In this document: in pieces, positions 1 to 64,000 of the stretch
Position numbering within the stretch: the first letter of the stretch is position 1
Layout: each line of letters begins with the position of its first letter
NCBI GenBank assembly: GCA_964594295.1
Contig: CAZQPP010000001.1
Coordinates: forward strand, 5,039-69,038
Reading direction: 5' to 3'
DNA: 64,000 nucleotides
From: an uncultured Myxococcales bacterium
GTDB lineage: Bacteria; Myxococcota_A; UBA9042; UBA3505
The notes under the pieces: model-generated
The model's database searches: none
The model's input: the letters and a program-made list of their open reading frames with translations, nothing else
Told to the model about the DNA's origin: nothing
Made by a program: the position numbers and the translations under genes

Positions 1-1159
1 CCGCCTCCGTGTCCAGGTGCACCAGGCCGACAAGCGCGACCGGGTTCGGAAGGAACATCATGTTCCTCTGCCGCGGCAGGTCCTTGCCGTCTTCCTCGAA
101 AGAGCAGTGCAGCGACAGCAGCGCCGCCCCGCCCGACACCGCGACGTCCGGGAGGTGTCGCAGGCTTGCGTTCGGGAAGTCCGCCTTGACGCAGTCCTGG
201 AAGCTCGGCGTGTGGGTCGTCCCGCCCGTCATCACGACGTACTGGATCTCCTCCGCGCTCACGGAGGACTCCTCGAGGATATCGTCCCACAGCCTCTTGG
301 CGATCTTGTGCGTCGCCTGCACGAGCTCGTCGTAGCGTTTCCCGTCAAGGCGGAAGCGGAGGGCCTTGTCGGAGCCCGGCGTGAAGACTCTCGGGATCGT
401 GAACCAGGTCTCCGGGTCACGGCAGAGACCGCGCTTGGCCTGGTCGACCACCTCGAGGAGCTGAGCGAGGGAGGTCGGGTGCTTCACGTCGGCCAGCGTG
501 ATCCTGTTCTCCTCCAGCACGCGCAGGGCGGTCTGGAGGACCGTGAAGTCCATCGCGTTGCCCGCCATCAGGCCCTGCTCGCCGCCCTCGGCGAGGATGC
601 GCACCCCCTTTGAGGTGTTCCGGGCGACGGCGAAGCCAGAGCCGGAGTATCCCGCGGAGACCAGAGCTATGGTCGCTGTCTCTCGCCCCCCGATGTGGCG
701 CTCGCGGAAGAACTCGGCAGCCGCGGCGGCCTCGGAGCAGAGGGCGCACCTCTTGCCGGAGGAGGCCATCGCGTTGCGGAAGGCGCCGATGACGTGGCCG
801 TCGGCCCACATGGGGTAGGCGAGCATGACGCCGTCGGTCTCCCGGCTGCCGTACTGCTCGGCGCCCTCGATCGCCTCGGCGAGGAGGTTCGCGACGAGAT
901 CCCAGGTCTCCCACTTCTGCGCGCCGAGAGCTATCGCGAGGCCCCGCTCGAGCTGCTGGCAGAGGGAAGGGAAGAAGCGGCTGGCGTAGAGGTCCGCCGC
1001 CCGCGTCGGCAGCGAGATGGGGTAGTAGCGCTTCATCACCCGGAAGGTCTCCGGGACGTTCACGACGGTGCGCTCGCCGTCCGGGTACACGTAGGCAACG
1101 CGGGGGGAGCGGGAGCCGATGTCGATACCCAGGCGGATCGGCGTGTTCTCGTCCATCAT
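1..1159 (-). CDS. Hsp70-superfamily (actin-like fold) ATPase, second paralog. Partial: the C-terminus lies beyond the window start.
   Basis: Hand translation of the minus strand from ATG at 1159-1157 gives MMDENTPIRLGIDIGSRSPRVAYVYPDGERTVVNV... It carries Hsp70 nucleotide-binding-domain-like motifs: GIDIGS (phosphate-1), LVSAGYSGSGFAV (phosphate-2-like) and VVMTGGTTHTPSFQD (adenosine-motif-like). It is absent from the ORF track because there is no in-window stop. The start codon overlaps the stop of the upstream Hsp70 gene (ATGA at 1156-1159). The plus-strand ORF 17..613 in the track is its antisense shadow. Confidence 0.6.
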   Translation of the reverse strand, partial: MMDENTPIRLGIDIGSRSPRVAYVYPDGERTVVNVPETFRVMKRYYPISLPTRAADLYASRFFPSLCQQLERGLAIALGAQKWETWDLVANLLAEAIEGAEQYGSRETDGVMLAYPMWADGHVIGAFRNAMASSGKRCALCSEAAAAAEFFRERHIGGRETATIALVSAGYSGSGFAVARNTSKGVRILAEGGEQGLMAGNAMDFTVLQTALRVLEENRITLADVKHPTSLAQLLEVVDQAKRGLCRDPETWFTIPRVFTPGSDKALRFRLDGKRYDELVQATHKIAKRLWDDILEESSVSAEEIQYVVMTGGTTHTPSFQDCVKADFPNASLRHLPDVAVSGGAALLSLHCSFEEDGKDLPRQRNMMFLPNPVALVGLVHLDTEA

Positions 1160-3324
1160 GCTCCTCCCGTTCCGCGGACGATGAGAGCTTCGTCGTCCAG
1201 CATCTCTCCGCCGTGCTGCTGCTTGAACTCCTGGAAGGCCTTGTGCACGAGGTCCATCAGCCCCATGTGAGTGACCTCGACCTGCGGGTCGCCACGAGCC
1301 ACCTCATCGCGAAGCTGCTCGGCGGCCCTCCGGATCGCCGGCCCCAGCTGGCGGTCCTCCTGGGCTATGGTGTGCTCTGCGAGCCAGAGCGCAGACGCGA
1401 CCCCGCAGCCCGTGAGCATGGTCGAGTGGAGCGCCTGCATCACCTGCTTGGCCCCTTCCCGGTCCTCCCCGAGGGTCAGGTCCTGGGCGTGCCGGATGTG
1501 GTCGTTGAGCGTCTTGCGGGCGCCGGCATCCAGGAAGCTGTCGTATTCTTGCATGAAGCCCCGCGCGTGAGGGATGAACTCCGCGACCTGCCTGACCGGA
1601 TCGTCCTTTCTCCCGGCGGCGTCGGGCGGCTCGAGGCGCCAGGTGGGAGAAGCGCCGCTGCTCGACGTGGGGTAGTTCAACGATATGAGCAGCGTCCGGT
1701 CCCGGTCGTAGGTGAAGCAGACCTCCACGGGATCCCCGGCCTTCACGTCGGGTGGGATCTGGTCGATGGTGAGCATGGAGATCAGCGTGTTGTGAGAGGC
1801 CTTGGGCTGGTCTCCCTCGTAGATCAGGATCTGCATCCTGTCCTCGCGGGGGACCTGGAAGCGCTCCGAGCTCGTGACCGGGTACATCGTGCCTTCGCCC
1901 AGGATGGCCTGGTAGGCGTCCGTGTCGCTCCCTTTCCGGTAGGCGACGCCGAGGGAGCGGGGGATCGCGGCCGAGATCTCCTTGACCCCCGCAACATTGG
2001 CATCCATGTCGGATCTGGCGTTCAAGAGCTGCGCCCGGCAGTCCGGGTTCTGGCACTCTGCAGCTTCGAGAGGGTTTCGTGTCTCGCAGGCTTCGCACAC
2101 CAGGGCGTCGAGGCCCTGTGCGTACAGGGCGGCTCCCTTGGCCACCGCCTGCATCGGGTTGTAGGCGAGGCGCACGCGCCGCACTCCGTCGGTCTCGAAG
2201 ATGGACTGGAGGAGGATGCGCACGCGGTCTACCGCGCTGCTGCCCCCCACCATCAACACCTCGGTCAGGTTCTCGGGCTGCATGCCCTGCCTCGTCAGGA
2301 ACTCGGAGAGGATGCTGTGGATGCGAGCCTCTATGGGCTTCATGATCTTCTCGAAGTCACCCTGGGTCAGGACGAGCTCATCATCCTCCTCCTCGCACTT
2401 CTCCTGGAACCACCCACCGTCCCGGGTACGGACCGAGGGGATGTCCACGTAGACCTCGGCGGTCCCCGAGGAGAGGTTGTGCTTGGCTGCCCGGGCGCTC
2501 TCGCGCAGTCTCTGCAGGAGGTTGTGGTCGTCCGGCCCTACCTGCCCGCCTCGCTCCCGGATCCAGTCGACGACGTGGTCGAGGATGCGTTGATCGATCT
2601 CGTCTCCACCGAGGAAGTTGTCCCCGGTGTAGCCGAGGATCATCATGTCGCCTCCCGCGCGCTGCACGAGGGAGATGTCCAGGGTGCCCCCGCCGAAGTC
2701 GAAGACCAGGACCCGGGACTGCTCCTCCTTGGTGCCGGCGCCCTCCGACAGGGCCGCGGCGGTCGGCTCGTCGAAGACCGCGAGGACCTTCAGGCCGGCC
2801 AGCGCGCCCGCCTGCCGGGTTGCCTTCCGCTGGTGCTCGTGGAAGTAGGCGGGCACGGTGATCACGGCGTGAGTGACGGGCGCGCCCAGCCGGGCTTCGG
2901 CATCCTCCTTCAGCCTCCTCAAGACATGGGCCGAGATCTCCTCGGGAGCGGGCAGCGACTCGCCGAGCCTCACCACGACGCCGTGCCCGCCCGTCGGGTC
3001 CTCCTCGACACGGTAGCCTACCCGCTCCCGCGCGACCTGCACCTTCGGATCATTGAAGGAGAGCCCGACGAAGCGCTTGATCGAACGCACGGTGTTCCGT
3101 GGGTTGCGCTTCGCGTTGTTCTCGGCCTCCCGGCCGATCTGGACGGTCCTGTACGAGGCGCTGTCGACCCCCTTGGGCAGGGCGACGACCGACGGCGTGC
3201 TCTCCTCGTTGTCCGAGTTCGGCAGCACCCGCGCCTGCCCGGTCTCGTCGACGTGAGCTATCAGCGAGTTCGTCGTCCCGAGGTCGATGCCAACGCGCAG
3301 CGCGTTCGGAGTCGACTCAGCCAT
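1156..3324 (-). CDS. Hsp70-family chaperone paralog (DnaK-like NBD, Cys4 zinc-ribbon insert, SBD-like beta region and helical lid)
   Basis: ORF-track 722 aa. Canonical Hsp70 motifs are present: VGIDLGTTNSLIAHV, AVITVPAYFHEHQRKATRQAGALAGLKVLAVFDEPTAAAL and LVFDFGGGTLDISLV. The insert CEACETRNPLEAAECQNPDCRAQ (C-x2-C-x11-C-x4-C) follows the NBD. There is no EEVD tail. Confidence 0.85.
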   Translation of the reverse strand: MAESTPNALRVGIDLGTTNSLIAHVDETGQARVLPNSDNEESTPSVVALPKGVDSASYRTVQIGREAENNAKRNPRNTVRSIKRFVGLSFNDPKVQVARERVGYRVEEDPTGGHGVVVRLGESLPAPEEISAHVLRRLKEDAEARLGAPVTHAVITVPAYFHEHQRKATRQAGALAGLKVLAVFDEPTAAALSEGAGTKEEQSRVLVFDFGGGTLDISLVQRAGGDMMILGYTGDNFLGGDEIDQRILDHVVDWIRERGGQVGPDDHNLLQRLRESARAAKHNLSSGTAEVYVDIPSVRTRDGGWFQEKCEEEDDELVLTQGDFEKIMKPIEARIHSILSEFLTRQGMQPENLTEVLMVGGSSAVDRVRILLQSIFETDGVRRVRLAYNPMQAVAKGAALYAQGLDALVCEACETRNPLEAAECQNPDCRAQLLNARSDMDANVAGVKEISAAIPRSLGVAYRKGSDTDAYQAILGEGTMYPVTSSERFQVPREDRMQILIYEGDQPKASHNTLISMLTIDQIPPDVKAGDPVEVCFTYDRDRTLLISLNYPTSSSGASPTWRLEPPDAAGRKDDPVRQVAEFIPHARGFMQEYDSFLDAGARKTLNDHIRHAQDLTLGEDREGAKQVMQALHSTMLTGCGVASALWLAEHTIAQEDRQLGPAIRRAAEQLRDEVARGDPQVEVTHMGLMDLVHKAFQEFKQQHGGEMLDDEALIVRGTGGA

Positions 3325-3751
3325 TGTCCTGTTCCTCCTGCTTGTCCTTCTCCACGACGACGCGGGCCACTCGAAGCACCTTCCACTCCTTCTCTCCGAG
3401 GAGCTTCATCTCGTAGCCCCGGCGCAGGACCTCGAGGATGGTCCCTGGTGCCTCGCCCGACTCCCGCACCTCGTCGATCTTGTGGAAGCGAAGGTCCACC
3501 TGCCCGCCCGGGCACCCGAAGGGGCGCACACCGTGGGAGATGAAGGCCCGGTTCGCTCTCTCGATGGCCTTCGTCACGTTCTTGTGCTCGTCGCCGGTCG
3601 CTCTCCGCTGCCACTCCTCGAGCCAGTCGACGACCTCGATCACGGCGCCGACGAGGCTCTCGTGCTCCGCGAGCGCGCTCTTGATCAGGTCCTCGGGCGA
3701 CGGCCTCGCCATCACGCCGCGCATCTCCCTTGGGTTCAGCCTAGTCACCAT
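3317..3751 (-). CDS. GrpE-like nucleotide-exchange factor (short form), putative
   Basis: ORF-track 144 aa. The C-terminal segment RFHKIDEVRESGEAPGTILEVLRRGYEMKLLGEKEWKVLRVARVVV parallels the GrpE C-terminal signature FDPxxHQA...APGxVL..QKGYxL.GR.IR.AMVxV. It overlaps the Hsp70 start by 8 bp. The real start may be the internal Met (MRGVMARP...). Confidence 0.5.
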   Translation of the reverse strand: MVTRLNPREMRGVMARPSPEDLIKSALAEHESLVGAVIEVVDWLEEWQRRATGDEHKNVTKAIERANRAFISHGVRPFGCPGGQVDLRFHKIDEVRESGEAPGTILEVLRRGYEMKLLGEKEWKVLRVARVVVEKDKQEEQDNG

Positions 3752-4151
3752 TGTGCCTCCTATCCCCGAAAACCTCGGCGGGTGCGGGCAGCCGCGGAGC
3801 CCGGTCGGTCCACTCCTCTGCCGGGAGCGGCGGCGGCTCCTTCGCGAAGGCCTCTATGAGCTCGCGTGGCAGCCTCGCCCTCCAGCCGTCCACCTCCTGC
3901 ACGGAGGGCGCCTCTCGCGACAGCGCGCCGCAGAAGACCTCCAAGACGAGCCTCTGAGGCACCGATCGCAGAGCCCGCCACGCGCCGTGGACCGCCGGGT
4001 CGTTTCGGTCCGATCGGGTCATCTTGAAGCTGGCGTCGAGCACCTCGGTGTTCGAGCTGCTCGGGCCGACGCCGAGCCGCGCGAGGGCGACGAAAGGGTT
4101 GGGACCGTCCCACGGCAGCAGCGGATCGGCGAAGAGCTTCTCGTCGGCCAT
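3741..4151 (-). CDS. Small protein, possible degenerate J-domain-like co-chaperone (HPD replaced by NDP)
   Basis: ORF-track 136 aa. The segment LARLGVGPSSSNTEVLDASFKMTRSDRNDPAVHGAWRALRSVPQR has the spacing of a J-domain (YxxLGV..A..EIKKAYRKLA.KYHPDKN....AYEVLSD..R) but lacks the His-Pro-Asp triad. Its start shares one base with the CHAT gene stop (TGATG at 4149-4153). Confidence 0.35.
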   Translation of the reverse strand: MADEKLFADPLLPWDGPNPFVALARLGVGPSSSNTEVLDASFKMTRSDRNDPAVHGAWRALRSVPQRLVLEVFCGALSREAPSVQEVDGWRARLPRELIEAFAKEPPPLPAEEWTDRAPRLPAPAEVFGDRRHNGD

Positions 4152-7100
4152 CAGCCCTCCTTCACCGGAACCGGGACCAGGGTGGGACGCGCCTGGGTCC
4201 GCCGGCCTTGCATGAGGTCGCGCAGCCGCGACAGGTCGCTGCGCAGCTCCTGAACGGTTTTGTCATCGGGATTCAGATCCGGGTTGCGCTCCAGGAAGGA
4301 GTCCCCAACCTGGATCCCCTCGCCGCAAAGAAGCCTTGCCTCCTGGTGCTTCGACTCCTCCTTCAGCTCGATGCTGCGGATCGCAGAGATCTTCAAGAAG
4401 TTGCAGACGATGTGCGGCGTCTCGAGGGCGCGCACGGCGCTGCGGAGGAGGTCGTAGGCCTGCACGTGGCTCTTGTACGCGTTGGTTATGAAGATGGCGA
4501 CATCGGCCCGCAGCTTGGCCCACGCCCTCGTGACCACGGTGCTCCCCAGCGTCGCCGGGTGCCGGACCGACTCCAAAGCGCCCGCCAGGCGGCACGCGCG
4601 AACCAGCCTGCCCTCCAACGCCTCTCCATCCTTGTCGCCGGCGCCACCCTGCTTCTCCGCGTCGTACTCGCGAGTCGCCCCGATGGCCTTGTCGGCCCAC
4701 TCGCACAAAAGCCCCTCCACGTCACCGCCGCAGCTCACCCGCCTGCCCGCCAGTCGATAGCGGAGGGCCTCGAGGTAGGCGTCGAGGTCCTTGAGCTCTC
4801 GCAACGCCCTCTTTGCCGTCGAGAGCCGGGGTGTGCTGCGAGAGAGCTCTCGCCTGAGCTCCTCGAAGATCCGGCGGCCCGCCAGCATGGCTACGTGCGC
4901 GGAGAGCACGCGGCCCCGCTCTTCGTCCCGAAGGTTCGCGTGGAAAGGAAAGCGCTCGCCAAAGTCAGGTGCGTCGAGGAGCTCGTTGGCTCCTTCGCCC
5001 ACCTCCCCTTCCTCGAGCCGATCGGGGTCCGGCAGCAAGGACTTCGGGTCCTCTCCCCCCGTGCTCCCGAGGAGCGAGCCGAGCTCCGAGAATGAGAAGA
5101 CCAGGTCGTGGAAGGTCTCTACCGTCATGCGCTGGGCGAAGCGCACGTACTCGGCCTTCGACATCACGAGGAGCTCGGTGTAGACGCCGCTGAGCTCCTC
5201 GGCGACGGCGCCCAGGTAGCCGAGCCGGCGCGCAAGCTGGAAGCCCATGGCCGTCCCCCCGGGCACGGACTCGAGCGCGCTCGAGCTGCTCACGCCGAGC
5301 ATCTCCTGCTCGTCCAGGGCCCGCAAGCGGCGAACGAGCTCCAGGTCTCCCGTCCGGCTCTCGTGCTCCGCGAGGCAGTCGCCGAGGAGACCGGCCAGTC
5401 GGTCCTTGACCACCTCGACCAGCTCCCCGAGGTCGGCGGGGCGCGGCAAGCCGTAGACGTCGAAGCGCTGCCCGACCCAGGCGCGGACGCCGGACCTGCA
5501 ACCCCTCAGGGCGCCCAGGAGAGCGATGCACCGGTGGTAGAGGTCCTCGAAGAGCCCAGGATCGTCCGTGAGCGAGGCAGCGTGCAGGCAGATCAAGTAG
5601 GCTCCGCGAAGCCCCTCGAGCTGGACGAGGGGGCGCGTCGACTCCAGCGACGGGGCGACGCCGGCCCAGGCCTCTTCGACGGCCTCGCTGACCCTCCCTC
5701 CAGCCGCCAGCACCGCCACGCGGTCGGCGGGGGCGAGGCCCTCGAGGAGGGCGTCCGGCACGCACGTGGCGCCTTCCGCGACAGCCTCGAAGAGCGCTCG
5801 CAGCGCAGCGTTTGCGGCGGGTGGGTTCGTCGCCGGCAGGAAGGTGGCGTCTACCTCGAGCCGTGGCTTCGGCTTGCTCAGCCGGCGCAGAGAGCCTTGC
5901 TGCAGGCGCTTGGTGCGCGGAGAGTCGTGAGAAGGCGTCAGCTTCAGGATCTCCCCGGCGCTCATGCCGGGGTGGGCACCGGCCGCGGAGAGCACGAGGT
6001 AGTCGTGAGGAGCGTCGAGGGAGCGGCCGAGCTGGATCGGCGCCACCTCGTTGAGCATCACGGAGGCGAGCTCCGGCGGCAGGGAGGCGAGATCTGTCGC
6101 CTCCGAGTCGCTCGCCGGAGGTGCGGAGGCGAGGTAGGACTCCAGCCCGGCCAGGTCGTCGGGGATGTCTTGCCCGGCGCCGTCGGAGCTCCGCTCACCC
6201 GAGAGCCAGCGCAGCAGCTCCGCGCGCGCCCCGGGGAGCAGCAGCTCGGCGGACGGCCGGGAGGCTCCGCTCAGGCGCTCCAGGACCCGCGAGCGCAGGC
6301 TCTCGGTGAGGGCGGCCAGGCTCGCCTGGAGCCGATCGCGCTCCTCGTCGCTCAGCTTCGCCGCAGGCTCCGCCGACAAGAGAAGGTCCTCAGCGATGCG
6401 CAGGGCTCGCACGACCTCGGCCAGGTCCTCCGGCCCCTCCGCGTTGTCGATCTCTCTGCCTCGCTCCGCCAGCCACCCGCTCAGCTCTACGGCGTAGATC
6501 TCCCCGGCCAGGTCCGGCAGCGCCCCTCCGGGTTGCCCCGGCCCGAGCGAGCCGGCACGGACGAGCTTGGAGCACGCCTCGGGGAGCCTCGGCAGGGTAC
6601 CCGAGGACACGGCCGCGAGGTCTCCGAGAGCATCGACGCCCAGGGACACCGACTCGCTCAGGCGCCCGTGAAGCTCGCGCAGCAGCTCAACCTTGCGCCG
6701 TCCTCCGCGCGGATCGACGGCCACCGCCCCGGCGGTCCCGGGCAGGTCCGGGATGCGCTTGCTCCAGGCATCAAGCAGAGCGCTCCAGTTTCGCGCCGGC
6801 CGCGCGGCTTGGAGCTTGATGTCATCCTCGAGCTCGCCCAGGCTGGCCCGCAGCGCAGAGACACGGTCTGTCTCCTCAACGAGCTTCTTGGCACGCGCGG
6901 CGATGGGCGCCGACGGGCTGGACACGTAGCCCTTGAGGATCTGTAGAGCGCGCTTGGTGTTCCCCTCGTTCGCGAGCTGAATCGCCCTGTCGAAGACCTG
7001 CACGTCGCCTACGTCGAGGAGGGGAGGCAGGCTGGACGGGACGTACATGACGGGCAGGAACCACTCCGGCTCGCCGGCGAGGAAGAGCTCTTTGAGCGCG

Positions 7101-8053
7101 AGCCAGAAGGCGATCTCGGCGTGCCGGGCTCTTGGTCCCGATGGGTCGAGGAGGGCACGGTAGAAGTGCCGGAAGAAGGTCTGGAGCGTCTCGCGCTGCA
7201 TCCGGTCCACGAGCCCCACGACCCTGGCGCCCGGCAGGCGCCGGGCGATCTCGAAGGCGAGCGGGCTCGAGTGACACACCCCCAGCACTACGAGGCGCAC
7301 GTCCTTCAGAGCGGCCAGCCGCTCCGCGAGGACATGGTGCTGCACCGTGTTCGCGTGATCCTCCAGCCCGTGCAGCGACACCACATCGGGAGCGCGATAG
7401 CCGTGGGCCAGCACGTTGACGACGTGCCAGGTCGGGTCCTTGCCCGCCAGGGCCTCGAGCTGGGAGAGGGTGTCCTCTCCCTCGACGACCTTGTTGCAGG
7501 CTCCGGAGCCACCCAGGGCGCGGTGGGCGGCGCCGATCTCCTCCACTATGGGCTTGCAGTCGAAGCGTTCCAGCGGGGGGTCGCACGCGAGGGTCAGGGT
7601 CTTGAGAGGGCTCTTCTCCAGCTCGAGCACGGGTGCCGGCTCGCCGTGGACACCGCGCAGCAGCACACCGCCGGTCGAGACGAGCGGACGCTTCCGCTCG
7701 TCGATGGCGGCCTCCCACGCCACCTGCTCCAGATCCCGCCAGGCATCCTCCGCGGATCGGGGCGGGCGCAGCACGAAGGGGACCACGCCGTCCCCCTTCG
7801 GACGCCCTGCGATCGCGCAGGTCGAGGCGTGGATCCGGGCGCCGAGGCGGTGGAGGCGCTTCTGCTCGGTGGCCTTCAGGTCGCCGCACCACGCCAGCTC
7901 GGCCACGCTCGCGCTCTCCTCGCGGAGCTCATCGAGGTCGGCCTCGAGCAGCACCTCGAGCCCACGAACATCTCCCTCGTGGACCTCGTATACCGCCCAG
8001 CCGGGCCGGACTCGGCGAAGGACCAGCTCGACCGGCGACCCGAGCGCCTTCAT
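4151..8053 (-). CDS. CHAT-domain (caspase-like Cys protease) protein with a long C-terminal helical/TPR-like region
   Basis: ORF-track 1300 aa. The N-terminal ~330 aa carries the CHAT His/Cys dyad contexts HVVNVLAHGY and RLVVLGVCHSS. The rest is helical repeats. ATGA overlap with the upstream TPR gene at 8050-8053. Confidence 0.8.
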   Translation of the reverse strand: MKALGSPVELVLRRVRPGWAVYEVHEGDVRGLEVLLEADLDELREESASVAELAWCGDLKATEQKRLHRLGARIHASTCAIAGRPKGDGVVPFVLRPPRSAEDAWRDLEQVAWEAAIDERKRPLVSTGGVLLRGVHGEPAPVLELEKSPLKTLTLACDPPLERFDCKPIVEEIGAAHRALGGSGACNKVVEGEDTLSQLEALAGKDPTWHVVNVLAHGYRAPDVVSLHGLEDHANTVQHHVLAERLAALKDVRLVVLGVCHSSPLAFEIARRLPGARVVGLVDRMQRETLQTFFRHFYRALLDPSGPRARHAEIAFWLALKELFLAGEPEWFLPVMYVPSSLPPLLDVGDVQVFDRAIQLANEGNTKRALQILKGYVSSPSAPIAARAKKLVEETDRVSALRASLGELEDDIKLQAARPARNWSALLDAWSKRIPDLPGTAGAVAVDPRGGRRKVELLRELHGRLSESVSLGVDALGDLAAVSSGTLPRLPEACSKLVRAGSLGPGQPGGALPDLAGEIYAVELSGWLAERGREIDNAEGPEDLAEVVRALRIAEDLLLSAEPAAKLSDEERDRLQASLAALTESLRSRVLERLSGASRPSAELLLPGARAELLRWLSGERSSDGAGQDIPDDLAGLESYLASAPPASDSEATDLASLPPELASVMLNEVAPIQLGRSLDAPHDYLVLSAAGAHPGMSAGEILKLTPSHDSPRTKRLQQGSLRRLSKPKPRLEVDATFLPATNPPAANAALRALFEAVAEGATCVPDALLEGLAPADRVAVLAAGGRVSEAVEEAWAGVAPSLESTRPLVQLEGLRGAYLICLHAASLTDDPGLFEDLYHRCIALLGALRGCRSGVRAWVGQRFDVYGLPRPADLGELVEVVKDRLAGLLGDCLAEHESRTGDLELVRRLRALDEQEMLGVSSSSALESVPGGTAMGFQLARRLGYLGAVAEELSGVYTELLVMSKAEYVRFAQRMTVETFHDLVFSFSELGSLLGSTGGEDPKSLLPDPDRLEEGEVGEGANELLDAPDFGERFPFHANLRDEERGRVLSAHVAMLAGRRIFEELRRELSRSTPRLSTAKRALRELKDLDAYLEALRYRLAGRRVSCGGDVEGLLCEWADKAIGATREYDAEKQGGAGDKDGEALEGRLVRACRLAGALESVRHPATLGSTVVTRAWAKLRADVAIFITNAYKSHVQAYDLLRSAVRALETPHIVCNFLKISAIRSIELKEESKHQEARLLCGEGIQVGDSFLERNPDLNPDDKTVQELRSDLSRLRDLMQGRRTQARPTLVPVPVKEG

Positions 8054-10998
8054 TCGCTACCTCCCGGGCTGCCGTCCGCCCAAGCGATGTCCGAGCGCAC
8101 TCCGGCGATCAGAGGATGAGTGGGCGACCTGCGCGCGGCGATCTTCACGAGCTTCCTTGAGGTCATAAGGTGATCCTCGCCCTCGTCCACGCCATCTGAC
8201 ACCGCCCTCGCCAGGCACTGCGCGAGCACGAGGCACAGCGTGGAGTCCCGACGGGGGCTGAGAGCATACACGGTCTTCAGCAGCTCGGCAGCCTGGGCAT
8301 ACCTGCCCTTGAGCCTCAGGCGCAGCCCTTTGGCGAGCAGCTTGGAGACGGGGTCGTCGGCCTTCCACAGGGGCTTGTGGAGCTCCAGCTCGGCGTTCGC
8401 TATGCACAGCTCCGGCTCGTTCGGGTGGCGCGACACCGAGGTGGCCAGCGATCGGCGGAGCGCCTCGTAGGCCTCGAGGCCCACGGCGCCCGCATCGTGT
8501 CTCGGCCCTGCCGTCGCCGCCAGAGCGACAGCCACGGCGGCGCGCTGAACGAGCACCCGGGGATGGGTGGCGTGCTCTCCGAGCCCATCCAAGAGCGCGG
8601 CCGCCTCCTCGAACCGGCGCCCAGCCACCAGCTCACGGGCTCGTTCCAGCGCGCCGGTCGCCGCCGCCGGCGCCTCGGGGAGCCCCGGGGGCGGTGAGCT
8701 GCGGATCTCCACGACCTCCGAGAGGGGCACACCCCAGCCTACCACCTGAAGGGCTCGCTCGAGGTTCTTCACCTCCTCGTCGTCGCGCGCGCTGCGCTTG
8801 ATGCTCTTCACCGCCTCCCTCGCACGGTCCAGGAGCCTGTCCGCTTCCGCGGTGAGGCCGGCGTCCCTCGCCTCTTGGGCACACATGAGGAGGCTGAAGG
8901 TCCAGCTCGCCCCGGCCTGGGTGTCGTGCGGCTGCGCCCGCCACGCCGCCTGGTACTGGTCGGCCGCGTCCTGGTGACGACCGCTGTTGCCCAGCCGATA
9001 GCCGTAGCGCGCGAGGCTCCGGTGGTAGGTCGCCTCGAGACCGGGGATGCCGGTGTCGAGCGCCGTCTTCAGGAGACGCGTGGCCAGGGAGTCCGCGGCG
9101 AGAGAGTCGCGCTGCGCGAGCTGCTCGTCCTTCCCGATCAACAGCCTCGACAGGCGCTCCCGGGTCTCGGACTCCACGCCGAGGGCCACGGACTCACCGA
9201 TGGCCGCGCGCAGCATCTCGCTCACCTGCTCCACCTCGACGTCGGCGCTCAGGGAGGCCTTCAGGGCAGAGACTCCCACGTCCGAGCACAGGCGCGCGGC
9301 ATCCTGACGCAGGGCCTCCGCTGGGTCCGGCAAGCCGGCGAAGCCGAGGTTGAGGCGCTCGATCTCCGCTCGGTCCGCATCCGCTGGAGGCATGTACCGC
9401 ACGAACACGGCGAGGGCCGCGCGCCGGGCCGCCTCCCAGTTTCCGGCCGCGCGGTGGGCGTTGGCCAGGCTCAGCTCCGAGAACCAGCGGCGAAGGTCGG
9501 TGTCCTCCGCCACGCCCTCGTCGGGCAGGTCGATCCCGAACCTCCTGACGAGGGCGCGAAGGCGCTCGTCGGGCGGAGGCCTCCTCTCCTCCGAGGCGCT
9601 GTTCACGAAGTAGCTCCGGAGCTCCTCGAGCCCGGCGACTCTCTCGGCGAACAGAGGCCCGAAGCCGACGCGCGTTTTCCCCGCACCCGAAGACACCTGC
9701 GCCGCCTCGGCGTCCCAGACGGCCCGGGCGGCCATCAGCTCGCGGATCAGCTCGACGTGCAGCTCCGAGAGGGCCGCCGCCGCCTCCTCGTCCCCCCGGC
9801 CTTTGGCGTCGGCGATGGCGTTTGAGATCACTCGCTCAGCGTGCTGCTCGGCTCCCTGCCGGGTACCGTCGACGAAGCCGTCGTAGGGCTCGTCGCTCCC
9901 GTAGACCTTGAGCCGCTCCAGCACGAAGGCGCCCACCCAGCGGGGGTTTGCGAGGAACACCGACACGTGGGCGATGAAGTCCCGCCAGGCGTCGGCGTCA
10001 ACGGTGGGCAGCGAGCGGTGGGCCCGGATGAGCGCGAGGACGGCCAGGGTCCGTATGATGGTGGGGTTCCACGCGTCGGCGGCCTCCGCCTCGGCCAGCG
10101 CCTCGTATGCGCGGTCGTGGTCACCGCGGCGACCATACCAGGCGGCGACCTCCAGGTGATGCGCGTCGCGCGAGGGCGCGCTCGTCCCTATCCCCACCAG
10201 CCCGCCGACCAGGTTCCTGATCGAGGAGCAGTCGGCGTCTGCCGGATCGAGCACCGCGACGGCGTCCTCGAAGCGGCCGAGCAGGGAGAGCTCGCCGGCC
10301 AGCCTGTGCTGTAGCCACCGGCGGATGGGGGCACGATGACGCGCGCCCTCGAGCGCCGCGGCCAGGGCTGATGCCCGCTCGGCGCGGGTCGGGCGCGTCA
10401 TGGCCAGGAGCGCCCGATCCAGCCCCTCTCCGCTCTCCGAGAGGTGCCCGGCCGCGCGGCGTGCGGTGGAGATGTCTCCCTGCTTGAGAGCGCTCAGCGA
10501 GATCGCGCGCCACAGGTGGTCGACCTTCGGACGCGAAGGTGTGCCGATTCCAGGTTGCCGACCTTGCGTAGCAGGGCTTCCGTCCGGCGAGGCCGCGTCG
10601 TCTCGGGACGGCCCAGCCGATCCCGGCAAAGAGCCCTGGACAGGCTCCTGGCGACGGCGCGCAGCCTCGAGACCTTCGAGCGTCGTGGCTGCCTCGGACA
10701 AGCGGCCTTCCGCCACACACTCCTCACAGTGAGCGATCCGCGCCTGGTCCAGGGCAGGGCCGGCGGCTTTGGCCCCCGCGTCGCTCAGGTCCTCCCACGC
10801 CTCCAGGGCCTTCGCGTGCTGACCGGCCCTCCACAGCGCGAGGCCGGTCGCGTAGGCGGTCGCGTCCGAGCGCTCGTCAGATGCCAGGCCGGAGAGACAC
10901 TCGATCACGGCCAGCAGCTGTCCACCTTCGGCGCGAGCCGCGTCCTCGAGCAGCTCCACGATCTCGGGGTCTGTCGGCCAGGTGTGCGCGGCGCTCAT
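8050..10998 (-). CDS. TPR-repeat protein (~982 aa)
   Basis: The ORF track extends to 11403, but the first 135 residues are Arg/Gly/Pro-rich frame shadow overlapping the upstream gene. ATG at 10998-10996 (MSAAHTWPTDPEIVELLED...) overlaps the upstream stop TGA 10995-10997. The body is rich in TPR-like A/L/Y/W helical repeats (e.g. AYATGLALWRAGQHAKALEAWEDL). Confidence 0.7.
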   Translation of the reverse strand: MSAAHTWPTDPEIVELLEDAARAEGGQLLAVIECLSGLASDERSDATAYATGLALWRAGQHAKALEAWEDLSDAGAKAAGPALDQARIAHCEECVAEGRLSEAATTLEGLEAARRRQEPVQGSLPGSAGPSRDDAASPDGSPATQGRQPGIGTPSRPKVDHLWRAISLSALKQGDISTARRAAGHLSESGEGLDRALLAMTRPTRAERASALAAALEGARHRAPIRRWLQHRLAGELSLLGRFEDAVAVLDPADADCSSIRNLVGGLVGIGTSAPSRDAHHLEVAAWYGRRGDHDRAYEALAEAEAADAWNPTIIRTLAVLALIRAHRSLPTVDADAWRDFIAHVSVFLANPRWVGAFVLERLKVYGSDEPYDGFVDGTRQGAEQHAERVISNAIADAKGRGDEEAAAALSELHVELIRELMAARAVWDAEAAQVSSGAGKTRVGFGPLFAERVAGLEELRSYFVNSASEERRPPPDERLRALVRRFGIDLPDEGVAEDTDLRRWFSELSLANAHRAAGNWEAARRAALAVFVRYMPPADADRAEIERLNLGFAGLPDPAEALRQDAARLCSDVGVSALKASLSADVEVEQVSEMLRAAIGESVALGVESETRERLSRLLIGKDEQLAQRDSLAADSLATRLLKTALDTGIPGLEATYHRSLARYGYRLGNSGRHQDAADQYQAAWRAQPHDTQAGASWTFSLLMCAQEARDAGLTAEADRLLDRAREAVKSIKRSARDDEEVKNLERALQVVGWGVPLSEVVEIRSSPPPGLPEAPAAATGALERARELVAGRRFEEAAALLDGLGEHATHPRVLVQRAAVAVALAATAGPRHDAGAVGLEAYEALRRSLATSVSRHPNEPELCIANAELELHKPLWKADDPVSKLLAKGLRLRLKGRYAQAAELLKTVYALSPRRDSTLCLVLAQCLARAVSDGVDEGEDHLMTSRKLVKIAARRSPTHPLIAGVRSDIAWADGSPGGSE

Positions 10999-13400
10999 CG
11001 GAACAACAGCCTCGTCTGCCACATCCACGTCTCGCCTCCGCTGAGGCGGAGGGTCTTCGTCCCGTCGCCAAGGTCGAGGGACGCCGCGTCCGCGCCCGCG
11101 ATCCGGGAACCCGGTTGCTCGGAGGGCCGGGCGCCGGGGTCGAGCGTCACCCCCGCCGCTACCCCATCTCTCCACAATGGCGGTGCCGTGTCCCGGGCGG
11201 TGACCAGCAGCGAGATCAGCCACGCGCTGGTTTGCTCCGGGTGCTCCTCGCGGAGGGCCTGGCCGTCGGGGAAGGATGTCCAGCGGCCCTGCTCGATTCG
11301 GAGGCCCTTCCGCGGGTGACCCAGCGCTCCGAATCCGTCGACCTCCCGGACCACCCCGTCGCGGTCCAGAGCGGCCACGAGCAACAGGGCGTGGCACCTG
11401 CACGTGGGGCGAACGAGCACCTTGACCATCCGTCCCCGCTCGACGCTGGCGCCCGGAGCGACGCCCTCGAAGCCGTCACCCGAACCTACGGCGAGGGCGA
11501 CGTCGACCGCCGCGCCTGTCGTCTCCACGTCCCCGACGCCATCGCCGGGATCGATCCGGCTCCCCCTCAGCAGGTCCAAGGCCGCCGGCGCCGAGGGGCG
11601 CTTGGTCGGCTTCTTCGCTCCGAGCCTCTGGAGCAGAGGGCCGAGCGGCGGAGGCAAGCCCGCTCCGGGGCCACGGGCAGTCTCGGTTGGTCCCCTGGCG
11701 GGCATCTTCGGGACCTTGCCGGTCGCCAGGAAGTGCATCGCCGCGGCCAGGCTGTAGACGTCGGCCGCCGTGCTCCGGCGGCGTTTGGACGTGAGCTCGG
11801 GGGCGGCGAAGCGGCAATGCGGCAAGGCCCGGGCCGTCGTGCCGGCCTGCGCCAGGGCGAGGCCGAGATCGGCGAAGGACGCCCGCCCGTCCTCCGAGAC
11901 GAAGACATCACCGGGGGAGAGAGAGCCCCACGTGAGCTCCCCGTCGTGGAGCCTGGCGAGACCCTCGAGCAGATCCTCCAGCCACCGCAGGACCTCGGCA
12001 CATGAGGCCCGGCCGGCGCGCTCTAGCGCGCAGCCTCCGGAGACGTCGTCGAGGAGCACGAAGAGACCTCCCAGGCCGTCTTCGCCAGGCAAGGCGTGCA
12101 CCAGCTCCGGAATGCTCGACACTCCCAGGTCGGTGTTTGCTCGAACACGCGCATCCAAGGCCTCCGGGTCGAGGGCGCTCCGGTCGAGGAGGCGGACCAC
12201 GACCCTTCGGCGGCGCAGGTTCGCGTCGACCACGCGCCAGGCGCGGACATCGGGGTCGTCGCGGAGGGTGGCGCCCACCTCGAAGTGTGCTCCGAGCGAC
12301 TGCGCCACCTCGTGGGGCACTGCCAGGTCTGCGCAATCGGGCCCCAGCTCGCATATCCCGATGCTCCGCCTCCAATCACGGAGCCAGTCCTCGAAGGAGC
12401 GCGCCTCGTTCCCCCCGGCGGCGTCGCCGGGCCGGGTGCCGTGCTCGTCGTGCTTCGACACGTGGTCACGAACCTCCACGTAGTCGAGGGGCTTGCCGGC
12501 ATTCCAGAAGAGGAGAGACCTCTCGCCGCCTCCGCTGTCTCGGCCGTCATCCACCCTGAGCAGCAGGCCGACAGGCAGGGCCTTGGTCGCGGAAGGGTCC
12601 AAGATGTACACGCGACCGGGGCGCAGCCCGGCGGTCTCCGGCCAACGCAGCTGTGTCGCCGCCTTGGCGGCGAGGCTCTCGCTGCCGACCAGCAGTCGGA
12701 TGCGCCCCTCGAGGCGATCGTCGTGCTTGCCGAACCTGATCTCGTCCACCACGAAGGGGCGGTACGCTCTAAGCCAGCGGAGAGACTGGAGCGTGGCCTT
12801 GAGCGCGGCGGCGAAGCCCTCGACGTAGAGACGCCGGGGTTCTCCTCTCAGCGGCGGGTCGTGACTCCACGTGTTCCGGAGCTGCACCAGCAGGTCGAGC
12901 TGGTCGTGTCCTGATACGCTGCGCCCCTCCTCGTTGAGCACCGCGTCGTGGAACATCCACCGCGGCGCCTCGGGGACGAAGGCATCGGGCCTGGCCTGGA
13001 GCGACGTGGCGAGGTTCCGCAGCAGGCCCAGCAGCTTGCCGAGGAGCGGTTTCCGCAGGTCGACCCAGCTCGCCTCGACCTCCTCCGAGGGTGCTCCTCG
13101 CAAGTAGTCCGGGAGGAGCGTGACCAGCAAGGTTCGCAGCAGGACCTCCACGGCCCCCACGAGTGACTCTGCCTGTGCCTCGGGAGCTCCGTTCCCGGTG
13201 ACAATGACGTCCCGGACCGCGACCGCCAGGGGCATTGGCAGGGCAGCGACAAGTGCCTTGTCTCGTCCTGGATCCCAAGCTGGCATCGTCTTCGGCAGCC
13301 CCAAGAATAGCGCATGGGTGTTGGCGTGCGGACTATATCGGCCGAGGCGGATCGGCACCAGCGGCGCCACTTGCCGGAGCCGGGTGCCGGCCCTGACCAC
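10995..13400 (-). CDS. HEPN-like (RNxxxH) N-terminal domain fused to a degenerate Ser/Thr kinase-like (pseudokinase) domain plus a C-terminal region of unknown fold
   Basis: ORF-track 801 aa from GTG 13400. The likelier start is ATG 13286 (MPAWDPG...), which has a TATAGT -10-like hexamer upstream. The N-terminal ~250 aa is paralogous to the N-terminus of the 36147 protein (shared LLPDYLRGAP and LVQLRNTWSHD versus LIELRNEDAHG, i.e. an R-x4-H motif). The kinase region has DLG and APE-like motifs, but the HRDLKPxN box reads WGSLSPGDV, so the catalytic Asp and Lys are lost. Confidence 0.7.
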   Translation of the reverse strand: MVRAGTRLRQVAPLVPIRLGRYSPHANTHALFLGLPKTMPAWDPGRDKALVAALPMPLAVAVRDVIVTGNGAPEAQAESLVGAVEVLLRTLLVTLLPDYLRGAPSEEVEASWVDLRKPLLGKLLGLLRNLATSLQARPDAFVPEAPRWMFHDAVLNEEGRSVSGHDQLDLLVQLRNTWSHDPPLRGEPRRLYVEGFAAALKATLQSLRWLRAYRPFVVDEIRFGKHDDRLEGRIRLLVGSESLAAKAATQLRWPETAGLRPGRVYILDPSATKALPVGLLLRVDDGRDSGGGERSLLFWNAGKPLDYVEVRDHVSKHDEHGTRPGDAAGGNEARSFEDWLRDWRRSIGICELGPDCADLAVPHEVAQSLGAHFEVGATLRDDPDVRAWRVVDANLRRRRVVVRLLDRSALDPEALDARVRANTDLGVSSIPELVHALPGEDGLGGLFVLLDDVSGGCALERAGRASCAEVLRWLEDLLEGLARLHDGELTWGSLSPGDVFVSEDGRASFADLGLALAQAGTTARALPHCRFAAPELTSKRRRSTAADVYSLAAAMHFLATGKVPKMPARGPTETARGPGAGLPPPLGPLLQRLGAKKPTKRPSAPAALDLLRGSRIDPGDGVGDVETTGAAVDVALAVGSGDGFEGVAPGASVERGRMVKVLVRPTCRCHALLLVAALDRDGVVREVDGFGALGHPRKGLRIEQGRWTSFPDGQALREEHPEQTSAWLISLLVTARDTAPPLWRDGVAAGVTLDPGARPSEQPGSRIAGADAASLDLGDGTKTLRLSGGETWMWQTRLLFR
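13332..13337 (-). promoter_or_regulatory. -10-like hexamer TATAGT (minus strand) upstream of the probable ATG 13286 start of the seven-gene operon
   Basis: The minus-strand sequence cggccgaTATAGTccgcacgcc lies ~46 nt upstream of ATG 13286. There is no convincing -35. Confidence 0.25.
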
Positions 13401-13539
13401 TGACTCCGTGGCACCCCGCGGATGCTCCGCCGGGAAGGGCTCGATCTGTCCGAGAGACGATCAGACCGCCTTGCCGGTGTGGATCTGACCGGGACCTCGA
13501 GCGAAGGCTGCCGGTAGGCTCAGCCATTCGCACGGCCGA

Positions 13540-13556
13540 TGGACAGCAACTGTCCA
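13540..13556. promoter_or_regulatory. Perfect 7-bp inverted repeat TGGACAG-caa-CTGTCCA upstream of the operon, candidate regulator binding site
   Basis: Read directly at 13540-13556, in the 300-bp gap between the SGNH hydrolase gene end (13703) and the operon start. Confidence 0.25.
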
Positions 13557-13702
13557 CGAGCGCTCACAGCTTCCCGGGCGGCGCTCGCTCCCCGATCTCG
13601 AGCTCCTCGATCGCCAGGGCCGGCGTCAGCGCCAGGATGTCGTCGTCGTCGGTGCCGATGCCGGTGTCGAGGATGACTCGGTTCTTCTGCGAGAGACCGG
13701 CA

Positions 13703-15019
13703 TCAGGGTGCCTCGAGCGACAGCCCGGAGTCCTTCAAGAGCGCTGCGAGCAGCACCTCTGCGAGCCTCTCGTAGCCGCGCCGGGTGAAGTGCACGTGGT
13801 CCGGCGCCGCCATCGGCGGCTTCGCCTTCACCCACGACGGCATGGACATCGGGCCCCCTTGAAAGGCGACCAGATCGAAGAAGCCGCAGCCGGCTTCGGC
13901 GCTGACCTCGCGCTGGACCGCGATGATATCCTGGGTGCGCTGCCGGGGTAGCCAGGTGCCCTTCTTGCCCTTGATCGGCCTGTCGGAGGGGCCGATCAGC
14001 AGGCACGAGGCCTCCGGCACGACCTGGCGGATTCGGGCTACCACGAGGCGCAGGTCCTTCTCGTACCTTGGGATCGGCACGTTCTTGTCACCGGACTCGT
14101 TGGTGCCGTAGGCGAGGACCACGAGGTCGGGGCGGCGCCATGCGAGCTGCGCGCGGTAGAGGCGATCGTTCCAGAGCAGGTGGTATCGCGCTCTCGAACC
14201 GCGAATGCCGAGGGTGTCGACGACGACGCCAGGCTCGTCTCTCTCGAGGACCAGGCCGAAGAGGCGGATGAGCCCGTCCCCGAGGGGGCGCACCTCGAAG
14301 CTGTGTTCGCCGTCGTCCACGTCCATGAACATGAAGCCCGGCTTCACCTCGTCGGCCCTGGTGTTCAAGCGGTACACAGGATTCCCGTCGATGCTCACGT
14401 CGAGCTGCCCGCCGGGCGGGCCGCGCAGGTAGAGGAGCGCGTAGCGGCTCACCTTCCGGCCGACGGGGCTCTTTTTCGGCGTCACCACTCGGCCGAAGTC
14501 CTCCTTCGAGCTCGACTCCACCGTAACGCCCGCCATGCCGAAGTAGCCCACGGTCTTGCTCGACGCCCCCACTTGAAAGCTGCGCCAACCGCCGGAGCTG
14601 CTGACTTCGACATCGAGGTGCCGGTAGTACTGCCAGGGCTTGACCGGCATCACGAAGCCGTGACCCGCGTCGCCGAAACGTTGCTGAAGCTTGCGCCGGA
14701 TGTGGCCGGTGAACCAATCCGTCGAGGTGTGTGAGGCACCGAAGAAGAGGAGGCGAGCCTTTCCCGCTCCGGCGGATGCGCGCCAGAGAGCGCGGTGGAG
14801 GTTGTGCAGGGCTCGGCCGGAGGGGTCCTTGATGGGGATCTCGACGCCGAGGACCGGCTGCTCGGCGGCGGAGGCCTTTCGCGAGGGCCCGGCGGCCGCG
14901 GCGTGCGTTGACGGTGTGAGGACGAGGAAGAGGAGCAACGAGGTCACGACGGCGGTCGCCGTTCTCCCCGACGCCGCGGTCCACGGTCTGCTCCGGTTCA
15001 ACGATACGTCGCGTAACAT
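13703..15019 (-). CDS. Secreted SGNH/GDSL-family hydrolase
   Basis: ORF-track 438 aa. N-terminal signal-peptide-like stretch (AVVTSLLLFLVLTPSTHAAAAG). SGNH blocks FFGASHTS (I), AYGTNESG (III) and DHVHF (V). Confidence 0.75.
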   Translation of the reverse strand: MLRDVSLNRSRPWTAASGRTATAVVTSLLLFLVLTPSTHAAAAGPSRKASAAEQPVLGVEIPIKDPSGRALHNLHRALWRASAGAGKARLLFFGASHTSTDWFTGHIRRKLQQRFGDAGHGFVMPVKPWQYYRHLDVEVSSSGGWRSFQVGASSKTVGYFGMAGVTVESSSKEDFGRVVTPKKSPVGRKVSRYALLYLRGPPGGQLDVSIDGNPVYRLNTRADEVKPGFMFMDVDDGEHSFEVRPLGDGLIRLFGLVLERDEPGVVVDTLGIRGSRARYHLLWNDRLYRAQLAWRRPDLVVLAYGTNESGDKNVPIPRYEKDLRLVVARIRQVVPEASCLLIGPSDRPIKGKKGTWLPRQRTQDIIAVQREVSAEAGCGFFDLVAFQGGPMSMPSWVKAKPPMAAPDHVHFTRRGYERLAEVLLAALLKDSGLSLEAP

Positions 15020-15021
15020 CG

Positions 15022-16269
15022 TTGTACTCTACCAGCTCGGATCGGCTTGTCACCAGCCGGACGCGTCGCTGCGGCCTACGCGGTTGCGGCCGGCGCTGCC
15101 ATGACCTATCCCTTCTCGACGACATCAAGAACAAGGATCCCCAGACCAGCGACGCGTCGAAGCTACCCGAAGGGGTGGAGGGCTTCTATCGGGCCCTCTG
15201 GCAGCGCCTCGGGCGCCAGCGCCTGGCCACACGAAAGAGCCCGACGGAGGCTCTCGCCGCCGACGTGTCGCTGCAGATCCTCGGCCTTCTGGCCGCCGCA
15301 CAGGAGCCCCTGGGCTCACAGGACCTGCTCCAGCTGCTCGGCCCGACCATTCCCGATCACCTCCCCGAGCTCCCCGACCAGGACCCGGGAGAGGTGCTTC
15401 TGCGGCTGGTCATCCGCAAGGAGCGCCTCGGCCGCCTCCTCATCGGCGCCGAGCGCCTCAGCCTCTTCCACGACACGCTCCGGCGTTTCATTCTCGACAA
15501 CACGAAGCGGGCGGGCGACGATCTGCCGCACGCCGAGGCGACGGAGTACCACGCCCGCCTGGCCGAGTGGTGTCGCCAGCGAGCCAACCCGGGCTACTCC
15601 GAACGCCACCTCACCCACCACCTCCTGTGCTCCCGTCGTTACGAGGAGCTGGTAGCTCTCTTCGCCGACGCCAGCGACTCCGGGCGCTTCCGCCGCGTGC
15701 TCGCGCGCAACGACGGGGGCGCCCAGCTCGTCCGGGAGCTCCGGCACGCGACCCTGGCCGCGCGAGAGCTCAACCGCCTCGACGAGCTCTTCAGGCTCTC
15801 GATGTTGACCCTGGCGGTGGACGGTCTGAGGCAGTCGGCCGTCATGCCGGGGGCGGCGAGGCTCCTGCTCGAGCTGGGCGACCACCGCGGCGTCGAGATG
15901 ATGTTCGAGGCCTGCCGGGATCCGTCGCAAGGTTGGAAGATCGCATCCGCCGCCTATGTCGACGCCGTCTCGCGCGCAGGCGGTGACGCAGAAGCGGCGT
16001 GGATGGAGCAGCTCCGGCGGCTCGTACGGTCCCTGTCCGGCCTCTCCAGGATCGAGGAGTGTGCCGCCCTCGTCGCCGAGCTCCTCGGGAGCGGTGTCAC
16101 CGATGTCGAGCCCGTGCTGGACAAGCTCACGGGGCTCGGCGCAGAGCAGCGAGCGGAGGTGGCGTGCCGCCGGAGGATGATCGACCAGGCACGCGAGAGG
16201 GGGATGGAGGAGGTCCTGAAGCTCCTCGAAGGAGCTCTCGCGACCTACATCGAGAGCGTGCGTTCCTGA
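15022..16269 (+). pseudogene. Probable 5'-truncated remnant of a STAND/NACHT NTPase: only the post-P-loop helical/winged-helix region is present, with no Walker A/B and no WD40
   Basis: The ORF-track 415 aa starts at TTG only 2 bp from the divergent SGNH start, so the N-terminus is unreliable. PEGVEGFYRALWQRL...LSLFHDTLRRFIL...YHARLAEWC...HLTHHLL is collinear with the region just after the NACHT domain of the 32043 protein (PRGLEGYYGRFFERRF...VEPFHKSVVDWLT...GRRRLAEAC...ALAHGVRHQL). Confidence 0.4.
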
Positions 16270-16312
16270 ACGCGAGCCCGGGCAGTCCGGGCGCCGCCCC
16301 GGGCCGGGCCTC

Positions 16313-18181
16313 TCAGATCCTCTGCTTCGTCAACGCACGCTCGAGCAGCGCACCTATCTCGGACGCGAAACGATCCACGGGCACCTCGGCAATCGACTCG
16401 GGGTAGAACTCGCGAACGTGCTCCGTGTCCGGACCGAGCCCCACGCCGACGAGCTCGACGTCGCACGCGGCGTTGCGGAGCTCGGCGATGGCCTGCTCGA
16501 GGTCGTGCTCGTCGGAGTGTCTTCCTTCGGGGTAGCCGTCGCTGACCGAGATCAGGAGCCTGTCGGTGCAGGGGTAGTCGAGCAGCAGGGCGGCCGCCCT
16601 CCGGAGACAGGGGCCGTCGTCGTTGTAGGCGGGCTCGTTGTGGCCGTCGGGGCGCTCTCCGGCGACCTCGAGCGGCATCTCGCCGATGGCCCTTCGCGCT
16701 GAGGCGGTGAGGCCGTCACCGAAGTTGGCGAAGGGGATGATCTCATCTTGAAAGCCGATGACCGCGAACGGGATGCCGAGCTGGCTGAGGCACTCGACGA
16801 GGAGCACGCTTCCCTGCAGCGCTGCGGTGGCCTTGTCGCCACGCATCGAACCGCTCAGGTCGACGAGCAGCATGACCGCGGCGTCGCGTCGCTCGGGGAT
16901 CGAGGAGCGCATCCACAGGTCGTCGTAGCGACGCGGGTCTGCGTGGAAAGCCATCAGCAGCCGCAGGTCCACGCGCTGCCCGGTCGGGTAGCCGCCGACC
17001 GTTCGAAGGCGCTTGCGCGGCCGCAGCACCTCCTCGATGTGTCCGGCCAGGCGGTCGATCTGGCTGGCCACGGCTGCCCGCGCTCTCTCGTAGGAGGAGT
17101 CGTCGCTCCAACGCACCTGCAGCGGCTCAGACGATCCGGTGGGCCCGACGGGGCTTTGGCCCGCTTCGTCGGGTGAGCCGAGAAGCGGCGAGCGACCGTG
17201 CCCCGGCTGCCCCGGTGCTCCGCCCTGCTCGGCGACTGGAGAGGAGGTTCGGGAGCGCATGAGCACGTCGAGCAGCTCGTTCGCCACAGCCTCCACGGAG
17301 GGCCTGGGTGTGTGCTTGGCGCGCTCGGCGGTCGTGGCCTCCCCTACGATGCGCGCGGCTGCGCGGGCGTCGCTCCGGCGCACGGAATCTCGGGCCCGTT
17401 GCGCTCGCTCGGGATCTCCGGCGAGGTGCTGCGCCACGCGCTCGCGATCGGCCTGCAGCAGGCGCCGGGCCACCGGCAGCACCTCGTCGACGGCGACGCG
17501 CAGGGCCTCGGCCGCGGAGAGCCGCACGGCCTGCTCGACGCGCGGAGGTATCCAGCGGCTGGCCGCGGCCGTCAGCCAGGGCCAGACCTCCTCGCGGTAA
17601 CGCGTGCCGAGCTCCGTCCCCATGGCCGTGGGGTCGAGGCTGACGGGCGGAAGGGTGTTGGCATAACGAATGCGCGCTTCCCGGGTCTCGGACAGGGCCT
17701 CGATGACCGCGGGCGGGCTCGCCGCCGGGTCCGGATTCGGTCGCCAGCCGGTCCTGCCCTCGGCCGCACACTCCCCGCAGAAGCGAATGAAGTCGGGAAG
17801 CACGGCGTTGGCGTCGGGGTGCCCGTATACTTCTGCGGCGCTTCTCAGCCACGCGGCCGCTCCGGGATATCGACGGCGAATCCAGGTCTCCACGCGGGGG
17901 TCTTCGATGCTGTTGAGCGCCAGCGCCAGGGCCGCGGGCGAGTCGAAGTCGACCTCGAAGATGGTGTAGCGGGAGGTGAAGAAGTGGCCCACCTCGTGGG
18001 CGACGATGCCGGCGCAGAGGTCGGGGCCGTGCGCCGAGAGGTCGTCGCGGGCGACCATGAGCACGCGGCGCACGGGATCCCAGGCCCAGGTCTGTGGGTG
18101 GAGCTCGAGGCCGATGCCGGCGTCATGGCACAGCCCCGAAGCGAGCGCCGAGAGCGCCTCGAGCTTGGCCTCGAGGCTCAA
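16313..18181 (-). CDS. vWA-domain protein with an N-terminal HExxH metallopeptidase-like domain (DUF2201-like architecture)
   Basis: ORF-track 622 aa. HExxH in IVAHEVGHFF near the N-terminus. MIDAS motif in VMLLVDLSGSM near the C-terminus. 4-bp overlap with the upstream AAA+ gene. Confidence 0.8.
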   Translation of the reverse strand: MSLEAKLEALSALASGLCHDAGIGLELHPQTWAWDPVRRVLMVARDDLSAHGPDLCAGIVAHEVGHFFTSRYTIFEVDFDSPAALALALNSIEDPRVETWIRRRYPGAAAWLRSAAEVYGHPDANAVLPDFIRFCGECAAEGRTGWRPNPDPAASPPAVIEALSETREARIRYANTLPPVSLDPTAMGTELGTRYREEVWPWLTAAASRWIPPRVEQAVRLSAAEALRVAVDEVLPVARRLLQADRERVAQHLAGDPERAQRARDSVRRSDARAAARIVGEATTAERAKHTPRPSVEAVANELLDVLMRSRTSSPVAEQGGAPGQPGHGRSPLLGSPDEAGQSPVGPTGSSEPLQVRWSDDSSYERARAAVASQIDRLAGHIEEVLRPRKRLRTVGGYPTGQRVDLRLLMAFHADPRRYDDLWMRSSIPERRDAAVMLLVDLSGSMRGDKATAALQGSVLLVECLSQLGIPFAVIGFQDEIIPFANFGDGLTASARRAIGEMPLEVAGERPDGHNEPAYNDDGPCLRRAAALLLDYPCTDRLLISVSDGYPEGRHSDEHDLEQAIAELRNAACDVELVGVGLGPDTEHVREFYPESIAEVPVDRFASEIGALLERALTKQRI

Positions 18182-21150
18182 CGATCGCCGCCCTGGTCCC
18201 CGGAGTCCGGACCGCCGTCGCTGTCGCCGTCACCGCCGCTGCTCTCACCGGGCGCTCCGATGGACCACGTATTCGGCCCGATGCCGGCGGCGTCGAGGAG
18301 CCGCACCACCACGTTCCGATCCGCGGAGGTCGCCACCCGGCCCACGTAGTAGCGCAGCAGGGCGCGCCGGAAGGCGAGGATCTTCTGCGTTCCGTCCTCC
18401 CCGGCCAGGACGCTGCCGAGGAAGTCCATCACGCTCAGGAGCCCGCGCCGGGTGAAGACGTAACGTTCCTTGCGCCGCGCACCCAGCCGCGCCGTACCGT
18501 CCTCGCTGCGCACCGCCGCCTCGAGCCCCGCGTGGAAGCGGGCCAGCGCGGTGAGCAGCTCGGCGATGTGGTCTATCTCGGCCAGCGAGCCCAGGGCAGG
18601 CACGGTCGCGCTGCCGCCGGTGTATGCTCTCCCTCGCAGGGTGACCGGCGGCTGAGCGCCGTACACCAGGTACCTCAGCATCGCGAGATACCCGCGCTCA
18701 CCCGGAGGCGACACATAACGATAGCCGCGCCATCGATCCCGGTAGGCCGGGCTGAGCGTCGAGCGACCGGCGTACTCCGCGGGGTTCATCGTGGCGAAGA
18801 TCCGGAAGCTCGGGTGGACGGGCGTCTTCGAGCCTCCGATCACCTCGTTGCAGTGCTCGGTGACGACAAGGTAGGGGTCGCGCTCGAGGACCGAGTTCAG
18901 GCGCTCCAGGATCTGAGGCTCGGCCAGGTTGACCTCGTCGAGGATCACCCACCATCCATGGCGCATGGCCTGCACGACCAGCCCGTCGTGCCACCTCCAC
19001 GGGTGGCTGTGCATGCGCTCGTTGGCCATGATCTGCTGAACCTCGAGGGCGCTCAGGGCTCTGCTCTCCTCATCCGCGCGGGTCAGGATCAGCTTGGTCT
19101 CCGGCTCGAGCAGGTCGGAGGACTCCCTGAGATCATCGGGCCGGAAAGGCAGCTCCAAGGCGAGATCCTGCGGGACGAAGCGACCTATCAGCTCGCCGGT
19201 GTCGGTCTGGCCGTTGAGGTTCAGCCTCGCCACCGGCTGGTTCAACAACGAGGCCAGGTAGAGCACGCTGCTCGTCTTCGAGGTGCTGGTCTCGCCCTCG
19301 AGCAGGCAAGGCTCGCGCAGGAGCGCGCAGGTCGCGACGTGCGCCAGGGTCGCCGCCGTGTGCTCGTCGAGGCAGTAGTGCGCGAAGGCGCCGGGATCCG
19401 GCGCGCTCTCGTGGCGGGGGCCTGACAGCCGGCGCAGCGTCACGTCGCCCACCCGCAGCGACTCCGCCTCCACGTGCACGAAGGGGGTCGGCTCCCCCGG
19501 GTCCGAGTCGACCTCGCGCAGCCAGCTGTCCACGTCGAAGTCACCCGTGTTGTCGCCTTCCTCCTCGCTCCGGATCGCGGAGTCGTCCTGGCGCGGAAGG
19601 AACAACCAGATGTCGTTGTCGGAGTCCGGCCACGCCTTCTCCACGGGAATGTCGACACCGACGTGCTCGAGGACCAGCGCCTTGATCTCGCTTATCAGGT
19701 ACGACGGTGCGCCGCCGTAGCGGATCTCCCGATCGCGGGAGCCGGTTCGCTGCGAGACCGAGCCGAAGCCGTAGGAACGCAGCTCCTCACACAGCTCGGG
19801 CCAGTCCTCCGAGGAGTGCTTGTGAATTGACAGGTCGAACCTCGACGCCCGCGCGCGGAGCCTCTCCCGCAGCGAGCCGTCGTCGATCCCCTCGGTGGGG
19901 ATCTGCACCACGATCCGCTGTGGGCTGGAGTCGTCGCCCAGCTTCACCGTCTCCAGCGAGAAGCCCTCGGCGCCGATCTCCTCCATCGCCCGTCGCACGA
20001 CGGCCTCGAGTGGGCCGGCCACGGTGGGCTCGTCCGAGCTGCCGCTCCAGATGATCGAGAAGCCGCGAAGCTCGCCGGACAGCGGCGCGGTTTGCACGGA
20101 GGCGAAGCCCATGCCCTCGAGCTCCTCGACGAGCCCCGTGAGCTCGTCGGGCTTGTCGGTCTCGACAGTCACGGCGAAACGCTCCGGGTAGGGGCCGGCG
20201 TAGGGGCGTATCCTGCCTCCCTCGAGCGCACCCATGGGCATCAGGATGCGCGCGCTCATGGGGGCGGAGTTGTCCTTGTTCACGACCGGAAAGCGCGTCG
20301 AGTCCACGCCACGGTCGCTGAGGAAGCTCTTGAACAGGCTGCCGAGACGCGACCCGTCCACACCGGCGCTGTCCTCGTCGAGCTCGGCGAAAGGACCGGG
20401 CGAGAGCTCGAAGCGACAGGTCTCCATGGTCGAGGAGTCAAGCTCCCGCACGCTCAGGTTCGTGAAGCCTCCCGATCGCAGCCGGCCGCAGAGGGCCTCG
20501 GCAGCCTCCAGGTCGTCCGAGAGCACCTCGACCTCGAGGTACTCCCCGGGCTTCTTGGCCTCGTGCTCCGGATCCCTCAGGTACAACCAGATGTCGTCGT
20601 CACCGTCAGACCAGGCCTTTCGTTCCTCCAGCTCTATGCCGAGATCGTGAGCCAGCAGCCAGCGGATGGCGTGACGGACGAAGGGCGTGGCGCCGCCGTA
20701 CATGAGCTGGCTCTCCTCCTGGTATTCCAGCTCCGTACCTTCGTAGGTCAGGCCCAGGCTGGCCAGGGTCCTACGAGCCTCGGCGGCGACCTTCTTCGAG
20801 TCGACCTTGAGCGAGACGTCCCATTTCCCGCACGAGGTCGTGTCCCCGAGCCGCAGCTCCGCGTCGGCGCCCTCGAGCCCCGGGAGCGACTTCATCGGCG
20901 GGCTCAGCGGGCGCAGCGCGCGCATCAGCGCGTGCAGATCGGCGGCCCCGATCGAGTTGCTGTGGCAGAGCTCGTAGGTAGTGCTCGTGGCTGATCTGAT
21001 GTCGACCGACCAGCCCTCCTGCGCCTCCAGGACGGCGGCCAGGGGAAGAGTAATCTCTCCGATGTCGCTGACGATACGGATTCTCAAGGTTCGTTCATCC
21101 GGCCTGCGTGATTGAAAGCTACCCGAAGCGCTCAATGCTGCCTCAGACAC
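18178..21150 (-). CDS. AAA+ ATPase (AAA_5/MoxR-McrB-like) with a ~600-aa N-terminal region containing an internally duplicated module
   Basis: ORF-track 990 aa, GTG start. Degenerate Walker A LLEGETSTSKTS. Walker B WWVILDEVN. FATMNP sensor region. The N-terminal half carries two copies of ...GGA(P/T)...(E/V)(R/E)KAW(S/P)D(G/S)D(D/N)DIWL(Y/F)L. Confidence 0.75.
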   Translation of the reverse strand: MSEAALSASGSFQSRRPDERTLRIRIVSDIGEITLPLAAVLEAQEGWSVDIRSATSTTYELCHSNSIGAADLHALMRALRPLSPPMKSLPGLEGADAELRLGDTTSCGKWDVSLKVDSKKVAAEARRTLASLGLTYEGTELEYQEESQLMYGGATPFVRHAIRWLLAHDLGIELEERKAWSDGDDDIWLYLRDPEHEAKKPGEYLEVEVLSDDLEAAEALCGRLRSGGFTNLSVRELDSSTMETCRFELSPGPFAELDEDSAGVDGSRLGSLFKSFLSDRGVDSTRFPVVNKDNSAPMSARILMPMGALEGGRIRPYAGPYPERFAVTVETDKPDELTGLVEELEGMGFASVQTAPLSGELRGFSIIWSGSSDEPTVAGPLEAVVRRAMEEIGAEGFSLETVKLGDDSSPQRIVVQIPTEGIDDGSLRERLRARASRFDLSIHKHSSEDWPELCEELRSYGFGSVSQRTGSRDREIRYGGAPSYLISEIKALVLEHVGVDIPVEKAWPDSDNDIWLFLPRQDDSAIRSEEEGDNTGDFDVDSWLREVDSDPGEPTPFVHVEAESLRVGDVTLRRLSGPRHESAPDPGAFAHYCLDEHTAATLAHVATCALLREPCLLEGETSTSKTSSVLYLASLLNQPVARLNLNGQTDTGELIGRFVPQDLALELPFRPDDLRESSDLLEPETKLILTRADEESRALSALEVQQIMANERMHSHPWRWHDGLVVQAMRHGWWVILDEVNLAEPQILERLNSVLERDPYLVVTEHCNEVIGGSKTPVHPSFRIFATMNPAEYAGRSTLSPAYRDRWRGYRYVSPPGERGYLAMLRYLVYGAQPPVTLRGRAYTGGSATVPALGSLAEIDHIAELLTALARFHAGLEAAVRSEDGTARLGARRKERYVFTRRGLLSVMDFLGSVLAGEDGTQKILAFRRALLRYYVGRVATSADRNVVVRLLDAAGIGPNTWSIGAPGESSGGDGDSDGGPDSGDQGGDR

Positions 21151-21255
21151 GGCGTGACGTGCAAGGTGGCCACGCCGGACCCTGCTGGCAGCTCCTCACA
21201 CGGAGCGCACGTCGGAAGCGCTGCAGGACACCTGAGACCGGCCCAACGAGCCGAA

Positions 21256-23901
21256 TCAGCTCCAGGTGGCGGTGAAGACGACCGGAGAGCCTCCCTCGAA
21301 GAGGGCGTTGAGCACCTGGCCGGTCTCCTCGTCGGTCACCCCGGCCAGGATCGCCCCGGTCTCCTCGTCGACGAAGAGGACCTCGAGGTACACGGCGAGC
21401 CCTTCAAGCTCGGCTCGGGTGAGCTGCTTCTGGTCCCCGGTGAGGTCCTCGGTTCCGGTCACCGTGCTCAGGTAGACACGCCTGCCCAGGTGCTCGCGCG
21501 CGAGGCGCTCGTCCTTGCGGCGTGTGAGCGCGAGCAGGAGCAGGCGCAGGGCCTCGGTGACATCGTCCGCCGAGTAGTCCCAGTCGTCGGTGAGCCCGTA
21601 CTCTCGGGCGACCTCCCTCGGCTCGTCGGCCTGCATGACGATCAGGTTCGACCCCGAGAGCGGCGTGGAGCGATCACGCAACGCCTTGATGCACGCCTTT
21701 TTCACGTCGCTGTCAGTCTCGTCCGCGAGCATCTCCAGCAAGCGCGGCACGAACGCGGCGGAGCCGGAGCGGGCCATGGCGTTCACCGCTGCCCGGCGCA
21801 ACGCCCAGTCCGAGTCTCGAGACAGCTCGATGAGGATCGCCAGCGCCTCGCTCGAGTCGCCGGCTCCCGCGTCGATCAGGGCCTGCACCTTGGCTAGAGC
21901 GATGGGGCCGTCATCGTCGTGTGCGATGCGCGCGAGCAGGGCTTGGAGCTTGGGAGCCGGCATCCCGGCCCGGCCCGCCGCGGCCACGAGGCGCGAGCGG
22001 ATCACCTCGTTTCTCGACAGCACCAGCCAGTCGAGGTGCTCGATCTCGTCGAAGGCGAGGTCCCCGCTCAGCAACGCGGCGACCTCGGCCAGGAGCGGGT
22101 CCGTGGGTGCATCGAGCCGCGTCAACGCGCTCGCGGCCGCTCGCCGCGTTCTCTCGCTGCGGCTCTCCAAGAGGGAGGCGATCATCGGCTCCGCGCGGCT
22201 GCGCAGCTTGTGCGAGGACTCGAGAAGGAGCCCCGCGTAGCCCTCCGCGTCCCGCAGCGCGAAGAGCGTCGCCGCCTCGGAGTCGTCCTTGTCGAGCTCG
22301 AGGCCTCCTGGGTCACCAGCCAAGGCCAACCGGGCGTGGAAGCGACCGAGCTGCGTCAACGGTCCGCCAAGGCACTCGAGGTTCAATGCCACGAGCCTGG
22401 CCTCGCCGAGGTCATCGCAGGCGTCGAGCACCAGGTCCAGCGCCGCGCGGCACGCCGAGCCACCCACCAGCCCCGCGAGAACGCAGGCTCGCTCCCACGG
22501 CTCGAGCGCGTCGGTCATGCCGAAGTACACCTCCTTCTGCCGTATCTGCTTGGCAAGGCGTCCGGGATGCGCACGGTAGAAGCGCAGCTCCCGATCCGGA
22601 TCCCCGCTGTGGTGGAGCCGCGACTCCTCGATGTCGGGATCGTCGGTTGCGCCCAGGACCTCGAGGGCCCTTGGCAGCAGCGCCGTCACGGGGTCGTTGT
22701 GTCGGGCGACGGCGCGCACGTCCGGGTGCCTCGCCGCCCCGGCACCTTCTGCGCGAAGGACGCGCACGCAGCGTGCAACACGGGCCACGTCGTCGTCGTC
22801 GTCTTTGAGCAGCTCGTCGAGCTGCTCCTCGAAGGCGTCGAGCGTCAGGCACGCCATGGCGGCCCCTGTGCGAGCGTACCAGGAGGACGCGGAGAAGGTG
22901 CCTCCCAGCCAGGCCGGAGTGTTCTCGGCGAGCGTTGCCGCCGCCGCCACGGCGAGCACCTCGGTGTCCTCGTCCTCCCACTTCGCGAGGCGAGAGCCCA
23001 GCACCGGCGCCGCCCAGCGCTCGTCGGACCAGCAGAGGCGCAGCAGGATCTGCTGGATGACGTCGTCGTCGTCCGAGTCCAGCACCGCCCCGAGCAGGTC
23101 GGGATCGTGAAGGGAGATGATGATCTCGGCCAGCCTCGCGATGGCGGGTGCGCCGAGACACACCTCCTCGACGATCTTCTCAACGGGGCTCGAGATCTCC
23201 GCGCCCGCTCGCGCCGCTCGGAGCAGCAGCTCCGGGCACCCGCCGAGCACCTCGGGGTCCGACTCCGCGGTGACGAGCTCGAGGATCTCCTCATCGGTGA
23301 GCTTGTCCGCGGCGAGGTTCAAGACGGCGTAGGCGCTGCGGCGGACGTATTCGTCCTGGTGGCGTGCGTGGAGCCGCGCCACCTCGAGGGCTCGCTCGGA
23401 CCCTATCATCGCCAGCGCTTCCATGCTCGCCTTGAGCCTCCTCTCGGTGCCGAAGCCGCCTTCGTATCCACAGGCGGTGGCGACTTCGGCGAGCGGCCTC
23501 TCCAGCTCGTGCAGGCCGCAGTCACCCGCGAAACGAAGCACCTCGTAGCGAGGCTGCTCTCCCTCGATGTGCTGCCGCACAGCTTGAACCAGCGCCGATC
23601 GCTCGACGGGCGCCGCCAGGGCCCTAACCGAGCCGGAGAGGGTGTTCTCCGGGACGCCGGCGGCAGCCAGGACCGGCCGGACCTCCGAGTCGAGGCCTAC
23701 CTTGACCTCGAATACCTCGCACCAGCGCATGACCTGCTCGCGCTGGTAGACCCACAACGATGGGGCGGCTTCGGTGGCCTTCTTCTGCTCCGCCCTCCGG
23801 GAGAACTGCTCCAAGAGCGCCAGCTCCTCCTCGGTGAGCGTCGAGAAGCTACCCGCCTCGAGGGCCTTGGCGACGACCTGCCGTGCGTGGCGTTGTTTCA
23901 T
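21256..23901 (-). CDS. HEAT/PBS-lyase-type repeat protein (~882 aa)
   Basis: The ORF track extends to 25164, but the upstream 420 residues are Arg/Pro/Gly frame shadow over the neighbouring gene. ATG 23901-23899 (MKQRHARQVV...) overlaps the upstream stop TGA 23900-23898. Repeats such as RRAAVNAMARSGSAAFVPRLLEMLADETDSDVKKACIKALRD are HEAT-like. Confidence 0.7.
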   Translation of the reverse strand: MKQRHARQVVAKALEAGSFSTLTEEELALLEQFSRRAEQKKATEAAPSLWVYQREQVMRWCEVFEVKVGLDSEVRPVLAAAGVPENTLSGSVRALAAPVERSALVQAVRQHIEGEQPRYEVLRFAGDCGLHELERPLAEVATACGYEGGFGTERRLKASMEALAMIGSERALEVARLHARHQDEYVRRSAYAVLNLAADKLTDEEILELVTAESDPEVLGGCPELLLRAARAGAEISSPVEKIVEEVCLGAPAIARLAEIIISLHDPDLLGAVLDSDDDDVIQQILLRLCWSDERWAAPVLGSRLAKWEDEDTEVLAVAAAATLAENTPAWLGGTFSASSWYARTGAAMACLTLDAFEEQLDELLKDDDDDVARVARCVRVLRAEGAGAARHPDVRAVARHNDPVTALLPRALEVLGATDDPDIEESRLHHSGDPDRELRFYRAHPGRLAKQIRQKEVYFGMTDALEPWERACVLAGLVGGSACRAALDLVLDACDDLGEARLVALNLECLGGPLTQLGRFHARLALAGDPGGLELDKDDSEAATLFALRDAEGYAGLLLESSHKLRSRAEPMIASLLESRSERTRRAAASALTRLDAPTDPLLAEVAALLSGDLAFDEIEHLDWLVLSRNEVIRSRLVAAAGRAGMPAPKLQALLARIAHDDDGPIALAKVQALIDAGAGDSSEALAILIELSRDSDWALRRAAVNAMARSGSAAFVPRLLEMLADETDSDVKKACIKALRDRSTPLSGSNLIVMQADEPREVAREYGLTDDWDYSADDVTEALRLLLLALTRRKDERLAREHLGRRVYLSTVTGTEDLTGDQKQLTRAELEGLAVYLEVLFVDEETGAILAGVTDEETGQVLNALFEGGSPVVFTATWS

Positions 23902-25349
23902 GGGTAGTCCTCCGTCACAATGGTCAGGGTGTCGGTCGCGCAGGAGTTGAGCGGGCTCTCCACCTGCTCGCCGTCGTCGGCGACGAGGTATACGACGAAG
24001 AGGCGCTTGCCGCTCTGCCGGAGCAGGTTGACCGTGCCCGTGCTGACGGGCGCGTAGCCGTCGGTGAAGAGCACGCCGGCCTCGATGTCGTTGGACTGGA
24101 CCAGGTCCACGATGGGAGGATCGAAGTCGGTGCCCCCGCCCCCGCGAATGCGCCCCGCCGCCATCTCCTCCACGTCGACCTCTCGCACGCTGTCGTCGAA
24201 GGCGCGCACCCGCAGCGGCACGTCCCGGAGCTCGTCTATGAAGGCGGCGACGTACTTGTAGTTGCCGGCCATCGATCCGGAGACGTCTACGTAGAATGCC
24301 AGCGCCCGCTTGACACCGGTGTTGTGCACCTCGAGGTTCCAGTACAGGCGAAAGACGTCGCTCACGCCGGCCGCGAGGTAGGCCAGCCCCATGCGGCTCG
24401 GGTACCACGGGAAGGGCTGGACTCGGGAGCGGCGCTGGAAGGGCTCTCGGATCTTGGACGCGGTCTGCCGCACGACGCGGCGGAGGCGGATGCGCCGGAG
24501 GAACTCCTCGACCTTGGAGGTGCCGATGTCGACGAGGGAGACACAGTACTCGCCGAGCGCGCTCCCCGCGTCCGAGCTCCGCGGCAGGCGACCGCGCACG
24601 TCCTCGAGGACCTTGTCGATTGCCTTTGCCACGAGGGGCGGGGGTGTCCGCGGCATGCCGGGTGGATAGCGCGGGACATCGGGCGCGGAGTGGGGGGTGC
24701 CCCAGCCACCGTGCTCGCCGTCCTCGCCGTCCCCTCCGCCGCCCCCGCCCTGCAGCCTCAAGAGCTGGTAATAAAGGGCCGAGGGGTTCAGGCGGCTCAT
24801 GTCTCCGTCGACGCCCCGATCCCAGATCTGGTGCCACAGCGCGCGCTGCTCCGCCGGGAGCTTGGACGCCTCCGCCGCGCAGTTTGCGAGGTCGATGATC
24901 GTCCCGGCGGACTCCTCCTCGTAGACCTCCTTGCTGAGCTCCCGCATGCGCTCGGGCCAGGCCTCGAAGAGGAGCCGGTTGATGCAGACGTCCAGGGTGA
25001 CGTTCGCCAGCGAGTGGTTCGTGAAGCGCTCGCCGAAGCCGTGGAACATGGAGCGGTGCAGGAGCTCGTGGCGCAGGACCATCTCGATGTTGTCCACGCT
25101 CATGGCGCAGATTGCCGGACCCACGTGGATGGACTCGGCCCCCGTGCCGCGGTGGTGTCTCCACGACGCGCTCTCCTCCTCGGGATCGTACTCGACGAGG
25201 CCCGCGGCCTCCACGAAGGTGGCGCCGAGGCGCATGGCGGCCTGGCGCAGCTTCTGCTCCGCGACCAGGCGCTCCAGCGTCGGGGGCTCGCCGGCAGCCA
25301 CGTCAGCCGAGCTCCAGGGAGCCGAAGTAGCGCAGGATCGTCTCGTCAT
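23898..25349 (-). CDS. vWA-domain protein with an N-terminal HExxH metallopeptidase-like domain (DUF2201-like), partner of the MoxR ATPase
   Basis: ORF-track 483 aa. HELLH in VLRHELLHRSMFHGFGE. MIDAS in LAFYVDVSGSMAG. A poly-Gly/Asp linker lies between the two domains. The ATG at 25349 overlaps the MoxR gene by 47 bp; an alternative GTG at ~25300 would leave a 2-bp spacer. Confidence 0.8.
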   Translation of the reverse strand: MTRRSCATSAPWSSADVAAGEPPTLERLVAEQKLRQAAMRLGATFVEAAGLVEYDPEEESASWRHHRGTGAESIHVGPAICAMSVDNIEMVLRHELLHRSMFHGFGERFTNHSLANVTLDVCINRLLFEAWPERMRELSKEVYEEESAGTIIDLANCAAEASKLPAEQRALWHQIWDRGVDGDMSRLNPSALYYQLLRLQGGGGGGDGEDGEHGGWGTPHSAPDVPRYPPGMPRTPPPLVAKAIDKVLEDVRGRLPRSSDAGSALGEYCVSLVDIGTSKVEEFLRRIRLRRVVRQTASKIREPFQRRSRVQPFPWYPSRMGLAYLAAGVSDVFRLYWNLEVHNTGVKRALAFYVDVSGSMAGNYKYVAAFIDELRDVPLRVRAFDDSVREVDVEEMAAGRIRGGGGTDFDPPIVDLVQSNDIEAGVLFTDGYAPVSTGTVNLLRQSGKRLFVVYLVADDGEQVESPLNSCATDTLTIVTEDYP

Positions 25350-26736
25350 CTGCGGGCACGTCGCCCTCCCAGAGATCGATCAGCCATGCCTTCAACGCGT
25401 TCACGGCCGGCCGCTTGTCGGCGAGCAGGGTGCCGTCGGAGACCATGCCCTGGTAGCGCTTGATGTTCCGCAGCGCCCTGTCGTGGGTCTTGTCCTTGGG
25501 GCACTGGCTCACCACCTTGGCCAGCTTGGGAGCGGCGAAGTTGATGGCCTTGTGGAGCGTGCCCACGAGGTGGCCGTCTACCTGGCGCAGCGCGTCCCCC
25601 GTGTAGCCCAGCTCGTCGAGGAGGCGCCGGAGGTCCACGAGCTTCTCACGCTCCCCCTTTGCCGAGGCTCCCCTCAGGAGCTGGCCGACGACCTTCTCCA
25701 CCTCGTCGACGGCCAGCTCTTTTCGCATCGAGCCCCAGTGCCTCCGGACATATGCGACGCGCTCCTCGAAGGTCGTCAGCCCGCCCAGCTCGACGCGCAG
25801 CTTCTCGCTCGCCGCGAGCTCGCCCGTTCTCAGGAGCTTGGCGGCCGAGCGGTGCAGCCCGTCGAGCAGGGCGGGCTTGATCTGGAGCTTCGTAGCGATC
25901 CCGTATCTCAACGCCGGCACGGCGCCCCGCGAGAGCGCGTCGGCGCTCCCCTCGACCCGGTACCAGGCGGCGACGGCCATGATGAGCTCGGGCAGGTTGC
26001 GGGCATAGGTCCGCGGGCTCAGGTAGGGCCCGTTCTGCTCCTGCAGCACCCGCAACAGGCCCGGCACGAGGTGAGCCACGTAGCGCACCACGGCCTCCCG
26101 CGCGCCCTCCTCGACGAGCGCGGCGTGGGCCTGCTGGATCTCCACGAAGGCCCGCGCGATGCTGGCGTCCTCCACCCCGCTGTCGCCGCCGAGGGCGAGC
26201 TCGGCCATGGCCTGCACGTCGGCGCTGCTCACCCCTTCTTGCATCTCCGGCACGGGCATCACGGCGTAGAAACGATCGAGGAGCGCCTCGTCCAGCTGGA
26301 AGGCCGCCGCGTAGGACTCCGGGTTCGCGGTGGCCACCAGGGTCCGGTAGGAGAGCGGCAGGCCGAAGCAGGTGTGCTCCTCCAAGATCTCCAGCCACAG
26401 GTTCTGGCTCTCCTTGCCGGCGCGTGTGATCTCGTCGACCACGATGGTGTCCTTGTCCCAGATGCTGCGCTGGTGGTGCACGAAGGCCAGCCGACCGGCG
26501 CGGATAGCCTCGGGATCGGGGATGCCGGCGATGGAGACCAGGTCGTCCTTCGTCGCGTCGTAGAATACGAAGCCCTGCTGGCCGTATCCCCGGGAGAGCT
26601 CGCGCGCCAGCCGCGTCTTCCCCGTGCCGTGGCGGCCGATGAGCATGAAGCTCTTGTTCATGGCCATCAGGCCGACGATCACGGGCTCGATCTCGCGGTA
26701 GCCGTGGTTGATGCGATCCAGCAAACCGATTGACAT
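25303..26736 (-). CDS. MoxR-family AAA+ ATPase
   Basis: ORF-track 477 aa. Walker A MLIGRHGTGKTRLA. Walker B TIVVDEITRA. TLVATANP sensor-1 region. Confidence 0.85.
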   Translation of the reverse strand: MSIGLLDRINHGYREIEPVIVGLMAMNKSFMLIGRHGTGKTRLARELSRGYGQQGFVFYDATKDDLVSIAGIPDPEAIRAGRLAFVHHQRSIWDKDTIVVDEITRAGKESQNLWLEILEEHTCFGLPLSYRTLVATANPESYAAAFQLDEALLDRFYAVMPVPEMQEGVSSADVQAMAELALGGDSGVEDASIARAFVEIQQAHAALVEEGAREAVVRYVAHLVPGLLRVLQEQNGPYLSPRTYARNLPELIMAVAAWYRVEGSADALSRGAVPALRYGIATKLQIKPALLDGLHRSAAKLLRTGELAASEKLRVELGGLTTFEERVAYVRRHWGSMRKELAVDEVEKVVGQLLRGASAKGEREKLVDLRRLLDELGYTGDALRQVDGHLVGTLHKAINFAAPKLAKVVSQCPKDKTHDRALRNIKRYQGMVSDGTLLADKRPAVNALKAWLIDLWEGDVPADDETILRYFGSLELG

Positions 26737-26805
26737 GCCCTGCGTCCCTCGTTGCGACCCGGCGAGTCTGCCGCGCGAAGGGAGCGAAGTCCAACCGGGC
26801 CGCTG

Positions 26806-29800
26806 CTAGATCTGCTCCGGGGCCTGCTCGTCGAGGGGCGCCGCGACCGACTGAAGCTCGCGTGCCAGATCTGCGGCCGACGCGAAGCGCTGCTCGGGCT
26901 CCTTGGCAAGGCACTTGCGGATCAGCTTGTCGAGCTCCGCGGGCACCTCCGCCCGCTCGCGGCGCGGGCTCGGGACTGGATCCCTGGCGTGCGCCATCCC
27001 GGAGGCGAGCGCCGTCTCCTTGCGGAAGGGAGCGCTCCCCGTCAGGAGCTCGAAGAGCACGACGCCGAGGGAGTAGATGTCCGAGCGCGCTGTGGGCTCC
27101 TTCCCTTCGAACTGCTCGGGGCTCATGTACTCCGGAGTGCCGACTGCCATGCCGGTCATGGTCAGGGTGATGCTCTCCCTCGATCGGGCTATGCCGAAGT
27201 CGGTCAGCTTGACCCGGCCGCCTTCGAAGAGGAGGAGGTTCGCCGGCTTGATGTCGCGGTGGAGGATCTCCGCCGCGTGGACCGCCGACAGGGCGTCGCA
27301 GACCTGGCCCCCGATGTCGAGCACCTGCTCTACGTCAAGGGGCAGGGGAAGCTCGCTGGCGTCGAGGGCGACCCGATCGCCGCCGGCGGGCCAGCCGGTG
27401 GCCCGCTCCATGACGATGTAGAGGTCGACCAGGGTGTCTCCCGAGCCGAGCACGCGGGTGATGCTCGGGTGATCGAGGTCCCTGGCGTTGCTCGTTTCGA
27501 GGAGGAAGCGCTCGACCATCGAGTGGTCACCGAGGTAGCGGTAGGGCAGGAGCTTGAGGGCCAGCGCCGCCGCGTCCCCACCTGCCTCCTCGTCCTTCAC
27601 CTCGTAGATGTCGGCCATGCCGCCGCTGCGGAGGTGAGCCAGCACGCGGTAGCGCTTGTCGATCAGGACTCCCGGCTCGAGGCGCTCTCGTGCAGAGGCG
27701 CCGTCGACACGCAGCAGCCTGGCCTTGCGGCGGCGCAGCTCGGGACGGCGAAGCTCCGTCGCGAGCTCGGCGCGCCCTTCCTCGAGCTTGAAGCTGTGGG
27801 ACACGGGCTTGTCGTCGTCATCATCGATGACCGGCGATCCCGCGATCCCGCGGTACTCCATGCGGCGGGAGCTCACCTTCCGAAGCACGAAGAGGTGTGC
27901 CTTGTGACAGTCCGGGCAGTCGCGGTGCACGTAGAAGGGGTGGAGGTCCAAGACCTCCCCCTTTGCCGGGCTGACGCAGTAGACGTGCTGCGCGCTCAGC
28001 TCGAGGTCCGACTGGACCACGGAGTGCTCGGCGGTGCCGTGGAAGCCCATGAGGAGCCGGCAGCTGTGTTTCCGCAGCCCGTGCTCAGCGCTGGCGTGGT
28101 CCACCGCGACGAGGGGGTAGTCCTTGAGGAAGGCGACGCTCTGCAGGAGGCGCAGGACCGCGGTCTTGAAGTCCTTCAGCTCGGCTGGGGTTGGCGGTGT
28201 GCCTTCGCGACGTTTCAGCAGGTCGTTTCGCTGCTCGACCAGGGCGTCGATTGACTTCAAGAGGTGTCGTGATCTCTCGCCGTACAGCTCGGAGAGGAAG
28301 GCCTCCCCGTGACCGGCCGTGGTCTTGAGGGCGTCGCGCAGCAGCCCCGTCCAGTCGCCCAGGCTCGGTGGTTTCTTGAGTCGCTCCAGGAGTGGGCCTG
28401 CCGTGGCGGAGGAGACGGCGATGGCATCGCTGAAGGCCAGCACGGCCAGGTGCCGCACCGTGCAGCTCAGCAGGTCCGCGAGCTGGCTCAAGCGAGCGCC
28501 GCTCCGAGCCCCTTCGCGAAGGCCGTAGCACGCCCGGGCGACGGGGTGCGGGAAGCGGTGCTCTACGGCGTTGAGCAGCAGGGCCGAGGGGATCTCGGCG
28601 CTGGAAGGAGGCGACGCGGCGGCTGGTGCCGGAGTCGCCGCGGTCGTCGCCGGCATCATGCGCTTCATGAGTTCGGCCGTCGCCGGGGCCGAGGTCACCG
28701 AGAAGATCACGACGAGCGAGGCGTCTCGCCGCGCCGCGATCTCCATGACCGCGTCGAACATCACCCCGGCCGCCTCGCGGGGGTGGATTCCGCCGGCTCG
28801 GGCCGCGAGCAGCGGCAGCGCCACGCTGGTCCAGCCGCGCTCCGTCGCTTCCTCGAGGCATCGCCGCACGACCTCGCGGAGGATCTCGGTGTCGGGCGGC
28901 CTGCCGGTGAGATCGTCGATCACCCCGGCGTGGATGACGTGCCGGGCCGGTAAGCGCCCTGCCGCGGTTACGCTGACGCCGCCGTGCTCCAGCGGACCGC
29001 TACACGAGGCCTCCCGGTCGATCTCCGCGCCACCGCGGCGCTGGATGGCGCCGTGTACGCTGCGGGACGGGGCCTCGCGGACCCGAAGGCTGCGGCTGCG
29101 GGAGACCGCGATCGCGTCGACGGACAGGGAGCAGATGTCCGCGGTGGTGAGCTTGACGAGGCACTCCCCGAGGGCGACCTCGGCGTCGGACTCGATGTCT
29201 CGCGGGTCGGGGCGTGGTGGGCCGTCGTGAGCGCCGGGAGGTGCGGCCTCCGCAGACGAGGGCGCCTGTTCACGCTCCCAGCGCTCTCGGGCTTCCGGCC
29301 CGATTTCCGGCAGCCCCGGTCCGGGAGCGCCGAAGACGCCCTTGGGCTCCCAGCGGTGGTCGATGTGGAGAGGGTGGATCGCGTGTCCGGCCTGGGCCTG
29401 CTCGATCTGGCGCCGGTAGTCTGCCGCCATCGGACCGACGACCTCCCGGAATGCCCATGCAGTCAGGCAGGCGCGGTTCTGGATGAAGGTGAGGCGGTCC
29501 TCGAAGGGCCAGCCGAAGACGACGTCAAAGCCGGCGCGTTGCGCGTCGGCCAGGGTCTCCAAGCTCTCGACCGGCACGGTGGGAACCGCCAGGAGACGGA
29601 GATCGATCGAGCCACCCTCGCTCGCGACCGTGCTTCGGCCCAGGTCGGCAAGAGGCTCGGATAGGTCGATGGCGCGTTGCACACTCTTGCCCAGTGGCTC
29701 TTTGGAGCTGCCTGCGTCGGGAGATCCGAAGGTCCCCGCGATGCCGATCTTGGGTTCCTTGGCGATTGCTTCGAGTGGGTCCAGCGACAGGATGCGTTGG

Positions 29801-31824
29801 TCGATCGCGGGAGAAGCCCTTGCAACGAGCCAGTCCAGGACCGGGTTCAGATCATGTGGATGAATAGGACGCTTTCCGTCGACGGTGAGCTCGGGACGCC
29901 AAAGCAGATCCTTCAGCGGCGACTCCGTTACAGCCCCGTGGGCCAGCTCCTCGAGAGAGCAGGAGCCTTCGTCTGTCACTGGCTCTATGAACACGTCTCG
30001 AGCACGTCGCCAATCGCGTTGGATTGAGGTCGCCTCCTTGCATGAGCGCAAGAGCGTATCTGCGGCAATCACGGTGGCCTTTCCGGTGGTCCGCAGCTTC
30101 GCCAGACACCCCCTGCACTCCTCTGTCAGGGCGCTGAGCACCTGTGGTTTGGCGGAAGCGATCAGCACAGGAACAGCCTCTTCAGCGAGCTGCACGAGGC
30201 GCTCCATAGCAGTGGCCTTGGCAGCTTCAAGACCCAGCGTGCGAAAGAAGAAGAGGCCGCCGGCGGAGGATGCCAGCTTCTCTTCGAGGTCTGTTGTCAG
30301 CTTCCATGGCTCGTTCATGAGGGTGGGCCGAGCCATGACGACAGAGGCCTCGTCCGCCCAGGATGACATGCGTGTCAAGAGAGCAAGAATCGACTCACGC
30401 CAGTCGAGAGGGTGAAGCTCACAGTCGCGCCAGAGCCGCTCGAAGAAATCGTCCCGGCGGATCTCGTCCACAAATGCGGACGTCGACCTTGCGATAGGCC
30501 GCTGTGTTGCAACGAGCCGGTCCCTGACTGTGGCCACGATTGGCCGTAGCTCGGGAGCGCGATGCGACAGGGCGGACACGCTGGCTCGAATAGCGTCGCG
30601 GTCAACCGCCGCCAGAGCTACCCGCTCCAATTCTCCTTCATGGTCCCGCAACATGCTCAGAATTCGCTCTGCGAGCCTCCCCGAGCTGCCGCGGGGCGCC
30701 ACTTCCGCACCTGTCCACGCACTGCCGAGCATCTCGAGTGTGCGCGCGGCGACCTCGTCCGCGCAAAGGCTCACAAAACGCTCTCGTTGCCGCACCCGTA
30801 TTGCCGAGACCCCCGCCGTCTCGTATCGCCTGGGTGACAGACCTGGGGCTGGCACTGCGATGTGGGGCAACTGGTTTGACTTCCAAGCGGCAAACCTCCC
30901 GGCGAGGGGGTCGATGCTGGATGCCAGGGCGATCTCCGCCGCTGCCCGGAGGTTTTGCGTGGTCGTTGCAGCGTGACCTCCGAGCAGGCAAACGCTCTCG
31001 AATGGGGCGTTGCTTGCCTTGTCTTCCCCGGGCCTCCCGTGGGGATCGAAAACGAGCGGCATCGACGGCCGGCCGCCGGCGCCCGCGGTGTGCGGGATGG
31101 CCATGAAGGCGTCGATCTCCTTCAAGGCGGCGTAGGCGTTCGAGTTGAGGTGGCCGTGGTCGGAGATCTCCCTGAACGCCGAGGGCAGGAGGAGAAGGGC
31201 CTCGAGCCGGGGGGGCTTTCCGGAGAGTCGCTGCCACAGCGACCGGACCAGGTATGCCGCCGGCAGCAGGATGGCGCCACCCGTCTCGCCGCACAAGGAG
31301 GCAGCGAAGAGCAAGCGATACGGCGCCGTCGAGTCACGTGAAGCCGCCGCAGTTGAGAGGCGGTCGTACTCGGCGCGCAGTACCTCGCGGAAGCCGCTGT
31401 TTTCGGCAAGATGACAGTAGAAGCGCAGGCGGCTCAGGAGTCGCGAGCCGCCTGCGCCCTTTTGTAGCTGCCTCGAAGTGGACAACAACTCCGAGTAGGA
31501 GGGACCGAGCCAGGACCCCAACCGAGCGTCGTCGGCGCGACGCTCCAGCTTCTCGTAGTTGTCTGCCTGCCGGGCAAGGTCGCGCCCTGTCATCCCAACG
31601 GTCTGCACCGGCTCGGCCAGCGGCTCCGCGGGCTCCCAGAAGTCGGCGCACACGAACCCGACCCGAGCGCGGATGTCCTCCCAACGCGTTGACTCTTGGA
31701 GGCGGCGAGCGACCGTGTCGACGATCCGCGTCCCGGCCCCGCCGAGGCCGATGAAGATGGTCGGCCTCGCGGCCAATGCCGGCCCTAACCGGTGACCACG
31801 GCCCCGGAGGGCGTGGTCTCGCAA
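26806..31824 (-). CDS. Giant multidomain protein: N-terminal tubulin/FtsZ-like GTPase-like domain (tentative), macro (ADP-ribose-binding) domain, degenerate HEPN-like helical domain, and C-terminal active Ser/Thr protein kinase
   Basis: ORF-track 1672 aa. The N-terminus PTIFIGLGGAGTRIVD is GxGGxG T1-loop-like, and CGETGGA is T4-like. The macro segment reads VDAIAVSRS...SVHGAIQRRGG...AGRLPARHVIHAGV...SVALPLLAARAGGIHP. The segment LLKSIDALVEQRNDLLKRREG...FLKDYPLV is paralogous to the HEPN-like N-termini of the 10995 and 36147 proteins, but His is replaced by Lys. The kinase carries HRDIKPANLL, DFG and GTPEYMSPE. Confidence 0.8.
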   Translation of the reverse strand: MRDHALRGRGHRLGPALAARPTIFIGLGGAGTRIVDTVARRLQESTRWEDIRARVGFVCADFWEPAEPLAEPVQTVGMTGRDLARQADNYEKLERRADDARLGSWLGPSYSELLSTSRQLQKGAGGSRLLSRLRFYCHLAENSGFREVLRAEYDRLSTAAASRDSTAPYRLLFAASLCGETGGAILLPAAYLVRSLWQRLSGKPPRLEALLLLPSAFREISDHGHLNSNAYAALKEIDAFMAIPHTAGAGGRPSMPLVFDPHGRPGEDKASNAPFESVCLLGGHAATTTQNLRAAAEIALASSIDPLAGRFAAWKSNQLPHIAVPAPGLSPRRYETAGVSAIRVRQRERFVSLCADEVAARTLEMLGSAWTGAEVAPRGSSGRLAERILSMLRDHEGELERVALAAVDRDAIRASVSALSHRAPELRPIVATVRDRLVATQRPIARSTSAFVDEIRRDDFFERLWRDCELHPLDWRESILALLTRMSSWADEASVVMARPTLMNEPWKLTTDLEEKLASSAGGLFFFRTLGLEAAKATAMERLVQLAEEAVPVLIASAKPQVLSALTEECRGCLAKLRTTGKATVIAADTLLRSCKEATSIQRDWRRARDVFIEPVTDEGSCSLEELAHGAVTESPLKDLLWRPELTVDGKRPIHPHDLNPVLDWLVARASPAIDQRILSLDPLEAIAKEPKIGIAGTFGSPDAGSSKEPLGKSVQRAIDLSEPLADLGRSTVASEGGSIDLRLLAVPTVPVESLETLADAQRAGFDVVFGWPFEDRLTFIQNRACLTAWAFREVVGPMAADYRRQIEQAQAGHAIHPLHIDHRWEPKGVFGAPGPGLPEIGPEARERWEREQAPSSAEAAPPGAHDGPPRPDPRDIESDAEVALGECLVKLTTADICSLSVDAIAVSRSRSLRVREAPSRSVHGAIQRRGGAEIDREASCSGPLEHGGVSVTAAGRLPARHVIHAGVIDDLTGRPPDTEILREVVRRCLEEATERGWTSVALPLLAARAGGIHPREAAGVMFDAVMEIAARRDASLVVIFSVTSAPATAELMKRMMPATTAATPAPAAASPPSSAEIPSALLLNAVEHRFPHPVARACYGLREGARSGARLSQLADLLSCTVRHLAVLAFSDAIAVSSATAGPLLERLKKPPSLGDWTGLLRDALKTTAGHGEAFLSELYGERSRHLLKSIDALVEQRNDLLKRREGTPPTPAELKDFKTAVLRLLQSVAFLKDYPLVAVDHASAEHGLRKHSCRLLMGFHGTAEHSVVQSDLELSAQHVYCVSPAKGEVLDLHPFYVHRDCPDCHKAHLFVLRKVSSRRMEYRGIAGSPVIDDDDDKPVSHSFKLEEGRAELATELRRPELRRRKARLLRVDGASARERLEPGVLIDKRYRVLAHLRSGGMADIYEVKDEEAGGDAAALALKLLPYRYLGDHSMVERFLLETSNARDLDHPSITRVLGSGDTLVDLYIVMERATGWPAGGDRVALDASELPLPLDVEQVLDIGGQVCDALSAVHAAEILHRDIKPANLLLFEGGRVKLTDFGIARSRESITLTMTGMAVGTPEYMSPEQFEGKEPTARSDIYSLGVVLFELLTGSAPFRKETALASGMAHARDPVPSPRRERAEVPAELDKLIRKCLAKEPEQRFASAADLARELQSVAAPLDEQAPEQI

Positions 31825-31898
31825 GACGTTCCAGAGCTCATCAGGGGAGCGAGCCTACCAGCGGCTCCAAGAGCGCGACAAGCTACCGTGCGCGGCGT

Positions 31899-31926
31899 GG
31901 GCTCCCGAGCCCGGGGGCTCGAGCCC
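31899..31926. promoter_or_regulatory. Composite GC-rich palindromic element GGGCTCCCGAGCCCGGGGGCTCGAGCCC in the divergent intergenic region, candidate operator
   Basis: Read directly: GAGCCC-gg-GGGCTC (31907-31920) overlapping the perfect 12-bp palindrome GGGCTCGAGCCC (31915-31926). It lies between the divergent starts of the giant VMAP-like gene (31824) and the TIR-NACHT gene (32043). Confidence 0.3.
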
Positions 31927-31942
31927 GATGGCGGGTGTGCGC

Positions 31943-31971
31943 TTGACGCCTCCACGCCGCAACGCTCAGAT
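31943..31971 (+). promoter_or_regulatory. Weak sigma70-like promoter candidate for the TIR-NACHT-WD40 gene: TTGACG, 17 nt, TCAGAT
   Basis: -35 TTGACG at 31943-31948. 17-nt spacer. -10 TCAGAT at 31966-31971, a 3/6 match. ~70 nt upstream of ATG 32043. Confidence 0.2.
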
Positions 31972-32042
31972 GGACCCACCGGCACCTCCCGTGCCGGTTC
32001 GCCGGACCACGCGGAGCCGATGGACGGGTCACAAGGAGGGAC

Positions 32043-35000
32043 ATGAGCGAGCTGGCCGAGCGGTCGCTGTCGATCTTCTTGAGCTACGGGCACGACGAGA
32101 GAGCCGCCGACGCGCTGGAGATCAAGGCCGACCTCGAGGCTCGCGGGCACACGGTGTGGTTCGACCTCGAGAGGCTTCGGGCCGGCCGTGACTGGGCGGG
32201 GTACATCGAGGAGGGGCTCGACGCCTGCGACCTCGTGGTGCTGCTGATGACGCCGCACTCCGTCAGGCGGCGCGAGCGCTCGGAGCCCCACTCCACGGAC
32301 GGCTTCTGCCTGAACGAGCTCGCCAGGGCCCTCGAGCGAAACAAGACGGTCATCCCGGTGATGCTGGCCTGGGTCGACCGGGGGCCGCCGCTCGCCATCA
32401 GCCGCGTCCAGTACCTCGACCTCACCGACTGCGTGCCCATCGACCGGGAAGACGAGCGTTATCGTCGCCGCTTCGCCCGCCTCGTCGACGCCGTCGAGCA
32501 CGGCAACCTCGACATGGGAGGGGCGCAGGCCCGCCTGCAGCGCTACCTGCGGCCGCTGGACTTCAGCCAGGACATGGCCCCGCACATCGCCGGCTTCCGC
32601 GGCCGCAGGTGGGTAGATGCCCTCGTCGACGAGTGGCTCGACGAGCGCCCGGACTCCCAGCTCCTCTGGATCGCGGGTGGGCCGGGCCTCGGCAAGACGG
32701 CCCTGGCCACGCACCTCCAGCGCCGCCACGACGCCGCGGCCTGCCACTTCTGTGTCTTCGGCCACGAGGACAAGGCGAACGCGCGCCGAGCGGTGCTCTC
32801 CATCGCCTACCAGCTCGCGGCAGCCTTCCCGGAGTACTTCGAGAGCCTGAAGGCGGTCCCTCTCGAGGAGGAGCACCTCAAGAACGCGCACACGCTCTTC
32901 GACAACCTGCTGGTGACGCCGCTGCGCCGGATCGAGGCGCCCGATGGGGGGGGGCTGGTGATCCTCGACGCCCTCGACGAGGCCGCATCGGGGGCCCGCA
33001 ACGAGCTTGCAGAGCTCGTGGCATCCGGGTGGCGCCGCCTGCCGTCCTGGCTTCGCCTCATCGTGACGAGCAGGCCCGAGCCGGAGCTGCTGCGGCGCAT
33101 GGGAGGCCTCCGGCGGCCGGTGGAGCTCGTCGGGGAGGATCCGCGCAACCTCGAGGACCTGCGCGAGCTTGTCGTGGCGAACCTTGAGGAGTCGGGCTTG
33201 GACGCGCCTCCCGAGACGGTGGCCCGCATCGTCGAGCACAGCGGCGGCATGTTCCTCTACGCGGTGCAGGTCTTGGAGGAGATCCGCGATGGCGAGATCT
33301 CCGTGCACGAGCCGGAGTCCTTTCCCCGTGGGCTCGAAGGGTACTACGGGCGCTTCTTCGAGCGCCGATTCGCGGATGCGCGAGGATACGACGAGGAGAG
33401 CCGCCCGCTCCTCGAGGCGGTGGTCGCGAGGAGAGCGCCGCTTCCCCTCGGCCTGCTCGCCGAAACCCTCGATGTGCCGCTCTTCGAGCTGTCACGCAGG
33501 CTGCGACAATGCGGCTCGCTCTTCCCGCCGCGGCGGAGCGGTGAGGAGGAGCGGGACTGGACGGTGGAGCCCTTCCACAAGTCGGTTGTGGACTGGCTGA
33601 CCAGCAGCGACGAGCACGGCTACCACCGCGCCGGCGACTTCGCGGTCGACGTCGAGGCGGGCCGGCGTCGGCTCGCAGAGGCGTGCGAGGGGTGGGGGCG
33701 TTTGGAGGGTGCGGCGCGGTGCTACGCCCTGGCGCACGGTGTGCGGCACCAGCTCGAAGCAGGTCGTCTCGAGCAGGCCGCGGAGGCGCTTTGTGACTTC
33801 GGCTGTCACCACCACCGGGTCGAGGCCGGCGGAGCGGACGCGGTGACCGAGACCGTCGGCGACTTCATTCGCACAGAAGAGGCGGCGGCGAAGGCCCGTT
33901 GGGTTGGGCCCCACTGGGACTTGCTCCAAGAGTGGCAGGCCTTCTACAGGGAGCGCTCCCACAGGGCACGCCGGCACGAGAGGCCGGAGCTGGGACTGCT
34001 GCAGGCGGCCTACGCACACGCAGAGCGGAGCCACGTCAGCCGAAGCGCGGAGGGCTGGCTTGCGAAGTGGGGCCCGAGCGCCTCCTGGCTTCGCGCCGTT
34101 CGCAGGCCCCCCGAGGCGCGCGCCAGTGCCTGCCTGATGACGCTCCCGGTTGACGCCGCCTCCGTCGCGCTGGACTCGGCGGGCAAGCGGGCGCTCTCGG
34201 GGGGCTTCGACGGGGTCGTGAAGCTATGGGACCTGGAGACGGGCGCGTGCCTGCTCGCTCTCGAGGGACACACGGAACAGGTGATCGCCGTCGCCTTTCG
34301 GGGAGAGGGCGAAGTGGCGTTGTCGGTGAGCCTGGACGGCACTATCGGGCTCTGGAACCTCGCCTCGGGCACCTGCCTGCAAACCGTCGCCTGGGAGGCG
34401 CGCAGTGCGATCGCTGCCACGACCGACACGGAGGGCGGGCTGGTCTTCTCGGCACATCAGGAGCGGGACGAGCCCGGAAGCTGCGAGACGACCTTGAAGC
34501 TCTGGGAGCTGGAGACCGGCGCCTGCCTGCACACGATGGAGGGGCACGCGGATGCTGTGGATGCCCTCGCGGCGATCCCTCCGCGCGGCCGAGCCGTCTC
34601 GGGTGGCTGGGACGGGAAGCTCAAGCTCTGGGACCTTGAGAGCGGCAACTGCCTCCGCGTCTTGGAGAGCTATGCCCACATGGTGACGTCGGTCGCGGTC
34701 GATCCTTCGGGCCGGTGGGCCGTCTCCGGCAACGATTCCGGAGGATTGGAGCTCTGGGACCTGGAGACGGGAGCTTGTTCGGGCATCTTGGAGAAGCACG
34801 ACTTCTTCGTGGCTGCCGTCGCGTTCGCGCGCACCGGCCAGCGGGTGTTCTCGGTTGACTACCATGGGACGATCAAGGCGTGGGATCTCGAGACCGGCGA
34901 ATGCCTCCGCACCATCGACGGCGACGGGCAATGGTTCCACGGAGGCAGCGGTGTGCCCGTCGCCGCCCTGGACCCGGAAAACCGGCGGGCCGTTACGGGG

Positions 35001-36086
35001 ATCGGCGGAAGGACTCTGAAGGTCTGGGACCTCGAGACGGCCGCACACGCGCCGAGCAGAACGGAGCACGCGGAAGCGGTGTACGCACTTGCTGTCGACG
35101 CCGAGCGAGGGAGGGCTGTCAGCGGGAGCGCCGACCACTCGCTGAAGCTCTGGGATCTCGAGAGCGGTGACTGCTTGAGCACCCTTCGTGGCGTCTACGG
35201 AGCCGGGATCCTGCGGACGCCTTTGGCGTTCGACGCAGCGAGGGGGCGTGTTGTCACCGAGGACGGCCCTCTTGACGGTACGCTTGGGCTCTGGAGCACC
35301 CGGTCAGGCACGCTTCTGCGCACCCTTGAGGAGCACACGGGCCCTGCCAACGACATCGTCTTGCTCGACGAAGGCAAGCGGGCGCTCTCGGCGGGCGGCG
35401 AGACCCTGGAGGTCTGGGATCTTCGGAGCGGTGAGCGCCTGCGCACCCTCGTCGGGCACAGGGCCAGGGTCACCGTCGTCGAGCCGTGGAAGGAGGGCCG
35501 TCGAGCGATCTCGGGAAGCGAGGACGACTCGCTCCGGGTCTGGGACGTGGAGATCGGCGAGTGCCTGCGCACCCTCGAGGGGCACACCGCCTCGGTGACC
35601 GCCCTCGCGTTGTGCCGGCAGGACCGGTGCGCCCTCTCCGGGAGCAGCGACGGCACGCTCAGGCTGTGGGAGCTGGAGACGGGTGACTGCCTGCACGTCC
35701 TCGAAGGGCACACGAGCGGCGTGAACGCCCTGGCCGCCGACCCCACCGGCCGCGTCGCCCTCACGGCCCGCCGCCACGGGGCCATGAGGCAGTGGGACCA
35801 GCGCGCGGGCGCTTGCCTCCGCCTCCTCGAGGGGCACGAGGACTGGGTCAAAGCGGTCGCCCTGGCCCCGGGGGCAGGGCGCGCGGTCTCGGGGAGCACG
35901 GACAACACCTTGAAGGTCTGGGACCTTCACACGGGCGAGTGCCTCGCCACCTGGGTCGCAGAAGGTGCAGTGTTGTGCTGCGCGTGGCCTCCTGGCCGCA
36001 TCGTCGCCGGAACGGGCGCCGGCGAGGTCCTGATCCTCCGGCTCACCGATGCCGGCCCGTGGCGTCCGCGGCCACGAGGCGCGTGA
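32043..36086 (+). CDS. TIR-NACHT(STAND)-WD40 protein
   Basis: ORF-track 1347 aa. AGGAGG lies 3 nt before the ATG. TIR-like N-terminus (SIFLSYGHDE...VVLLMTPHS). NACHT Walker A LWIAGGPGLGKTAL and Walker B GGLVILDALDEA. At least 14 WD40 repeats (GH...WD motifs) follow to the C-terminus. Confidence 0.9.
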   Translation: MSELAERSLSIFLSYGHDERAADALEIKADLEARGHTVWFDLERLRAGRDWAGYIEEGLDACDLVVLLMTPHSVRRRERSEPHSTDGFCLNELARALERNKTVIPVMLAWVDRGPPLAISRVQYLDLTDCVPIDREDERYRRRFARLVDAVEHGNLDMGGAQARLQRYLRPLDFSQDMAPHIAGFRGRRWVDALVDEWLDERPDSQLLWIAGGPGLGKTALATHLQRRHDAAACHFCVFGHEDKANARRAVLSIAYQLAAAFPEYFESLKAVPLEEEHLKNAHTLFDNLLVTPLRRIEAPDGGGLVILDALDEAASGARNELAELVASGWRRLPSWLRLIVTSRPEPELLRRMGGLRRPVELVGEDPRNLEDLRELVVANLEESGLDAPPETVARIVEHSGGMFLYAVQVLEEIRDGEISVHEPESFPRGLEGYYGRFFERRFADARGYDEESRPLLEAVVARRAPLPLGLLAETLDVPLFELSRRLRQCGSLFPPRRSGEEERDWTVEPFHKSVVDWLTSSDEHGYHRAGDFAVDVEAGRRRLAEACEGWGRLEGAARCYALAHGVRHQLEAGRLEQAAEALCDFGCHHHRVEAGGADAVTETVGDFIRTEEAAAKARWVGPHWDLLQEWQAFYRERSHRARRHERPELGLLQAAYAHAERSHVSRSAEGWLAKWGPSASWLRAVRRPPEARASACLMTLPVDAASVALDSAGKRALSGGFDGVVKLWDLETGACLLALEGHTEQVIAVAFRGEGEVALSVSLDGTIGLWNLASGTCLQTVAWEARSAIAATTDTEGGLVFSAHQERDEPGSCETTLKLWELETGACLHTMEGHADAVDALAAIPPRGRAVSGGWDGKLKLWDLESGNCLRVLESYAHMVTSVAVDPSGRWAVSGNDSGGLELWDLETGACSGILEKHDFFVAAVAFARTGQRVFSVDYHGTIKAWDLETGECLRTIDGDGQWFHGGSGVPVAALDPENRRAVTGIGGRTLKVWDLETAAHAPSRTEHAEAVYALAVDAERGRAVSGSADHSLKLWDLESGDCLSTLRGVYGAGILRTPLAFDAARGRVVTEDGPLDGTLGLWSTRSGTLLRTLEEHTGPANDIVLLDEGKRALSAGGETLEVWDLRSGERLRTLVGHRARVTVVEPWKEGRRAISGSEDDSLRVWDVEIGECLRTLEGHTASVTALALCRQDRCALSGSSDGTLRLWELETGDCLHVLEGHTSGVNALAADPTGRVALTARRHGAMRQWDQRAGACLRLLEGHEDWVKAVALAPGAGRAVSGSTDNTLKVWDLHTGECLATWVAEGAVLCCAWPPGRIVAGTGAGEVLILRLTDAGPWRPRPRGA
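33900..36086 (+). repeat. Duplicated ~2-kb module (helical linker plus WD40 array), copy 1; paralogous to 38040-39911
   Basis: Protein segments WQAFYRERSHRARRHERPELGLLQAAYAHAERS...ACLMTL and ...ECLATWVAEGAVLCCAW...GEVLILRLT are mirrored in the second protein (WRSFFQVNAHKMRIHERPEIGLLQAAYAHAEQS...ACLMTL, ...ECLATWVAEHAVLCCAW...GEVLILELT). The nucleotide sequences are visibly similar, e.g. ctgctgcaggcggcctacgc. Confidence 0.6.
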
Positions 36087-36146
36087 GCGCCGGCGACTTC
36101 GGCTGCGCTCTCCCGCGGTAGTCCCCCTTCGAGGGCCTGTGCCATA

Positions 36147-39100
36147 ATGCCGCAGGTGAGGATGCACAGCACCATCACGGACCTGGCAATCACGCGGCGG
36201 ATGCCGGAGCCGATCGCCTGGGCCTGGCACAACGTGCGCGCGGCGCGCGGCGGGCATCCGCACGAGCACTCGGCGCAGCTCATCGGGGCCCTGGACGTCA
36301 CGCTCCGGACGCTGGTGTCGCTGCTCTTGCCGGACTACCTGCGCGGCGCGCCTGATCCGCGCATCGAGGACGAGCTGTCCTGCCTGGGCAGGCCCTCCCT
36401 TGGCGCCTACCGCGACCTGATCCGCTCTCTGCTCTCATCCCTGCGACAGCGACGGGAGCCCGGCCCCTTCTTCCCCGAGGCCTGCGAGTGGTACTTCGAC
36501 GCCAAGGGCAAGCCCACACGCAGCGCTCGGGCCCTCTCCAGCCTCATCGAGCTGCGCAACGAGGACGCGCACGGTCGCGCGCGAACGGCGGCCCAGATGG
36601 CGCCCTTCGCGGACGAGGTCGAGGGGCTCATGGAAGACCTCCTCGCAGGCGCGAGGTGGCTGCGGGGCTACCGGATATTCCGCGTCCTCGACCCCAGGCT
36701 CGTGAGCCGAGCGCGTTTCGGGGGCCGCCTGCAGTTCCTCTACGGCTCAACGCCTCTCGGGCAGACGGAGAGAGCGTCGTGGGCGGCGCATCTCCTGCCC
36801 GACACCGTCTACGTTGCGTCCCCCGATGGAGAGCGGCTGCTCGAGGTCTCCCCCTTCTTCAGCACCCTCAACGACCCGAGCGTCAACGACAGGCGGCTCT
36901 TCCTCTTCGTGGCAGCGCCGAGAGGCAAGTGGCTGACGCTGCGGCACGACCAGAGCGGAGCGACGCAGGAGAAGCTCCTCCCCGCGATCGACGAGAAGGA
37001 GATGCCCTTCTCCACCTGGCTCGAGCGCCGCGAGGAGCTCGAGCCGGCATTGGCCAACTCCACGCCGGCGCCCTTTGCTGCCCTGGACTGGGCCGGCGTC
37101 GGGGATCTGCTCGGCGAGCGCTACCGTCTGCTCGAGCCCTTGGGGCGCGGTGGCATGGCCACGGTCTACCGGGTGGAGGACACCTACTTCGACGAGGAGC
37201 GGGCGCTGAAGGTGCTCACCGAAGAGGCCTCCTCCGACGAGCGCCTGTGCGCGCGCTTCCGGGCCGAGGCCAAGCTCATGCGCCACCTCGGCGAGCATCC
37301 CTACGTCCTCGGTGTCGACGACGTCTCGCCTCTGCCCGACGGGCGCTGGTGCATAGCGATGCCCGTCGTCGAAGGCGGCACGCTCCAAGACCAGCTCCAA
37401 GCAGGGCCCGTCGCACCCGAGCGTGTCGCGAGGTGGGCCCGCCAGGCCCTCGAGGCCCTTGACCACCTCCACGAGAACCACGTCTGGCATCGCGACATCA
37501 AGCCCTCGAACATCCTGCTCGACAACTTGGACGACACCATCCGCCTCGCGGACTTCGGGATCGCCCGCGAGGCGGGCTCCACGCTGCGCCTCACGCGAGC
37601 AACGGAGCGAATCGGGACGCAGGCCTACATGGCGCCCGAGCTCCTCGTCGAAGGTGGGGAGCCGGGGCCGGCGACGGACCGCTTCAGCCTGGCCGTCACC
37701 CTGCACGAGCTTGTGACCGGTGCGCTGCCGAAGGGTACGCCCGGAGAGGGGATCGGGGGCGAGCTGGGTTCGTTGATCCGTGCGTTGGGGCACGAGGAGC
37801 CGGCACGCCGGCTCGCTGCCGCGATCGGCGAGCAGTCTCCGCTCCCCCGAATCGAGCCCCCAAAGCGCCGCTCTGACTCAGATCACGCGTCGAAGCAGCT
37901 CGGATTGGAGATGGCCGTCGAGACGCTGACCGACTTCGGGCATCACTACGGTCGCCTGAAGGACGGTGGAGAAGACCCGGTAGCCGAGGTCTTCGCGGCT
38001 TTCGAGCGAGCCAGGGCAGCTGTCTCGGAGCTGGGCTGGGACGGGCCGCAGCTGGATGAGCTCGAGGAATGGCGGAGCTTCTTCCAGGTGAATGCGCACA
38101 AGATGCGAATTCACGAGCGACCCGAGATCGGCCTGCTGCAGGCGGCCTACGCCCACGCGGAGCAGAGCCCTCTCAGCCATGCCGCCCTGCACTGGCTGCG
38201 CAAGCACGGGCCGGATGCGCTGTGGCTCCGTGCGATCCGCCGGCCGCGCGAGGAGAAGCGCGGCGCGTGCCTGATGACCCTGGGGCGGCACACCGGCCGG
38301 GTGCAGGCAGTGGCCCTGGACCCCGAGGGTTGTCACGCGATCTCGCAGGGCGCGGACAAGGCAATCAGGCTCTGGGACCTGCAGACGGGCGCCTGCCTGC
38401 GTAGCCTCAAGAAGCACACCGCCAAGGTGGAGTCCGTCGCGCTGGGCCCCGGAGGGCGGCGTCTGCTCTGCGGCAACCGTGACAACACGCTCAAGGTGTG
38501 GAACCTGCAGACCGGCAAGCGTATCTGTACCCTGAGGGGCCACGGCGCAACCGTGAGGGCCGTTGCGTTGGACCGCGACGGCCGGCGGGCGGTCTCGGGG
38601 GGCGAGGACGAGAAGCTCAAGGTGTGGGACCTGGAGACGGGCAAGTGCCTGCTCACCTTCGAGGCGCAAGCTCGCTTCGTGCGGGCGGTCGCGCTGAGCT
38701 ACGAGGCCGGTCGCGCGGTCTCGGTGAGCGACGACGGGAAGCTCGACGTGTGGGACCTGGAGACGGGCTCACGCGCGCGTGCCCACTGGGTGCACGTCGG
38801 CTACATGCGCCCCGTCGCCTTGGACTGCGCGGGCCGTCGTGTGCTCACGGCGGGCAGGGACGGTGTGCTCGACCTCGTTGAGATCGAGACCGGGGACATC
38901 CTGCGCAGCATCGAGATCGGCGACGCGGAGCCGGACTCCGTGGCGCTGGACTCGCAGGGCCGGCGCGCGGTCCTGGGGCACGATGACGGCACGCTGAATC
39001 TGTGGGACCTCGAGACGGCAGCGCAGCCGCGCTCTTCGGAGGGGCACCTCGAGGAGGTGACCTCCGTCGTGCTGGATCCCGAGCGCCGGCGAGCCGTCTC

Positions 39101-39911
39101 CGGGAGCTCTGATGAGACGCTGATGGTCTGGGACCTGGAGACAGGAGGGCGCCTCGACACGCTCGCTGGACACACCAAGGGAGTAACGGCTCTCGCCATC
39201 GAGCCCAAGGGCACGTGCCTGGTATCGGGGAGCGATGACGGGACGCTCAAGGTGTGGGACCTGGAAGCCGGTCAGCGTGTGCGTACCCTCGAGCGTCACA
39301 CGGGCGCCGTGAAGAGCGTTGTCGTGGACCCCGAGGGCCGGCAAGTGGTTTCGGGGAGCAGCGACAACACGCTGAGGGTCTGGGACCTGGGGACGGGAGA
39401 GCTGCTTCGCACCCTGCGGGAGCACGCCGCTCCGGTGACAGGCCTCTCCCTGGACCTCGAGAGGCGCCATGTGCTCTCCGGGAGCATGGACGAGACCATC
39501 GTCCTGTGGGACCTGGCGACATGCGCGAACCTGCGCAGGCTGCGCGGCCACGCGGGTGGAGTGACGGCTCTTGCGTTGCACCCGCTGCGCCGGCAAGCCG
39601 TCTCCGGGGGGCGCGACGCCGCGTTGAGGTTGTGGGACCTTGAGGCAGGCGAGTGTGTACGGACCTTCGGGGGACACACGGGATACGTGTCGTCCGTGGC
39701 TCTGGACGCGCCCGGCGACCGACTCCTCTCGGGAAGCTACGACGGGACTCTGAGGGTATGGAACCTGCAAACCGGCGAATGCCTCGCCACCTGGGTCGCC
39801 GAGCACGCGGTGCTCTGTTGCGCCTGGAATGGCGGCCCCATCGTCGCCGGCACCGCCGCTGGCGAGGTCCTCATTCTCGAGCTCACCCCGCCCGGGCCCT
39901 GGTCACCTTGA
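36147..39911 (+). CDS. HEPN-like (RNEDAH) N-terminal domain, active Ser/Thr kinase, then a WD40 beta-propeller
   Basis: ORF-track 1254 aa. LIELRNEDAHG carries the R-x4-H motif. Kinase motifs LGRGGMATVYRV, HRDIKPSNILL, DFGIA and MAPELL. The linker plus WD40 part is paralogous to the C-terminal half of the TIR-NACHT-WD40 protein. Confidence 0.85.
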   Translation: MPQVRMHSTITDLAITRRMPEPIAWAWHNVRAARGGHPHEHSAQLIGALDVTLRTLVSLLLPDYLRGAPDPRIEDELSCLGRPSLGAYRDLIRSLLSSLRQRREPGPFFPEACEWYFDAKGKPTRSARALSSLIELRNEDAHGRARTAAQMAPFADEVEGLMEDLLAGARWLRGYRIFRVLDPRLVSRARFGGRLQFLYGSTPLGQTERASWAAHLLPDTVYVASPDGERLLEVSPFFSTLNDPSVNDRRLFLFVAAPRGKWLTLRHDQSGATQEKLLPAIDEKEMPFSTWLERREELEPALANSTPAPFAALDWAGVGDLLGERYRLLEPLGRGGMATVYRVEDTYFDEERALKVLTEEASSDERLCARFRAEAKLMRHLGEHPYVLGVDDVSPLPDGRWCIAMPVVEGGTLQDQLQAGPVAPERVARWARQALEALDHLHENHVWHRDIKPSNILLDNLDDTIRLADFGIAREAGSTLRLTRATERIGTQAYMAPELLVEGGEPGPATDRFSLAVTLHELVTGALPKGTPGEGIGGELGSLIRALGHEEPARRLAAAIGEQSPLPRIEPPKRRSDSDHASKQLGLEMAVETLTDFGHHYGRLKDGGEDPVAEVFAAFERARAAVSELGWDGPQLDELEEWRSFFQVNAHKMRIHERPEIGLLQAAYAHAEQSPLSHAALHWLRKHGPDALWLRAIRRPREEKRGACLMTLGRHTGRVQAVALDPEGCHAISQGADKAIRLWDLQTGACLRSLKKHTAKVESVALGPGGRRLLCGNRDNTLKVWNLQTGKRICTLRGHGATVRAVALDRDGRRAVSGGEDEKLKVWDLETGKCLLTFEAQARFVRAVALSYEAGRAVSVSDDGKLDVWDLETGSRARAHWVHVGYMRPVALDCAGRRVLTAGRDGVLDLVEIETGDILRSIEIGDAEPDSVALDSQGRRAVLGHDDGTLNLWDLETAAQPRSSEGHLEEVTSVVLDPERRRAVSGSSDETLMVWDLETGGRLDTLAGHTKGVTALAIEPKGTCLVSGSDDGTLKVWDLEAGQRVRTLERHTGAVKSVVVDPEGRQVVSGSSDNTLRVWDLGTGELLRTLREHAAPVTGLSLDLERRHVLSGSMDETIVLWDLATCANLRRLRGHAGGVTALALHPLRRQAVSGGRDAALRLWDLEAGECVRTFGGHTGYVSSVALDAPGDRLLSGSYDGTLRVWNLQTGECLATWVAEHAVLCCAWNGGPIVAGTAAGEVLILELTPPGPWSP
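38040..39911 (+). repeat. Duplicated linker plus WD40 module, copy 2
   Basis: See copy 1 (33900-36086). Confidence 0.6.
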
Positions 39912-39984
39912 GCGTCATGCACACCCGAGTGGCCCACGAGCGCCGCTGAACCCTGAGGCCACCTCCCGCTGACAACCGACCGCC

Positions 39985-40668
39985 ATGTCGCCCCGCCAGA
40001 AGTTCCCCCGCATCTACCACGTCCCCTGGAGCGCCGCCGTCGCCGCGGACGACCGGCGGCACAAGGACCTCTCCTTCTTCGAGGGAGAGGAGGTCGTGGT
40101 CACCGAGAAGCTCGACGGCGAGAACACCACGATCTACCCCGACGGCGCCTGCCACGCGCGCTCCTTGAGCAGCGGACCCCACCCGTCGCGAACGTGGGTG
40201 AGACGCTTCGCTGCGGAGATCGGGCACCATATCCCCGAGGGCTGGCGGGTCTGCGGCGAGAACATGTTCGCCGAGCACAGCATCCGCTACGAGGAGCTGC
40301 CCTCCTACTTCCTCGCCTTCTCGGTCGTTGACGAGGATGACACGGTCCTCGGGTGGGAGGACATGGAGGCCGTCTTGCGGGGTCTCGCCGAGGCCTCCGG
40401 TCGCGAGGTGCCGCACACGCCGGTCCTGTACCGGGGGGTGTTCGACGAAGAGGCGATAGCCGCGTTGTGGACCGGGCGCTCGGCATTCGGTCCGGTGGGT
40501 GAGGGCTACGTCATCCGGCTCGCCCGCGCCTTCCCGGTCTCTCAGATCACCGGTGGGGCAATGGCGAAGCACGTGCGGCGCGGCCACGTTCAGCCCGACA
40601 CCTCGCACTGGATGAGCGCTCCCGTGCGTCCGAACGGTCTCAGGGAGGATGTCGATGGACAGACGTGA
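39985..40668 (+). CDS. ATP-dependent RNA-ligase-like nucleotidyltransferase (small Rnl-type)
   Basis: ORF-track 227 aa. Motif I TEKLDGENT (KxDG, the adenylylated Lys). Motif IV-like GEGYVIRLA. Motif V-like AKHVRRGH. Confidence 0.6.
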   Translation: MSPRQKFPRIYHVPWSAAVAADDRRHKDLSFFEGEEVVVTEKLDGENTTIYPDGACHARSLSSGPHPSRTWVRRFAAEIGHHIPEGWRVCGENMFAEHSIRYEELPSYFLAFSVVDEDDTVLGWEDMEAVLRGLAEASGREVPHTPVLYRGVFDEEAIAALWTGRSAFGPVGEGYVIRLARAFPVSQITGGAMAKHVRRGHVQPDTSHWMSAPVRPNGLREDVDGQT

Positions 40669-40954
40669 CTTCAGCGCCGTCATCGGGCAGCTCCGCGCCA
40701 CGGGGAGGGCGCAGATGCGATTCGAGGGCGGCTCGATGCGCCCGCTGCTCGAGTCGGGGCGGGTATACACCTTCGAGTTTGCCGAGCGCTACGAGGTAGG
40801 GGACATGGTCTTCTGCCGCGTGGACGGCAGGTACATCGACGCCCACCTGGTGCGCGAGGTAGACGCCGAGAAGGGATACTTGATCGGCAACAACCTGGGA
40901 GGGAAGCCGGACGGGTGGACCTGGGAGGTCTTCGGGCGGATCGTGGACGCTTGA
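40649..40954 (+). CDS. Small protein with a LexA/S24-peptidase-like signature (tentative)
   Basis: ORF-track 101 aa, overlapping the RNA ligase gene by 20 bp. EGGSMRPLL resembles the GxSMxP Ser-nucleophile motif of S24/S26 peptidases. A downstream Lys (AEKGYLIGNN) could be the general base. Confidence 0.35.
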   Translation: MSMDRRDFSAVIGQLRATGRAQMRFEGGSMRPLLESGRVYTFEFAERYEVGDMVFCRVDGRYIDAHLVREVDAEKGYLIGNNLGGKPDGWTWEVFGRIVDA

Positions 40955-42189
40955 GCCTCCGTGCGCGCCCCCCGCGGCTGGTGCGGCCGGGAGGTAGTGG
41001 TACGGTAGCGCCGAATCCCGCGGAGGACGAAGTGGGCGGAAAGTGGGCTATCTCGGAGCTTTCGGTCGGCCAGGAGGTCGAGGCGACCTTCTGGGCGAAC
41101 CCGGTCAAGGAGTCGCGTCACCGCTACCGGGCTACCCATCTCGACGGGAAGCGTGCCCCGAAGGTGGTGCTCTCGAGCGATCGGCGCATCGCGCCCGGCG
41201 TGCCGTGCATCGTGCGGATCACCACGATCGCGAAGACGGCGCGGCCGGATCGCGGGCACATCGAGGTGGAGCTGGTTCACGCCCTCGACCTCCCCCTCGA
41301 AGGGGTCTACGTCGACCCCGTCGTGAAGACCAAGCTGCAGGTCTTGCTCGAGAGCGGGCTGAACATCCTGCTCGACGGGCCGCAGGGCTGCGGAAAGACG
41401 GTCATCGCGCGCGCGATCGCAGACACCCTCGGCATGAGGTTCGTCTTCTTCAACTGCAGCTCGGTCATCGAGCCGACGGACTTCCTCGCGACCATCCAGG
41501 TCCGAGCCTCGGAGGGGGGGCACCCGGTCACGGACTTCGTGAAGACCGATGTCCTGCGTGCGCTGGAGGAGGCCTCCGAGAACGACGGCGAGCGCTACCT
41601 GGTGTTCTTCGACGAGCTCAACCGCTGCCGGGAGAGCGCCCGCAATGCCCTGATGCCCGCCCTCGACGCTACCCGGAGAGTGTTCAACCCCATCGCCAAC
41701 GACTTCCTGGCGATCCCGCAGAACGTGCAGTTCATCGCCGCGGTCAACAGCGGGCGAGAGTTCAGCGGCACCTTCGGCGTGGATCCTGCACAGCTCGACC
41801 GCTTCGCACCCATCGCCATGGACTACCCGCCGCCGGCGGAGGAGCGGAAGCTGCTCGCCAAGCGTCACCCCGAGCTGAGCAGGCCTACTATCGAGTTTGC
41901 CGTCGAGGTCGCCCACGAGATCCGCTCCGCCCCTGACCTCGACCAGGGCCTGAGCGTGCGGGCCACCGACGAGGCGTGCCTCTACCTGAAGCACCCCCTC
42001 ATCGCGAGCAGGAGGGAGAGCATGATGGCCGAGGTGCTCAAGTCCTCCTACTGCGGCCGTTTCTTCGGGCGCTGGAACGACAGCTCCTCGGACGCCGGCG
42101 TGGTCTGGGTGATCATCGAGCGCAAGCTCGAGGAGCGCGCTCGGGCGAAGCACAGGCGCAGCGCGAAGGCGAAGGCCCGCCGCTCTTAG
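40915..42189 (+). CDS. MoxR-like AAA+ ATPase (AAA_5 type)
   Basis: ORF-track 424 aa; the N-terminal ~45 aa may be an over-extension. Walker A LLDGPQGCGKTV. Walker B YLVFFDELNR. Sensor FIAAVN. Lys-rich tail. Confidence 0.8.
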   Translation: MDLGGLRADRGRLSLRARPPRLVRPGGSGTVAPNPAEDEVGGKWAISELSVGQEVEATFWANPVKESRHRYRATHLDGKRAPKVVLSSDRRIAPGVPCIVRITTIAKTARPDRGHIEVELVHALDLPLEGVYVDPVVKTKLQVLLESGLNILLDGPQGCGKTVIARAIADTLGMRFVFFNCSSVIEPTDFLATIQVRASEGGHPVTDFVKTDVLRALEEASENDGERYLVFFDELNRCRESARNALMPALDATRRVFNPIANDFLAIPQNVQFIAAVNSGREFSGTFGVDPAQLDRFAPIAMDYPPPAEERKLLAKRHPELSRPTIEFAVEVAHEIRSAPDLDQGLSVRATDEACLYLKHPLIASRRESMMAEVLKSSYCGRFFGRWNDSSSDAGVVWVIIERKLEERARAKHRRSAKAKARRS

Positions 42190-42879
42190 TAGCGCCCCCT
42201 CGAATTGAGGAGGCGGGCGCAGAGGCCTCGCAACAGGCCCCTGCGCCCGCCATCGAGCTCGCGCGGCAGCGGCATGAGCCCCCGCGTCCGAGCGGCGCGA
42301 TGAACTGCGCTGTGCGGGCGTGGGGTTTCGCTGACGTTGCGAGCCCGAATCGGGGAGAGAGACCCGCCTCCCGGTGGGAGCGGCGTGGTGTGCACGTCCC
42401 GTCACCGCGACCGGGCCGTGGGCCCGGTGAGCCGGTGTCGCTGCCTTGGGGAGACCCCTTGGCTGCGTACGGGAGTGAACGAGAGGGCGGAATCGACGTC
42501 GCGGTCAAGGAGGCGGCGGATGCCGGCCAAAGGTGCTTCGTTGGCGGGGCAGGCGTCTCGCGAGCGAGAAGCCATTTCCGCGGGCGCTTCGCTTGTCGCG
42601 AAACGCATGGTTGGTGGTGTGAATGGCACCGGCGCCGCACCTCGACCGCTCCCACCTGAGAGGTCGCCGCGTTGGTGCGGCCCTTCGGCGCTCCTGGTCT
42701 TGACGCCGCGGCCGGGGGCTCGGCCGTGGCGGCGCCAGGACGCCCACGGCTCCCGCCGTTCGCCCTAGGGCCCGGGGGCGGGAGACGCCGCGCTCCGGCA
42801 TCACGCCGGAACACTCCTTTTCGTCGTCGGCAGAAGCCGTCCGCCCGTCCGCGAGGCGCGGTACACGCCGCTGCCGCGT

Positions 42880-42905
42880 GGTGTTTCGCGAGCGAAACAC
42901 CTTTT
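42880..42905 (+). terminator. Terminator-like hairpin: 10-bp perfect stem GGTGTTTCGC/GCGAAACACC followed by TTTT
   Basis: Read directly: ggtgtttcgc-ga-gcgaaacacc then tttt. It lies ~700 bp downstream of the MoxR-like gene, inside a 900-bp non-coding gap. Confidence 0.35.
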
Positions 42906-43080
42906 AGGGCGGGGTCTGCTTCCCCGATTCTTGAGATTCGAGCTTGGAAAGAGCGAGGGCTCCGGCAGCCGTCGGCCTCGAAGACCGCGACCCGACGGCC
43001 GGGCGCCGTGGAGATTCAAGACGCACGACCCCCGCGAAGCTGACACCCCACGCTGCGGCGCGCATGGTCCCGTGGCGCCG

Positions 43081-46000
43081 CTACCTCCCCAGCGAAGCCC
43101 CCACGAGGCGGACGACGCAGCGCCCGAAGGCCGAGACCGCTGAGCTCATGTCGTCGTCGAGGATCTCCACGTGGTGCGGGAAGGTCACGTGGTCGAGGCG
43201 GCGAAGCGCGACCTGCACGCACAAGAAGCCGTGACGGCGGGTGAGCTGGGCGACGAGGTTTCGGAGCGCCTCCACCGTGCACTCGGTGGGAGAGCCGTCG
43301 CTCACCATGATCAGCAGGCGCCGGCTCCGCTTGGAGCTCATGGCCCTCTTCGCCGCCGCGAAGAGGGCCCCCGCGTCGTTGTTGCCGCCGCCGACCTCGA
43401 GTGAGGCCGCCGCGCAGCGTCGCCCGCCTCCAGCCTCGAAGAGGGTCTGGTCGTCGAAGCCGTAGAAGCGGGTATCGATCCCGGGGAGCCCGCGAGTGGC
43501 CGCCGACAGCAACGTGGCGAAGAGCTTCGCCCTCTCGTGGTTCTCGTTGATTGCCATCGAGCCCGAGCAGTCCACGAGCGTGCCGATGTGCAGGTCGTTT
43601 CTCAGCACGCGCTCGGAGGCGCAGAGCATCCTTGGGTCGGAGCGGAGCAGGGCGGCGCGGATGCGCCCGCGGTCGACGCTTCGGCCCTGCACACGCCCGC
43701 CTTCCCGGGTGTATCCGATGCCCATGCGCACGAAGAAGCGACGCATGCGCCTCGCGAGAGGCGCCACGACGCGCTCGTGCTCCGCGTAGAGCCTGGGGTC
43801 GAAGGGCACGACGACCCTCTCGACAAGCTCGGCGAAGTCGGTGTCTTCGCCCAGGTTGATCCCACGCACCACGAGAGACGAGTCCGGCCCGTCCTGCTCG
43901 CTCCGGGAGACCACGGCCACGCCGCCGGCGGGGCGCAGCAGCTCGTCGGCGGCCTCTTGCAGATCCTCCTGCGTCATGCCCTCGCTGGCGGCGTTGAGCT
44001 CGGTCACCTCCACCCTCTCGATCGCGCCGGGACCAAGAGGAGCGAGCAGCGCGGTCTCGTCGCCGAAGATCGCCTTGAGCTCCCGTGCCACTCCGAGGAG
44101 CTGCTCCATCGACGAGCCCCGGAAGCTGCGCCCGAACAGAGTGAGCGCCTGCGCGACGCGCTCGTCCCCGTGGCGGTTGCCGAGCCCCATGCGCAGCGCG
44201 GTCACGAACCTCGCGAAGCTGTTCTCCGATCCCTCCAGCGAGCGCAACACCGAGCCCGAGCGGAGGCGGACGCTGTCTGGCGCCCTGCCGACCTCCAGCG
44301 CAGTGGCGGTGAGCACCTCGAAGCAACGCCATCCCAGGCTGGCGGTGAGGCTCCTCGCATCCACCTCGCGCCGCGAGTGGCGGAATGCGTAGGCCGCGAG
44401 CACCTTGAGGGCGTTCCCGTGCTCCTCGTCGCGGGCCCTCATGTTGCGCTCGAGGTGCTCGTCGGCCACCAGGTTCAGCAGGTCCCCGAGGCCTTCGTCG
44501 AGAGCCTTCGCCCAAACCTCCGCGCTGCGCGGCCCTCCGTGGTAGACGTGGTGGCCGAGCTCGTGGAGGACGAGCGCGCGCACCACCGTTTCGCCGTTGG
44601 GCTCGACGCGGAGCAGGGGCAGTGGGTTGACCTGGATGCAGCGCGATCCCATCCGCGCGTAACCCAGCTCGCCGCCGGCCAGCATCTCGATCTCCATCTG
44701 CGCCCCCGTGAGCAAGCGGGCGTTGCGCTCGGCCTCGAGCCACACGCGGGCCAGCTCCCGGAGCCGAGGGTGCGGCGCTCGAGGGGCCCGCCGCAACGCG
44801 GAGAGCGCCGCTCCCTGCGCGCTCTCGGAGGGGGTGGTGCCGGCGATCGCGGCCAGGAGCTCGGTCCTGACGTCGGCCTCTTCGGGCGAGCCGACCAGCG
44901 CGTCGACGAGCTCGCAGGTGATCTCGTCTCGGCCGGCAGCGAGGACGGCAGCGGTCACGCGCCTGAGAGCCTCCGGCTCGGCCAGGCGGACAATCCCCTC
45001 CCACAAGGAGTCCCAGCCGACCGGGCTTCTGCCCAGGCCGGCGTATGGCAGCAGCACCGGCAAGCCCTCGGCTCGCCCCTTCGAGAGCAGGGCCGCGGCC
45101 GCTTCGACCCGCAGCTCCTCGAGCCGCTCAGTGCCGGTGTGCAGGAAGGCTGCGAGGGCGTCGAGCACGATGTCGGGGCGCCAGCTCACCCTGTCGACGA
45201 GCCACGCGACCGCCCGGCCCCAGGCGCTGTGGTGAGGCGAGACCGCGAGCGCGCACGCCAACCTCTCGGCGGAGGCGCCCAGGTCTTTCAGGCGGCGCCA
45301 GTCCTCGGCGAGGAACCAGGACGTCTCGCTCGGCGCGACCGCGGCCCGCAAGGCGTGCTCCAGGGCCCCGCTGTCGCCGCGCGCCATCAGGGCGAGGGCT
45401 ACGCAAAAGCGCACCTCGGGGAGCCCCGACGTGTGGGCGGCCAGCGCCCGGCAACGATCCAGGGCGGCTCCATCCGGCCAGTCGGGGATGGTGAGCGCGA
45501 TCTCCCGGACGCAGGGCAGAGCGGGCACGCTCTCCAGAGCCGCCGCGACGCTGGCCGCTCCAGGCTCGCCCAGGGCGAGCAGAGAGCGCGCCGCCGCCGT
45601 GGCGACGTCGGCGAAGGCGCTGCGGCAGAGCTTCTCCAGGCGCTTCGCGCTCCGGCTCGTCCTCGCCTCCTCGAGCAGGCTCAGGTCCGACGTGCCGGTC
45701 ACCACCTTGGTGACGGAGGCTTTGCCGAGGCCGTGCGAAGAGACCCACCGCGACAGAGCCACGCGGACGTCCATCGACATCTCGCCGATGAGGCGGAGCA
45801 CGTTGTTCCTGCGGGCGTCGATGGCCTCCACCTCCACCCGGCCGCGGTGGAAGTCGACCAACATCTCGCTTGCGTGGACCCTGAGCGCCTCGCACCTCTG
45901 CTCCATGTTGAGGCCGCGGCTGGGAGGGAGAAGCTCGGCCAGCTCGGATCTACCCTCGTCCAGGTCTCCAAGGGTGAGCACGTCGAAGAGCAGCTCGATG

Positions 46001-48309
46001 GTGCCCGCAGGCGCCAGCTCTGCGAGGTCTCGGTGCTCGCGCCAGCGCCGGTGGCGAACGGTGGCGGAGCAGCCCCGCCAGACGATGGCGCAGAGCCTGT
46101 CGGACTCCAGCCCCAGCGCCCACTTCAGCATCCCGAGGATTCCCCCCTCCCATGAATCGGCTGCCAGCGCGAACAACGAGAGGTTCGCGGACCACCGGTG
46201 CAGCAGGGCGTTCGCGAAAAGAGAGGGCTGCGGAAGCCCGGCCGCGGCTTCCACGACGCAGCGTTCCAGCGTCGCGTCGAAGCTCTCACCGTCGATCTCG
46301 TATCGGCTGAAGAGACGATCGACCTCGTCAGGAGGGTCGTCAGCGAGGATCAAGGCCTTGCAGATCCGGACGTCGCCGACAGGAGCACCCGAGCGTGCGT
46401 CGAGGGCCGCGGTGAGGCCTCGGGAGGGCCTCTCGGGGAGCATCTCCACCACGAAGCCAAGGTCGTGCTCCGGGCAGGCGGCGATCCTGTCGTGCTCTCC
46501 TTGCTTCAGCTCGTGGGGCGGCTGCCCGCGTGCCGGCCGCGGGGAGGTCTCCTTCCGTGGCACCGCCAGCTTCGCCCAGTCGGCGACGACCGGGTCCGGG
46601 TGCCCGAGGAGCTCGCTCATCAGGGCGTGGGCGACGGGAAAAGGGAAGCCGGGCGCGACAGGCTCCATCGACGCCAGGGCGACGATCTCCTCCTTCGAGA
46701 GCCTCTTGAGAGCAGAGAGCCAGCTGGGCTTCCGGTATCGCCGGCCGAGCCAGCCGAGGAGGGCCGGTGCGAGGGAGCTGTGCTCGCGCCCCGGGGCTCC
46801 GAGGACAACCGGCAGGACTTCCCGGAGGGCAAAGCCCTCTCCTTCGAGCCAGGAGCCGACAGCCTCGCTGAGCGCCGCCGCTCGCCTCTCGGAGAATCGG
46901 CCCTCTGTGGAGGCGTGGGCGAGGAGAGCCTTCACGAGGCCCATGCGCTCGCCGGCGGGGCGGAGACGAAGCACCGCGAGCTCCTCGAGACGGTCTAACG
47001 GGAGCGCCGCGGCCAGGACCGTCACGTGAGCCGCCGTCGTCGTCCGCGGCTCCTCGAGCAGCGCCCGGATGATCTCGCTGAAGGCCGCCTCTCCCGGGCC
47101 CCGCTGGGGCAGGGAGCAGAGCGCGTCGAGCCCTGTCGGGCCCGCGTGCAGCGACTCGACAACGCGTTGCTTCCCCCAGGTCCTCAGCAGGCGAACGAGG
47201 CAGGAGCCCGAGAGCAAGCGGGAGATCCCGGCGGCGACCGGCAGGTCGAGGCAGCCGTCCTCCCTGTCCGCGATGCCGCAGCCGATCACCGCGGGGAGAT
47301 CCTGCCATCGCTCGGGTCTGCGCAGATCGACCCCGGCAAGAGTCGCAGCGGCCGCCTTTCGGTCGCCGACGGGGATGCCGGGATGAGCGAGGAGCCCGGG
47401 CAGGATCACGCTGGAGAGCGCGAGGGCGTCGGTGGGCCAGCGGGGCTTGCCGAGGAGCACGGAGGCCACGCTCAGGGCAACGCTCCAAGGGGCGAAGCGA
47501 ACGGCTCGCCTGCTCTCGAGGTCCTCACGCAGGGCCGCGAAGAAACGGCGCGTCAGCGGCGAGTCCATCGCGCCGGCGCCGTCGGGGCCGGGGGGGCAGA
47601 AGAGCCCTACGATCCGGTCGAGGTCGTCCTCCTGAGCGCGTGCCGCCTCGACGGAGCGCTCGATCCCGGCGGGGGTGTCCTCCCCCGAGGGCGCCGCGGT
47701 GGCGCGCCCGCGAAGAGGCGCGAGGAAGTCGGCCAGCCGGACCGACTCGAGCACCTCGACTATGAGGCGCCCCGCGACCTCGCGGTCGAGCTCCCCGGCT
47801 TCGACGCCCTCGAGGAGCAGGCGAACGCTCGCCGGCGAGAGCGGGCCCCACTGGTTGAGGCGCCGCTCCGCCAGGTCGGCGCTCTCGGGGTCAGCGAGGG
47901 CGTGCGCCGCGAGAGAGCTCATCGCCTTGGTAGCTTGCCGCTGCTCCACGGAGAGGACGGCGAGGCGCGCTACCGGGCGTGGGTGAAAGAGGGCATGGCA
48001 CAAGCGCCCCGGCTCCTCGCTGGAGGAGCGCATGAGCGAGTATGCGGCGCTCTCCACAACCGCGTCCTCCCTGTCGTCGAGGGCCCGGACGATCCAGCGG
48101 AATGCGTCCGTCCCCCTGGCGCCGGCAAGGACCTTCACCGCGGCGGCGCGCACCGCCGCGTTCGGATGCTCCAGCGCCGGCTCCAGCACGCCCCAGAACG
48201 GGAGGCGTTGCCTCGGGCCAAGGCGTCCGGCCTCCCGCAGGAGCTCCTCGAGATCGGGATGATCGAGGTTCCCGCCGGCGAGGAGGCCGAAGAGCAGGGT
48301 GTCTCGCAT
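43081..48309 (-). CDS. Large HEAT-repeat protein with a C-terminal HExxH metallopeptidase-like domain and vWA domain (extended DUF2201-like architecture)
   Basis: ORF-track 1742 aa, ATG start. N-terminal HEAT-like repeats (NAAVRAAAVKVLAG...). HExxH in RALVLHELGHHVYH. MIDAS in GTLVDCSGSMA near the C-terminus. Confidence 0.8.
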   Translation of the reverse strand: MRDTLLFGLLAGGNLDHPDLEELLREAGRLGPRQRLPFWGVLEPALEHPNAAVRAAAVKVLAGARGTDAFRWIVRALDDREDAVVESAAYSLMRSSSEEPGRLCHALFHPRPVARLAVLSVEQRQATKAMSSLAAHALADPESADLAERRLNQWGPLSPASVRLLLEGVEAGELDREVAGRLIVEVLESVRLADFLAPLRGRATAAPSGEDTPAGIERSVEAARAQEDDLDRIVGLFCPPGPDGAGAMDSPLTRRFFAALREDLESRRAVRFAPWSVALSVASVLLGKPRWPTDALALSSVILPGLLAHPGIPVGDRKAAAATLAGVDLRRPERWQDLPAVIGCGIADREDGCLDLPVAAGISRLLSGSCLVRLLRTWGKQRVVESLHAGPTGLDALCSLPQRGPGEAAFSEIIRALLEEPRTTTAAHVTVLAAALPLDRLEELAVLRLRPAGERMGLVKALLAHASTEGRFSERRAAALSEAVGSWLEGEGFALREVLPVVLGAPGREHSSLAPALLGWLGRRYRKPSWLSALKRLSKEEIVALASMEPVAPGFPFPVAHALMSELLGHPDPVVADWAKLAVPRKETSPRPARGQPPHELKQGEHDRIAACPEHDLGFVVEMLPERPSRGLTAALDARSGAPVGDVRICKALILADDPPDEVDRLFSRYEIDGESFDATLERCVVEAAAGLPQPSLFANALLHRWSANLSLFALAADSWEGGILGMLKWALGLESDRLCAIVWRGCSATVRHRRWREHRDLAELAPAGTIELLFDVLTLGDLDEGRSELAELLPPSRGLNMEQRCEALRVHASEMLVDFHRGRVEVEAIDARRNNVLRLIGEMSMDVRVALSRWVSSHGLGKASVTKVVTGTSDLSLLEEARTSRSAKRLEKLCRSAFADVATAAARSLLALGEPGAASVAAALESVPALPCVREIALTIPDWPDGAALDRCRALAAHTSGLPEVRFCVALALMARGDSGALEHALRAAVAPSETSWFLAEDWRRLKDLGASAERLACALAVSPHHSAWGRAVAWLVDRVSWRPDIVLDALAAFLHTGTERLEELRVEAAAALLSKGRAEGLPVLLPYAGLGRSPVGWDSLWEGIVRLAEPEALRRVTAAVLAAGRDEITCELVDALVGSPEEADVRTELLAAIAGTTPSESAQGAALSALRRAPRAPHPRLRELARVWLEAERNARLLTGAQMEIEMLAGGELGYARMGSRCIQVNPLPLLRVEPNGETVVRALVLHELGHHVYHGGPRSAEVWAKALDEGLGDLLNLVADEHLERNMRARDEEHGNALKVLAAYAFRHSRREVDARSLTASLGWRCFEVLTATALEVGRAPDSVRLRSGSVLRSLEGSENSFARFVTALRMGLGNRHGDERVAQALTLFGRSFRGSSMEQLLGVARELKAIFGDETALLAPLGPGAIERVEVTELNAASEGMTQEDLQEAADELLRPAGGVAVVSRSEQDGPDSSLVVRGINLGEDTDFAELVERVVVPFDPRLYAEHERVVAPLARRMRRFFVRMGIGYTREGGRVQGRSVDRGRIRAALLRSDPRMLCASERVLRNDLHIGTLVDCSGSMAINENHERAKLFATLLSAATRGLPGIDTRFYGFDDQTLFEAGGGRRCAAASLEVGGGNNDAGALFAAAKRAMSSKRSRRLLIMVSDGSPTECTVEALRNLVAQLTRRHGFLCVQVALRRLDHVTFPHHVEILDDDMSSAVSAFGRCVVRLVGASLGR

Positions 48310-48341
48310 CTGGTGCCCGCACAGGCAGGACGTGAGCGCCT

Positions 48342-50870
48342 GTGGCTAGCAGCCGCGCCGGCCGGTCGCAAGCTGCGACCTCGTCGACGGCGCTGCCGTC
48401 TGGGAGCGGAGAGGCGCAGCCCACGACACAGCTCCGGCAGCTGGACACAAAGTGTCCAAGGCGGGGTGTAGGTTCCTCTCCCAGAGCCGCCGAGGAGACC
48501 CAATTGCACGACTTCGTACACCTGCACGTGCGCTCCCATTGCTCCTACATGGCCAGCAGCGTCAGGGTGCGTGAGCTGGTTCCAAGGGTGGCCGAGCTCG
48601 GCATGCCCGCGGTCGCGCTGACGGACTGCGAATATTTGGCGGGTGCGATCGATCTCTACACTCGCGCTCGGCGAGCAGGCATCCGCCCCATCCTCGGATT
48701 CGCCGCCACCATGGCCTCGTGTGCCGCCGGCGAGGTCGACGGCGATGCTCGCCACGAGATGCTGCTGCTGGCCGCCGGCATCGAGGGCTACCGCAACCTC
48801 TGCCGGCTGGTTCGCGCGGCCGGCGACGCCCGTGCAGCGACGGGGCGGTCCGGGCTCGAGCTTGCAAGCCTGGCGGAGCACTCGGCCGGCCTGGTGCTGC
48901 TGACCGGAGGCCTCCGCGGAGGGCTGGCGCGGCTCCTGATGCGCGGCGAGCGCGACGCCGCCCGGGAGCGGCTATGCCTGCTCCGCGATGCCCTGGGGCC
49001 GGAACGAGTCTTCGTCGAGCTGCGCGGCAACGAGACCCATGAGGAGCGGGAGGCGAACCGCGGTCTCGTCGAGCTCGCGCGGGCGGAGGGTGCGCCGATC
49101 GTCGCCACGGCGGATGTGCGCCACCTGCGCCCGGAGGACAGGGAGGCCTACGAGGTCTTGAGAGCCATCGGCAGGGGAGGGCGGGTGAGCGAGGAGGCGA
49201 GCCCGGAGCAAGAGCCGGCGCGGCTTCACCTGGCCTCGCCCGACGAGATGGCCGCGCGCTTCGGCGAGCTCCCGGAGGCCTTGTCGGCCACGCTGCGCGT
49301 CGCCGAGATCTGCGATGTCGAGATCGACGCGGGCACCGTGCGCATGCCGAAGCTGGAGCGTGGGCTCGGGCAATCCGCCGCGGCCCTCCTCGCCGAGAAG
49401 GTGGCCGCCGGGCTGCGGAGGCGCCTCGGAGACGCCGGTGAGGACACCGGGGTTAAAGGTGTCTCGATCTACGAGGAGCGGGTGCGCCGCGAGCTCACCG
49501 TCATCGAGGAGGTCGGCTTCACGGATTACTTCCTCGTCGTCGCCGACTACGTGCGGTGGGCGAGGGAGGCCGGGGTGCCGGTCGGGCCGGGCCGCGGCTC
49601 CGTCGGTGGGAGCGTGGTCGCCTGGGCGCTTCGAATCACCGAGATCGACCCGATCCGCCACGGGCTGCTCTTCGAGCGCTTCATGAACGCCGAGCGGGCC
49701 AACGCGCCGGTCATCTCCGTGGACCTCTGCCCGGTGCGCAGGCTGGAGGTGGCCGACTACATTTCGAGGAGGCACGGCATCGAGAAGGTCGCCTGGGTCG
49801 GCGAGCACGAGGAGATCCTCGGCGGGGCGCTCGTGGGCGACGTCGCCGACGCCCTCGGGATGAGCGGCGCGCGGATCGAGCGGATCCGCGACCTCGTTCC
49901 GAGCCACCGGTGGTCCTCCGTGCGGTACGCATCGGAGCACGATGAGGAGCTGCGCGACCTTGTGAGCCGGGACGCCGCCTATGCGCGCCTGCTCGCTCTG
50001 GCCGACCAGCTCTGGGGCCTCTACCGCGGCCCCACGGCCCACCCACCGAACCTGGTCATCTCCGACGAGCCCCTCGCGGGCATCGTGCCCGCAACCCGCG
50101 ATGTCCGGGGCCTCCTGACAACGCAGTACGGCAGATACGATGTCGAGGACCTTGGCTTCTTCCCCCTCGAGCTGCTCGGGCTCGAAGTGCTCACGGTCCT
50201 CGACCACGCCGAGAAGCTCGTGCGTCAGGGCCCGGTGCCGCGTTTCTGCCTCGAGTCCATCCCCTTGGACGGCGAGGAGGCCTTCGAGCTCATCTCATCG
50301 GGCGACACAGGCGACATCTTCCAGGTCGGGTCTGCCGGCTTCCGTGAGCTGCTCGCGTGGCTCCAACCGAGCTGCTTCGAAGACCTCTGCGCGGCGGTCG
50401 CCCTGTATCGGCCCGGGGGCCTCGGCTCGGGGATGCTCGCGGACTTCGGCAAGCGCAAGCGCGGCGAGGCAGAGGTGCTCTACCCCCATCCCATCCTCGA
50501 GGGGTGCTTGAAGGAGACCTACGGGGTCATGGTCTACCAGGAGCAGGTCATGCGGGCCGTCGTCGAGGTCGCGGGCTTCACGATGGACGGGGCCGACCTG
50601 CTCAGGCGAGCGCTCGGCACGAAGAAGGCTGACGACGTGGAGAAGATGAGGTGCCTCTTCCTGGAGGGCGCCGCGGAGCGCGGCCTCGGAGCAGGCGAGG
50701 CTGGCGAGATCTTCTCGGCGCTCGAGCACTACGCCGGGTACGGCTTCAACAAGGCCCACTCGGTAGCCTACTGCCTGCTCACCTACCGCTGCGCCTACCT
50801 GAAGGCTCACTTCCCGGATCTCTACTCGGAGGCCGTGGAGCGGTGCGCCAGCGGGCCGTCCTCGGGCTGA
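48342..50870 (+). CDS. DnaE-like DNA polymerase III alpha fragment: PHP domain plus polymerase core, lacking the C-terminal third (beta-clamp-binding, OB, tail). Possible gene remnant.
   Basis: ORF-track 842 aa. The likely true start is TTG 48504, preceded by GAGGAG with a 6-nt spacer. PHP motif FVHLHVRSHCSY. Conserved palm/fingers motif NKAHSVAYCLLTYRCAYLKAHFP lies close to the stop. An unrelated minus-strand gene begins 78 bp downstream. Confidence 0.6.
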   Translation: MASSRAGRSQAATSSTALPSGSGEAQPTTQLRQLDTKCPRRGVGSSPRAAEETQLHDFVHLHVRSHCSYMASSVRVRELVPRVAELGMPAVALTDCEYLAGAIDLYTRARRAGIRPILGFAATMASCAAGEVDGDARHEMLLLAAGIEGYRNLCRLVRAAGDARAATGRSGLELASLAEHSAGLVLLTGGLRGGLARLLMRGERDAARERLCLLRDALGPERVFVELRGNETHEEREANRGLVELARAEGAPIVATADVRHLRPEDREAYEVLRAIGRGGRVSEEASPEQEPARLHLASPDEMAARFGELPEALSATLRVAEICDVEIDAGTVRMPKLERGLGQSAAALLAEKVAAGLRRRLGDAGEDTGVKGVSIYEERVRRELTVIEEVGFTDYFLVVADYVRWAREAGVPVGPGRGSVGGSVVAWALRITEIDPIRHGLLFERFMNAERANAPVISVDLCPVRRLEVADYISRRHGIEKVAWVGEHEEILGGALVGDVADALGMSGARIERIRDLVPSHRWSSVRYASEHDEELRDLVSRDAAYARLLALADQLWGLYRGPTAHPPNLVISDEPLAGIVPATRDVRGLLTTQYGRYDVEDLGFFPLELLGLEVLTVLDHAEKLVRQGPVPRFCLESIPLDGEEAFELISSGDTGDIFQVGSAGFRELLAWLQPSCFEDLCAAVALYRPGGLGSGMLADFGKRKRGEAEVLYPHPILEGCLKETYGVMVYQEQVMRAVVEVAGFTMDGADLLRRALGTKKADDVEKMRCLFLEGAAERGLGAGEAGEIFSALEHYAGYGFNKAHSVAYCLLTYRCAYLKAHFPDLYSEAVERCASGPSSG

Positions 50871-50947
50871 GCATGTAACCGCCCTTCGTGGCTTCGTCCC
50901 GGTTAGGTTGTCGGGGCCTGCGTGAGGAAATCCGCTTGCGCCGCACG

Positions 50948-51358
50948 TCAGTGGAGATCTTCGCCGGCCCGTCTCGCGGCATCGCGCACGACCTGGCGCA
51001 CGCGCTCACGCGTCAGGTTGATCGCGGCGCCGACGTCGGCGAGGGTCTGCCGACCGTGCTCGGCTATGTCCAGAGCGCAGGTGAAGGGGATCTCCCAGGG
51101 CGGGCGGTCTGGGAAGTTGAGCTTGATGGCACGGCTGCCGGGCTTGACGTCCAGGTAGAGGTGGTATCGACAGCCTACGAAGGGGCAAGGTCGCGGGCCG
51201 TCGCGACAATCCTCGCGACTGCGCGGGCGGTGGTGCTCCATCCAGTCCACGAGCTCCTTGCCGGCGGCCACCTCCTCGGGAGAGAGCCTCGGCGACGAGA
51301 TCGTGCGGGGCCTGGCCACGGCGCCGCGTCTTCCTTCGCGCTCCCGTGTCTTGGGCAT
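50948..51358 (-). CDS. Sigma-70 region-4-like HTH DNA-binding protein (putative regulator)
   Basis: ORF-track 136 aa. The C-terminal segment [26 protein letters not shown] matches the region 4.2 HTH pattern (TLEEIG..LGVTRERIRQIE..AL.KL). Divergent from the ATPase gene at 51506. Confidence 0.55.
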
Positions 51359-51505
51359 GACATGGTCCTCCGCATTCGGCTGCGGCGCTCGATAGTAATA
51401 GCCTTCGCCCGAGGGTGGTGGAAAGTTGTCAAGTTTTCTCGAATCGGCTCAACGTGATTCGGCGACAAGGGCTCGACCGGAGCAAGCTCAGAGACGAGGA
51501 AGCAC

Positions 51506-53998
51506 ATGTCGGAGCAGATCGCGACTCTCGCCCTTCAGGGGACGCCGTACACCGCGTTGGCCGGCTTCGCCGTGCGGAAGATCCTCTCGGCGGAGATCTT
51601 CTCCCACCAGGTGGGCTTGGGAGCGGGTTACCCGACGGCGCCCCTGGTCGCGGCGGTCTGTCGAGATCGTTGGACGGACCTCGGAGGTACGCTCTGCTGC
51701 TTGCCGGAACCCGTCGAGGGCCTGCTCGTGCTCGGGGCCGGCGCCGAGTGGGCTCCGTCGTCTCGCGAGCAGGCCTTTTGCGCCTTCCTCGCCGTCGGGC
51801 GGGGTGGCTGCACAGAGGAAGCGCGGAGCCACGCCGCTCGACAGGTGAAGAGCTTGTGGCTGCTCGTGTCGACCACCCTGGACTACCTTCAGCTCGAGAT
51901 GATCGACTCCGTGCAGGCGCTCCGCAACGTCTACGGAGCGGCGGACGCCGGCCGCACCGTGGAGATCCGGCGCCGACTCGAGCGCGTCACCATCGAGCAG
52001 GGCATCCTCGAGCGCAGACCGCTGGGCTTCTCCGGTACGGGCGACGCGCGCGAGCGGGTGCATGAACGAGGTGATGCCCCCGGGTTGGAGCACCTCTTCC
52101 CGTGGGTACCGAGCGACGACCCCTGGGGTCGCCTGGTCGACGCCCTCGAGCGCTCGGCGCCCGCTGCCCTGCTGGTGCACTTCCAGGGTTTGGAGCGCGC
52201 CCCCGAGCGCTGCATGGACCAGGCCCGCGGGGCGGTGTCGCGAGCCTACGACCTCCAGCACGACCCGCGGTGGGGGAAGACGGGAGCGCCCTCCGGCCTC
52301 GATCGCCAGGTGGCGGATCTCTACGACGCGGCGGTTGACCGGCTGGCCCGGATGAACGGCAACGTCCTGGCCATGCGCGTGTTCAGCGCGGGCGACATCG
52401 CCGAGACGCCGGGCCTGCAGGCCGTGGCGGTCCGCGCCATCGACGACGCCTCGGTCGATCCCGACCGGAAGCGGCGCCTGCCCCTGTTCCACGGTGGCGC
52501 CCGCACGGGGGTCGTGGGGTCGGAGGAGGTGCTCGTGCCATTCGCAGAGCCCGATCTCGACATCCTGTTCAGCCCGGAGGAGGCGGGTGGGGTCCTGCGG
52601 ACACCCGCCCCGCCGGCACACGACCTGGGCACGATGCGGGTGCTGCGCTCGCGGACGGCAGCCTGCACGGGCAAATCCGGCGATGACTGCGTCCTCGGAG
52701 TCAACGCCCACCGCGGTATCCGCCAGGAGATCGCGGTGGAGAGCCCCATGCGCTTCCGGCACACCTACGTCGTCGGCCAGACCGGGACCGGGAAATCCAC
52801 TCTGCTGCTGCACATGGTCCTCCACGACATACGGCGTGGACGAGGCGTTGCCGTTCTCGACCCCCACGGCACCCTCATCGAGGACATCCTGAAGCACACG
52901 CCCAAGGAACGCGCGGAGGATGTCGTCATCGTGGACCCGACCGACATCGAGCGGCCGGTCGGCTTCAACGTGCTCCGCATCACGGCCCACGACCCGACTC
53001 GCTACAGGCACGAGCGGGACATCCTCATCGACGATCTCTACTCCTACATCCACCTCACCTACGATCTGATGAAGGTGGGCGGGCCGCGCTTCGAAGACCA
53101 CTTCCGCTCGATGTTGCGTCTTCTCATGGGAGACGAGGCCCCCTCCCCGCCGCTCGTCCCCAACCTGATGATGCTGCGCCCGGCATACAGGAGCCAGGAG
53201 CTTCGTGACCGTCTGCGCAAACGGCTCACGCAGGACGACGCTGTGCTCCAGAGCTTCTTCGAAGAGGCGGAGGGTGTAACCTCGAGCGACGAAAGGCTCG
53301 TCAACCTGGCGCCCTACGTCACCAGCAAGTTCAACCGCTTCCTCGCCGACGCGGCGCTCAGGAACATGACCTGCCAGGACGGCATCCTCGACTTCGGCGA
53401 GATCATAGAGAGCAAGCGCATCTTGCTCTTCAACCTCGGAAAGGGCCGATTTGGAGAGCAGGCCGCAGGGCTCCTCGCTGCTCAGCTGGTCTCCCGGCTG
53501 CGTCTAGCGGCCATGGGACGCAAGATCGACCATCACACCCCTCCCTTCTTCCTCTACGCCGACGAGTTCCAGATGTTCGCCGGCGAGCGCTTCGACGAGC
53601 TCCTCGCGGAGGCTCGCAAGTTCCGCCTCGGCCTCGTCCTCGCGCACCAGTTCGCCGGCCAGCTCCCCGAGAAGACGCTCCACGCCATCTTGGGCAACGT
53701 CGGCACCGTAGTCGCTCTCCGTACCGGTGCCCGCGACGCGGAGATGCTCGCCCCCCTCTTCACCCCCAGCTTCCTCGCGCGAGACCTGTCGAGCCTCCCG
53801 AACTTCGTCGCATACGCCCGCAGCGCCGGCCAGCTCGGCACCGAGCCCTTCAGCCTCGAGCTGGCCCCGCCGCCCGCCAAGGGCGATCCCAAGCTCGCCG
53901 AGGCCGTACGCCAGCTCTCCCGGCTGAAGCACGGCCGGGACCGCTGTATCGTAGAAGCCGAGATCAACGCGACCTACCGCGCGTTCCTCTCGGGATGA
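51506..53998 (+). CDS. FtsK/HerA/TraG-superfamily P-loop ATPase (AAA_10/DUF87-like) with a ~400-aa N-terminal region of unknown function
   Basis: ORF-track 830 aa. AGGAAG lies 3 nt before the ATG. Walker A HTYVVGQTGTGKST. Walker B PFFLYADEFQ. The C-terminal region resembles the TraD/TraG-type coupling-protein tail. Confidence 0.75.
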   Translation: MSEQIATLALQGTPYTALAGFAVRKILSAEIFSHQVGLGAGYPTAPLVAAVCRDRWTDLGGTLCCLPEPVEGLLVLGAGAEWAPSSREQAFCAFLAVGRGGCTEEARSHAARQVKSLWLLVSTTLDYLQLEMIDSVQALRNVYGAADAGRTVEIRRRLERVTIEQGILERRPLGFSGTGDARERVHERGDAPGLEHLFPWVPSDDPWGRLVDALERSAPAALLVHFQGLERAPERCMDQARGAVSRAYDLQHDPRWGKTGAPSGLDRQVADLYDAAVDRLARMNGNVLAMRVFSAGDIAETPGLQAVAVRAIDDASVDPDRKRRLPLFHGGARTGVVGSEEVLVPFAEPDLDILFSPEEAGGVLRTPAPPAHDLGTMRVLRSRTAACTGKSGDDCVLGVNAHRGIRQEIAVESPMRFRHTYVVGQTGTGKSTLLLHMVLHDIRRGRGVAVLDPHGTLIEDILKHTPKERAEDVVIVDPTDIERPVGFNVLRITAHDPTRYRHERDILIDDLYSYIHLTYDLMKVGGPRFEDHFRSMLRLLMGDEAPSPPLVPNLMMLRPAYRSQELRDRLRKRLTQDDAVLQSFFEEAEGVTSSDERLVNLAPYVTSKFNRFLADAALRNMTCQDGILDFGEIIESKRILLFNLGKGRFGEQAAGLLAAQLVSRLRLAAMGRKIDHHTPPFFLYADEFQMFAGERFDELLAEARKFRLGLVLAHQFAGQLPEKTLHAILGNVGTVVALRTGARDAEMLAPLFTPSFLARDLSSLPNFVAYARSAGQLGTEPFSLELAPPPAKGDPKLAEAVRQLSRLKHGRDRCIVEAEINATYRAFLSG

Positions 53999-54076
53999 GG
54001 CGGAGAAGGACGCGCGCGGGAGACGCACAGCTGCTACACAGCACAACAGGATCGGCCACCGGCAAGGAGGTTTGAT

Positions 54077-54418
54077 ATGTGGCTCTTCACCGACTTCGGC
54101 TTCTTCAGCGTGGTCCAGAAGCCCGACACGAGCTGCCTGACCGTCAGGTCCAGGGTCGGGGACGATCTCGACCGGCTGCGGGAGCGCTACCTCCCCGAGC
54201 TCTCCGATACCGTGGTGGGCGGGGGAACCGACTACCCCTTCCGTGCCACGGTGTCCCACGCGGACTTCGCCGCCGGGCTATCGAGGATCGCGTCCGCCCT
54301 CGACTACTCCAACTTCAAGTACCGGGTCGAGGGCACCCTGGGTCGCGAGCGTTCGTCGGTGTACGGGCGAGTGTGGCAGGATCTCCTCGCGCTTGAGACG
54401 CCTGATGAGCGGGAGTGA
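54077..54418 (+). CDS. Hypothetical small protein
   Basis: ORF-track 113 aa. Strong RBS AAGGAGG 7 nt before the ATG. No recognisable motif. Confidence 0.5.
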   Translation: MWLFTDFGFFSVVQKPDTSCLTVRSRVGDDLDRLRERYLPELSDTVVGGGTDYPFRATVSHADFAAGLSRIASALDYSNFKYRVEGTLGRERSSVYGRVWQDLLALETPDERE

Positions 54419-54542
54419 CGCCTCCGGCCTCGCGCCAAGGTGGGCGGCATGTCCGGAGAACGCCCGGCGTGGCATCTTCCGGCCGTAGCACCTGACGCCC
54501 TCGTCGCGGTGCCCCGAACAACCGACACACAGGGAGGCTGGA

Positions 54543-56288
54543 TTGCGGGCCGACAATGACTGCGCCGTGTTGGAGCTCCGGGTCGTGGGCTCCCTCGCGG
54601 GTACGTTCCGCGTGAAGCGCTACCAGCGCGGGTACCGCTGGGGCGAAGAGGAGGTGACGCGCCTGCTCGACGACATCTGGTGCAGCCGTGGGCAGCCCTA
54701 CTGCCTTCAACCCGTCGTGGTCAAGGCCGCCGGCCCCGATGAGTGGGAGCTGGTCGACGGCCAGCAACGCCTGACGACCCTGCTGCTGATCCTGCTGTAC
54801 ATGAAGCGAGCGGAGCTGAAGCGGATCGAGCCGAAGTACAGGATCCGCTACGACACCCGCCCCGAGCTCGCCAGGTACTTCGAGACCTTCGATCCCGACC
54901 TGGCCAAGACGAACATCGACCTGTACCACCTTCACCAGGCCTACTCGTGTATCGCCGGGTGGTTCGAGTCGCCGGACCGCGAGAACGGGGATCCTCAGCT
55001 GGCCGCCGACGACATCTACGGCTGCCTCAGCCGGACGGTGCGCGTGATCTGGTATCGCGTGCCGGAGGCGACCAGAGCCACGACGCTGTTCCGCCGGCTG
55101 AACGTGGGCAAGATCTCCTTGACCAACGCCGAGCTCGTCAAGGCGTTGCTGCTCTCGCGCAGCCGCTCGGAGGTGTCCGGATCGAGCCGCGCCGAGGAGC
55201 GGGCCGCGCAGTGGGACGCCATCGAGCGGGACCTGCAGGACGAAGACCTGTGGGCCTTTGTCAGCGACGGTCACGAGGCCGGCCGGGAGGCGACGCGTAT
55301 CTCCCTGCTGCTCGACACCCTCGCGGGCGGGCTCCGTGGGCGCAAGCGCCCCCGCGTCCACACCTTCGACGTGCTCCGCACCAGGATCGAGGCCGACGCC
55401 GAGGCATTCTGGACCAGCGTGGTAGACCTGTACGCCCGCATCCTCGGGTGGTTCGCCGACCGCAGCGTCTACCACAAGGTGGGTTACCTGGTCGCCACGG
55501 GCGTTGCGTTCGCCGACCTGGTCGGGCTGGCCGAGGGCAAACGCCGAAGCGAATTCGAGGGCGCGCTCGACGCGGCCATTCGTGACCGCCTGAGGTTGAC
55601 CGCCTCACGGGTACACGATCTGAGGTACGGGACGAGCGGGCACGAGGAGAAGCTGCACCGGCTCCTGCTGCTCATGAACGTCGAGAGCGTGCGACGGATG
55701 GAGAACACCTCCGAGCGGTATCCGTTCAGGCTGCACCGTGAGGGCACCGGGCGCGACAAGCCGCGCTGGTCGCTGGAGCACATCCACGCGCAGCACGCGG
55801 AGCAACTGAACAAGGAGGTCGAGAGGCGGAGCTGGCTGCAGGAGCACAAGCGCTCGTTGCAGGATCTGCCGGACTCAGCGGGCGCCGAGAATCGGAGCCT
55901 CCGCCGCCGCATCGACGTGGCGCTCGGCAAGGTTGACGGCGACACCTTCGACAAGCTGTCTGGCGATGTGGCCGCGCACTTCTCGCGCGACTCCGGCGCC
56001 GAGATGCACGCGATCGGCAACTTGGCCCTGCTGGAGAGTGGACAGAACACGGCGCTCTCCAACTCGGTCTTCGAGGTGAAGCGCCGCAAGATCCTCGAGC
56101 TTGACCGTGCCGGTGAGTACATCCCGATTTGCACGCGCCGCGTGTTCTTGAAGTACTACGCGGGTGCCGACGCGCAGCAGGTGCACTTCTGGAGCCGCCG
56201 CGACCGCGAGGCCTACCTGGATGCGATGTTGGGCAAGGAGCGCGGTGTGCTCCGCCCGTACCTCATGCCGGAGGCCGAAGGCGCATGA
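54543..56288 (+). CDS. GmrSD-family type IV restriction enzyme-like protein (DUF262 ParB-like N-terminal domain plus DUF1524 HNH-like C-terminal domain)
   Basis: ORF-track 581 aa. TTG start preceded by GGGAGG with a 5-nt spacer. DUF262 signature LVDGQQRLTTL. DUF1524 signature WSLEHIHAQH...GNLALLESGQNTALSN. Confidence 0.85.
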   Translation: MRADNDCAVLELRVVGSLAGTFRVKRYQRGYRWGEEEVTRLLDDIWCSRGQPYCLQPVVVKAAGPDEWELVDGQQRLTTLLLILLYMKRAELKRIEPKYRIRYDTRPELARYFETFDPDLAKTNIDLYHLHQAYSCIAGWFESPDRENGDPQLAADDIYGCLSRTVRVIWYRVPEATRATTLFRRLNVGKISLTNAELVKALLLSRSRSEVSGSSRAEERAAQWDAIERDLQDEDLWAFVSDGHEAGREATRISLLLDTLAGGLRGRKRPRVHTFDVLRTRIEADAEAFWTSVVDLYARILGWFADRSVYHKVGYLVATGVAFADLVGLAEGKRRSEFEGALDAAIRDRLRLTASRVHDLRYGTSGHEEKLHRLLLLMNVESVRRMENTSERYPFRLHREGTGRDKPRWSLEHIHAQHAEQLNKEVERRSWLQEHKRSLQDLPDSAGAENRSLRRRIDVALGKVDGDTFDKLSGDVAAHFSRDSGAEMHAIGNLALLESGQNTALSNSVFEVKRRKILELDRAGEYIPICTRRVFLKYYAGADAQQVHFWSRRDREAYLDAMLGKERGVLRPYLMPEAEGA

Positions 56289-58534
56289 AGTCCCGCCTGA
56301 CATCCTACTCCGCCTTGTTCGATGAACCGGGCGGCGGTCACCCCGCCGTGGAGGCGGTGGAGATCCCGCTGATCCAGCGTGACTACGCCCAGGGGCGGGA
56401 GGGCAAGAAGGTGGAGCGTATCCGCCGCGACTTCCTGACCGTCCTCCTCGAGGCCGTGGACGGAGGGGAGGCCGTCAACCTGGACTTCGTGTACGGCGAC
56501 GTCGAGGCAGGAGTGCTACGTCCCCTGGACGGGCAGCAGCGCCTGACCACGCTCTTCCTCCTGCACTGGTACCTGGCCTGGCGGATCGACCGCCCGCTGT
56601 CGGAGCTCGGCTGGACGCGTTTCACCTACGCCACCCGGGCCACGGCGCGCACCTTCTGCCAGCGCCTGGTCGCCAACAGGCCCCCGGCCGCGACGCCGAA
56701 TGTCTCCGAGTGGATCACGGACCAGCCCTGGTATCTGTATACCTGGGATCACGACCCGACCGTGAAGGCGATGCTGGTGATGCTGGACGCGATCCACGAG
56801 CGCTTCGGCGCGATCGACCACGCCGCCGCCTGGCACCGCCTGGTGGAGGCTTCGCCCGGGTCCGTCACCTTCCACCTGCTGCCGCTGGAGGGCATGGGGC
56901 TCAACGAGGACCTCTATATCAAGATGAACTCGCGCGGGAAGCCGCTGACCGAGTTCGAGAACTTCAAGGCGCGTTTCGAGGAGCTGCTCGAGGGGAGCTG
57001 TGAAGATCGCGTGGAGGAGGTCGCGCGCAAGATAGACACGACCTGGGCGGACGTGTTGTGGCCGTTTGACGGCGGAGACCACGTGGTCGACGACGAGTTC
57101 ATGCGCTACTTCCACTTCGTCACCGACGTGATCACGTGGGAGAACGGAGAGGACCCGACGAGTGACGTCGAGGCGCAGGCGACCAGGCTGTTCGGTCCCG
57201 AGGCCGACGTGCCCGCGGGGAACCTGGACCGCCTTGTCAGGATGTTCGACACCTGGGTCGGCGTGGACGTGAGGGCGGCCTTCGAGGCCCTGTTTCGCGG
57301 CCCCGACCAGGCGGAGAGCGCGAACGGGCCGCACCGCCCGGTGCTGTTCGAGGCGCCCGCGAACCTGTTCGAGGCCTGCTGTCGTGACTACGGACGCGTC
57401 CGTGGCAAGGCACGCGACTTCAGCTTGAGCTCCACCCTGCTGCTCTACGCGGTGCTCGTCCACCGCCTCGAAGGCACCGCCGACTTCCTGCGCCGCCTCC
57501 GCGTGCTCCGAAACCTGCTCGCTTTCGCGGGTAACGAACTGCGGGCCGACACCATGGCCCAGTTCGTCAGGGACGCGCGCGAGCTCGTCGTCACGGGATC
57601 TCTCGACGACCTGCCGGCCTTCACCCGCGCTCGAGTCGCCGAGGAGCGGGCGAAGCGGGATCTGGTCGGAACCCACCCGAACCTCGAGCCGACCCTGCAC
57701 CGCCTGGAGGACCACCCGCTGCTACAGGGCACGCTCGTCGTTTTCGAGCTCGACCCGGCCAGCCTGAAGCGGCGTGCCGACGCGTTCTTGCGTCTGTACG
57801 ACGGTCGATCTCGTTATCCAGAGGTCACCGGGGCGTTGCTGGCCTGCGGCGACTACTCCAGGCGCCAGCGCAACGAGCGCTACTTCCAGCTGGGCTCACC
57901 CAAGAACGACGGTCCCTGGCGGTTGCTGTTCACCGCCGACCCGCGGGACAAGCAGGCGCGAGCGCGCCGGGCGCTCGGTGCTCTGCTGGACGCCGTCGCC
58001 GCCCCCGACATCGGCGGAGCGTTGACCACGGTGCAACGGAGCTTCGTCGACGAATGCGAGCGCGCGGCCCGCTTCGACTGGCGCTACTACCTCGTCCGCT
58101 ATCCCGCGATGCGCACCGGCGACAACGGCGTCTACGTCGGCTGGGAGGGCAGGCTGCGCTACCAGATCTGTATGCTCCGCGGCGTGAGCGTGGCTGGCTA
58201 CTACCGTGACGCCTACCTGTGGGCGCTGCTCGAAGAGAGCGACGCTTCGGGGGCGGTCGAGGACACGTGGTTCACCGGGTACGAGCACCTGGAGCGCTGG
58301 ATTACGCTGAAGCGAAGCCGCGCCGGGATTCGGTGCGTGGACGAGGGCCTTCGGCTCGACCCGCCTCGTCGGGTCCGCCACCGGCGGGCTTGGGACGAGG
58401 TCTGCACCAGGCACGGTGTGGTCGACGGTCTGCTGCCCGTCCCCCAGACCGCGGGCGATCCGCCCGTCGACACGGTCGATCGCGTGTCGCTGGGAGCGGC
58501 ATTGCTCCGAGACCTCGTCCGGGCCGGGTGCTGA
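56285..58534 (+). CDS. DUF262 (ParB-like NTPase/nuclease) domain protein, second subunit of the GmrSD-like pair
   Basis: ATG 56285 (MKSRLTSYSALFDE...) overlaps the upstream stop (ATGA). The ORF track shows an over-extended 801-aa version starting at 56129. DUF262 signature PLDGQQRLTTLFLLH. ~749 aa. Confidence 0.8.
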   Translation: MKSRLTSYSALFDEPGGGHPAVEAVEIPLIQRDYAQGREGKKVERIRRDFLTVLLEAVDGGEAVNLDFVYGDVEAGVLRPLDGQQRLTTLFLLHWYLAWRIDRPLSELGWTRFTYATRATARTFCQRLVANRPPAATPNVSEWITDQPWYLYTWDHDPTVKAMLVMLDAIHERFGAIDHAAAWHRLVEASPGSVTFHLLPLEGMGLNEDLYIKMNSRGKPLTEFENFKARFEELLEGSCEDRVEEVARKIDTTWADVLWPFDGGDHVVDDEFMRYFHFVTDVITWENGEDPTSDVEAQATRLFGPEADVPAGNLDRLVRMFDTWVGVDVRAAFEALFRGPDQAESANGPHRPVLFEAPANLFEACCRDYGRVRGKARDFSLSSTLLLYAVLVHRLEGTADFLRRLRVLRNLLAFAGNELRADTMAQFVRDARELVVTGSLDDLPAFTRARVAEERAKRDLVGTHPNLEPTLHRLEDHPLLQGTLVVFELDPASLKRRADAFLRLYDGRSRYPEVTGALLACGDYSRRQRNERYFQLGSPKNDGPWRLLFTADPRDKQARARRALGALLDAVAAPDIGGALTTVQRSFVDECERAARFDWRYYLVRYPAMRTGDNGVYVGWEGRLRYQICMLRGVSVAGYYRDAYLWALLEESDASGAVEDTWFTGYEHLERWITLKRSRAGIRCVDEGLRLDPPRRVRHRRAWDEVCTRHGVVDGLLPVPQTAGDPPVDTVDRVSLGAALLRDLVRAGC

Positions 58535-58544
58535 CGGCCCGGCG

Positions 58545-59477
58545 TCACTTGAGGTCGCAGAGCTCCACCTCCTCCAGCCGAAACGGCGGTGGAGAAGGGG
58601 TGCGGGCAACGAGCACGGCGGCAAGCGCGGGAAGCTCCCTGCCGTGCCAGGGGCGCGTTCGACTCGTCGTCCACAGCCGCGCCCCGGCCTCGAAGACCAC
58701 GCGCAGATCGCAGGGCTCGGTCTCCGCGCCGCCCCCGAAGCGCAGGAGCATGCCGTCCTTTCCCTCGACGAGGTCGACTCCGCACATCGCTCGGCGCGAG
58801 GTGGCCTCTCCCGGCTCGTCCGTTGTCACACCCAGCAGGGGGATCCTGGCGAAAGGGGCGCGGATCGCATAGACGCTCCCGCCCTCTCCGACCTCGAAGC
58901 CAACCGGGTAGTCGTCGCCGCGGACCTCTCGTGTCCTCGCTGCGTGCTCTCCGGTCCACCGGAGAACAAAGCCCCCGCGCCAGGGGTCGAGGGCGAGCTT
59001 CCACGGTGGGCCTCCTGAGGCGAGGCTCTCGTAGAAACGCCTGAACATGCGCACGATTATCAGCAGGAAGACCTCGCCCTGCCTGAGCGTGTAGGGCACG
59101 TCGACCTCCGGCACGGGCCGGCGCTGCTCGGGGTCCAGGAAGAGCACGCGGTTGGGCCGCTCCTCCTTCGGGAGGGTGAAGAGGCTGCGCTGTGCCTCGA
59201 GGTCAAAGCCGGGGATGGGCGGCCGGCCGTCTCGGAGAGCCCCCTCCCAGTGTCCCTGCTCCATCTCGGCGATCGCGTACTTCAGCGGCCTTGGCGGCTC
59301 CGAGAACTCGGCGCGCACGTCCTCGATCGCCTTGTCCGACAGGTTGGGAAAGTGCACGCAGAGGGGGCGGATGGCTCGGAGCAGGAGCTCGTGCTCGCGA
59401 AGGCTCACGACCTCTTCGCGCAGCAACATCTCGAGGTAGGGGTCGATGGGGTGCATGGTGGCTGCGAAGGTTAGCAC
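58545..59477 (-). CDS. Hypothetical protein
   Basis: ORF-track 310 aa, GTG start; the internal ATG at 59456 is an alternative. No recognisable motif. Protein-like composition. Confidence 0.45.
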   Translation of the reverse strand: MLTFAATMHPIDPYLEMLLREEVVSLREHELLLRAIRPLCVHFPNLSDKAIEDVRAEFSEPPRPLKYAIAEMEQGHWEGALRDGRPPIPGFDLEAQRSLFTLPKEERPNRVLFLDPEQRRPVPEVDVPYTLRQGEVFLLIIVRMFRRFYESLASGGPPWKLALDPWRGGFVLRWTGEHAARTREVRGDDYPVGFEVGEGGSVYAIRAPFARIPLLGVTTDEPGEATSRRAMCGVDLVEGKDGMLLRFGGGAETEPCDLRVVFEAGARLWTTSRTRPWHGRELPALAAVLVARTPSPPPFRLEEVELCDLK

Positions 59478-59605
59478 GCCGTGCGGCTGAGGGTGCGGGC
59501 GAGGGCAGCGGTGAAGGCTCCGCTCTCCGGGAGCGTGTTAGGGTGCGAGGAGGCCCAAAGCCGCCACCAAGCCGGCGCGCGACTGTCGATTCTCTCCGGA
59601 GGCCC

Positions 59606-60340
59606 ATGAGAGCACAGCTTCTTTCCGACGCCCACCTGGAGTTCCACAGCGACGGAGGCCGCCGCTTCATCGTGAGCCTCGATCCCCGCGATGTGGACGT
59701 CTTGGTGCTGGCCGGGGATATCTGCGCCGGCGACCGGGCCGGCGCGACCCTCGCGGCCCTGTGCGCCCGCTTCCCCGAGGTCGTCTACGTCTACGGGAAC
59801 CACGAGCTCTACGGGAGCGACTTCGACAGCCTTCGGGGTGCGCTCGCCCACGCCGCCCGGGGCAACCCGAATCTCCACGTCCTCGACTGCGGCGTGGCGG
59901 AGATAGGCGGGGTGCGTTTCGTGGGCACTCCTCTGTGGTTCCCCTTCCAGGAGGACAACCACAAGTACCAGGCCGCCCTGAATGACTTCCGGCTGATCGC
60001 CGACTTCAGCTCGCGGGTCTACGAAGAGCACGAGCGCGCCACGCGTTTCCTCAGCGCAAACCTGCGCGAGGGTGATGTCGTGGTCACCCATCACCTCCCC
60101 AGCAGGAAGAGCGTGCCGCCGTGCTACGTGGATGACCCCCTGACCCGCTTCTTCGTCGCGCCGATGGACGAGCTGATCCGCCGCGCTCGACCTCGGCTGT
60201 GGCTTCACGGGCACACGCACGACAGCGCCGACTACCACCTTGGGTCGACGCGGGTGGTCGCCAACCCCACCGGGTACCACCCCTTCGCGCTCAACGAGAG
60301 CTACGAGGAGAAGCTGGTGATCGAGCTGGCCGCGCCTTGA
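59606..60340 (+). CDS. Calcineurin-like metallophosphoesterase
   Basis: ATG 59606 (MRAQLLSDAHLE...) with GGAGG upstream. The ORF-track entry 59192..60340 is over-extended. Motifs LSDAHL, AGDICAGD, YGNHE, VVTHHLP, LHGHTH. Confidence 0.8.
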   Translation: MRAQLLSDAHLEFHSDGGRRFIVSLDPRDVDVLVLAGDICAGDRAGATLAALCARFPEVVYVYGNHELYGSDFDSLRGALAHAARGNPNLHVLDCGVAEIGGVRFVGTPLWFPFQEDNHKYQAALNDFRLIADFSSRVYEEHERATRFLSANLREGDVVVTHHLPSRKSVPPCYVDDPLTRFFVAPMDELIRRARPRLWLHGHTHDSADYHLGSTRVVANPTGYHPFALNESYEEKLVIELAAP

Positions 60341-60365
60341 GCCTCTTCGAGGTGTTGGCATCGCC

Positions 60366-61286
60366 TCAGACCGGGTATGCCGCCAGGTGCACGAGCTCCT
60401 CGTCGGCCACGAGCGCCGAGCAGGTCATGCCGGCGGCTTCCATCCTCAGGTCCGTGCCGACACCGGGAGGGCGGTGACAGGACGGCGCGGCGCTCGCGAG
60501 GGCTGCGAGGAGCCTGGTGGGGTCGGGCAGCGCTTCGGGTCGCGCCGGAGAGTCCGAATCGGCGATGCTCGCGTCGAGTGCGTAGGAGCGGACGAGCTGC
60601 TCGTGGTGAGCTCGGTAGCACTCCTCCGACCCAAGCAGGTCGATGCCGAGGAGCTTGCCGTCGAGGAAAGCGGCGACGCCGGTCTGGCCTTCGCGCGGGG
60701 GCAGCGCGTGCACGTGCGCGTCAACCTCGCCGGTCGTGGCGTCGAGCACGTCGGACATGCAGGCGGTGCGTGACGTGACGCGGGTTACCGTCGACAGCTC
60801 GTCGACCTCGTGCCAAACGCTGCTCTGGCAAGCGTCGTAGGAGCCTCGCCGCCGCAGGCTCTCCAGCACCCGCACCTGCTTGTTGCGCCGCATGGTCGAG
60901 CTGAGGCCTCGCCTCTTGCTCCGGAACCTGCCGCTCCGCCGGGACCAACGGCCGGCCTCCACGCAGGAGACCGGGATGGACAGCTTGCTGCCCGGCGAGA
61001 CGAGGATAGTCGTGTTCACGATCCGGTTCTGCTTGGCGCCGATGAGCTCGGAGCCGTCGAGGAGCAGCAGGTGGCGCTGGCCCTCGTGCTTGACGAAGAG
61101 GGTCTGGACCCGACCGGCCTCGCTCACCTCGTCCACCACCGTGTCGCCTCGCTCGATGGCGTCGGCGAGGGCCGACACCTCCGGGCCGCTTGGAGGTCCG
61201 AACAAGGGCACGAGCAACAGGCTACCGTGCCCGACAGGCTCACCGGCCACTACCTCGAGAAGGGATTCAGGAAACAGAACGCTCAT
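60366..61286 (-). CDS. Hypothetical protein
   Basis: ATG 61286-61284 (MSVLFPESLL...) preceded by GGAGGTG. The ORF track is extended to 61358. No recognisable motif. Contains LLLLDGSELIGAKQNRIVNTTILV. Confidence 0.5.
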   Translation of the reverse strand: MSVLFPESLLEVVAGEPVGHGSLLLVPLFGPPSGPEVSALADAIERGDTVVDEVSEAGRVQTLFVKHEGQRHLLLLDGSELIGAKQNRIVNTTILVSPGSKLSIPVSCVEAGRWSRRSGRFRSKRRGLSSTMRRNKQVRVLESLRRRGSYDACQSSVWHEVDELSTVTRVTSRTACMSDVLDATTGEVDAHVHALPPREGQTGVAAFLDGKLLGIDLLGSEECYRAHHEQLVRSYALDASIADSDSPARPEALPDPTRLLAALASAAPSCHRPPGVGTDLRMEAAGMTCSALVADEELVHLAAYPV

Positions 61287-61476
61287 GGACACCTCCGAAT
61301 ACACGGCAGACGAAGCTCGGCTGCGCTTCTGACATCGGAGCCATGCCGGCAGGCCCACGTGTCCGCGGCCGGGGGGCGGCGCGCGAGCCTGTGGTGGCGT
61401 GTCCGTGGACCGTTGTTTGGGCCCGTAGTATCGTGCCTTCCAGCCGGATTGGGCCGGGTCGAACAGGGAGCACGAA

Positions 61477-62790
61477 ATGGGAATCGACTGGAACAGGCTG
61501 CGCTATCGCGGTGACCTGGCGGACGTCAGGACGCTCTTCGAGACCTACCGCGTCGAAGACTACCTCGACACGGTCGAGGAGAACCGGCGTCAGGTAGACC
61601 TGAGGCTCCGCGAGCAGCTGCTCAGCTCCGGAATTCGCCTGACGGAGAGGCTGTCGCCTCGAATCTACCGTCTCTACGGGGAGGTCTGCAGCGCCATCGA
61701 CATCGACTTCGAGGCCGAGGTCTTCTGCCTCCCCGACACGGACATCAACGCCTTCGCGATGCTCGATCTCAAGGAGAGCGGAGAGTTCTTCCTCATCGGC
61801 ATGACGGCCGGAGCCCTCGAGAAGCTCGACGACGCCGAGATCAAGGCCGTGCTCGGGCACGAGATCGGGCACTTCCTGTTCGGGAACAACCGCCTGAACG
61901 GGCTGATCTGTACCGACGACGAAAACCCCGCGGCCACCGTCCTACCCGCCTTCGGCGAGAGCCTCTTCTTGAGGTGGCGCAAGAAGGCCGAGATCAGCGC
62001 CGACAGGGTGGGCCTCGTCGCAAACCGCGACTTCGAGGCCGCCGCGCGAGGCCTGCTCAAGGCCACGTTCGGATTGAGCGAGCGAAACCTGAACCTCGAC
62101 ATCGAGGCCCTGCTCGCCCAGATCGACGAGGTCAAGGACAACCCCGAGCTGATCCAGGCGACCTTCGCGAGCCACCCGATCCTGCCGATCCGCCTGAAGT
62201 CCCTCGAGCTCTTCTCGAGGTCTCAGAAGGCGCGCGCCGCCAGCCTCAAGGTTCGGGGCAGGCCCTTGTCCGACAAGAGGCTCGAGGACTCGGTCGACGA
62301 GCTCATCAAGCTGACTCGCAGGCACCCATTCGATCCTGTCGCGAAGGCCGTCATGGAGGTCGTGGCCTGCGGGGGCGCGCTTGTCCTCGGCGCGGACGGT
62401 GACGTGCACGACGAGGAGGTCAAGGTCCTCATTCAGATCCTCCACAGGTGGTTTACCGACGAGCCCGAAGACGTGATCACCGTGGACAAGGCGGAGATCG
62501 AGAAGAGGCTCCCGGCGGCCATCGAGGTGGTCAACGAGGAGGGGGGCCACGAGGACAAGGGCTTCATCCTGTCGCGGCTCGCCGACGTGGCGATGGCTGA
62601 CGGCGCGCTCGTGGACGTGGAGGGAACGGTCATCCTCGACATCGGGGAAGCCTTGGAGCTCTCCTCGAAGAGGACCTACGGCGTCATGGTCGGGGCGGCA
62701 CAGTCGGTGGGCTTCAGGACGGACGTGCGCCTGAGCCGCATGGCTCAGCAGGTGCGCGAAGAGCTGCGTGTAGGGTTCGGGTTGTCCTGA
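61477..62790 (+). CDS. M48-family (HtpX/Ste24-like) zinc metallopeptidase with a C-terminal TerB-like domain
   Basis: ORF-track 437 aa. GGGAG lies 6 nt before the ATG. HExxH in AVLGHEIGHFLFGNN. Downstream EISADRVGL. C-terminal ~150 aa (DEEVKVLIQILHRWF...LSRLADVAMADGAL) is TerB-like. Confidence 0.8.
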   Translation: MGIDWNRLRYRGDLADVRTLFETYRVEDYLDTVEENRRQVDLRLREQLLSSGIRLTERLSPRIYRLYGEVCSAIDIDFEAEVFCLPDTDINAFAMLDLKESGEFFLIGMTAGALEKLDDAEIKAVLGHEIGHFLFGNNRLNGLICTDDENPAATVLPAFGESLFLRWRKKAEISADRVGLVANRDFEAAARGLLKATFGLSERNLNLDIEALLAQIDEVKDNPELIQATFASHPILPIRLKSLELFSRSQKARAASLKVRGRPLSDKRLEDSVDELIKLTRRHPFDPVAKAVMEVVACGGALVLGADGDVHDEEVKVLIQILHRWFTDEPEDVITVDKAEIEKRLPAAIEVVNEEGGHEDKGFILSRLADVAMADGALVDVEGTVILDIGEALELSSKRTYGVMVGAAQSVGFRTDVRLSRMAQQVREELRVGFGLS

Positions 62791-62820
62791 CCCGGGCCCG
62801 CCTCCCGGCGCGGCTGCTCC

Positions 62821-63360
62821 CTACTTCGGCTTGTCCTGCTTGAGGATCACGAACTCGACGCGGCGGTTGCGCTGGTGATCCTCTTTGGTCTCGGCGCCCT
62901 TCACGAGCGGTCTCGAGAAGCCGAAGCCCTTCGAGCTCAGGCGTGACCTGCTGATGCCGTTCTTGACCAGGTAGCGCAGGACGGCCCGCGCGCGCCCCGC
63001 CGAGAGCTTGAGGCTGTCGGCGGCCTTGCCCCGCTCGTCGGTGTGGCCCTCGATGCGGACCTTCAAGATCTGGGGGTTCTCCTCCAAGACCTTCTTCGCC
63101 TCGTCGAGCAGGGGGAAGCTCTCGGGCTTGATCCTGGTCTCGTTGAAGTAGAAGAGGACCTCCAGGAGGTTCACGGTCAGCGGCTTGGCCTCGGGCTTCG
63201 CCACCTGGTCGAAGGTGATCTCGACGTTCGCGCCTGTCGCCGCCGCGAGCGCGTTTCGAGTAGGCGAGAGGGGCTGGGGAACGAGCTGCTGGGCCTGCGC
63301 GAGCTCCGACCACAAGACACGCGTTGCCGCCAGAAGCGGGGCAAAACCCGCCCAATTCAA
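62821..63360 (-). CDS. OmpA-like (peptidoglycan-binding) domain protein with a probable signal peptide
   Basis: The ORF-track 356 aa is over-extended. The plausible start is TTG ~63360 (LNWAGFAPLLAATRVLWSELAQA, signal-like). The C-terminal OmpA_C signature is IEGHTDERGKAADSLKLSAGRARAVLRYLVKNGISRSRL...NRRVEFVI. The start codon is uncertain. Confidence 0.6.
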   Translation of the reverse strand: MNWAGFAPLLAATRVLWSELAQAQQLVPQPLSPTRNALAAATGANVEITFDQVAKPEAKPLTVNLLEVLFYFNETRIKPESFPLLDEAKKVLEENPQILKVRIEGHTDERGKAADSLKLSAGRARAVLRYLVKNGISRSRLSSKGFGFSRPLVKGAETKEDHQRNRRVEFVILKQDKPK

Positions 63361-63582
63361 ACGGTTTTTCAGTTCAATCCCCTTCCCGATCAGTAGAGAG
63401 AGCCTCTTTTGGCCTAGCCCATTGCCGGAACCGTGAACCCAAGGTGAAGGTTGCCGGATAGCAAGAGATGCACTCCCTGACAGCGACGAGCCCCGCACGC
63501 GCGCGCGTGGCCCAGCCCTCGGGCCCTCGGACCCTCGCCGTGGCTCGAAGTCCGCACCCGGGCCTCGCAGGAGCCGCCCAAC

Positions 63583-63804
63583 GTGGTCTGCCCCGAGCCG
63601 GCCTGGCGCCTGGGCCGGCCCTCCTGTACTGAGGCCGGCATGTGGAACCAGCGCTACGACACCGAAGAGTACGTGTACGGCACCGAGCCAAACGGCTTCC
63701 TGGCCGAGGCCTGCGCGCAGATCCCGGCCGGGCCGGTGGTCTGCCTCGGCGCCGGCGAGGGCCGCAACGCCGTCTTCCTGGCCGAACGAGGCGCCCGTGC
63801 CTGA
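63583..63804 (+). pseudogene. N-terminal fragment of a class I SAM-dependent methyltransferase (ends right after motif I)
   Basis: ORF-track 73 aa. MWNQRYDTEEYVYGTEPNGFLAE...VVCLGAGEGRNAVFLAERGA matches a Gly-rich SAM-binding motif I, then terminates. The downstream frame switches into gshA. Confidence 0.4.
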
Positions 63805-64000
63805 CAGCGCAAGACCGCCCCTGTCCCGTGACGACCTCGCGGCCTGGTTCGCTGCCGGCGGCAAGCCCGCGGAGCGGTGGCGCATCGGCACCGAGCACGA
63901 GAAGTTCCCCTTCCACCTCGATGACCTGCGCCCCCTCGCCTACGACGGCGAGCCGGGAATTCGCACCCTGCTCGAGGAGCTGGCCGGCCGTTACGGATGG
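63797..64000 (+). CDS. gshA: Glutamate-cysteine ligase, GCS2/plant-type family. Partial: the 3' end lies beyond the window.
   Basis: Hand translation from GTG ~63797: VPDSARPPLSRDDLAAWFAAGGKPAERWRIGTEHEKFPFHLDDLRPLAYDGEPGIRTLLEELAGRYGW. RxGTEHEKF is the GCS2 N-terminal signature. Not in the ORF track because it runs off the window. Confidence 0.6.
   Translation, partial: MPDSARPPLSRDDLAAWFAAGGKPAERWRIGTEHEKFPFHLDDLRPLAYDGEPGIRTLLEELAGRYGW

Follow-up and report, generated by a model that had tools for sequence, protein, structure and literature searches.

The 830-residue ATPase encoded at 51506–53998 of the window (the whole 64-kb stretch of DNA that was analysed) carries, according to its predicted structure, both domains of a VirB4 protein, i.e., a VirB4-type N-terminal domain and an FtsK/HerA motor of the kind found in type IV secretion systems (T4SS). 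The explanation that we prefer, which could prove right or wrong with about equal probability, is that a T4SS-derived VirB4-like motor has been detached from its apparatus and now serves as a defence module. VirB4 is considered the single signature protein shared by all type IV secretion systems, and secretion or DNA-pumping motors such as HerA, FtsK/EssC and MoxR have been reused for conflict; a soluble, apparatus-free VirB4 recurring in the immune-type islands of bacteria that are social or multicellular would add another case of such motor reuse. The gene and its parts are as follows.

51506..53998, plus strand: whole gene of the 830-aa VirB4-like ATPase (ORF, translation)
51506..52675, plus strand: N-terminal domain, residues 1–390, with a VirB4-NTD-like (EccE-like) fold (structure match)
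52676..53998, plus strand: C-terminal FtsK/HerA-superfamily P-loop ATPase domain (Pfam, PADLOC, PHROG and fold match)
52775..52801, plus strand: Walker A, GQTGTGKST, residues 424–432 (read from the translation)
53555..53572, plus strand: Walker B, YADEFQ, residues 684–689 (read from the translation)

The first-pass annotation had reported this open reading frame (ORF), a divergent one to its left and both Walker motifs, and all were found where it had placed them, with agreeing translations. The codon-position GC of the ATPase gene is 0.71/0.47/0.87, and GAGGAAG, which is Shine–Dalgarno-like, lies 5′ of its ATG. Homologues (n = 442) come from several phyla, many of them full length and 40–50% identical, and in an alignment of 41 of them G424 to S431 of Walker A and D686 and E687 of Walker B are invariant, T432 is at least 90% conserved, and about 50 further residues are invariant beyond the two motifs. 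Since the catalytic motifs are intact, the ATPase is probably active. No TM helix was found (no 19-residue window reaches a Kyte–Doolittle value of 1.6), and the protein is predicted to be soluble.

The proposal that this is a P-loop ATPase of the HerA/FtsK superfamily was borne out, and the protein could be placed in the T4SS-ATPase branch. Pfam TrwB_AAD_bind matched it with E 3.7e-6 and 26.5 bits, above the cut-off of 20.5 bits and covering only 65 residues around the P-loop (416–480), and in the PDB its best relative at the sequence level is TrwB (E 2.5e-4). DUF87 stayed below its cut-off of 23.2 bits (E 2e-4, 21.9 bits), the PADLOC matches to mad8 (E 9.7e-16, residues 418–742) and HerA (E 3e-5) correspond to the generic ATPase core and to no defined system, and the C-terminal domain matched phrog_5156 with E 4e-34. 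A TraD/TraG-like tail, as first described, was not recovered: Pfam TraG-D_C (PF12696) and PF02534 have no match in the 830-aa protein, only TrwB_AAD_bind matching around the P-loop. The VirB4 models (PF03135 CagE_TrbE_VirB; NCBIfam VirB4, TraC and TrbE) gave no match at E ≤ 0.01, and membership of VirB4 at the level of sequence was rejected, hhalign of the family profile against A. tumefaciens VirB4 returning a probability of 13% in the Walker B region only.

The AF2 model of the ATPase is globular throughout (pLDDT 87.8, pTM 0.84), and a fold search of the PDB with the whole protein returned TrwK/VirB4 as the best match, with an alignment of about 950 columns, and ranked TrwB, HerA and Cag-beta next. 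The C-terminal domain, which contains a helical insertion at about residues 497–635, superposes on TrwB with a TM-score of 0.60–0.66, normalised to the target and with the all-alpha insertion included. By structure match, the N-terminal part of about 400 residues, originally left unassigned, has the fold of the VirB4 N-terminal domain, so that the whole protein has a VirB4 architecture and is no HerA or coupling protein to which a new kind of head has been added. The N-domain is seldom encountered (48 clusters at 50% identity among 1.84 billion representatives) and occurs nearly always within the same architecture of about 830 residues; a family that is small and of fixed architecture is a tractable test case.

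With VirB4/TrwK (R388 TrwK; PDB 7o42, 7o43, 8rtd) the ATPase thus shares the N-terminal domain fold, the P-loop motor and the intact Walker motifs, whereas it is unrecognised by the VirB4 sequence models and appears to be a soluble, stand-alone protein; no VirB3, VirB6, VirB8 or T4SS locus was found in the scanned window ORFs or beside the relatives. Its best relatives at the sequence level are the type IV coupling proteins (TrwB/VirD4/TraD/TraG), from which it differs by having neither an N-terminal TM anchor nor a link to a relaxase or a T4SS, and by carrying the 390-aa VirB4-type N-domain instead. The VirB4-like assignment also corrects the annotations [quoted passage not shown] and “conjugative DNA transfer protein”, labels that would wrongly imply a conjugative element at the locus.

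Defence HerA proteins (Sir2-HerA, DUF4297-HerA, NurA-HerA) and the Mad8/DptH-like ATPases of MADS and Dnd-type systems act in defence islands as ring-shaped motors, with a nuclease or an NADase as the partner effector. They belong to the same superfamily as the present ATPase, which in contrast to defence HerA has no HAS-barrel N-domain and only the sub-threshold DUF87 match, and no Sir2, DUF4297 or NurA partner was found among the Pfam- and PADLOC-scanned genes. Mad8 has been described as HerA-like, and MADS is an operon of mad1-8 that includes a methyltransferase, a specificity subunit, a kinase and a DptG-like protein; membership of MADS was rejected, in that only the generic ATPase core matches mad8, no methyltransferase or DptG-like gene adjoins, and none of the seven flanking proteins between 43081 and 59477 has a mad-family match in PADLOC. 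The nearest description comes from extended Type III-A CoCoNuT operons (Bell et al. 2024, eLife, PMC11090510), some of which encode an EccE3-like domain and a VirB4-like ATPase as one fused protein; this EccE3-HerA lies between TerY-like VWA genes of a McrBC-type operon together with a small helical partner. The two are likened here by description, and the present ATPase differs in having no adjoining McrBC/CoCoNuT core, VWA pair or conserved small helical partner: no VWA or McrBC gene adjoins it in the window (Pfam), and VWA genes lie near only some of its relatives.

A defence role is suggested by the genomic context, beginning with the genes that follow on the same strand with short gaps.

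54077..54418, plus strand: orf113, an orphan 113-aa ORF, 78 bp 3′ of the ATPase gene
54543..56288, plus strand: first GmrSD-type protein, DUF262 N-domain plus C-terminal domain (Pfam, PADLOC)
56285..58534, plus strand: second GmrSD_N (DUF262) protein (Pfam GmrSD_N, E 4.9e-14)

No intrinsic-terminator-like site was found in 50800–54600, a range that spans the ATPase gene and orf113 and reaches into the first GmrSD gene. The start codon of orf113 is preceded at 7 nt by AAGGAGG and its GC3 is 0.89; its product has no match in Pfam, PADLOC, PHROG or the PDB and is the only member of its cluster in the protein collection. The first GmrSD-type protein, a candidate for the local effector, matches Pfam GmrSD_N (E 1e-26) and GmrSD_C (E 4e-7, over residues 488–517 only, i.e., 30 residues), and in PADLOC HEC-06, Orf5 and SspE. 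The second GmrSD gene is apparently translationally coupled to the first, the two overlapping by an ATGA start/stop at 56285–56288. The defence-leaning context that had been put forward is supported by two GmrSD-type genes 3′ of the ATPase and by conflict-type genes across the 64 kb, where Pfam detected TIR-NACHT-WD40, Tubulin_2-Macro-kinase, MoxR/vWA, HSP70, ARPP-1 and TerB genes. The absence of conjugation genes, noted at first for the immediate surroundings, holds for every Pfam-scanned ORF of the window, among which there is no relaxase, VirB2/3/6/8/9/10/11, coupling protein (T4CP) or integrase.

The family is scattered over phyla and is found repeatedly in conflict or defence islands (vWA–MoxR–FtsH, Tubulin_2, PP2C), often beside a nuclease gene, and these neighbourhoods are variable. 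Tubulin_2 together with vWA occurs near the relatives in L001, L091 and the P0024 contig, PP2C in L093 and L095, FtsH-vWA-MoxR-radical SAM in L105, CHAT/TPR in L096, vWA-AAA-DUF5682 in L097 and CRISPR-associated genes in L004 and L094. The search for a partner nuclease that the first-pass annotation had recommended was successful at some loci, with PLDc_2 (L001, L093), NYN (L012), a weak Card1-like match (L035) and, in the window, the GmrSD-type genes, and unsuccessful at most. Because the neighbouring nuclease differs between loci and most loci are without one, the adjacency could simply reflect residence in an island. Across the loci of its family, no gene but the ATPase itself is conserved: the divergent HTH protein, orf113, both GmrSD proteins, a 310-aa ORF and a HEAT protein all remained without a tblastn match in 90 ATPase loci (GmrSD homologues, 0/90), and a low-stringency comparison of small ORFs likewise showed no conservation of orf113 and no family shared among the small downstream ORFs or the upstream ORFs of about 500 aa. 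When 2894 flanking ORFs were clustered de novo, conserved neighbours emerged in a distant, Patescibacteria-like subgroup alone.

As a detached motor reused for defence, the ATPase would form a ring like its structural relatives, and ATP would power the translocation or remodelling of a polymer, for which DNA is the likeliest candidate. It may then work with an effector encoded alongside, the candidates being orf113 and the two GmrSD-type genes here, and PLD or NYN nucleases elsewhere. Alternatively, the protein could be an accessory motor or secretion ATPase of vWA-MoxR(-FtsH), Tubulin_2 or TerY-P-type conflict systems, whose protein effectors it would unfold, assemble or export, with no action on DNA. 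This we regard as unlikely: the nearest such genes in the window lie about 10 kb (MoxR-like AAA) to 20 kb (Tubulin_2) from the ATPase, the loci L004, L093, L095 and L108 are without them, the ATPase has no TM segment or membrane partner, and it is not a listed component in Kaur et al. 2020.

A remnant or minimal DNA-transfer function, in which the ATPase is left over from a conjugative or mobilisable element or is a single-protein translocase, and moves the island's own DNA, would agree with the T4SS-ATPase fold and family and with the NCBIfam matches (VirD4-like, TraD, TrbC), which are weak and far below their cut-offs (e.g., 35 vs 250 bits). Locus L013 has a distant relative of the ATPase followed by a bona fide coupling protein with two TM helices, and SPO1 gp27.4 adjoins a “replication initiation by nicking” protein and a partition protein; both point back to DNA transfer or replication, and integrase-like and IS genes lie near the relatives in L001 and L108. 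The coupling protein of L013 was, however, the only T4SS-type neighbour among the families scanned in about 100 related loci, and otherwise no T4SS or relaxase Pfam match was found among the neighbour families scanned around at least 90 relatives, so that flanking by T4SS genes, which the first-pass annotation had named as the pattern that would speak for conjugation, was not seen. No relaxase, VirB component, coupling protein or integrase was found in the scanned window ORFs or beside the close relatives, the ATPase has no membrane anchor, and of the plasmids with a relative of the C-terminal domain 80/88 were typed as non-mobilizable. A transfer function is accordingly given a distinctly low probability.

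The Patescibacteria-like contigs carry distant relatives, 35–40% identical in the ATPase domain, that lie among core housekeeping genes (SecY-Adk-Map, Ndk, DnaX, UvrA/B, GyrB, PBP/FtsW), which argues against a specificity for defence in the ATPase domain itself. In Patescibacteria, 5713 T4CP homologues have been counted, of which only 148 are near virB4, and it was suggested that they may have been exapted (PMC12102498). These orphan T4CP-like ATPases share with the present protein the ATPase domain, a similar length and a location free of T4SS genes, and both observations would suit an ATPase that handles DNA in a housekeeping role (segregation, repair or uptake) and is in the island here by happenstance. 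Yet their N-terminal half is not detectably homologous (a common N-domain was rejected with an hhalign probability of 0.06), and they are encoded in a conserved order of housekeeping genes, next to small ORFs for acidic partner proteins, whereas the N-domain family described here is rare, patchy over phyla and without conserved synteny, the opposite of the pattern of a housekeeping gene. A housekeeping role is for these reasons highly improbable, the least credible of the readings considered. The small ORFs 5′ of the Patescibacteria-like relatives (c2, c4) had also been considered as VirB3/VirB2-like membrane proteins, and turned out to be soluble and acidic instead.

Upstream of the ATPase gene lies a further unusual gene.

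48342..50870, plus strand: truncated DnaE paralogue with active-site substitutions (NCBIfam DnaE, positions 4–778 of 1146)

A DnaE-like ORF is also found in L012, an unrelated metagenomic locus, where it follows an ATPase of 35% identity at a distance of 3 kb. The end points of the two copies agree within about 3 residues, just after the finger domain, and the catalytic motifs of the polymerase carry substitutions in both. The full-length DnaE proteins most similar to the two copies belong to different lineages, which suggests that truncation occurred twice independently, and an association of the truncated DnaE with the ATPase is possible but unproven. A split-intein DnaE was rejected, the ORF ending about 11 residues past the last conserved DnaE motif and leaving no room for an intein N-fragment; no C-terminal half of DnaE is evident among the downstream ORFs of at least 100 aa. 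Disruption of a dnaE gene by the island is argued against by the same end point in L012 and by the active-site substitutions. It is conceivable, and we think it a long shot, that the ATPase works with a decoy, in which the dead, clamp-blind DnaE fragment would bait replisome-targeting phage proteins and the motor with the GmrSD or NYN nucleases would respond. Such an arrangement would be immunity of the guard/decoy type with the replicase as its basis, and the pairing would be more significant if it were general, since it would then point to replisome surveillance.

Between this gene and the ATPase gene lies the divergent gene mentioned above.

50948..51358, minus strand: 136-aa sigma-70 region-4-type HTH protein (ORF, translation, Pfam, NCBIfam and PDB matches)
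51359..51505, no strand: divergent intergenic region, 147 bp (sequence scans)

The HTH that had been recognised in this protein is present and weak: Pfam Sigma70_r4 matches with E 1.7e-4 and 21.5 bits, below its cut-off of 24.1 bits, all 36 PDB sequence matches (36/36) are sigma region 4 and all are weak, and most of the listed homologues have a precomputed PF04545 match. Judged by its sequence, the protein is no sigma factor, because only residues 98–133 match the sigma models (Pfam, NCBIfam, PDB); region 2, responsible for core binding and −10 recognition, was not found by these models, and the remainder, a Cys/His-containing N-terminal part, has no match. The first-pass annotation had paired the gene with the ATPase as its regulator, and a dedicated transcriptional regulator in a two-gene unit with the motor would fit the divergent orientation, the common 147-bp intergenic region and an HTH of the DNA-binding type. 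The pairing was not supported by the comparison of loci, in which an HTH homologue within 10 kb was found at 0/90 ATPase loci (tblastn), and the intergenic DNA contains no operator-like repeat, nor was a sigma-70-like promoter, a terminator or an inverted repeat found in it. Dedicated regulation of the ATPase is hence very unlikely, and the HTH protein is probably not its regulator. The gene belongs to a conserved DNA-binding family of Myxococcota and is probably next to the ATPase by chance. Its codon-position GC (0.72/0.54/0.82) is coding-like for a window of 69% GC, and the family comprises about 2000 proteins in Myxococcota, conserved at 50–60% identity. The three relatives that were looked up all lie among housekeeping genes with no ATPase adjoining, two of them in the order PrkA-x-x-HTH-Lon/ClpX/PurH and the third with RF-1.

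The 830-residue frame at 51506-53998(+) has a coding-like composition (codon-position GC of 0.71/0.47/0.87), and so does its divergent 136-residue neighbour at 50948-51358(-) (0.72/0.54/0.82), in a window of ~69% GC where genuine genes are, as usual, enriched in GC at the third codon position (GC3). Translation recovered the ATPase motifs quoted in the first-pass annotation, GQTGTGKST at residues 424-432 and YADEFQ at 684-689, as well as the quoted C-terminal end of the smaller protein. Sequence libraries recognise only the P-loop neighbourhood of the ATPase: Pfam TrwB_AAD_bind covers residues 416-480, the DUF87 match lies under its cut-off, the VirD4-like, TraD and TrbC models of NCBIfam are all far below threshold, and the top PDB sequence match is TrwB (E 2.5e-4). 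The PADLOC model mad8 matches residues 418-742 (E 9.7e-16), and phrog_5156 matches with E 4e-34. Some 400 residues of the N-terminus had been described as unassigned; an AlphaFold2 model computed from the homologue alignment (pLDDT 87.8, pTM 0.84) was used for structure comparison, in which this part instead matches the VirB4-type N-domain. The model is best matched in the PDB by the full-length TrwK/VirB4 chains from the T4SS of R388 (~950 alignment columns, E ~1e-13), followed by TrwB, with a target-normalised TM-score of 0.60-0.66, and then by HerA and Cag-beta. No transmembrane helix is predicted in the protein, and therefore, given the TrwK/VirB4 match, the whole protein is, as modelled, a soluble, two-domain VirB4-like ATPase with conserved catalytic motifs.

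The search detected 442 homologues, many of them full length (~830 aa) and 40-50% identical across 98% of the sequence; they came from Acidobacteriota, Myxococcota, Planctomycetota, cyanobacterial and other MAGs. An alignment of 41 sequences shows no variation in the Walker A and B motifs or at ~50 other positions, several of which lie N-terminally (R156, E359, P369 and R383 among them). The N-domain (residues 1-390) is rare, with 48 proteins found by phmmer among 1.84 billion representatives; fragments aside, almost all carriers are 780-890 aa long with the domain at the N-terminus.

The ATPase resembles VirB4 in overall architecture, at least in the model, but the curated VirB4 sequence models fail to recognise it and the T4SS context of VirB4 is missing around it. 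Three other identities were rejected: a coupling protein (no transmembrane anchor, no PF02534 match and no nearby relaxase), a HerA of the defence type (no HAS-barrel, and no Sir2, DUF4297 or NurA partner) and Mad8 of the MADS operon. The closest published description, compared as a description and not by sequence, is that of extended Type III-A CoCoNuT operons, in which an "EccE3-like domain fused to a VirB4-like ATPase" lies between VWA genes (PMC11090510), and for this reason the protein is filed under a kind already noticed computationally and uncharacterised. Similar ATPases in defence operons were thus already known; what is new here is the architecture assignment for this gene.

The divergent small protein had been proposed to carry a sigma-70 region-4-type HTH. 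The support is weak and consistent: Pfam Sigma70_r4 scores 21.5 bits, under the 24.1-bit cut-off, NCBIfam matches are restricted to the region-4 part of the RpoS and RpoD models, and the weak PDB sequence matches are to sigma region 4 in 36 of 36 cases. The sigma models match only in region 4; since region 2 is absent, the protein does not qualify as a sigma factor. It belongs to a family of ~2000 members in Myxococcota (50-60% identity), labelled "sigma factor-like HTH DNA-binding protein". The three relatives looked up have housekeeping surroundings (PrkA-x-x-HTH-Lon/ClpX or PurH in two, an adjoining RF-1 in one) with no ATPase near them, no HTH homologue occurs at any of 90 ATPase loci, and the 147-bp intergenic region (51359-51505) showed neither a repeat nor a promoter-like signal. 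The HTH gene is, from these comparisons, probably an incidental neighbour and not a partner. The observations of the first-pass annotation therefore stand, both genes and their motifs being real, and its interpretation stands in part: the N-terminus is now assigned to a VirB4-type domain, and the pairing of regulator and ATPase into one unit, suggested by their divergent arrangement, is not borne out by the loci and has become highly improbable.

Downstream of the ATPase and on the same strand follow a 113-residue frame (54077-54418) after a gap of 78 bp and, after another 124 bp, two GmrSD/DUF262-type genes that overlap by ATGA and look like a type IV restriction-like pair, with PADLOC matches to HEC-06, Orf5 and SspE. 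The scanned part of this cluster (50800-54600) contained no site resembling a terminator. Conflict-type genes also fill the remainder of the window without a break (the list includes the two GmrSD-type genes just described):

1156-3324(-), HSP70-like
4151-8053(-), giant ORF, 1300 aa, no Pfam match
8050-11403(-), giant ORF, 1117 aa, no Pfam match
10995-13400(-), kinase-like
16313-18181(-), vWA(CobT_C)-like protein
18178-21150(-), 990-aa protein with a C-terminal AAA_5 domain
21256-23895(-), HEAT-repeat protein, ~880 aa
25303-26736, MoxR-type AAA gene, adjoining the next gene
26806-31824(-), Tubulin_2 + Macro + Ser/Thr kinase, 1672 aa
32043-36086(+), TIR-NACHT(NPHP3_N)-WD40, 1347 aa
36147-39911(+), Pkinase-WD40, 1254 aa, after the preceding gene
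39973-40668(+), RNA ligase
40915-42189(+), MoxR-like AAA gene
43081-48309(-), HEAT-repeat protein, 1742 aa, divergent from a truncated DnaE
54543-56288(+), GmrSD/DUF262-type gene, GmrSD_N and a 30-residue GmrSD_C match
56285-58534(+), second DUF262/GmrSD_N gene, GmrSD_N only
60366-61358(-), ARPP-1 domain protein
61477-62790(+), M48 peptidase-TerB fusion

The domain architectures of the TIR-NACHT-WD40 and Pkinase-WD40 proteins are NLR-like and of an immune type characteristic of multicellular bacteria. The vWA(CobT_C)-like, AAA_5 and HEAT genes are possibly further vWA-MoxR or McrB-like modules, and the RNA ligase, MoxR-like AAA, ARPP-1 and M48-TerB genes are of conflict-system type as well. 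The HSP70-like gene, the two giant ORFs and the kinase-like gene are together reminiscent of GTPase/HSP70/tubulin conflict systems (Kaur et al. 2020).

About 100 loci of ATPase relatives were collected and their flanking ORFs clustered. The HTH protein, the 113-residue frame, both GmrSD proteins, a 310-aa ORF and the HEAT protein have no homologue near any of 90 loci. A remnant DNA-transfer function, as the fold and one locus (L013) might suggest, is very unlikely. The earlier statement that no relaxase or conjugation genes lie nearby holds for the ORFs scanned across the 64-kb window, none of which matched T4SS component or relaxase Pfam models; these models also found nothing among the recurrent neighbour families scanned, with L013 as the single exception, and 80 of 88 plasmids with a relative of the C-domain are typed non-mobilizable. 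Among the neighbour families scanned, T4SS genes flanking a relative, which the first-pass annotation would have counted against defence, were not found apart from the L013 coupling protein. There (8930-13724), a 180-aa ORF comes after a distant member of 849 aa (N-domain 21% identical), and after this ORF a genuine coupling protein with a membrane anchor (PF02534, E 1e-30, two TM helices); no other T4SS genes were found. This two-ATPase module is surrounded by Cas6-like, TPR, ClpB-like, radical SAM and kinase genes.

Independent close relatives are accompanied by Tubulin_2 and vWA genes in three cases (L001, L091 and the P0024 contig) and by PP2C in two (L093, L095); L007 also has a Tubulin_2 gene, and in L001 an FtsH-like AAA-M41 gene lies two genes upstream of the ATPase. 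In L105 (10001-22604; also L106 and L107), an 867-aa relative lies directly upstream of radical SAM, fvmX5, fvmX3-analog, a 1056-aa protein, bpMoxR, ivWA and an FtsH-like double AAA protease, the complete "FtsH ternary system" of Kaur et al. 2020. An ATPase with an accessory or secretory function in vWA-MoxR/Tubulin/TerY-P systems is an unlikely reading. Other relatives stand beside vWA-AAA-DUF5682 (L097), CHAT/TPR (L096) or CRISPR-associated genes (L004, L094). Of the partners suggested for a search in homologous neighbourhoods, nucleases are present, namely PLDc_2 in two independent loci, NYN in L012 and a weak Card1-like match in L035. Patchily distributed across phyla and lacking a conserved partner, the family turns up repeatedly among conflict systems, often with a nuclease gene next to it.

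Within its conflict island, the ATPase is a soluble, VirB4-like orphan motor for which a defence role is plausible; we give the defence-motor reading an even chance. By analogy with its structural relatives, it would assemble into a ring and use ATP for movement along, or remodelling of, a polymer. It may be a self-contained motor module that works together with effectors differing from locus to locus; in the window, the GmrSD-type proteins are possible candidates.

A housekeeping role in DNA handling, the least probable of the readings, is suggested by Patescibacteria-like contigs (L016-L090, e.g., L070 2537-12435 and L084), where ATPases of ~800-980 aa share only the C-terminal half (35-40% identity) and lie in conserved housekeeping synteny (SecY-Adk-Map ... 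ATPase ... Ndk; also DnaX, UvrA/B, GyrB, PBP/FtsW). Their N-termini are not alignable to the N-domain; 35 loci have, upstream, a small ORF with an acidic, soluble product, and 17 have a DUF5663 ORF nearby. They probably correspond to the orphan T4CP homologues reported by the thousands in Patescibacteria (PMC12102498). Phage relatives, at ~25% identity, are phage G gp156 and Bacillus phage SPO1 gp27.4 (906 aa, family phrog_5156; L104, 2747-6284), the latter similar in the ATPase domain and flanked by a "partition protein" and a "replication initiation by nicking" gene (nickase).

Just upstream of the ATPase, a DnaE at 48342-50870(+) aligns to positions 4-778 of the 1146-position model and ends there, with PHP, pol III alpha and finger domains and without the HhH, beta-clamp-binding, OB and tau-binding parts. 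Against 11 other aligned DnaE homologues, its catalytic motifs are changed (PDFDVDF to PVISVDL, KFDFLGL to PLELLGL), as is the PHP motif (HLHVHS to HLHVRS). The only other DnaE-like sequence among the 90 loci (L012, 15405-17918(+)) lies 3 kb downstream of a 35%-identical family member, in the order ATPase-NYN-pentapeptide-DnaE fragment-CYTH-CYTH-DUF1848; it reads KHNVLGL for KFDFLGL and ends within ~3 residues of the window copy's end-point. A decoy role for such DnaE fragments, linked to the ATPase, is a speculative and improbable reading based on this shared adjacency, both truncated copies lying <3.5 kb from a VirB4-like ATPase in unrelated loci. Other checkable N-domain-bearing loci have no similar truncated gene, and the adjacency is a striking coincidence, two loci being too few to establish the link. 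The window fragment is 46-51% identical to Myxococcales DnaE and the L012 fragment 47.5% identical to another deltaproteobacterial DnaE; the two share 35% identity with each other and, judging from the pairwise identity matrix, would derive from different lineages of full-length DnaE.

What the first reader, a model, noticed from the sequence alone, without database searches (positions are those of the whole stretch)
54077..58534. GmrSD-like type IV restriction pair (DUF262-DUF1524 plus DUF262-only) preceded by a well-translated small ORF
Seen: DGQQRLTTL (DUF262) occurs in both proteins. EHIHAQH...NLALL..N (DUF1524 HNH-like) occurs in the first. There is an ATGA overlap between them. The 113-aa upstream ORF has AAGGAGG 7 nt before the ATG. 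Established knowledge: DUF262/DUF1524 proteins (GmrSD, SspE, BrxU) are modification-dependent restriction nucleases. Inference: an active type IV system. The extra DUF262-only partner and the small ORF are not part of the canonical single-chain GmrSD.
Basis: partly seen in the sequence, partly recalled or inferred. Interest (0 to 1): 0.5.

Follow-up and report, generated by a model that had tools for sequence, protein, structure and literature searches.

The report
GrwAB-type two-protein type IV restriction system
The two large genes are an intact copy of GrwAB, a two-protein phage-defence nuclease described in Vibrio cholerae in 2025 that cuts DNA carrying modified bases; the small gene in front is a real but unrelated neighbour.

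Summary
Two co-oriented genes overlap by ATGA. The first (54543-56288, 581 aa) has DUF262 plus a DUF1524 His-Me nuclease. The second (56285-58534, 749 aa) has DUF262 plus about 500 aa with no known domain.

This pair is not new. It is an orthologue of GrwAB, a two-gene type IV restriction system shown in V. cholerae (Nat Microbiol 2025) to need both proteins and to block phages with glucosyl-hmC or 7-deazaguanine DNA.
- By BLASTP, the 581-aa protein matches GrwA (194 bits) and the 749-aa protein matches GrwB (210 bits). Matches to TgvA/TgvB and the cross-matches reach only 23-58 bits.
- The authors' own GrwAB hit list contains a Paraburkholderia pair whose GrwB is 50% identical to the window's over its full length.
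- In 77 of 77 related loci across several phyla the two genes are adjacent, and all catalytic motifs are invariant.

The 113-aa ORF is a real, strongly conserved gene, but it is absent from 0 of 80 GrwAB loci checked. Elsewhere its domain is fused to, or sits next to, NUDIX hydrolases. It is therefore a chance neighbour.

Verdict: an ordinary new member of a known system. Interest is low. The NUDIX-partner domain is the only uncharacterised item.

The parts
54543..56288 (+). grwA-like gene, 581 aa: N-terminal DUF262 (NTPase/sensor), helical linker, C-terminal DUF1524 His-Me nuclease
   Evidence: ORF. Pfam GmrSD_N 1e-26 and GmrSD_C 4e-7. 35% identity over 354 aa, 194 bits, E 6e-60 to V. cholerae A1552 GrwA residues 1-399. 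Homologue immediately upstream of the grwB homologue in 77 of 77 loci.
54532..54537 (+). GGGAGG Shine-Dalgarno-like site, 5 nt before the TTG start of grwA
   Evidence: Read directly from the sequence. The 581-aa start was also chosen by the JGI and ENA gene callers.
54756..54770 (+). DGQQR motif of GrwA-like protein (aa 72-76); R76 corresponds to GrwA R81
   Evidence: Position. Invariant in 71 of 71 homologues. GrwA R81A abolishes defence in V. cholerae GrwAB (PMC12137116).
55776..56063 (+). His-Me finger region of the GrwA-like protein: E412-H413-I414-H415, then N493, N502, N507, with an unusually long ~80-aa insert between the His and the first Asn
   Evidence: Positions. E412, H413, N493, N502 and N507 are invariant in 71 of 71 homologues, and H415 in 70 of 71. 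The His-to-Asn spacing is 78-92 across the family and the Asn-to-Asn spacing is always 9, matching GrwA H431/N521/N530.
56285..56288 (+). ATGA start/stop overlap coupling grwA and grwB
   Evidence: Read from the sequence. The gap between the two genes is -4, -1 or about +1 nt in most of 74 related loci.
56285..58534 (+). grwB-like gene, 749 aa: N-terminal DUF262, then ~500 aa of helical and alpha/beta domains without known family
   Evidence: Pfam GmrSD_N only. 44% identity over 295 aa, 210 bits, E 7e-65 to V. cholerae A1552 GrwB residues 1-399. 50% identity over 100% of length to Paraburkholderia BUPH_RS31185, which the GrwAB authors list as GrwB.
56528..56542 (+). DGQQR motif of GrwB-like protein (aa 82-86); R86 has the same residue number as the mutated GrwB R86
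   Evidence: Position. Invariant in 72 of 72 homologues. GrwB R86A abolishes defence (PMC12137116).
54077..54418 (+). Adjacent 113-aa gene that is NOT part of the system: a solo copy of an undescribed N-terminal domain that elsewhere partners with NUDIX hydrolases
   Evidence: 259 homologues at 50-65% identity with a conserved Met-Trp start. 6,914 cluster representatives. 10 of 10 long members tested carry Pfam NUDIX directly after the domain. Absent from 80 of 80 GrwAB loci. No NUDIX box anywhere in the window.

Best explanation

Shown here:
- Orthology to GrwAB.
- Obligate pairing of the two genes.
- Intact, invariant motifs.

Inferred from the V. cholerae experiments and from BrxU/SspE biochemistry:
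- The two proteins act together, probably as a complex.
- Both DUF262 (ParB-like NTPase) domains bind and hydrolyse NTP and help sense hypermodified bases in incoming DNA (sugar-modified hmC, 7-deazaguanine).
- The His-Me finger of the first protein (H413, N493, N502) then cuts the modified DNA. The host's unmodified DNA is spared.

The long C-terminal part of the second protein has no recognisable fold. It is probably a sensing or regulatory module.

The 113-aa gene upstream is an unrelated neighbour.
For: 1. Direct homology. The 581-aa protein matches V. cholerae GrwA(1-399) at 194 bits, 35% identity over 354 aa. The 749-aa protein matches GrwB(1-399) at 210 bits, 44% over 295 aa. Cross-comparisons and TgvA/TgvB give only 23-58 bits. 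The reference sequences come from the supplement of bioRxiv 10.1101/2024.11.23.624991 and of PMC11411939.

2. The authors' MacSyFinder GrwAB hit no. 22 is Paraburkholderia phenoliruptrix pSYMBR3459, BUPH_RS31180/31185. That GrwB is 49.7% identical to the window's over 100% of its length and is P0206 in alignment A1.

3. Same architecture and gene order as GrwAB: DUF262-DUF1524 first, then DUF262 plus unknown domains.

4. Linkage. The GrwA homologue lies directly upstream on the same strand in 77 of 77 loci that have upstream DNA. These loci span Pseudomonadota, Myxococcota, Actinomycetota, Bacteroidota and Bacillota. The genes mostly overlap by 4 or 1 nt.

5. Every residue whose mutation kills GrwAB has an invariant counterpart: A R76, H413, N493, N502; B R86.

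6. No third gene recurs in more than 5 of 80 loci.

7. Relatives sit in defence contexts or are flanked by transposases: directly after BREX brxL in one case, flanked by IS elements in another. The window itself is rich in conflict genes.
Against: - No activity was measured, and the targets of this particular orthologue are unknown.
- Only the first 399 residues of V. cholerae GrwA and GrwB were available. Homology of the nuclease domain and of the GrwB C-terminus to the type proteins is therefore shown only indirectly, through the Paraburkholderia pair in the authors' list.
- BLASTP alignment to V. cholerae GrwB stops at window residue 279, so the C-terminal domains may differ between clades.
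- Identity to the type proteins is moderate (35-44%), so specificity could have diverged.
- The Pfam GmrSD_C match is partial (30 residues), because of the ~80-aa insert in the His-Me finger.
Confidence: 0.88

Rival explanations
1. The pair is a TgvAB-type system, the other known two-protein GmrSD-like system, from V. cholerae VPI-2.
For: Both systems combine a DUF262-only protein with a DUF262-DUF1524 protein, and both need both proteins.
Against: - Gene order is reversed: tgvA, the DUF262-only gene, comes first.
- BLASTP of the window proteins to TgvA/TgvB(1-399) gives only 23-58 bits, against 194-210 bits to GrwA/GrwB.
- TgvB has a 31-aa His-to-Asn spacing (H571/N602), against 80 aa here.
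- No type I RM genes flank the pair.
- The GrwAB paper itself states that GrwB and TgvA are distinct beyond DUF262.
Confidence: 0.02
2. The first protein is a self-sufficient single-chain GmrSD/HEC-06/BrxU-like enzyme. The second is an independent or decaying DUF262 paralogue that merely sits next to it.
For: The first protein has the complete single-chain architecture. Its best PADLOC matches are the single-protein HEC-06 (1e-25) and Orf5. HEC-06 and BrxU work alone.
Against: - Co-occurrence is strict in 77 of 77 loci, with translational coupling.
- The second protein is under strong constraint along its whole length, with 90 positions at least 95% conserved, including the NTPase motifs.
- In V. 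cholerae, neither GrwA nor GrwB alone protects, and GrwB R86A abolishes defence.
- The HEC-06 match is only 88 bits and mostly covers aa 21-93.
Confidence: 0.05
3. The unit is a three-gene system in which the 113-aa protein is a regulator, sensor or antitoxin for the nuclease pair.
For: Same strand, 124 nt upstream, strong Shine-Dalgarno site. No terminator-like site was detected between the genes. The same arrangement appears in several metagenome contigs of the same organism.
Against: - The small ORF is absent from 80 of 80 related loci and from the two closest relatives.
- No recurrent flanking family exists.
- The small-ORF family has its own consistent partner, NUDIX, by fusion and by adjacency.
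- The contigs are identical sequence, not independent evidence.
Confidence: 0.03
4. The pair senses a host DNA backbone modification, like SspE or DndI (phosphorothioate-dependent), rather than phage base modifications.
Against: - These matches cover only the shared DUF262 domain. Sequence E-values to the solved structures are 3.5e-4 to 0.66.
- No ssp or dnd genes were seen among the neighbours scanned or as recurrent neighbours in 80 loci.
- The experimentally characterised orthologue responds to phage base modification. Escape mutants map to dpdA.
Confidence: 0.02

Closest known systems
GrwAB (V. cholerae WASA-lineage VSP-II; Nat Microbiol 2025, PMC12137116)
   Same: - Gene order and domain architecture.
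- Sequence homology of both proteins (194 and 210 bits).
- All mutated functional residues are conserved.
- Long His-to-Asn insert in the nuclease.
- Tight two-gene operon.
- A 50%-identical relative is in the authors' hit list.
   Different: - 35-44% identity to the type proteins.
- High-GC host, probably a myxobacterium (inference from 69% GC and WD40/kinase-rich neighbours).
- C-terminal part of GrwB could not be compared with the V. cholerae protein, because only 399 aa were available.
- Phage targets untested.
TgvAB (V. cholerae VPI-2; PMC11411939)
   Same: Two-protein GmrSD-like type IV system. Both proteins carry DUF262 and one carries DUF1524. Both are required.
   Different: - Opposite gene order.
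- Embedded in a type I RM operon.
- The DUF262-only partner is unrelated beyond DUF262.
- Only 23-58 bits to the window proteins.
Single-chain GmrSD family (Eco94GmrSD, BrxU/HEC-05, HEC-06, SspE)
   Same: DUF262 NTPase with QR/DGQQR/FxxxN motifs, plus a DUF1524 His-Me nuclease, in the first protein.
   Different: - Those enzymes act as single proteins (homodimers for BrxU and SspE). Here a second DUF262 protein is an invariable partner.
- Sequence similarity is limited to motif regions: HEC-06 88 bits, and PDB E-values of at least 3.5e-4.

Membership tests
GrwAB | Two adjacent co-oriented genes: first DUF262 + DUF1524, second DUF262 + long C-terminal region of unknown domains | tested here: met
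   Pfam scans, ORF map and ATGA overlap, description of GrwAB.
GrwAB | Specific sequence homology of each protein to V. cholerae GrwA / GrwB, stronger than to other GmrSD-like proteins | tested here: met
   194 bits to GrwA and 210 bits to GrwB, against 23-58 bits to TgvA/TgvB and in the cross-comparisons. Only residues 1-399 of the reference proteins were available.
GrwAB | Recognised by the describing authors' GrwAB models | tested here: inconclusive
   The models themselves could not be run. A full-length 50%-identical homologue (Paraburkholderia BUPH_RS31180/31185) is hit no. 22 in their table, which supports membership indirectly.
GrwAB | DUF262 motifs (QR, DGQQR, F/YxxxN) in both proteins, and His-Me residues H...N...N in GrwA | tested here: met
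   A: Q28R29, D72-R76, F183/N187, H413, N493, N502. B: Q31R32, D82-R86, Y211/N215. All are invariant in 71-72 homologues.
GrwAB | Both proteins required; protection against phages with hypermodified DNA (glc/ara-hmC, 7-deazaguanine) | not testable with these tools
   Known only for the V. cholerae system. Here it is inferred from obligate gene pairing.
GrwAB | GrwA-GrwB physical complex | not tested
The paper reports only an AlphaFold3 model.
TgvAB | DUF262-only gene (tgvA) precedes the DUF262-DUF1524 gene (tgvB); embedded in a type I RM operon | tested here: not met
   The order is reversed here, and there are no hsd genes among the neighbours. See for the TgvAB arrangement.
TgvAB | Sequence homology to VC1767 / VC1766 | tested here: not met
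   Best scores are 58 bits (A581 vs TgvA) and 35 bits (B749 vs TgvA), confined to the DUF262 domain.
Single-chain GmrSD (GmrSD/BrxU/HEC-06) | One polypeptide with DUF262 + DUF1524 is sufficient for defence | not testable with these tools
   The first protein has the architecture. However, its clade always carries the second gene, and GrwA alone is inactive in V. cholerae.
SspE / DndI (PT-sensing) | Genetic association with sspABCD or dndBCDE modification genes | tested here: not met
   None among the scanned neighbours of the window, and no recurrent neighbour in 80 loci.

The most novel reading that the evidence does not exclude
The pair itself is a known system. The most novel reading left open concerns the 113-aa gene.

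It is a solo copy of a very large, apparently undescribed domain family:
- 6,914 cluster representatives.
- No model in Pfam, NCBIfam, PHROGs or PADLOC.
- Confident AF2 fold with no structural match.
- The domain is normally fused to, or followed by, a NUDIX hydrolase, and sits beside HD_4, WYL-WCX and DNA-repair genes.

It could be the sensor or regulatory module of an uncharacterised nucleotide-hydrolysing stress or defence pathway. Here it is uncoupled from NUDIX and lies in a conflict island next to GrwAB. Conceivably it cross-talks with the restriction system.
Probability: 0.2. Interest if true: 0.5.

Novelty: new member of a known kind. Interest (0 to 1): 0.22.

Why it matters
This extends the experimentally defined GrwAB system to a high-GC, probably myxobacterial, genome. 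It also shows that the A-B pairing, the translational coupling and all functional residues are invariant across at least five phyla. That supports the idea that two-protein GmrSD-like enzymes are a widespread, self-contained class of type IV restriction system.

For annotation, genes now labelled only 'DUF262 domain-containing protein' can be named GrwA and GrwB.

No open question becomes newly testable. The mechanism of modified-base sensing and the role of the GrwB C-terminus remain unknown.

Tried and rejected
- NCBIfam has no model for any of the three proteins. PHROGs has none for the small ORF.
- Searches of PDB sequences with the GrwB profile and with the GrwA protein gave only marginal DUF262 motif hits.
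- Test of whether the GrwB C-terminus is a degenerate DUF1524: hhalign of the GrwB C-terminal profile against the GrwA C-terminal profile gave probability 0.3%. Pfam scans of 25 GrwB members gave only GmrSD_N. The idea is rejected at the sequence level.
- The promoter/terminator scan of 53800-59600 was uninformative.
- The published (PMC) supplement with the GrwAB hit table was truncated before that table. The preprint's supplement had it, but each sequence was cut at ~400 residues.
- The TgvAB supplement listed none of the genera that carry the window's family.
- The source organism could not be named: the cluster look-up returned no names.
- A regex search for a NUDIX box in all six frames of the window found none.
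Full report
**Observation.** The window is about 69% G+C. Three co-oriented ORFs with the host's codon signature (GC3 0.86-0.91) occupy 54077-58534.

- The 113-aa ORF starts at the ATG at 54077. AAGGAGG lies at 54064-54070, with a spacer of 6 nt rather than the reported 7.
- The 581-aa ORF runs 54543-56288. It has a TTG start with GGGAGG 5 nt upstream, and the same start was chosen by the JGI and ENA gene callers. It carries DGQQRLTTL at aa 72-80, EHIHAQH at 412-418, GNLALL at 492-497 and N502.
- The third ORF is listed from an upstream TTG, but its likely start is the ATG at 56285. That ATG forms ATGA with the stop of the previous gene and has GGAGG 10 nt upstream. This gives 749 aa, with DGQQRLTTL at 82-90.
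- Pfam finds GmrSD_N (DUF262) plus a partial GmrSD_C (DUF1524) in the first large protein. In the second it finds GmrSD_N only, and nothing in the small ORF.

**The pair is an obligate two-gene module.**

- The 749-aa protein has more than 8,000 relatives. The best are about 50% identical over the full length, in Mesorhizobium, Paraburkholderia, Sorangium, Corallococcus, Archangium and many metagenomes.
- A scan of one genome per species found at least 582 relatives.
- Of the 80 best loci, 77 have upstream DNA. In all 77, a homologue of the 581-aa protein (34-55% identity) lies immediately upstream on the same strand. These loci span Pseudomonadota, Myxococcota, Actinomycetota, Bacteroidota and Bacillota.
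- The two genes mostly overlap by 4 or 1 nt, or are separated by about 1 nt.
- No other ORF family recurs within 4 kb in more than 5 of the 80 loci.
- Invariant residues in 71 homologues of the first protein: Q28-R29, D72-G-Q-Q-R76, F183/N187, E412-H413-I414, N493, N502 and N507.
- Invariant residues in 72 homologues of the second protein: Q31-R32, D82-G-Q-Q-R86 and Y211-I-K-M-N215. About 90 positions spread along the whole protein are at least 95% conserved.

**Identification.** The literature search led to two two-protein GmrSD-like systems from V. cholerae.

- TgvAB has the DUF262-only gene first and is embedded in a type I RM operon.
[quoted passage not shown] Both are required. It is active against Tevenvirinae (sugar-modified hmC) and Queuovirinae (7-deazaguanine). 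Escape mutants map to dpdA. Activity is lost in GrwA R81A, H431A, N521A and N530A, and in GrwB R86A.

The preprint's supplement gives the first ~399 residues of A1552 GrwA and GrwB. The TgvAB paper's supplement gives the same for VC1766 and VC1767. BLASTP results:

| Window protein | Reference (residues 1-399) | Score | Identity |
|---|---|---|---|
| 581 aa | GrwA | 194 bits, E 6e-60 | 35% over 354 aa |
| 749 aa | GrwB | 210 bits, E 7e-65 | 44% over 295 aa |
| either | cross-comparisons, TgvA, TgvB | 23-58 bits | - |

Further support:

- The authors' GrwAB hit no. 22 is Paraburkholderia phenoliruptrix pSYMBR3459, BUPH_RS31180/31185. That GrwB is 49.7% identical to the window's over 100% of its length and is already in my alignment as P0206.
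- Residue numbering agrees. The DGQQR arginine is R86 in both GrwB proteins.
- The two catalytic Asn are 9 residues apart in GrwA (N521, N530), in the window protein (N493, N502) and in all 71 homologues.
- The unusually long His-to-Asn insert is 80 aa here and 78-92 aa across the family. It is 90 aa in GrwA but only 31 aa in TgvB.

The pair is therefore a GrwAB orthologue.

**Mechanism.**

- *Shown:* orthology, obligate pairing, translational coupling and intact motifs.
- *Inferred from the V. cholerae genetics and from BrxU/SspE work as summarised:* the two proteins act together. NTP binding and hydrolysis by both DUF262 domains is needed. The His-Me finger of the first protein cuts DNA that carries hypermodified bases, and unmodified host DNA is spared.
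- *Unknown:* which modifications this orthologue recognises.

**GrwB C-terminus.** The AF2 model has mean pLDDT 78.6. It shows the DUF262 domain, a long helical region at about residues 240-610, and an alpha/beta domain at about 610-749.

- Foldseek against PDB finds nothing.
- Profile-profile comparison with the GrwA C-terminal half is negative.
- Pfam finds nothing in 25 members.

This agrees with the published 'unknown domains'.

**The small ORF.** It is a real gene.

- It has 259 close homologues with a conserved Met-Trp start and 17 invariant residues.
- A profile search finds 6,914 cluster representatives.
- The AF2 model is confident (pLDDT 91.4).
- No model in Pfam, NCBIfam, PADLOC or PHROGs matches it, and there is no PDB sequence or fold match.

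It is not part of the restriction system.

- It is absent from 80 of 80 GrwAB loci and from the two closest relatives of the window's GrwB. One of those relatives follows BREX pglZ-brxL, and the other is flanked by transposases.
- Its own partner is a NUDIX hydrolase. All 10 long family members tested carry Pfam NUDIX directly after the domain.
- About half of the best 150 representatives are longer than 200 aa.
- Stand-alone copies are typically followed by a NUDIX gene and preceded by an HD_4 gene, with WYL-WCX regulators and repair genes nearby.
- The window has no NUDIX box, so this is a solo copy that happens to lie next to grwAB.

**Context.** The surrounding 30 kb is rich in conflict-type genes:

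- TIR-NPHP3_N-WD40
- kinase-WD40
- RNA ligase plus AAA_5
- a DnaE-like protein lacking its C-terminal domains
- a TraD/HerA-like ATPase (phrog_5156; PADLOC mad8)
- Metallophos, ARPP-1 and M48-TerB

The pair ends against a convergent gene at 58545-59477.

**Verdict.** This is a correct observation of an intact member of an already described system. It is a new member of a known kind, and interest is low.

Noticed in passing
window 54077-54418 (+); related loci L005, L007-L009, L090, L093: The 113-aa ORF represents a very large domain family (6,914 cluster representatives) with no model in Pfam, NCBIfam, PHROGs or PADLOC and no structural match. The domain is always N-terminal. It is fused to NUDIX in 10 of 10 long members tested, or followed by a NUDIX gene, often with HD_4 upstream and WYL-WCX regulators nearby. 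The window copy is solo, with no NUDIX box in the 64 kb.
   Followed up: partly
window 51506-53998 (+): An 830-aa P-loop ATPase of the TraD/VirD4/HerA type. It matches phrog_5156 (4e-34, unknown function) and PADLOC mad8 (1e-15, MADS system component). It is not linked to GrwAB in other genomes.
   Followed up: partly
window 48342-50870 (+) and 50948-51358 (-): A DnaE-like protein of 842 aa with PHP, pol III alpha and finger domains but no C-terminal domains. Next to it is a 136-aa protein with a weak sigma-70 region 4 match. The role is unclear.
   Followed up: no
window 32043-42189 (+): A run of conflict-type genes: TIR-NPHP3_N(STAND)-WD40 (1347 aa), Pkinase-WD40 (1254 aa), RNA ligase (227 aa) and an AAA_5 ATPase (424 aa). 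A 1742-aa HEAT-repeat protein lies on the opposite strand at 43081-48309.
   Followed up: no
window 58545-62790: Downstream neighbours: a 310-aa protein with no family match (minus strand, convergent with grwB), a Metallophos phosphoesterase, an ARPP-1 domain protein (4e-80) and an M48 peptidase-TerB fusion.
   Followed up: no
L096 5223-9274; L095 5220-9262; L094 4273-8250: The closest GrwAB relatives sit directly after BREX pglZ-brxL (the position BrxU occupies in other BREX loci), between IS110/mutator/ISAZ013 transposases, and on a Paraburkholderia symbiosis plasmid beside TcmP and Gp37/Gp68 genes and IS21. In the Paraburkholderia locus, grwA is annotated as two overlapping pieces, so it is possibly frameshifted.
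   Followed up: partly
[not shown]
   Followed up: partly
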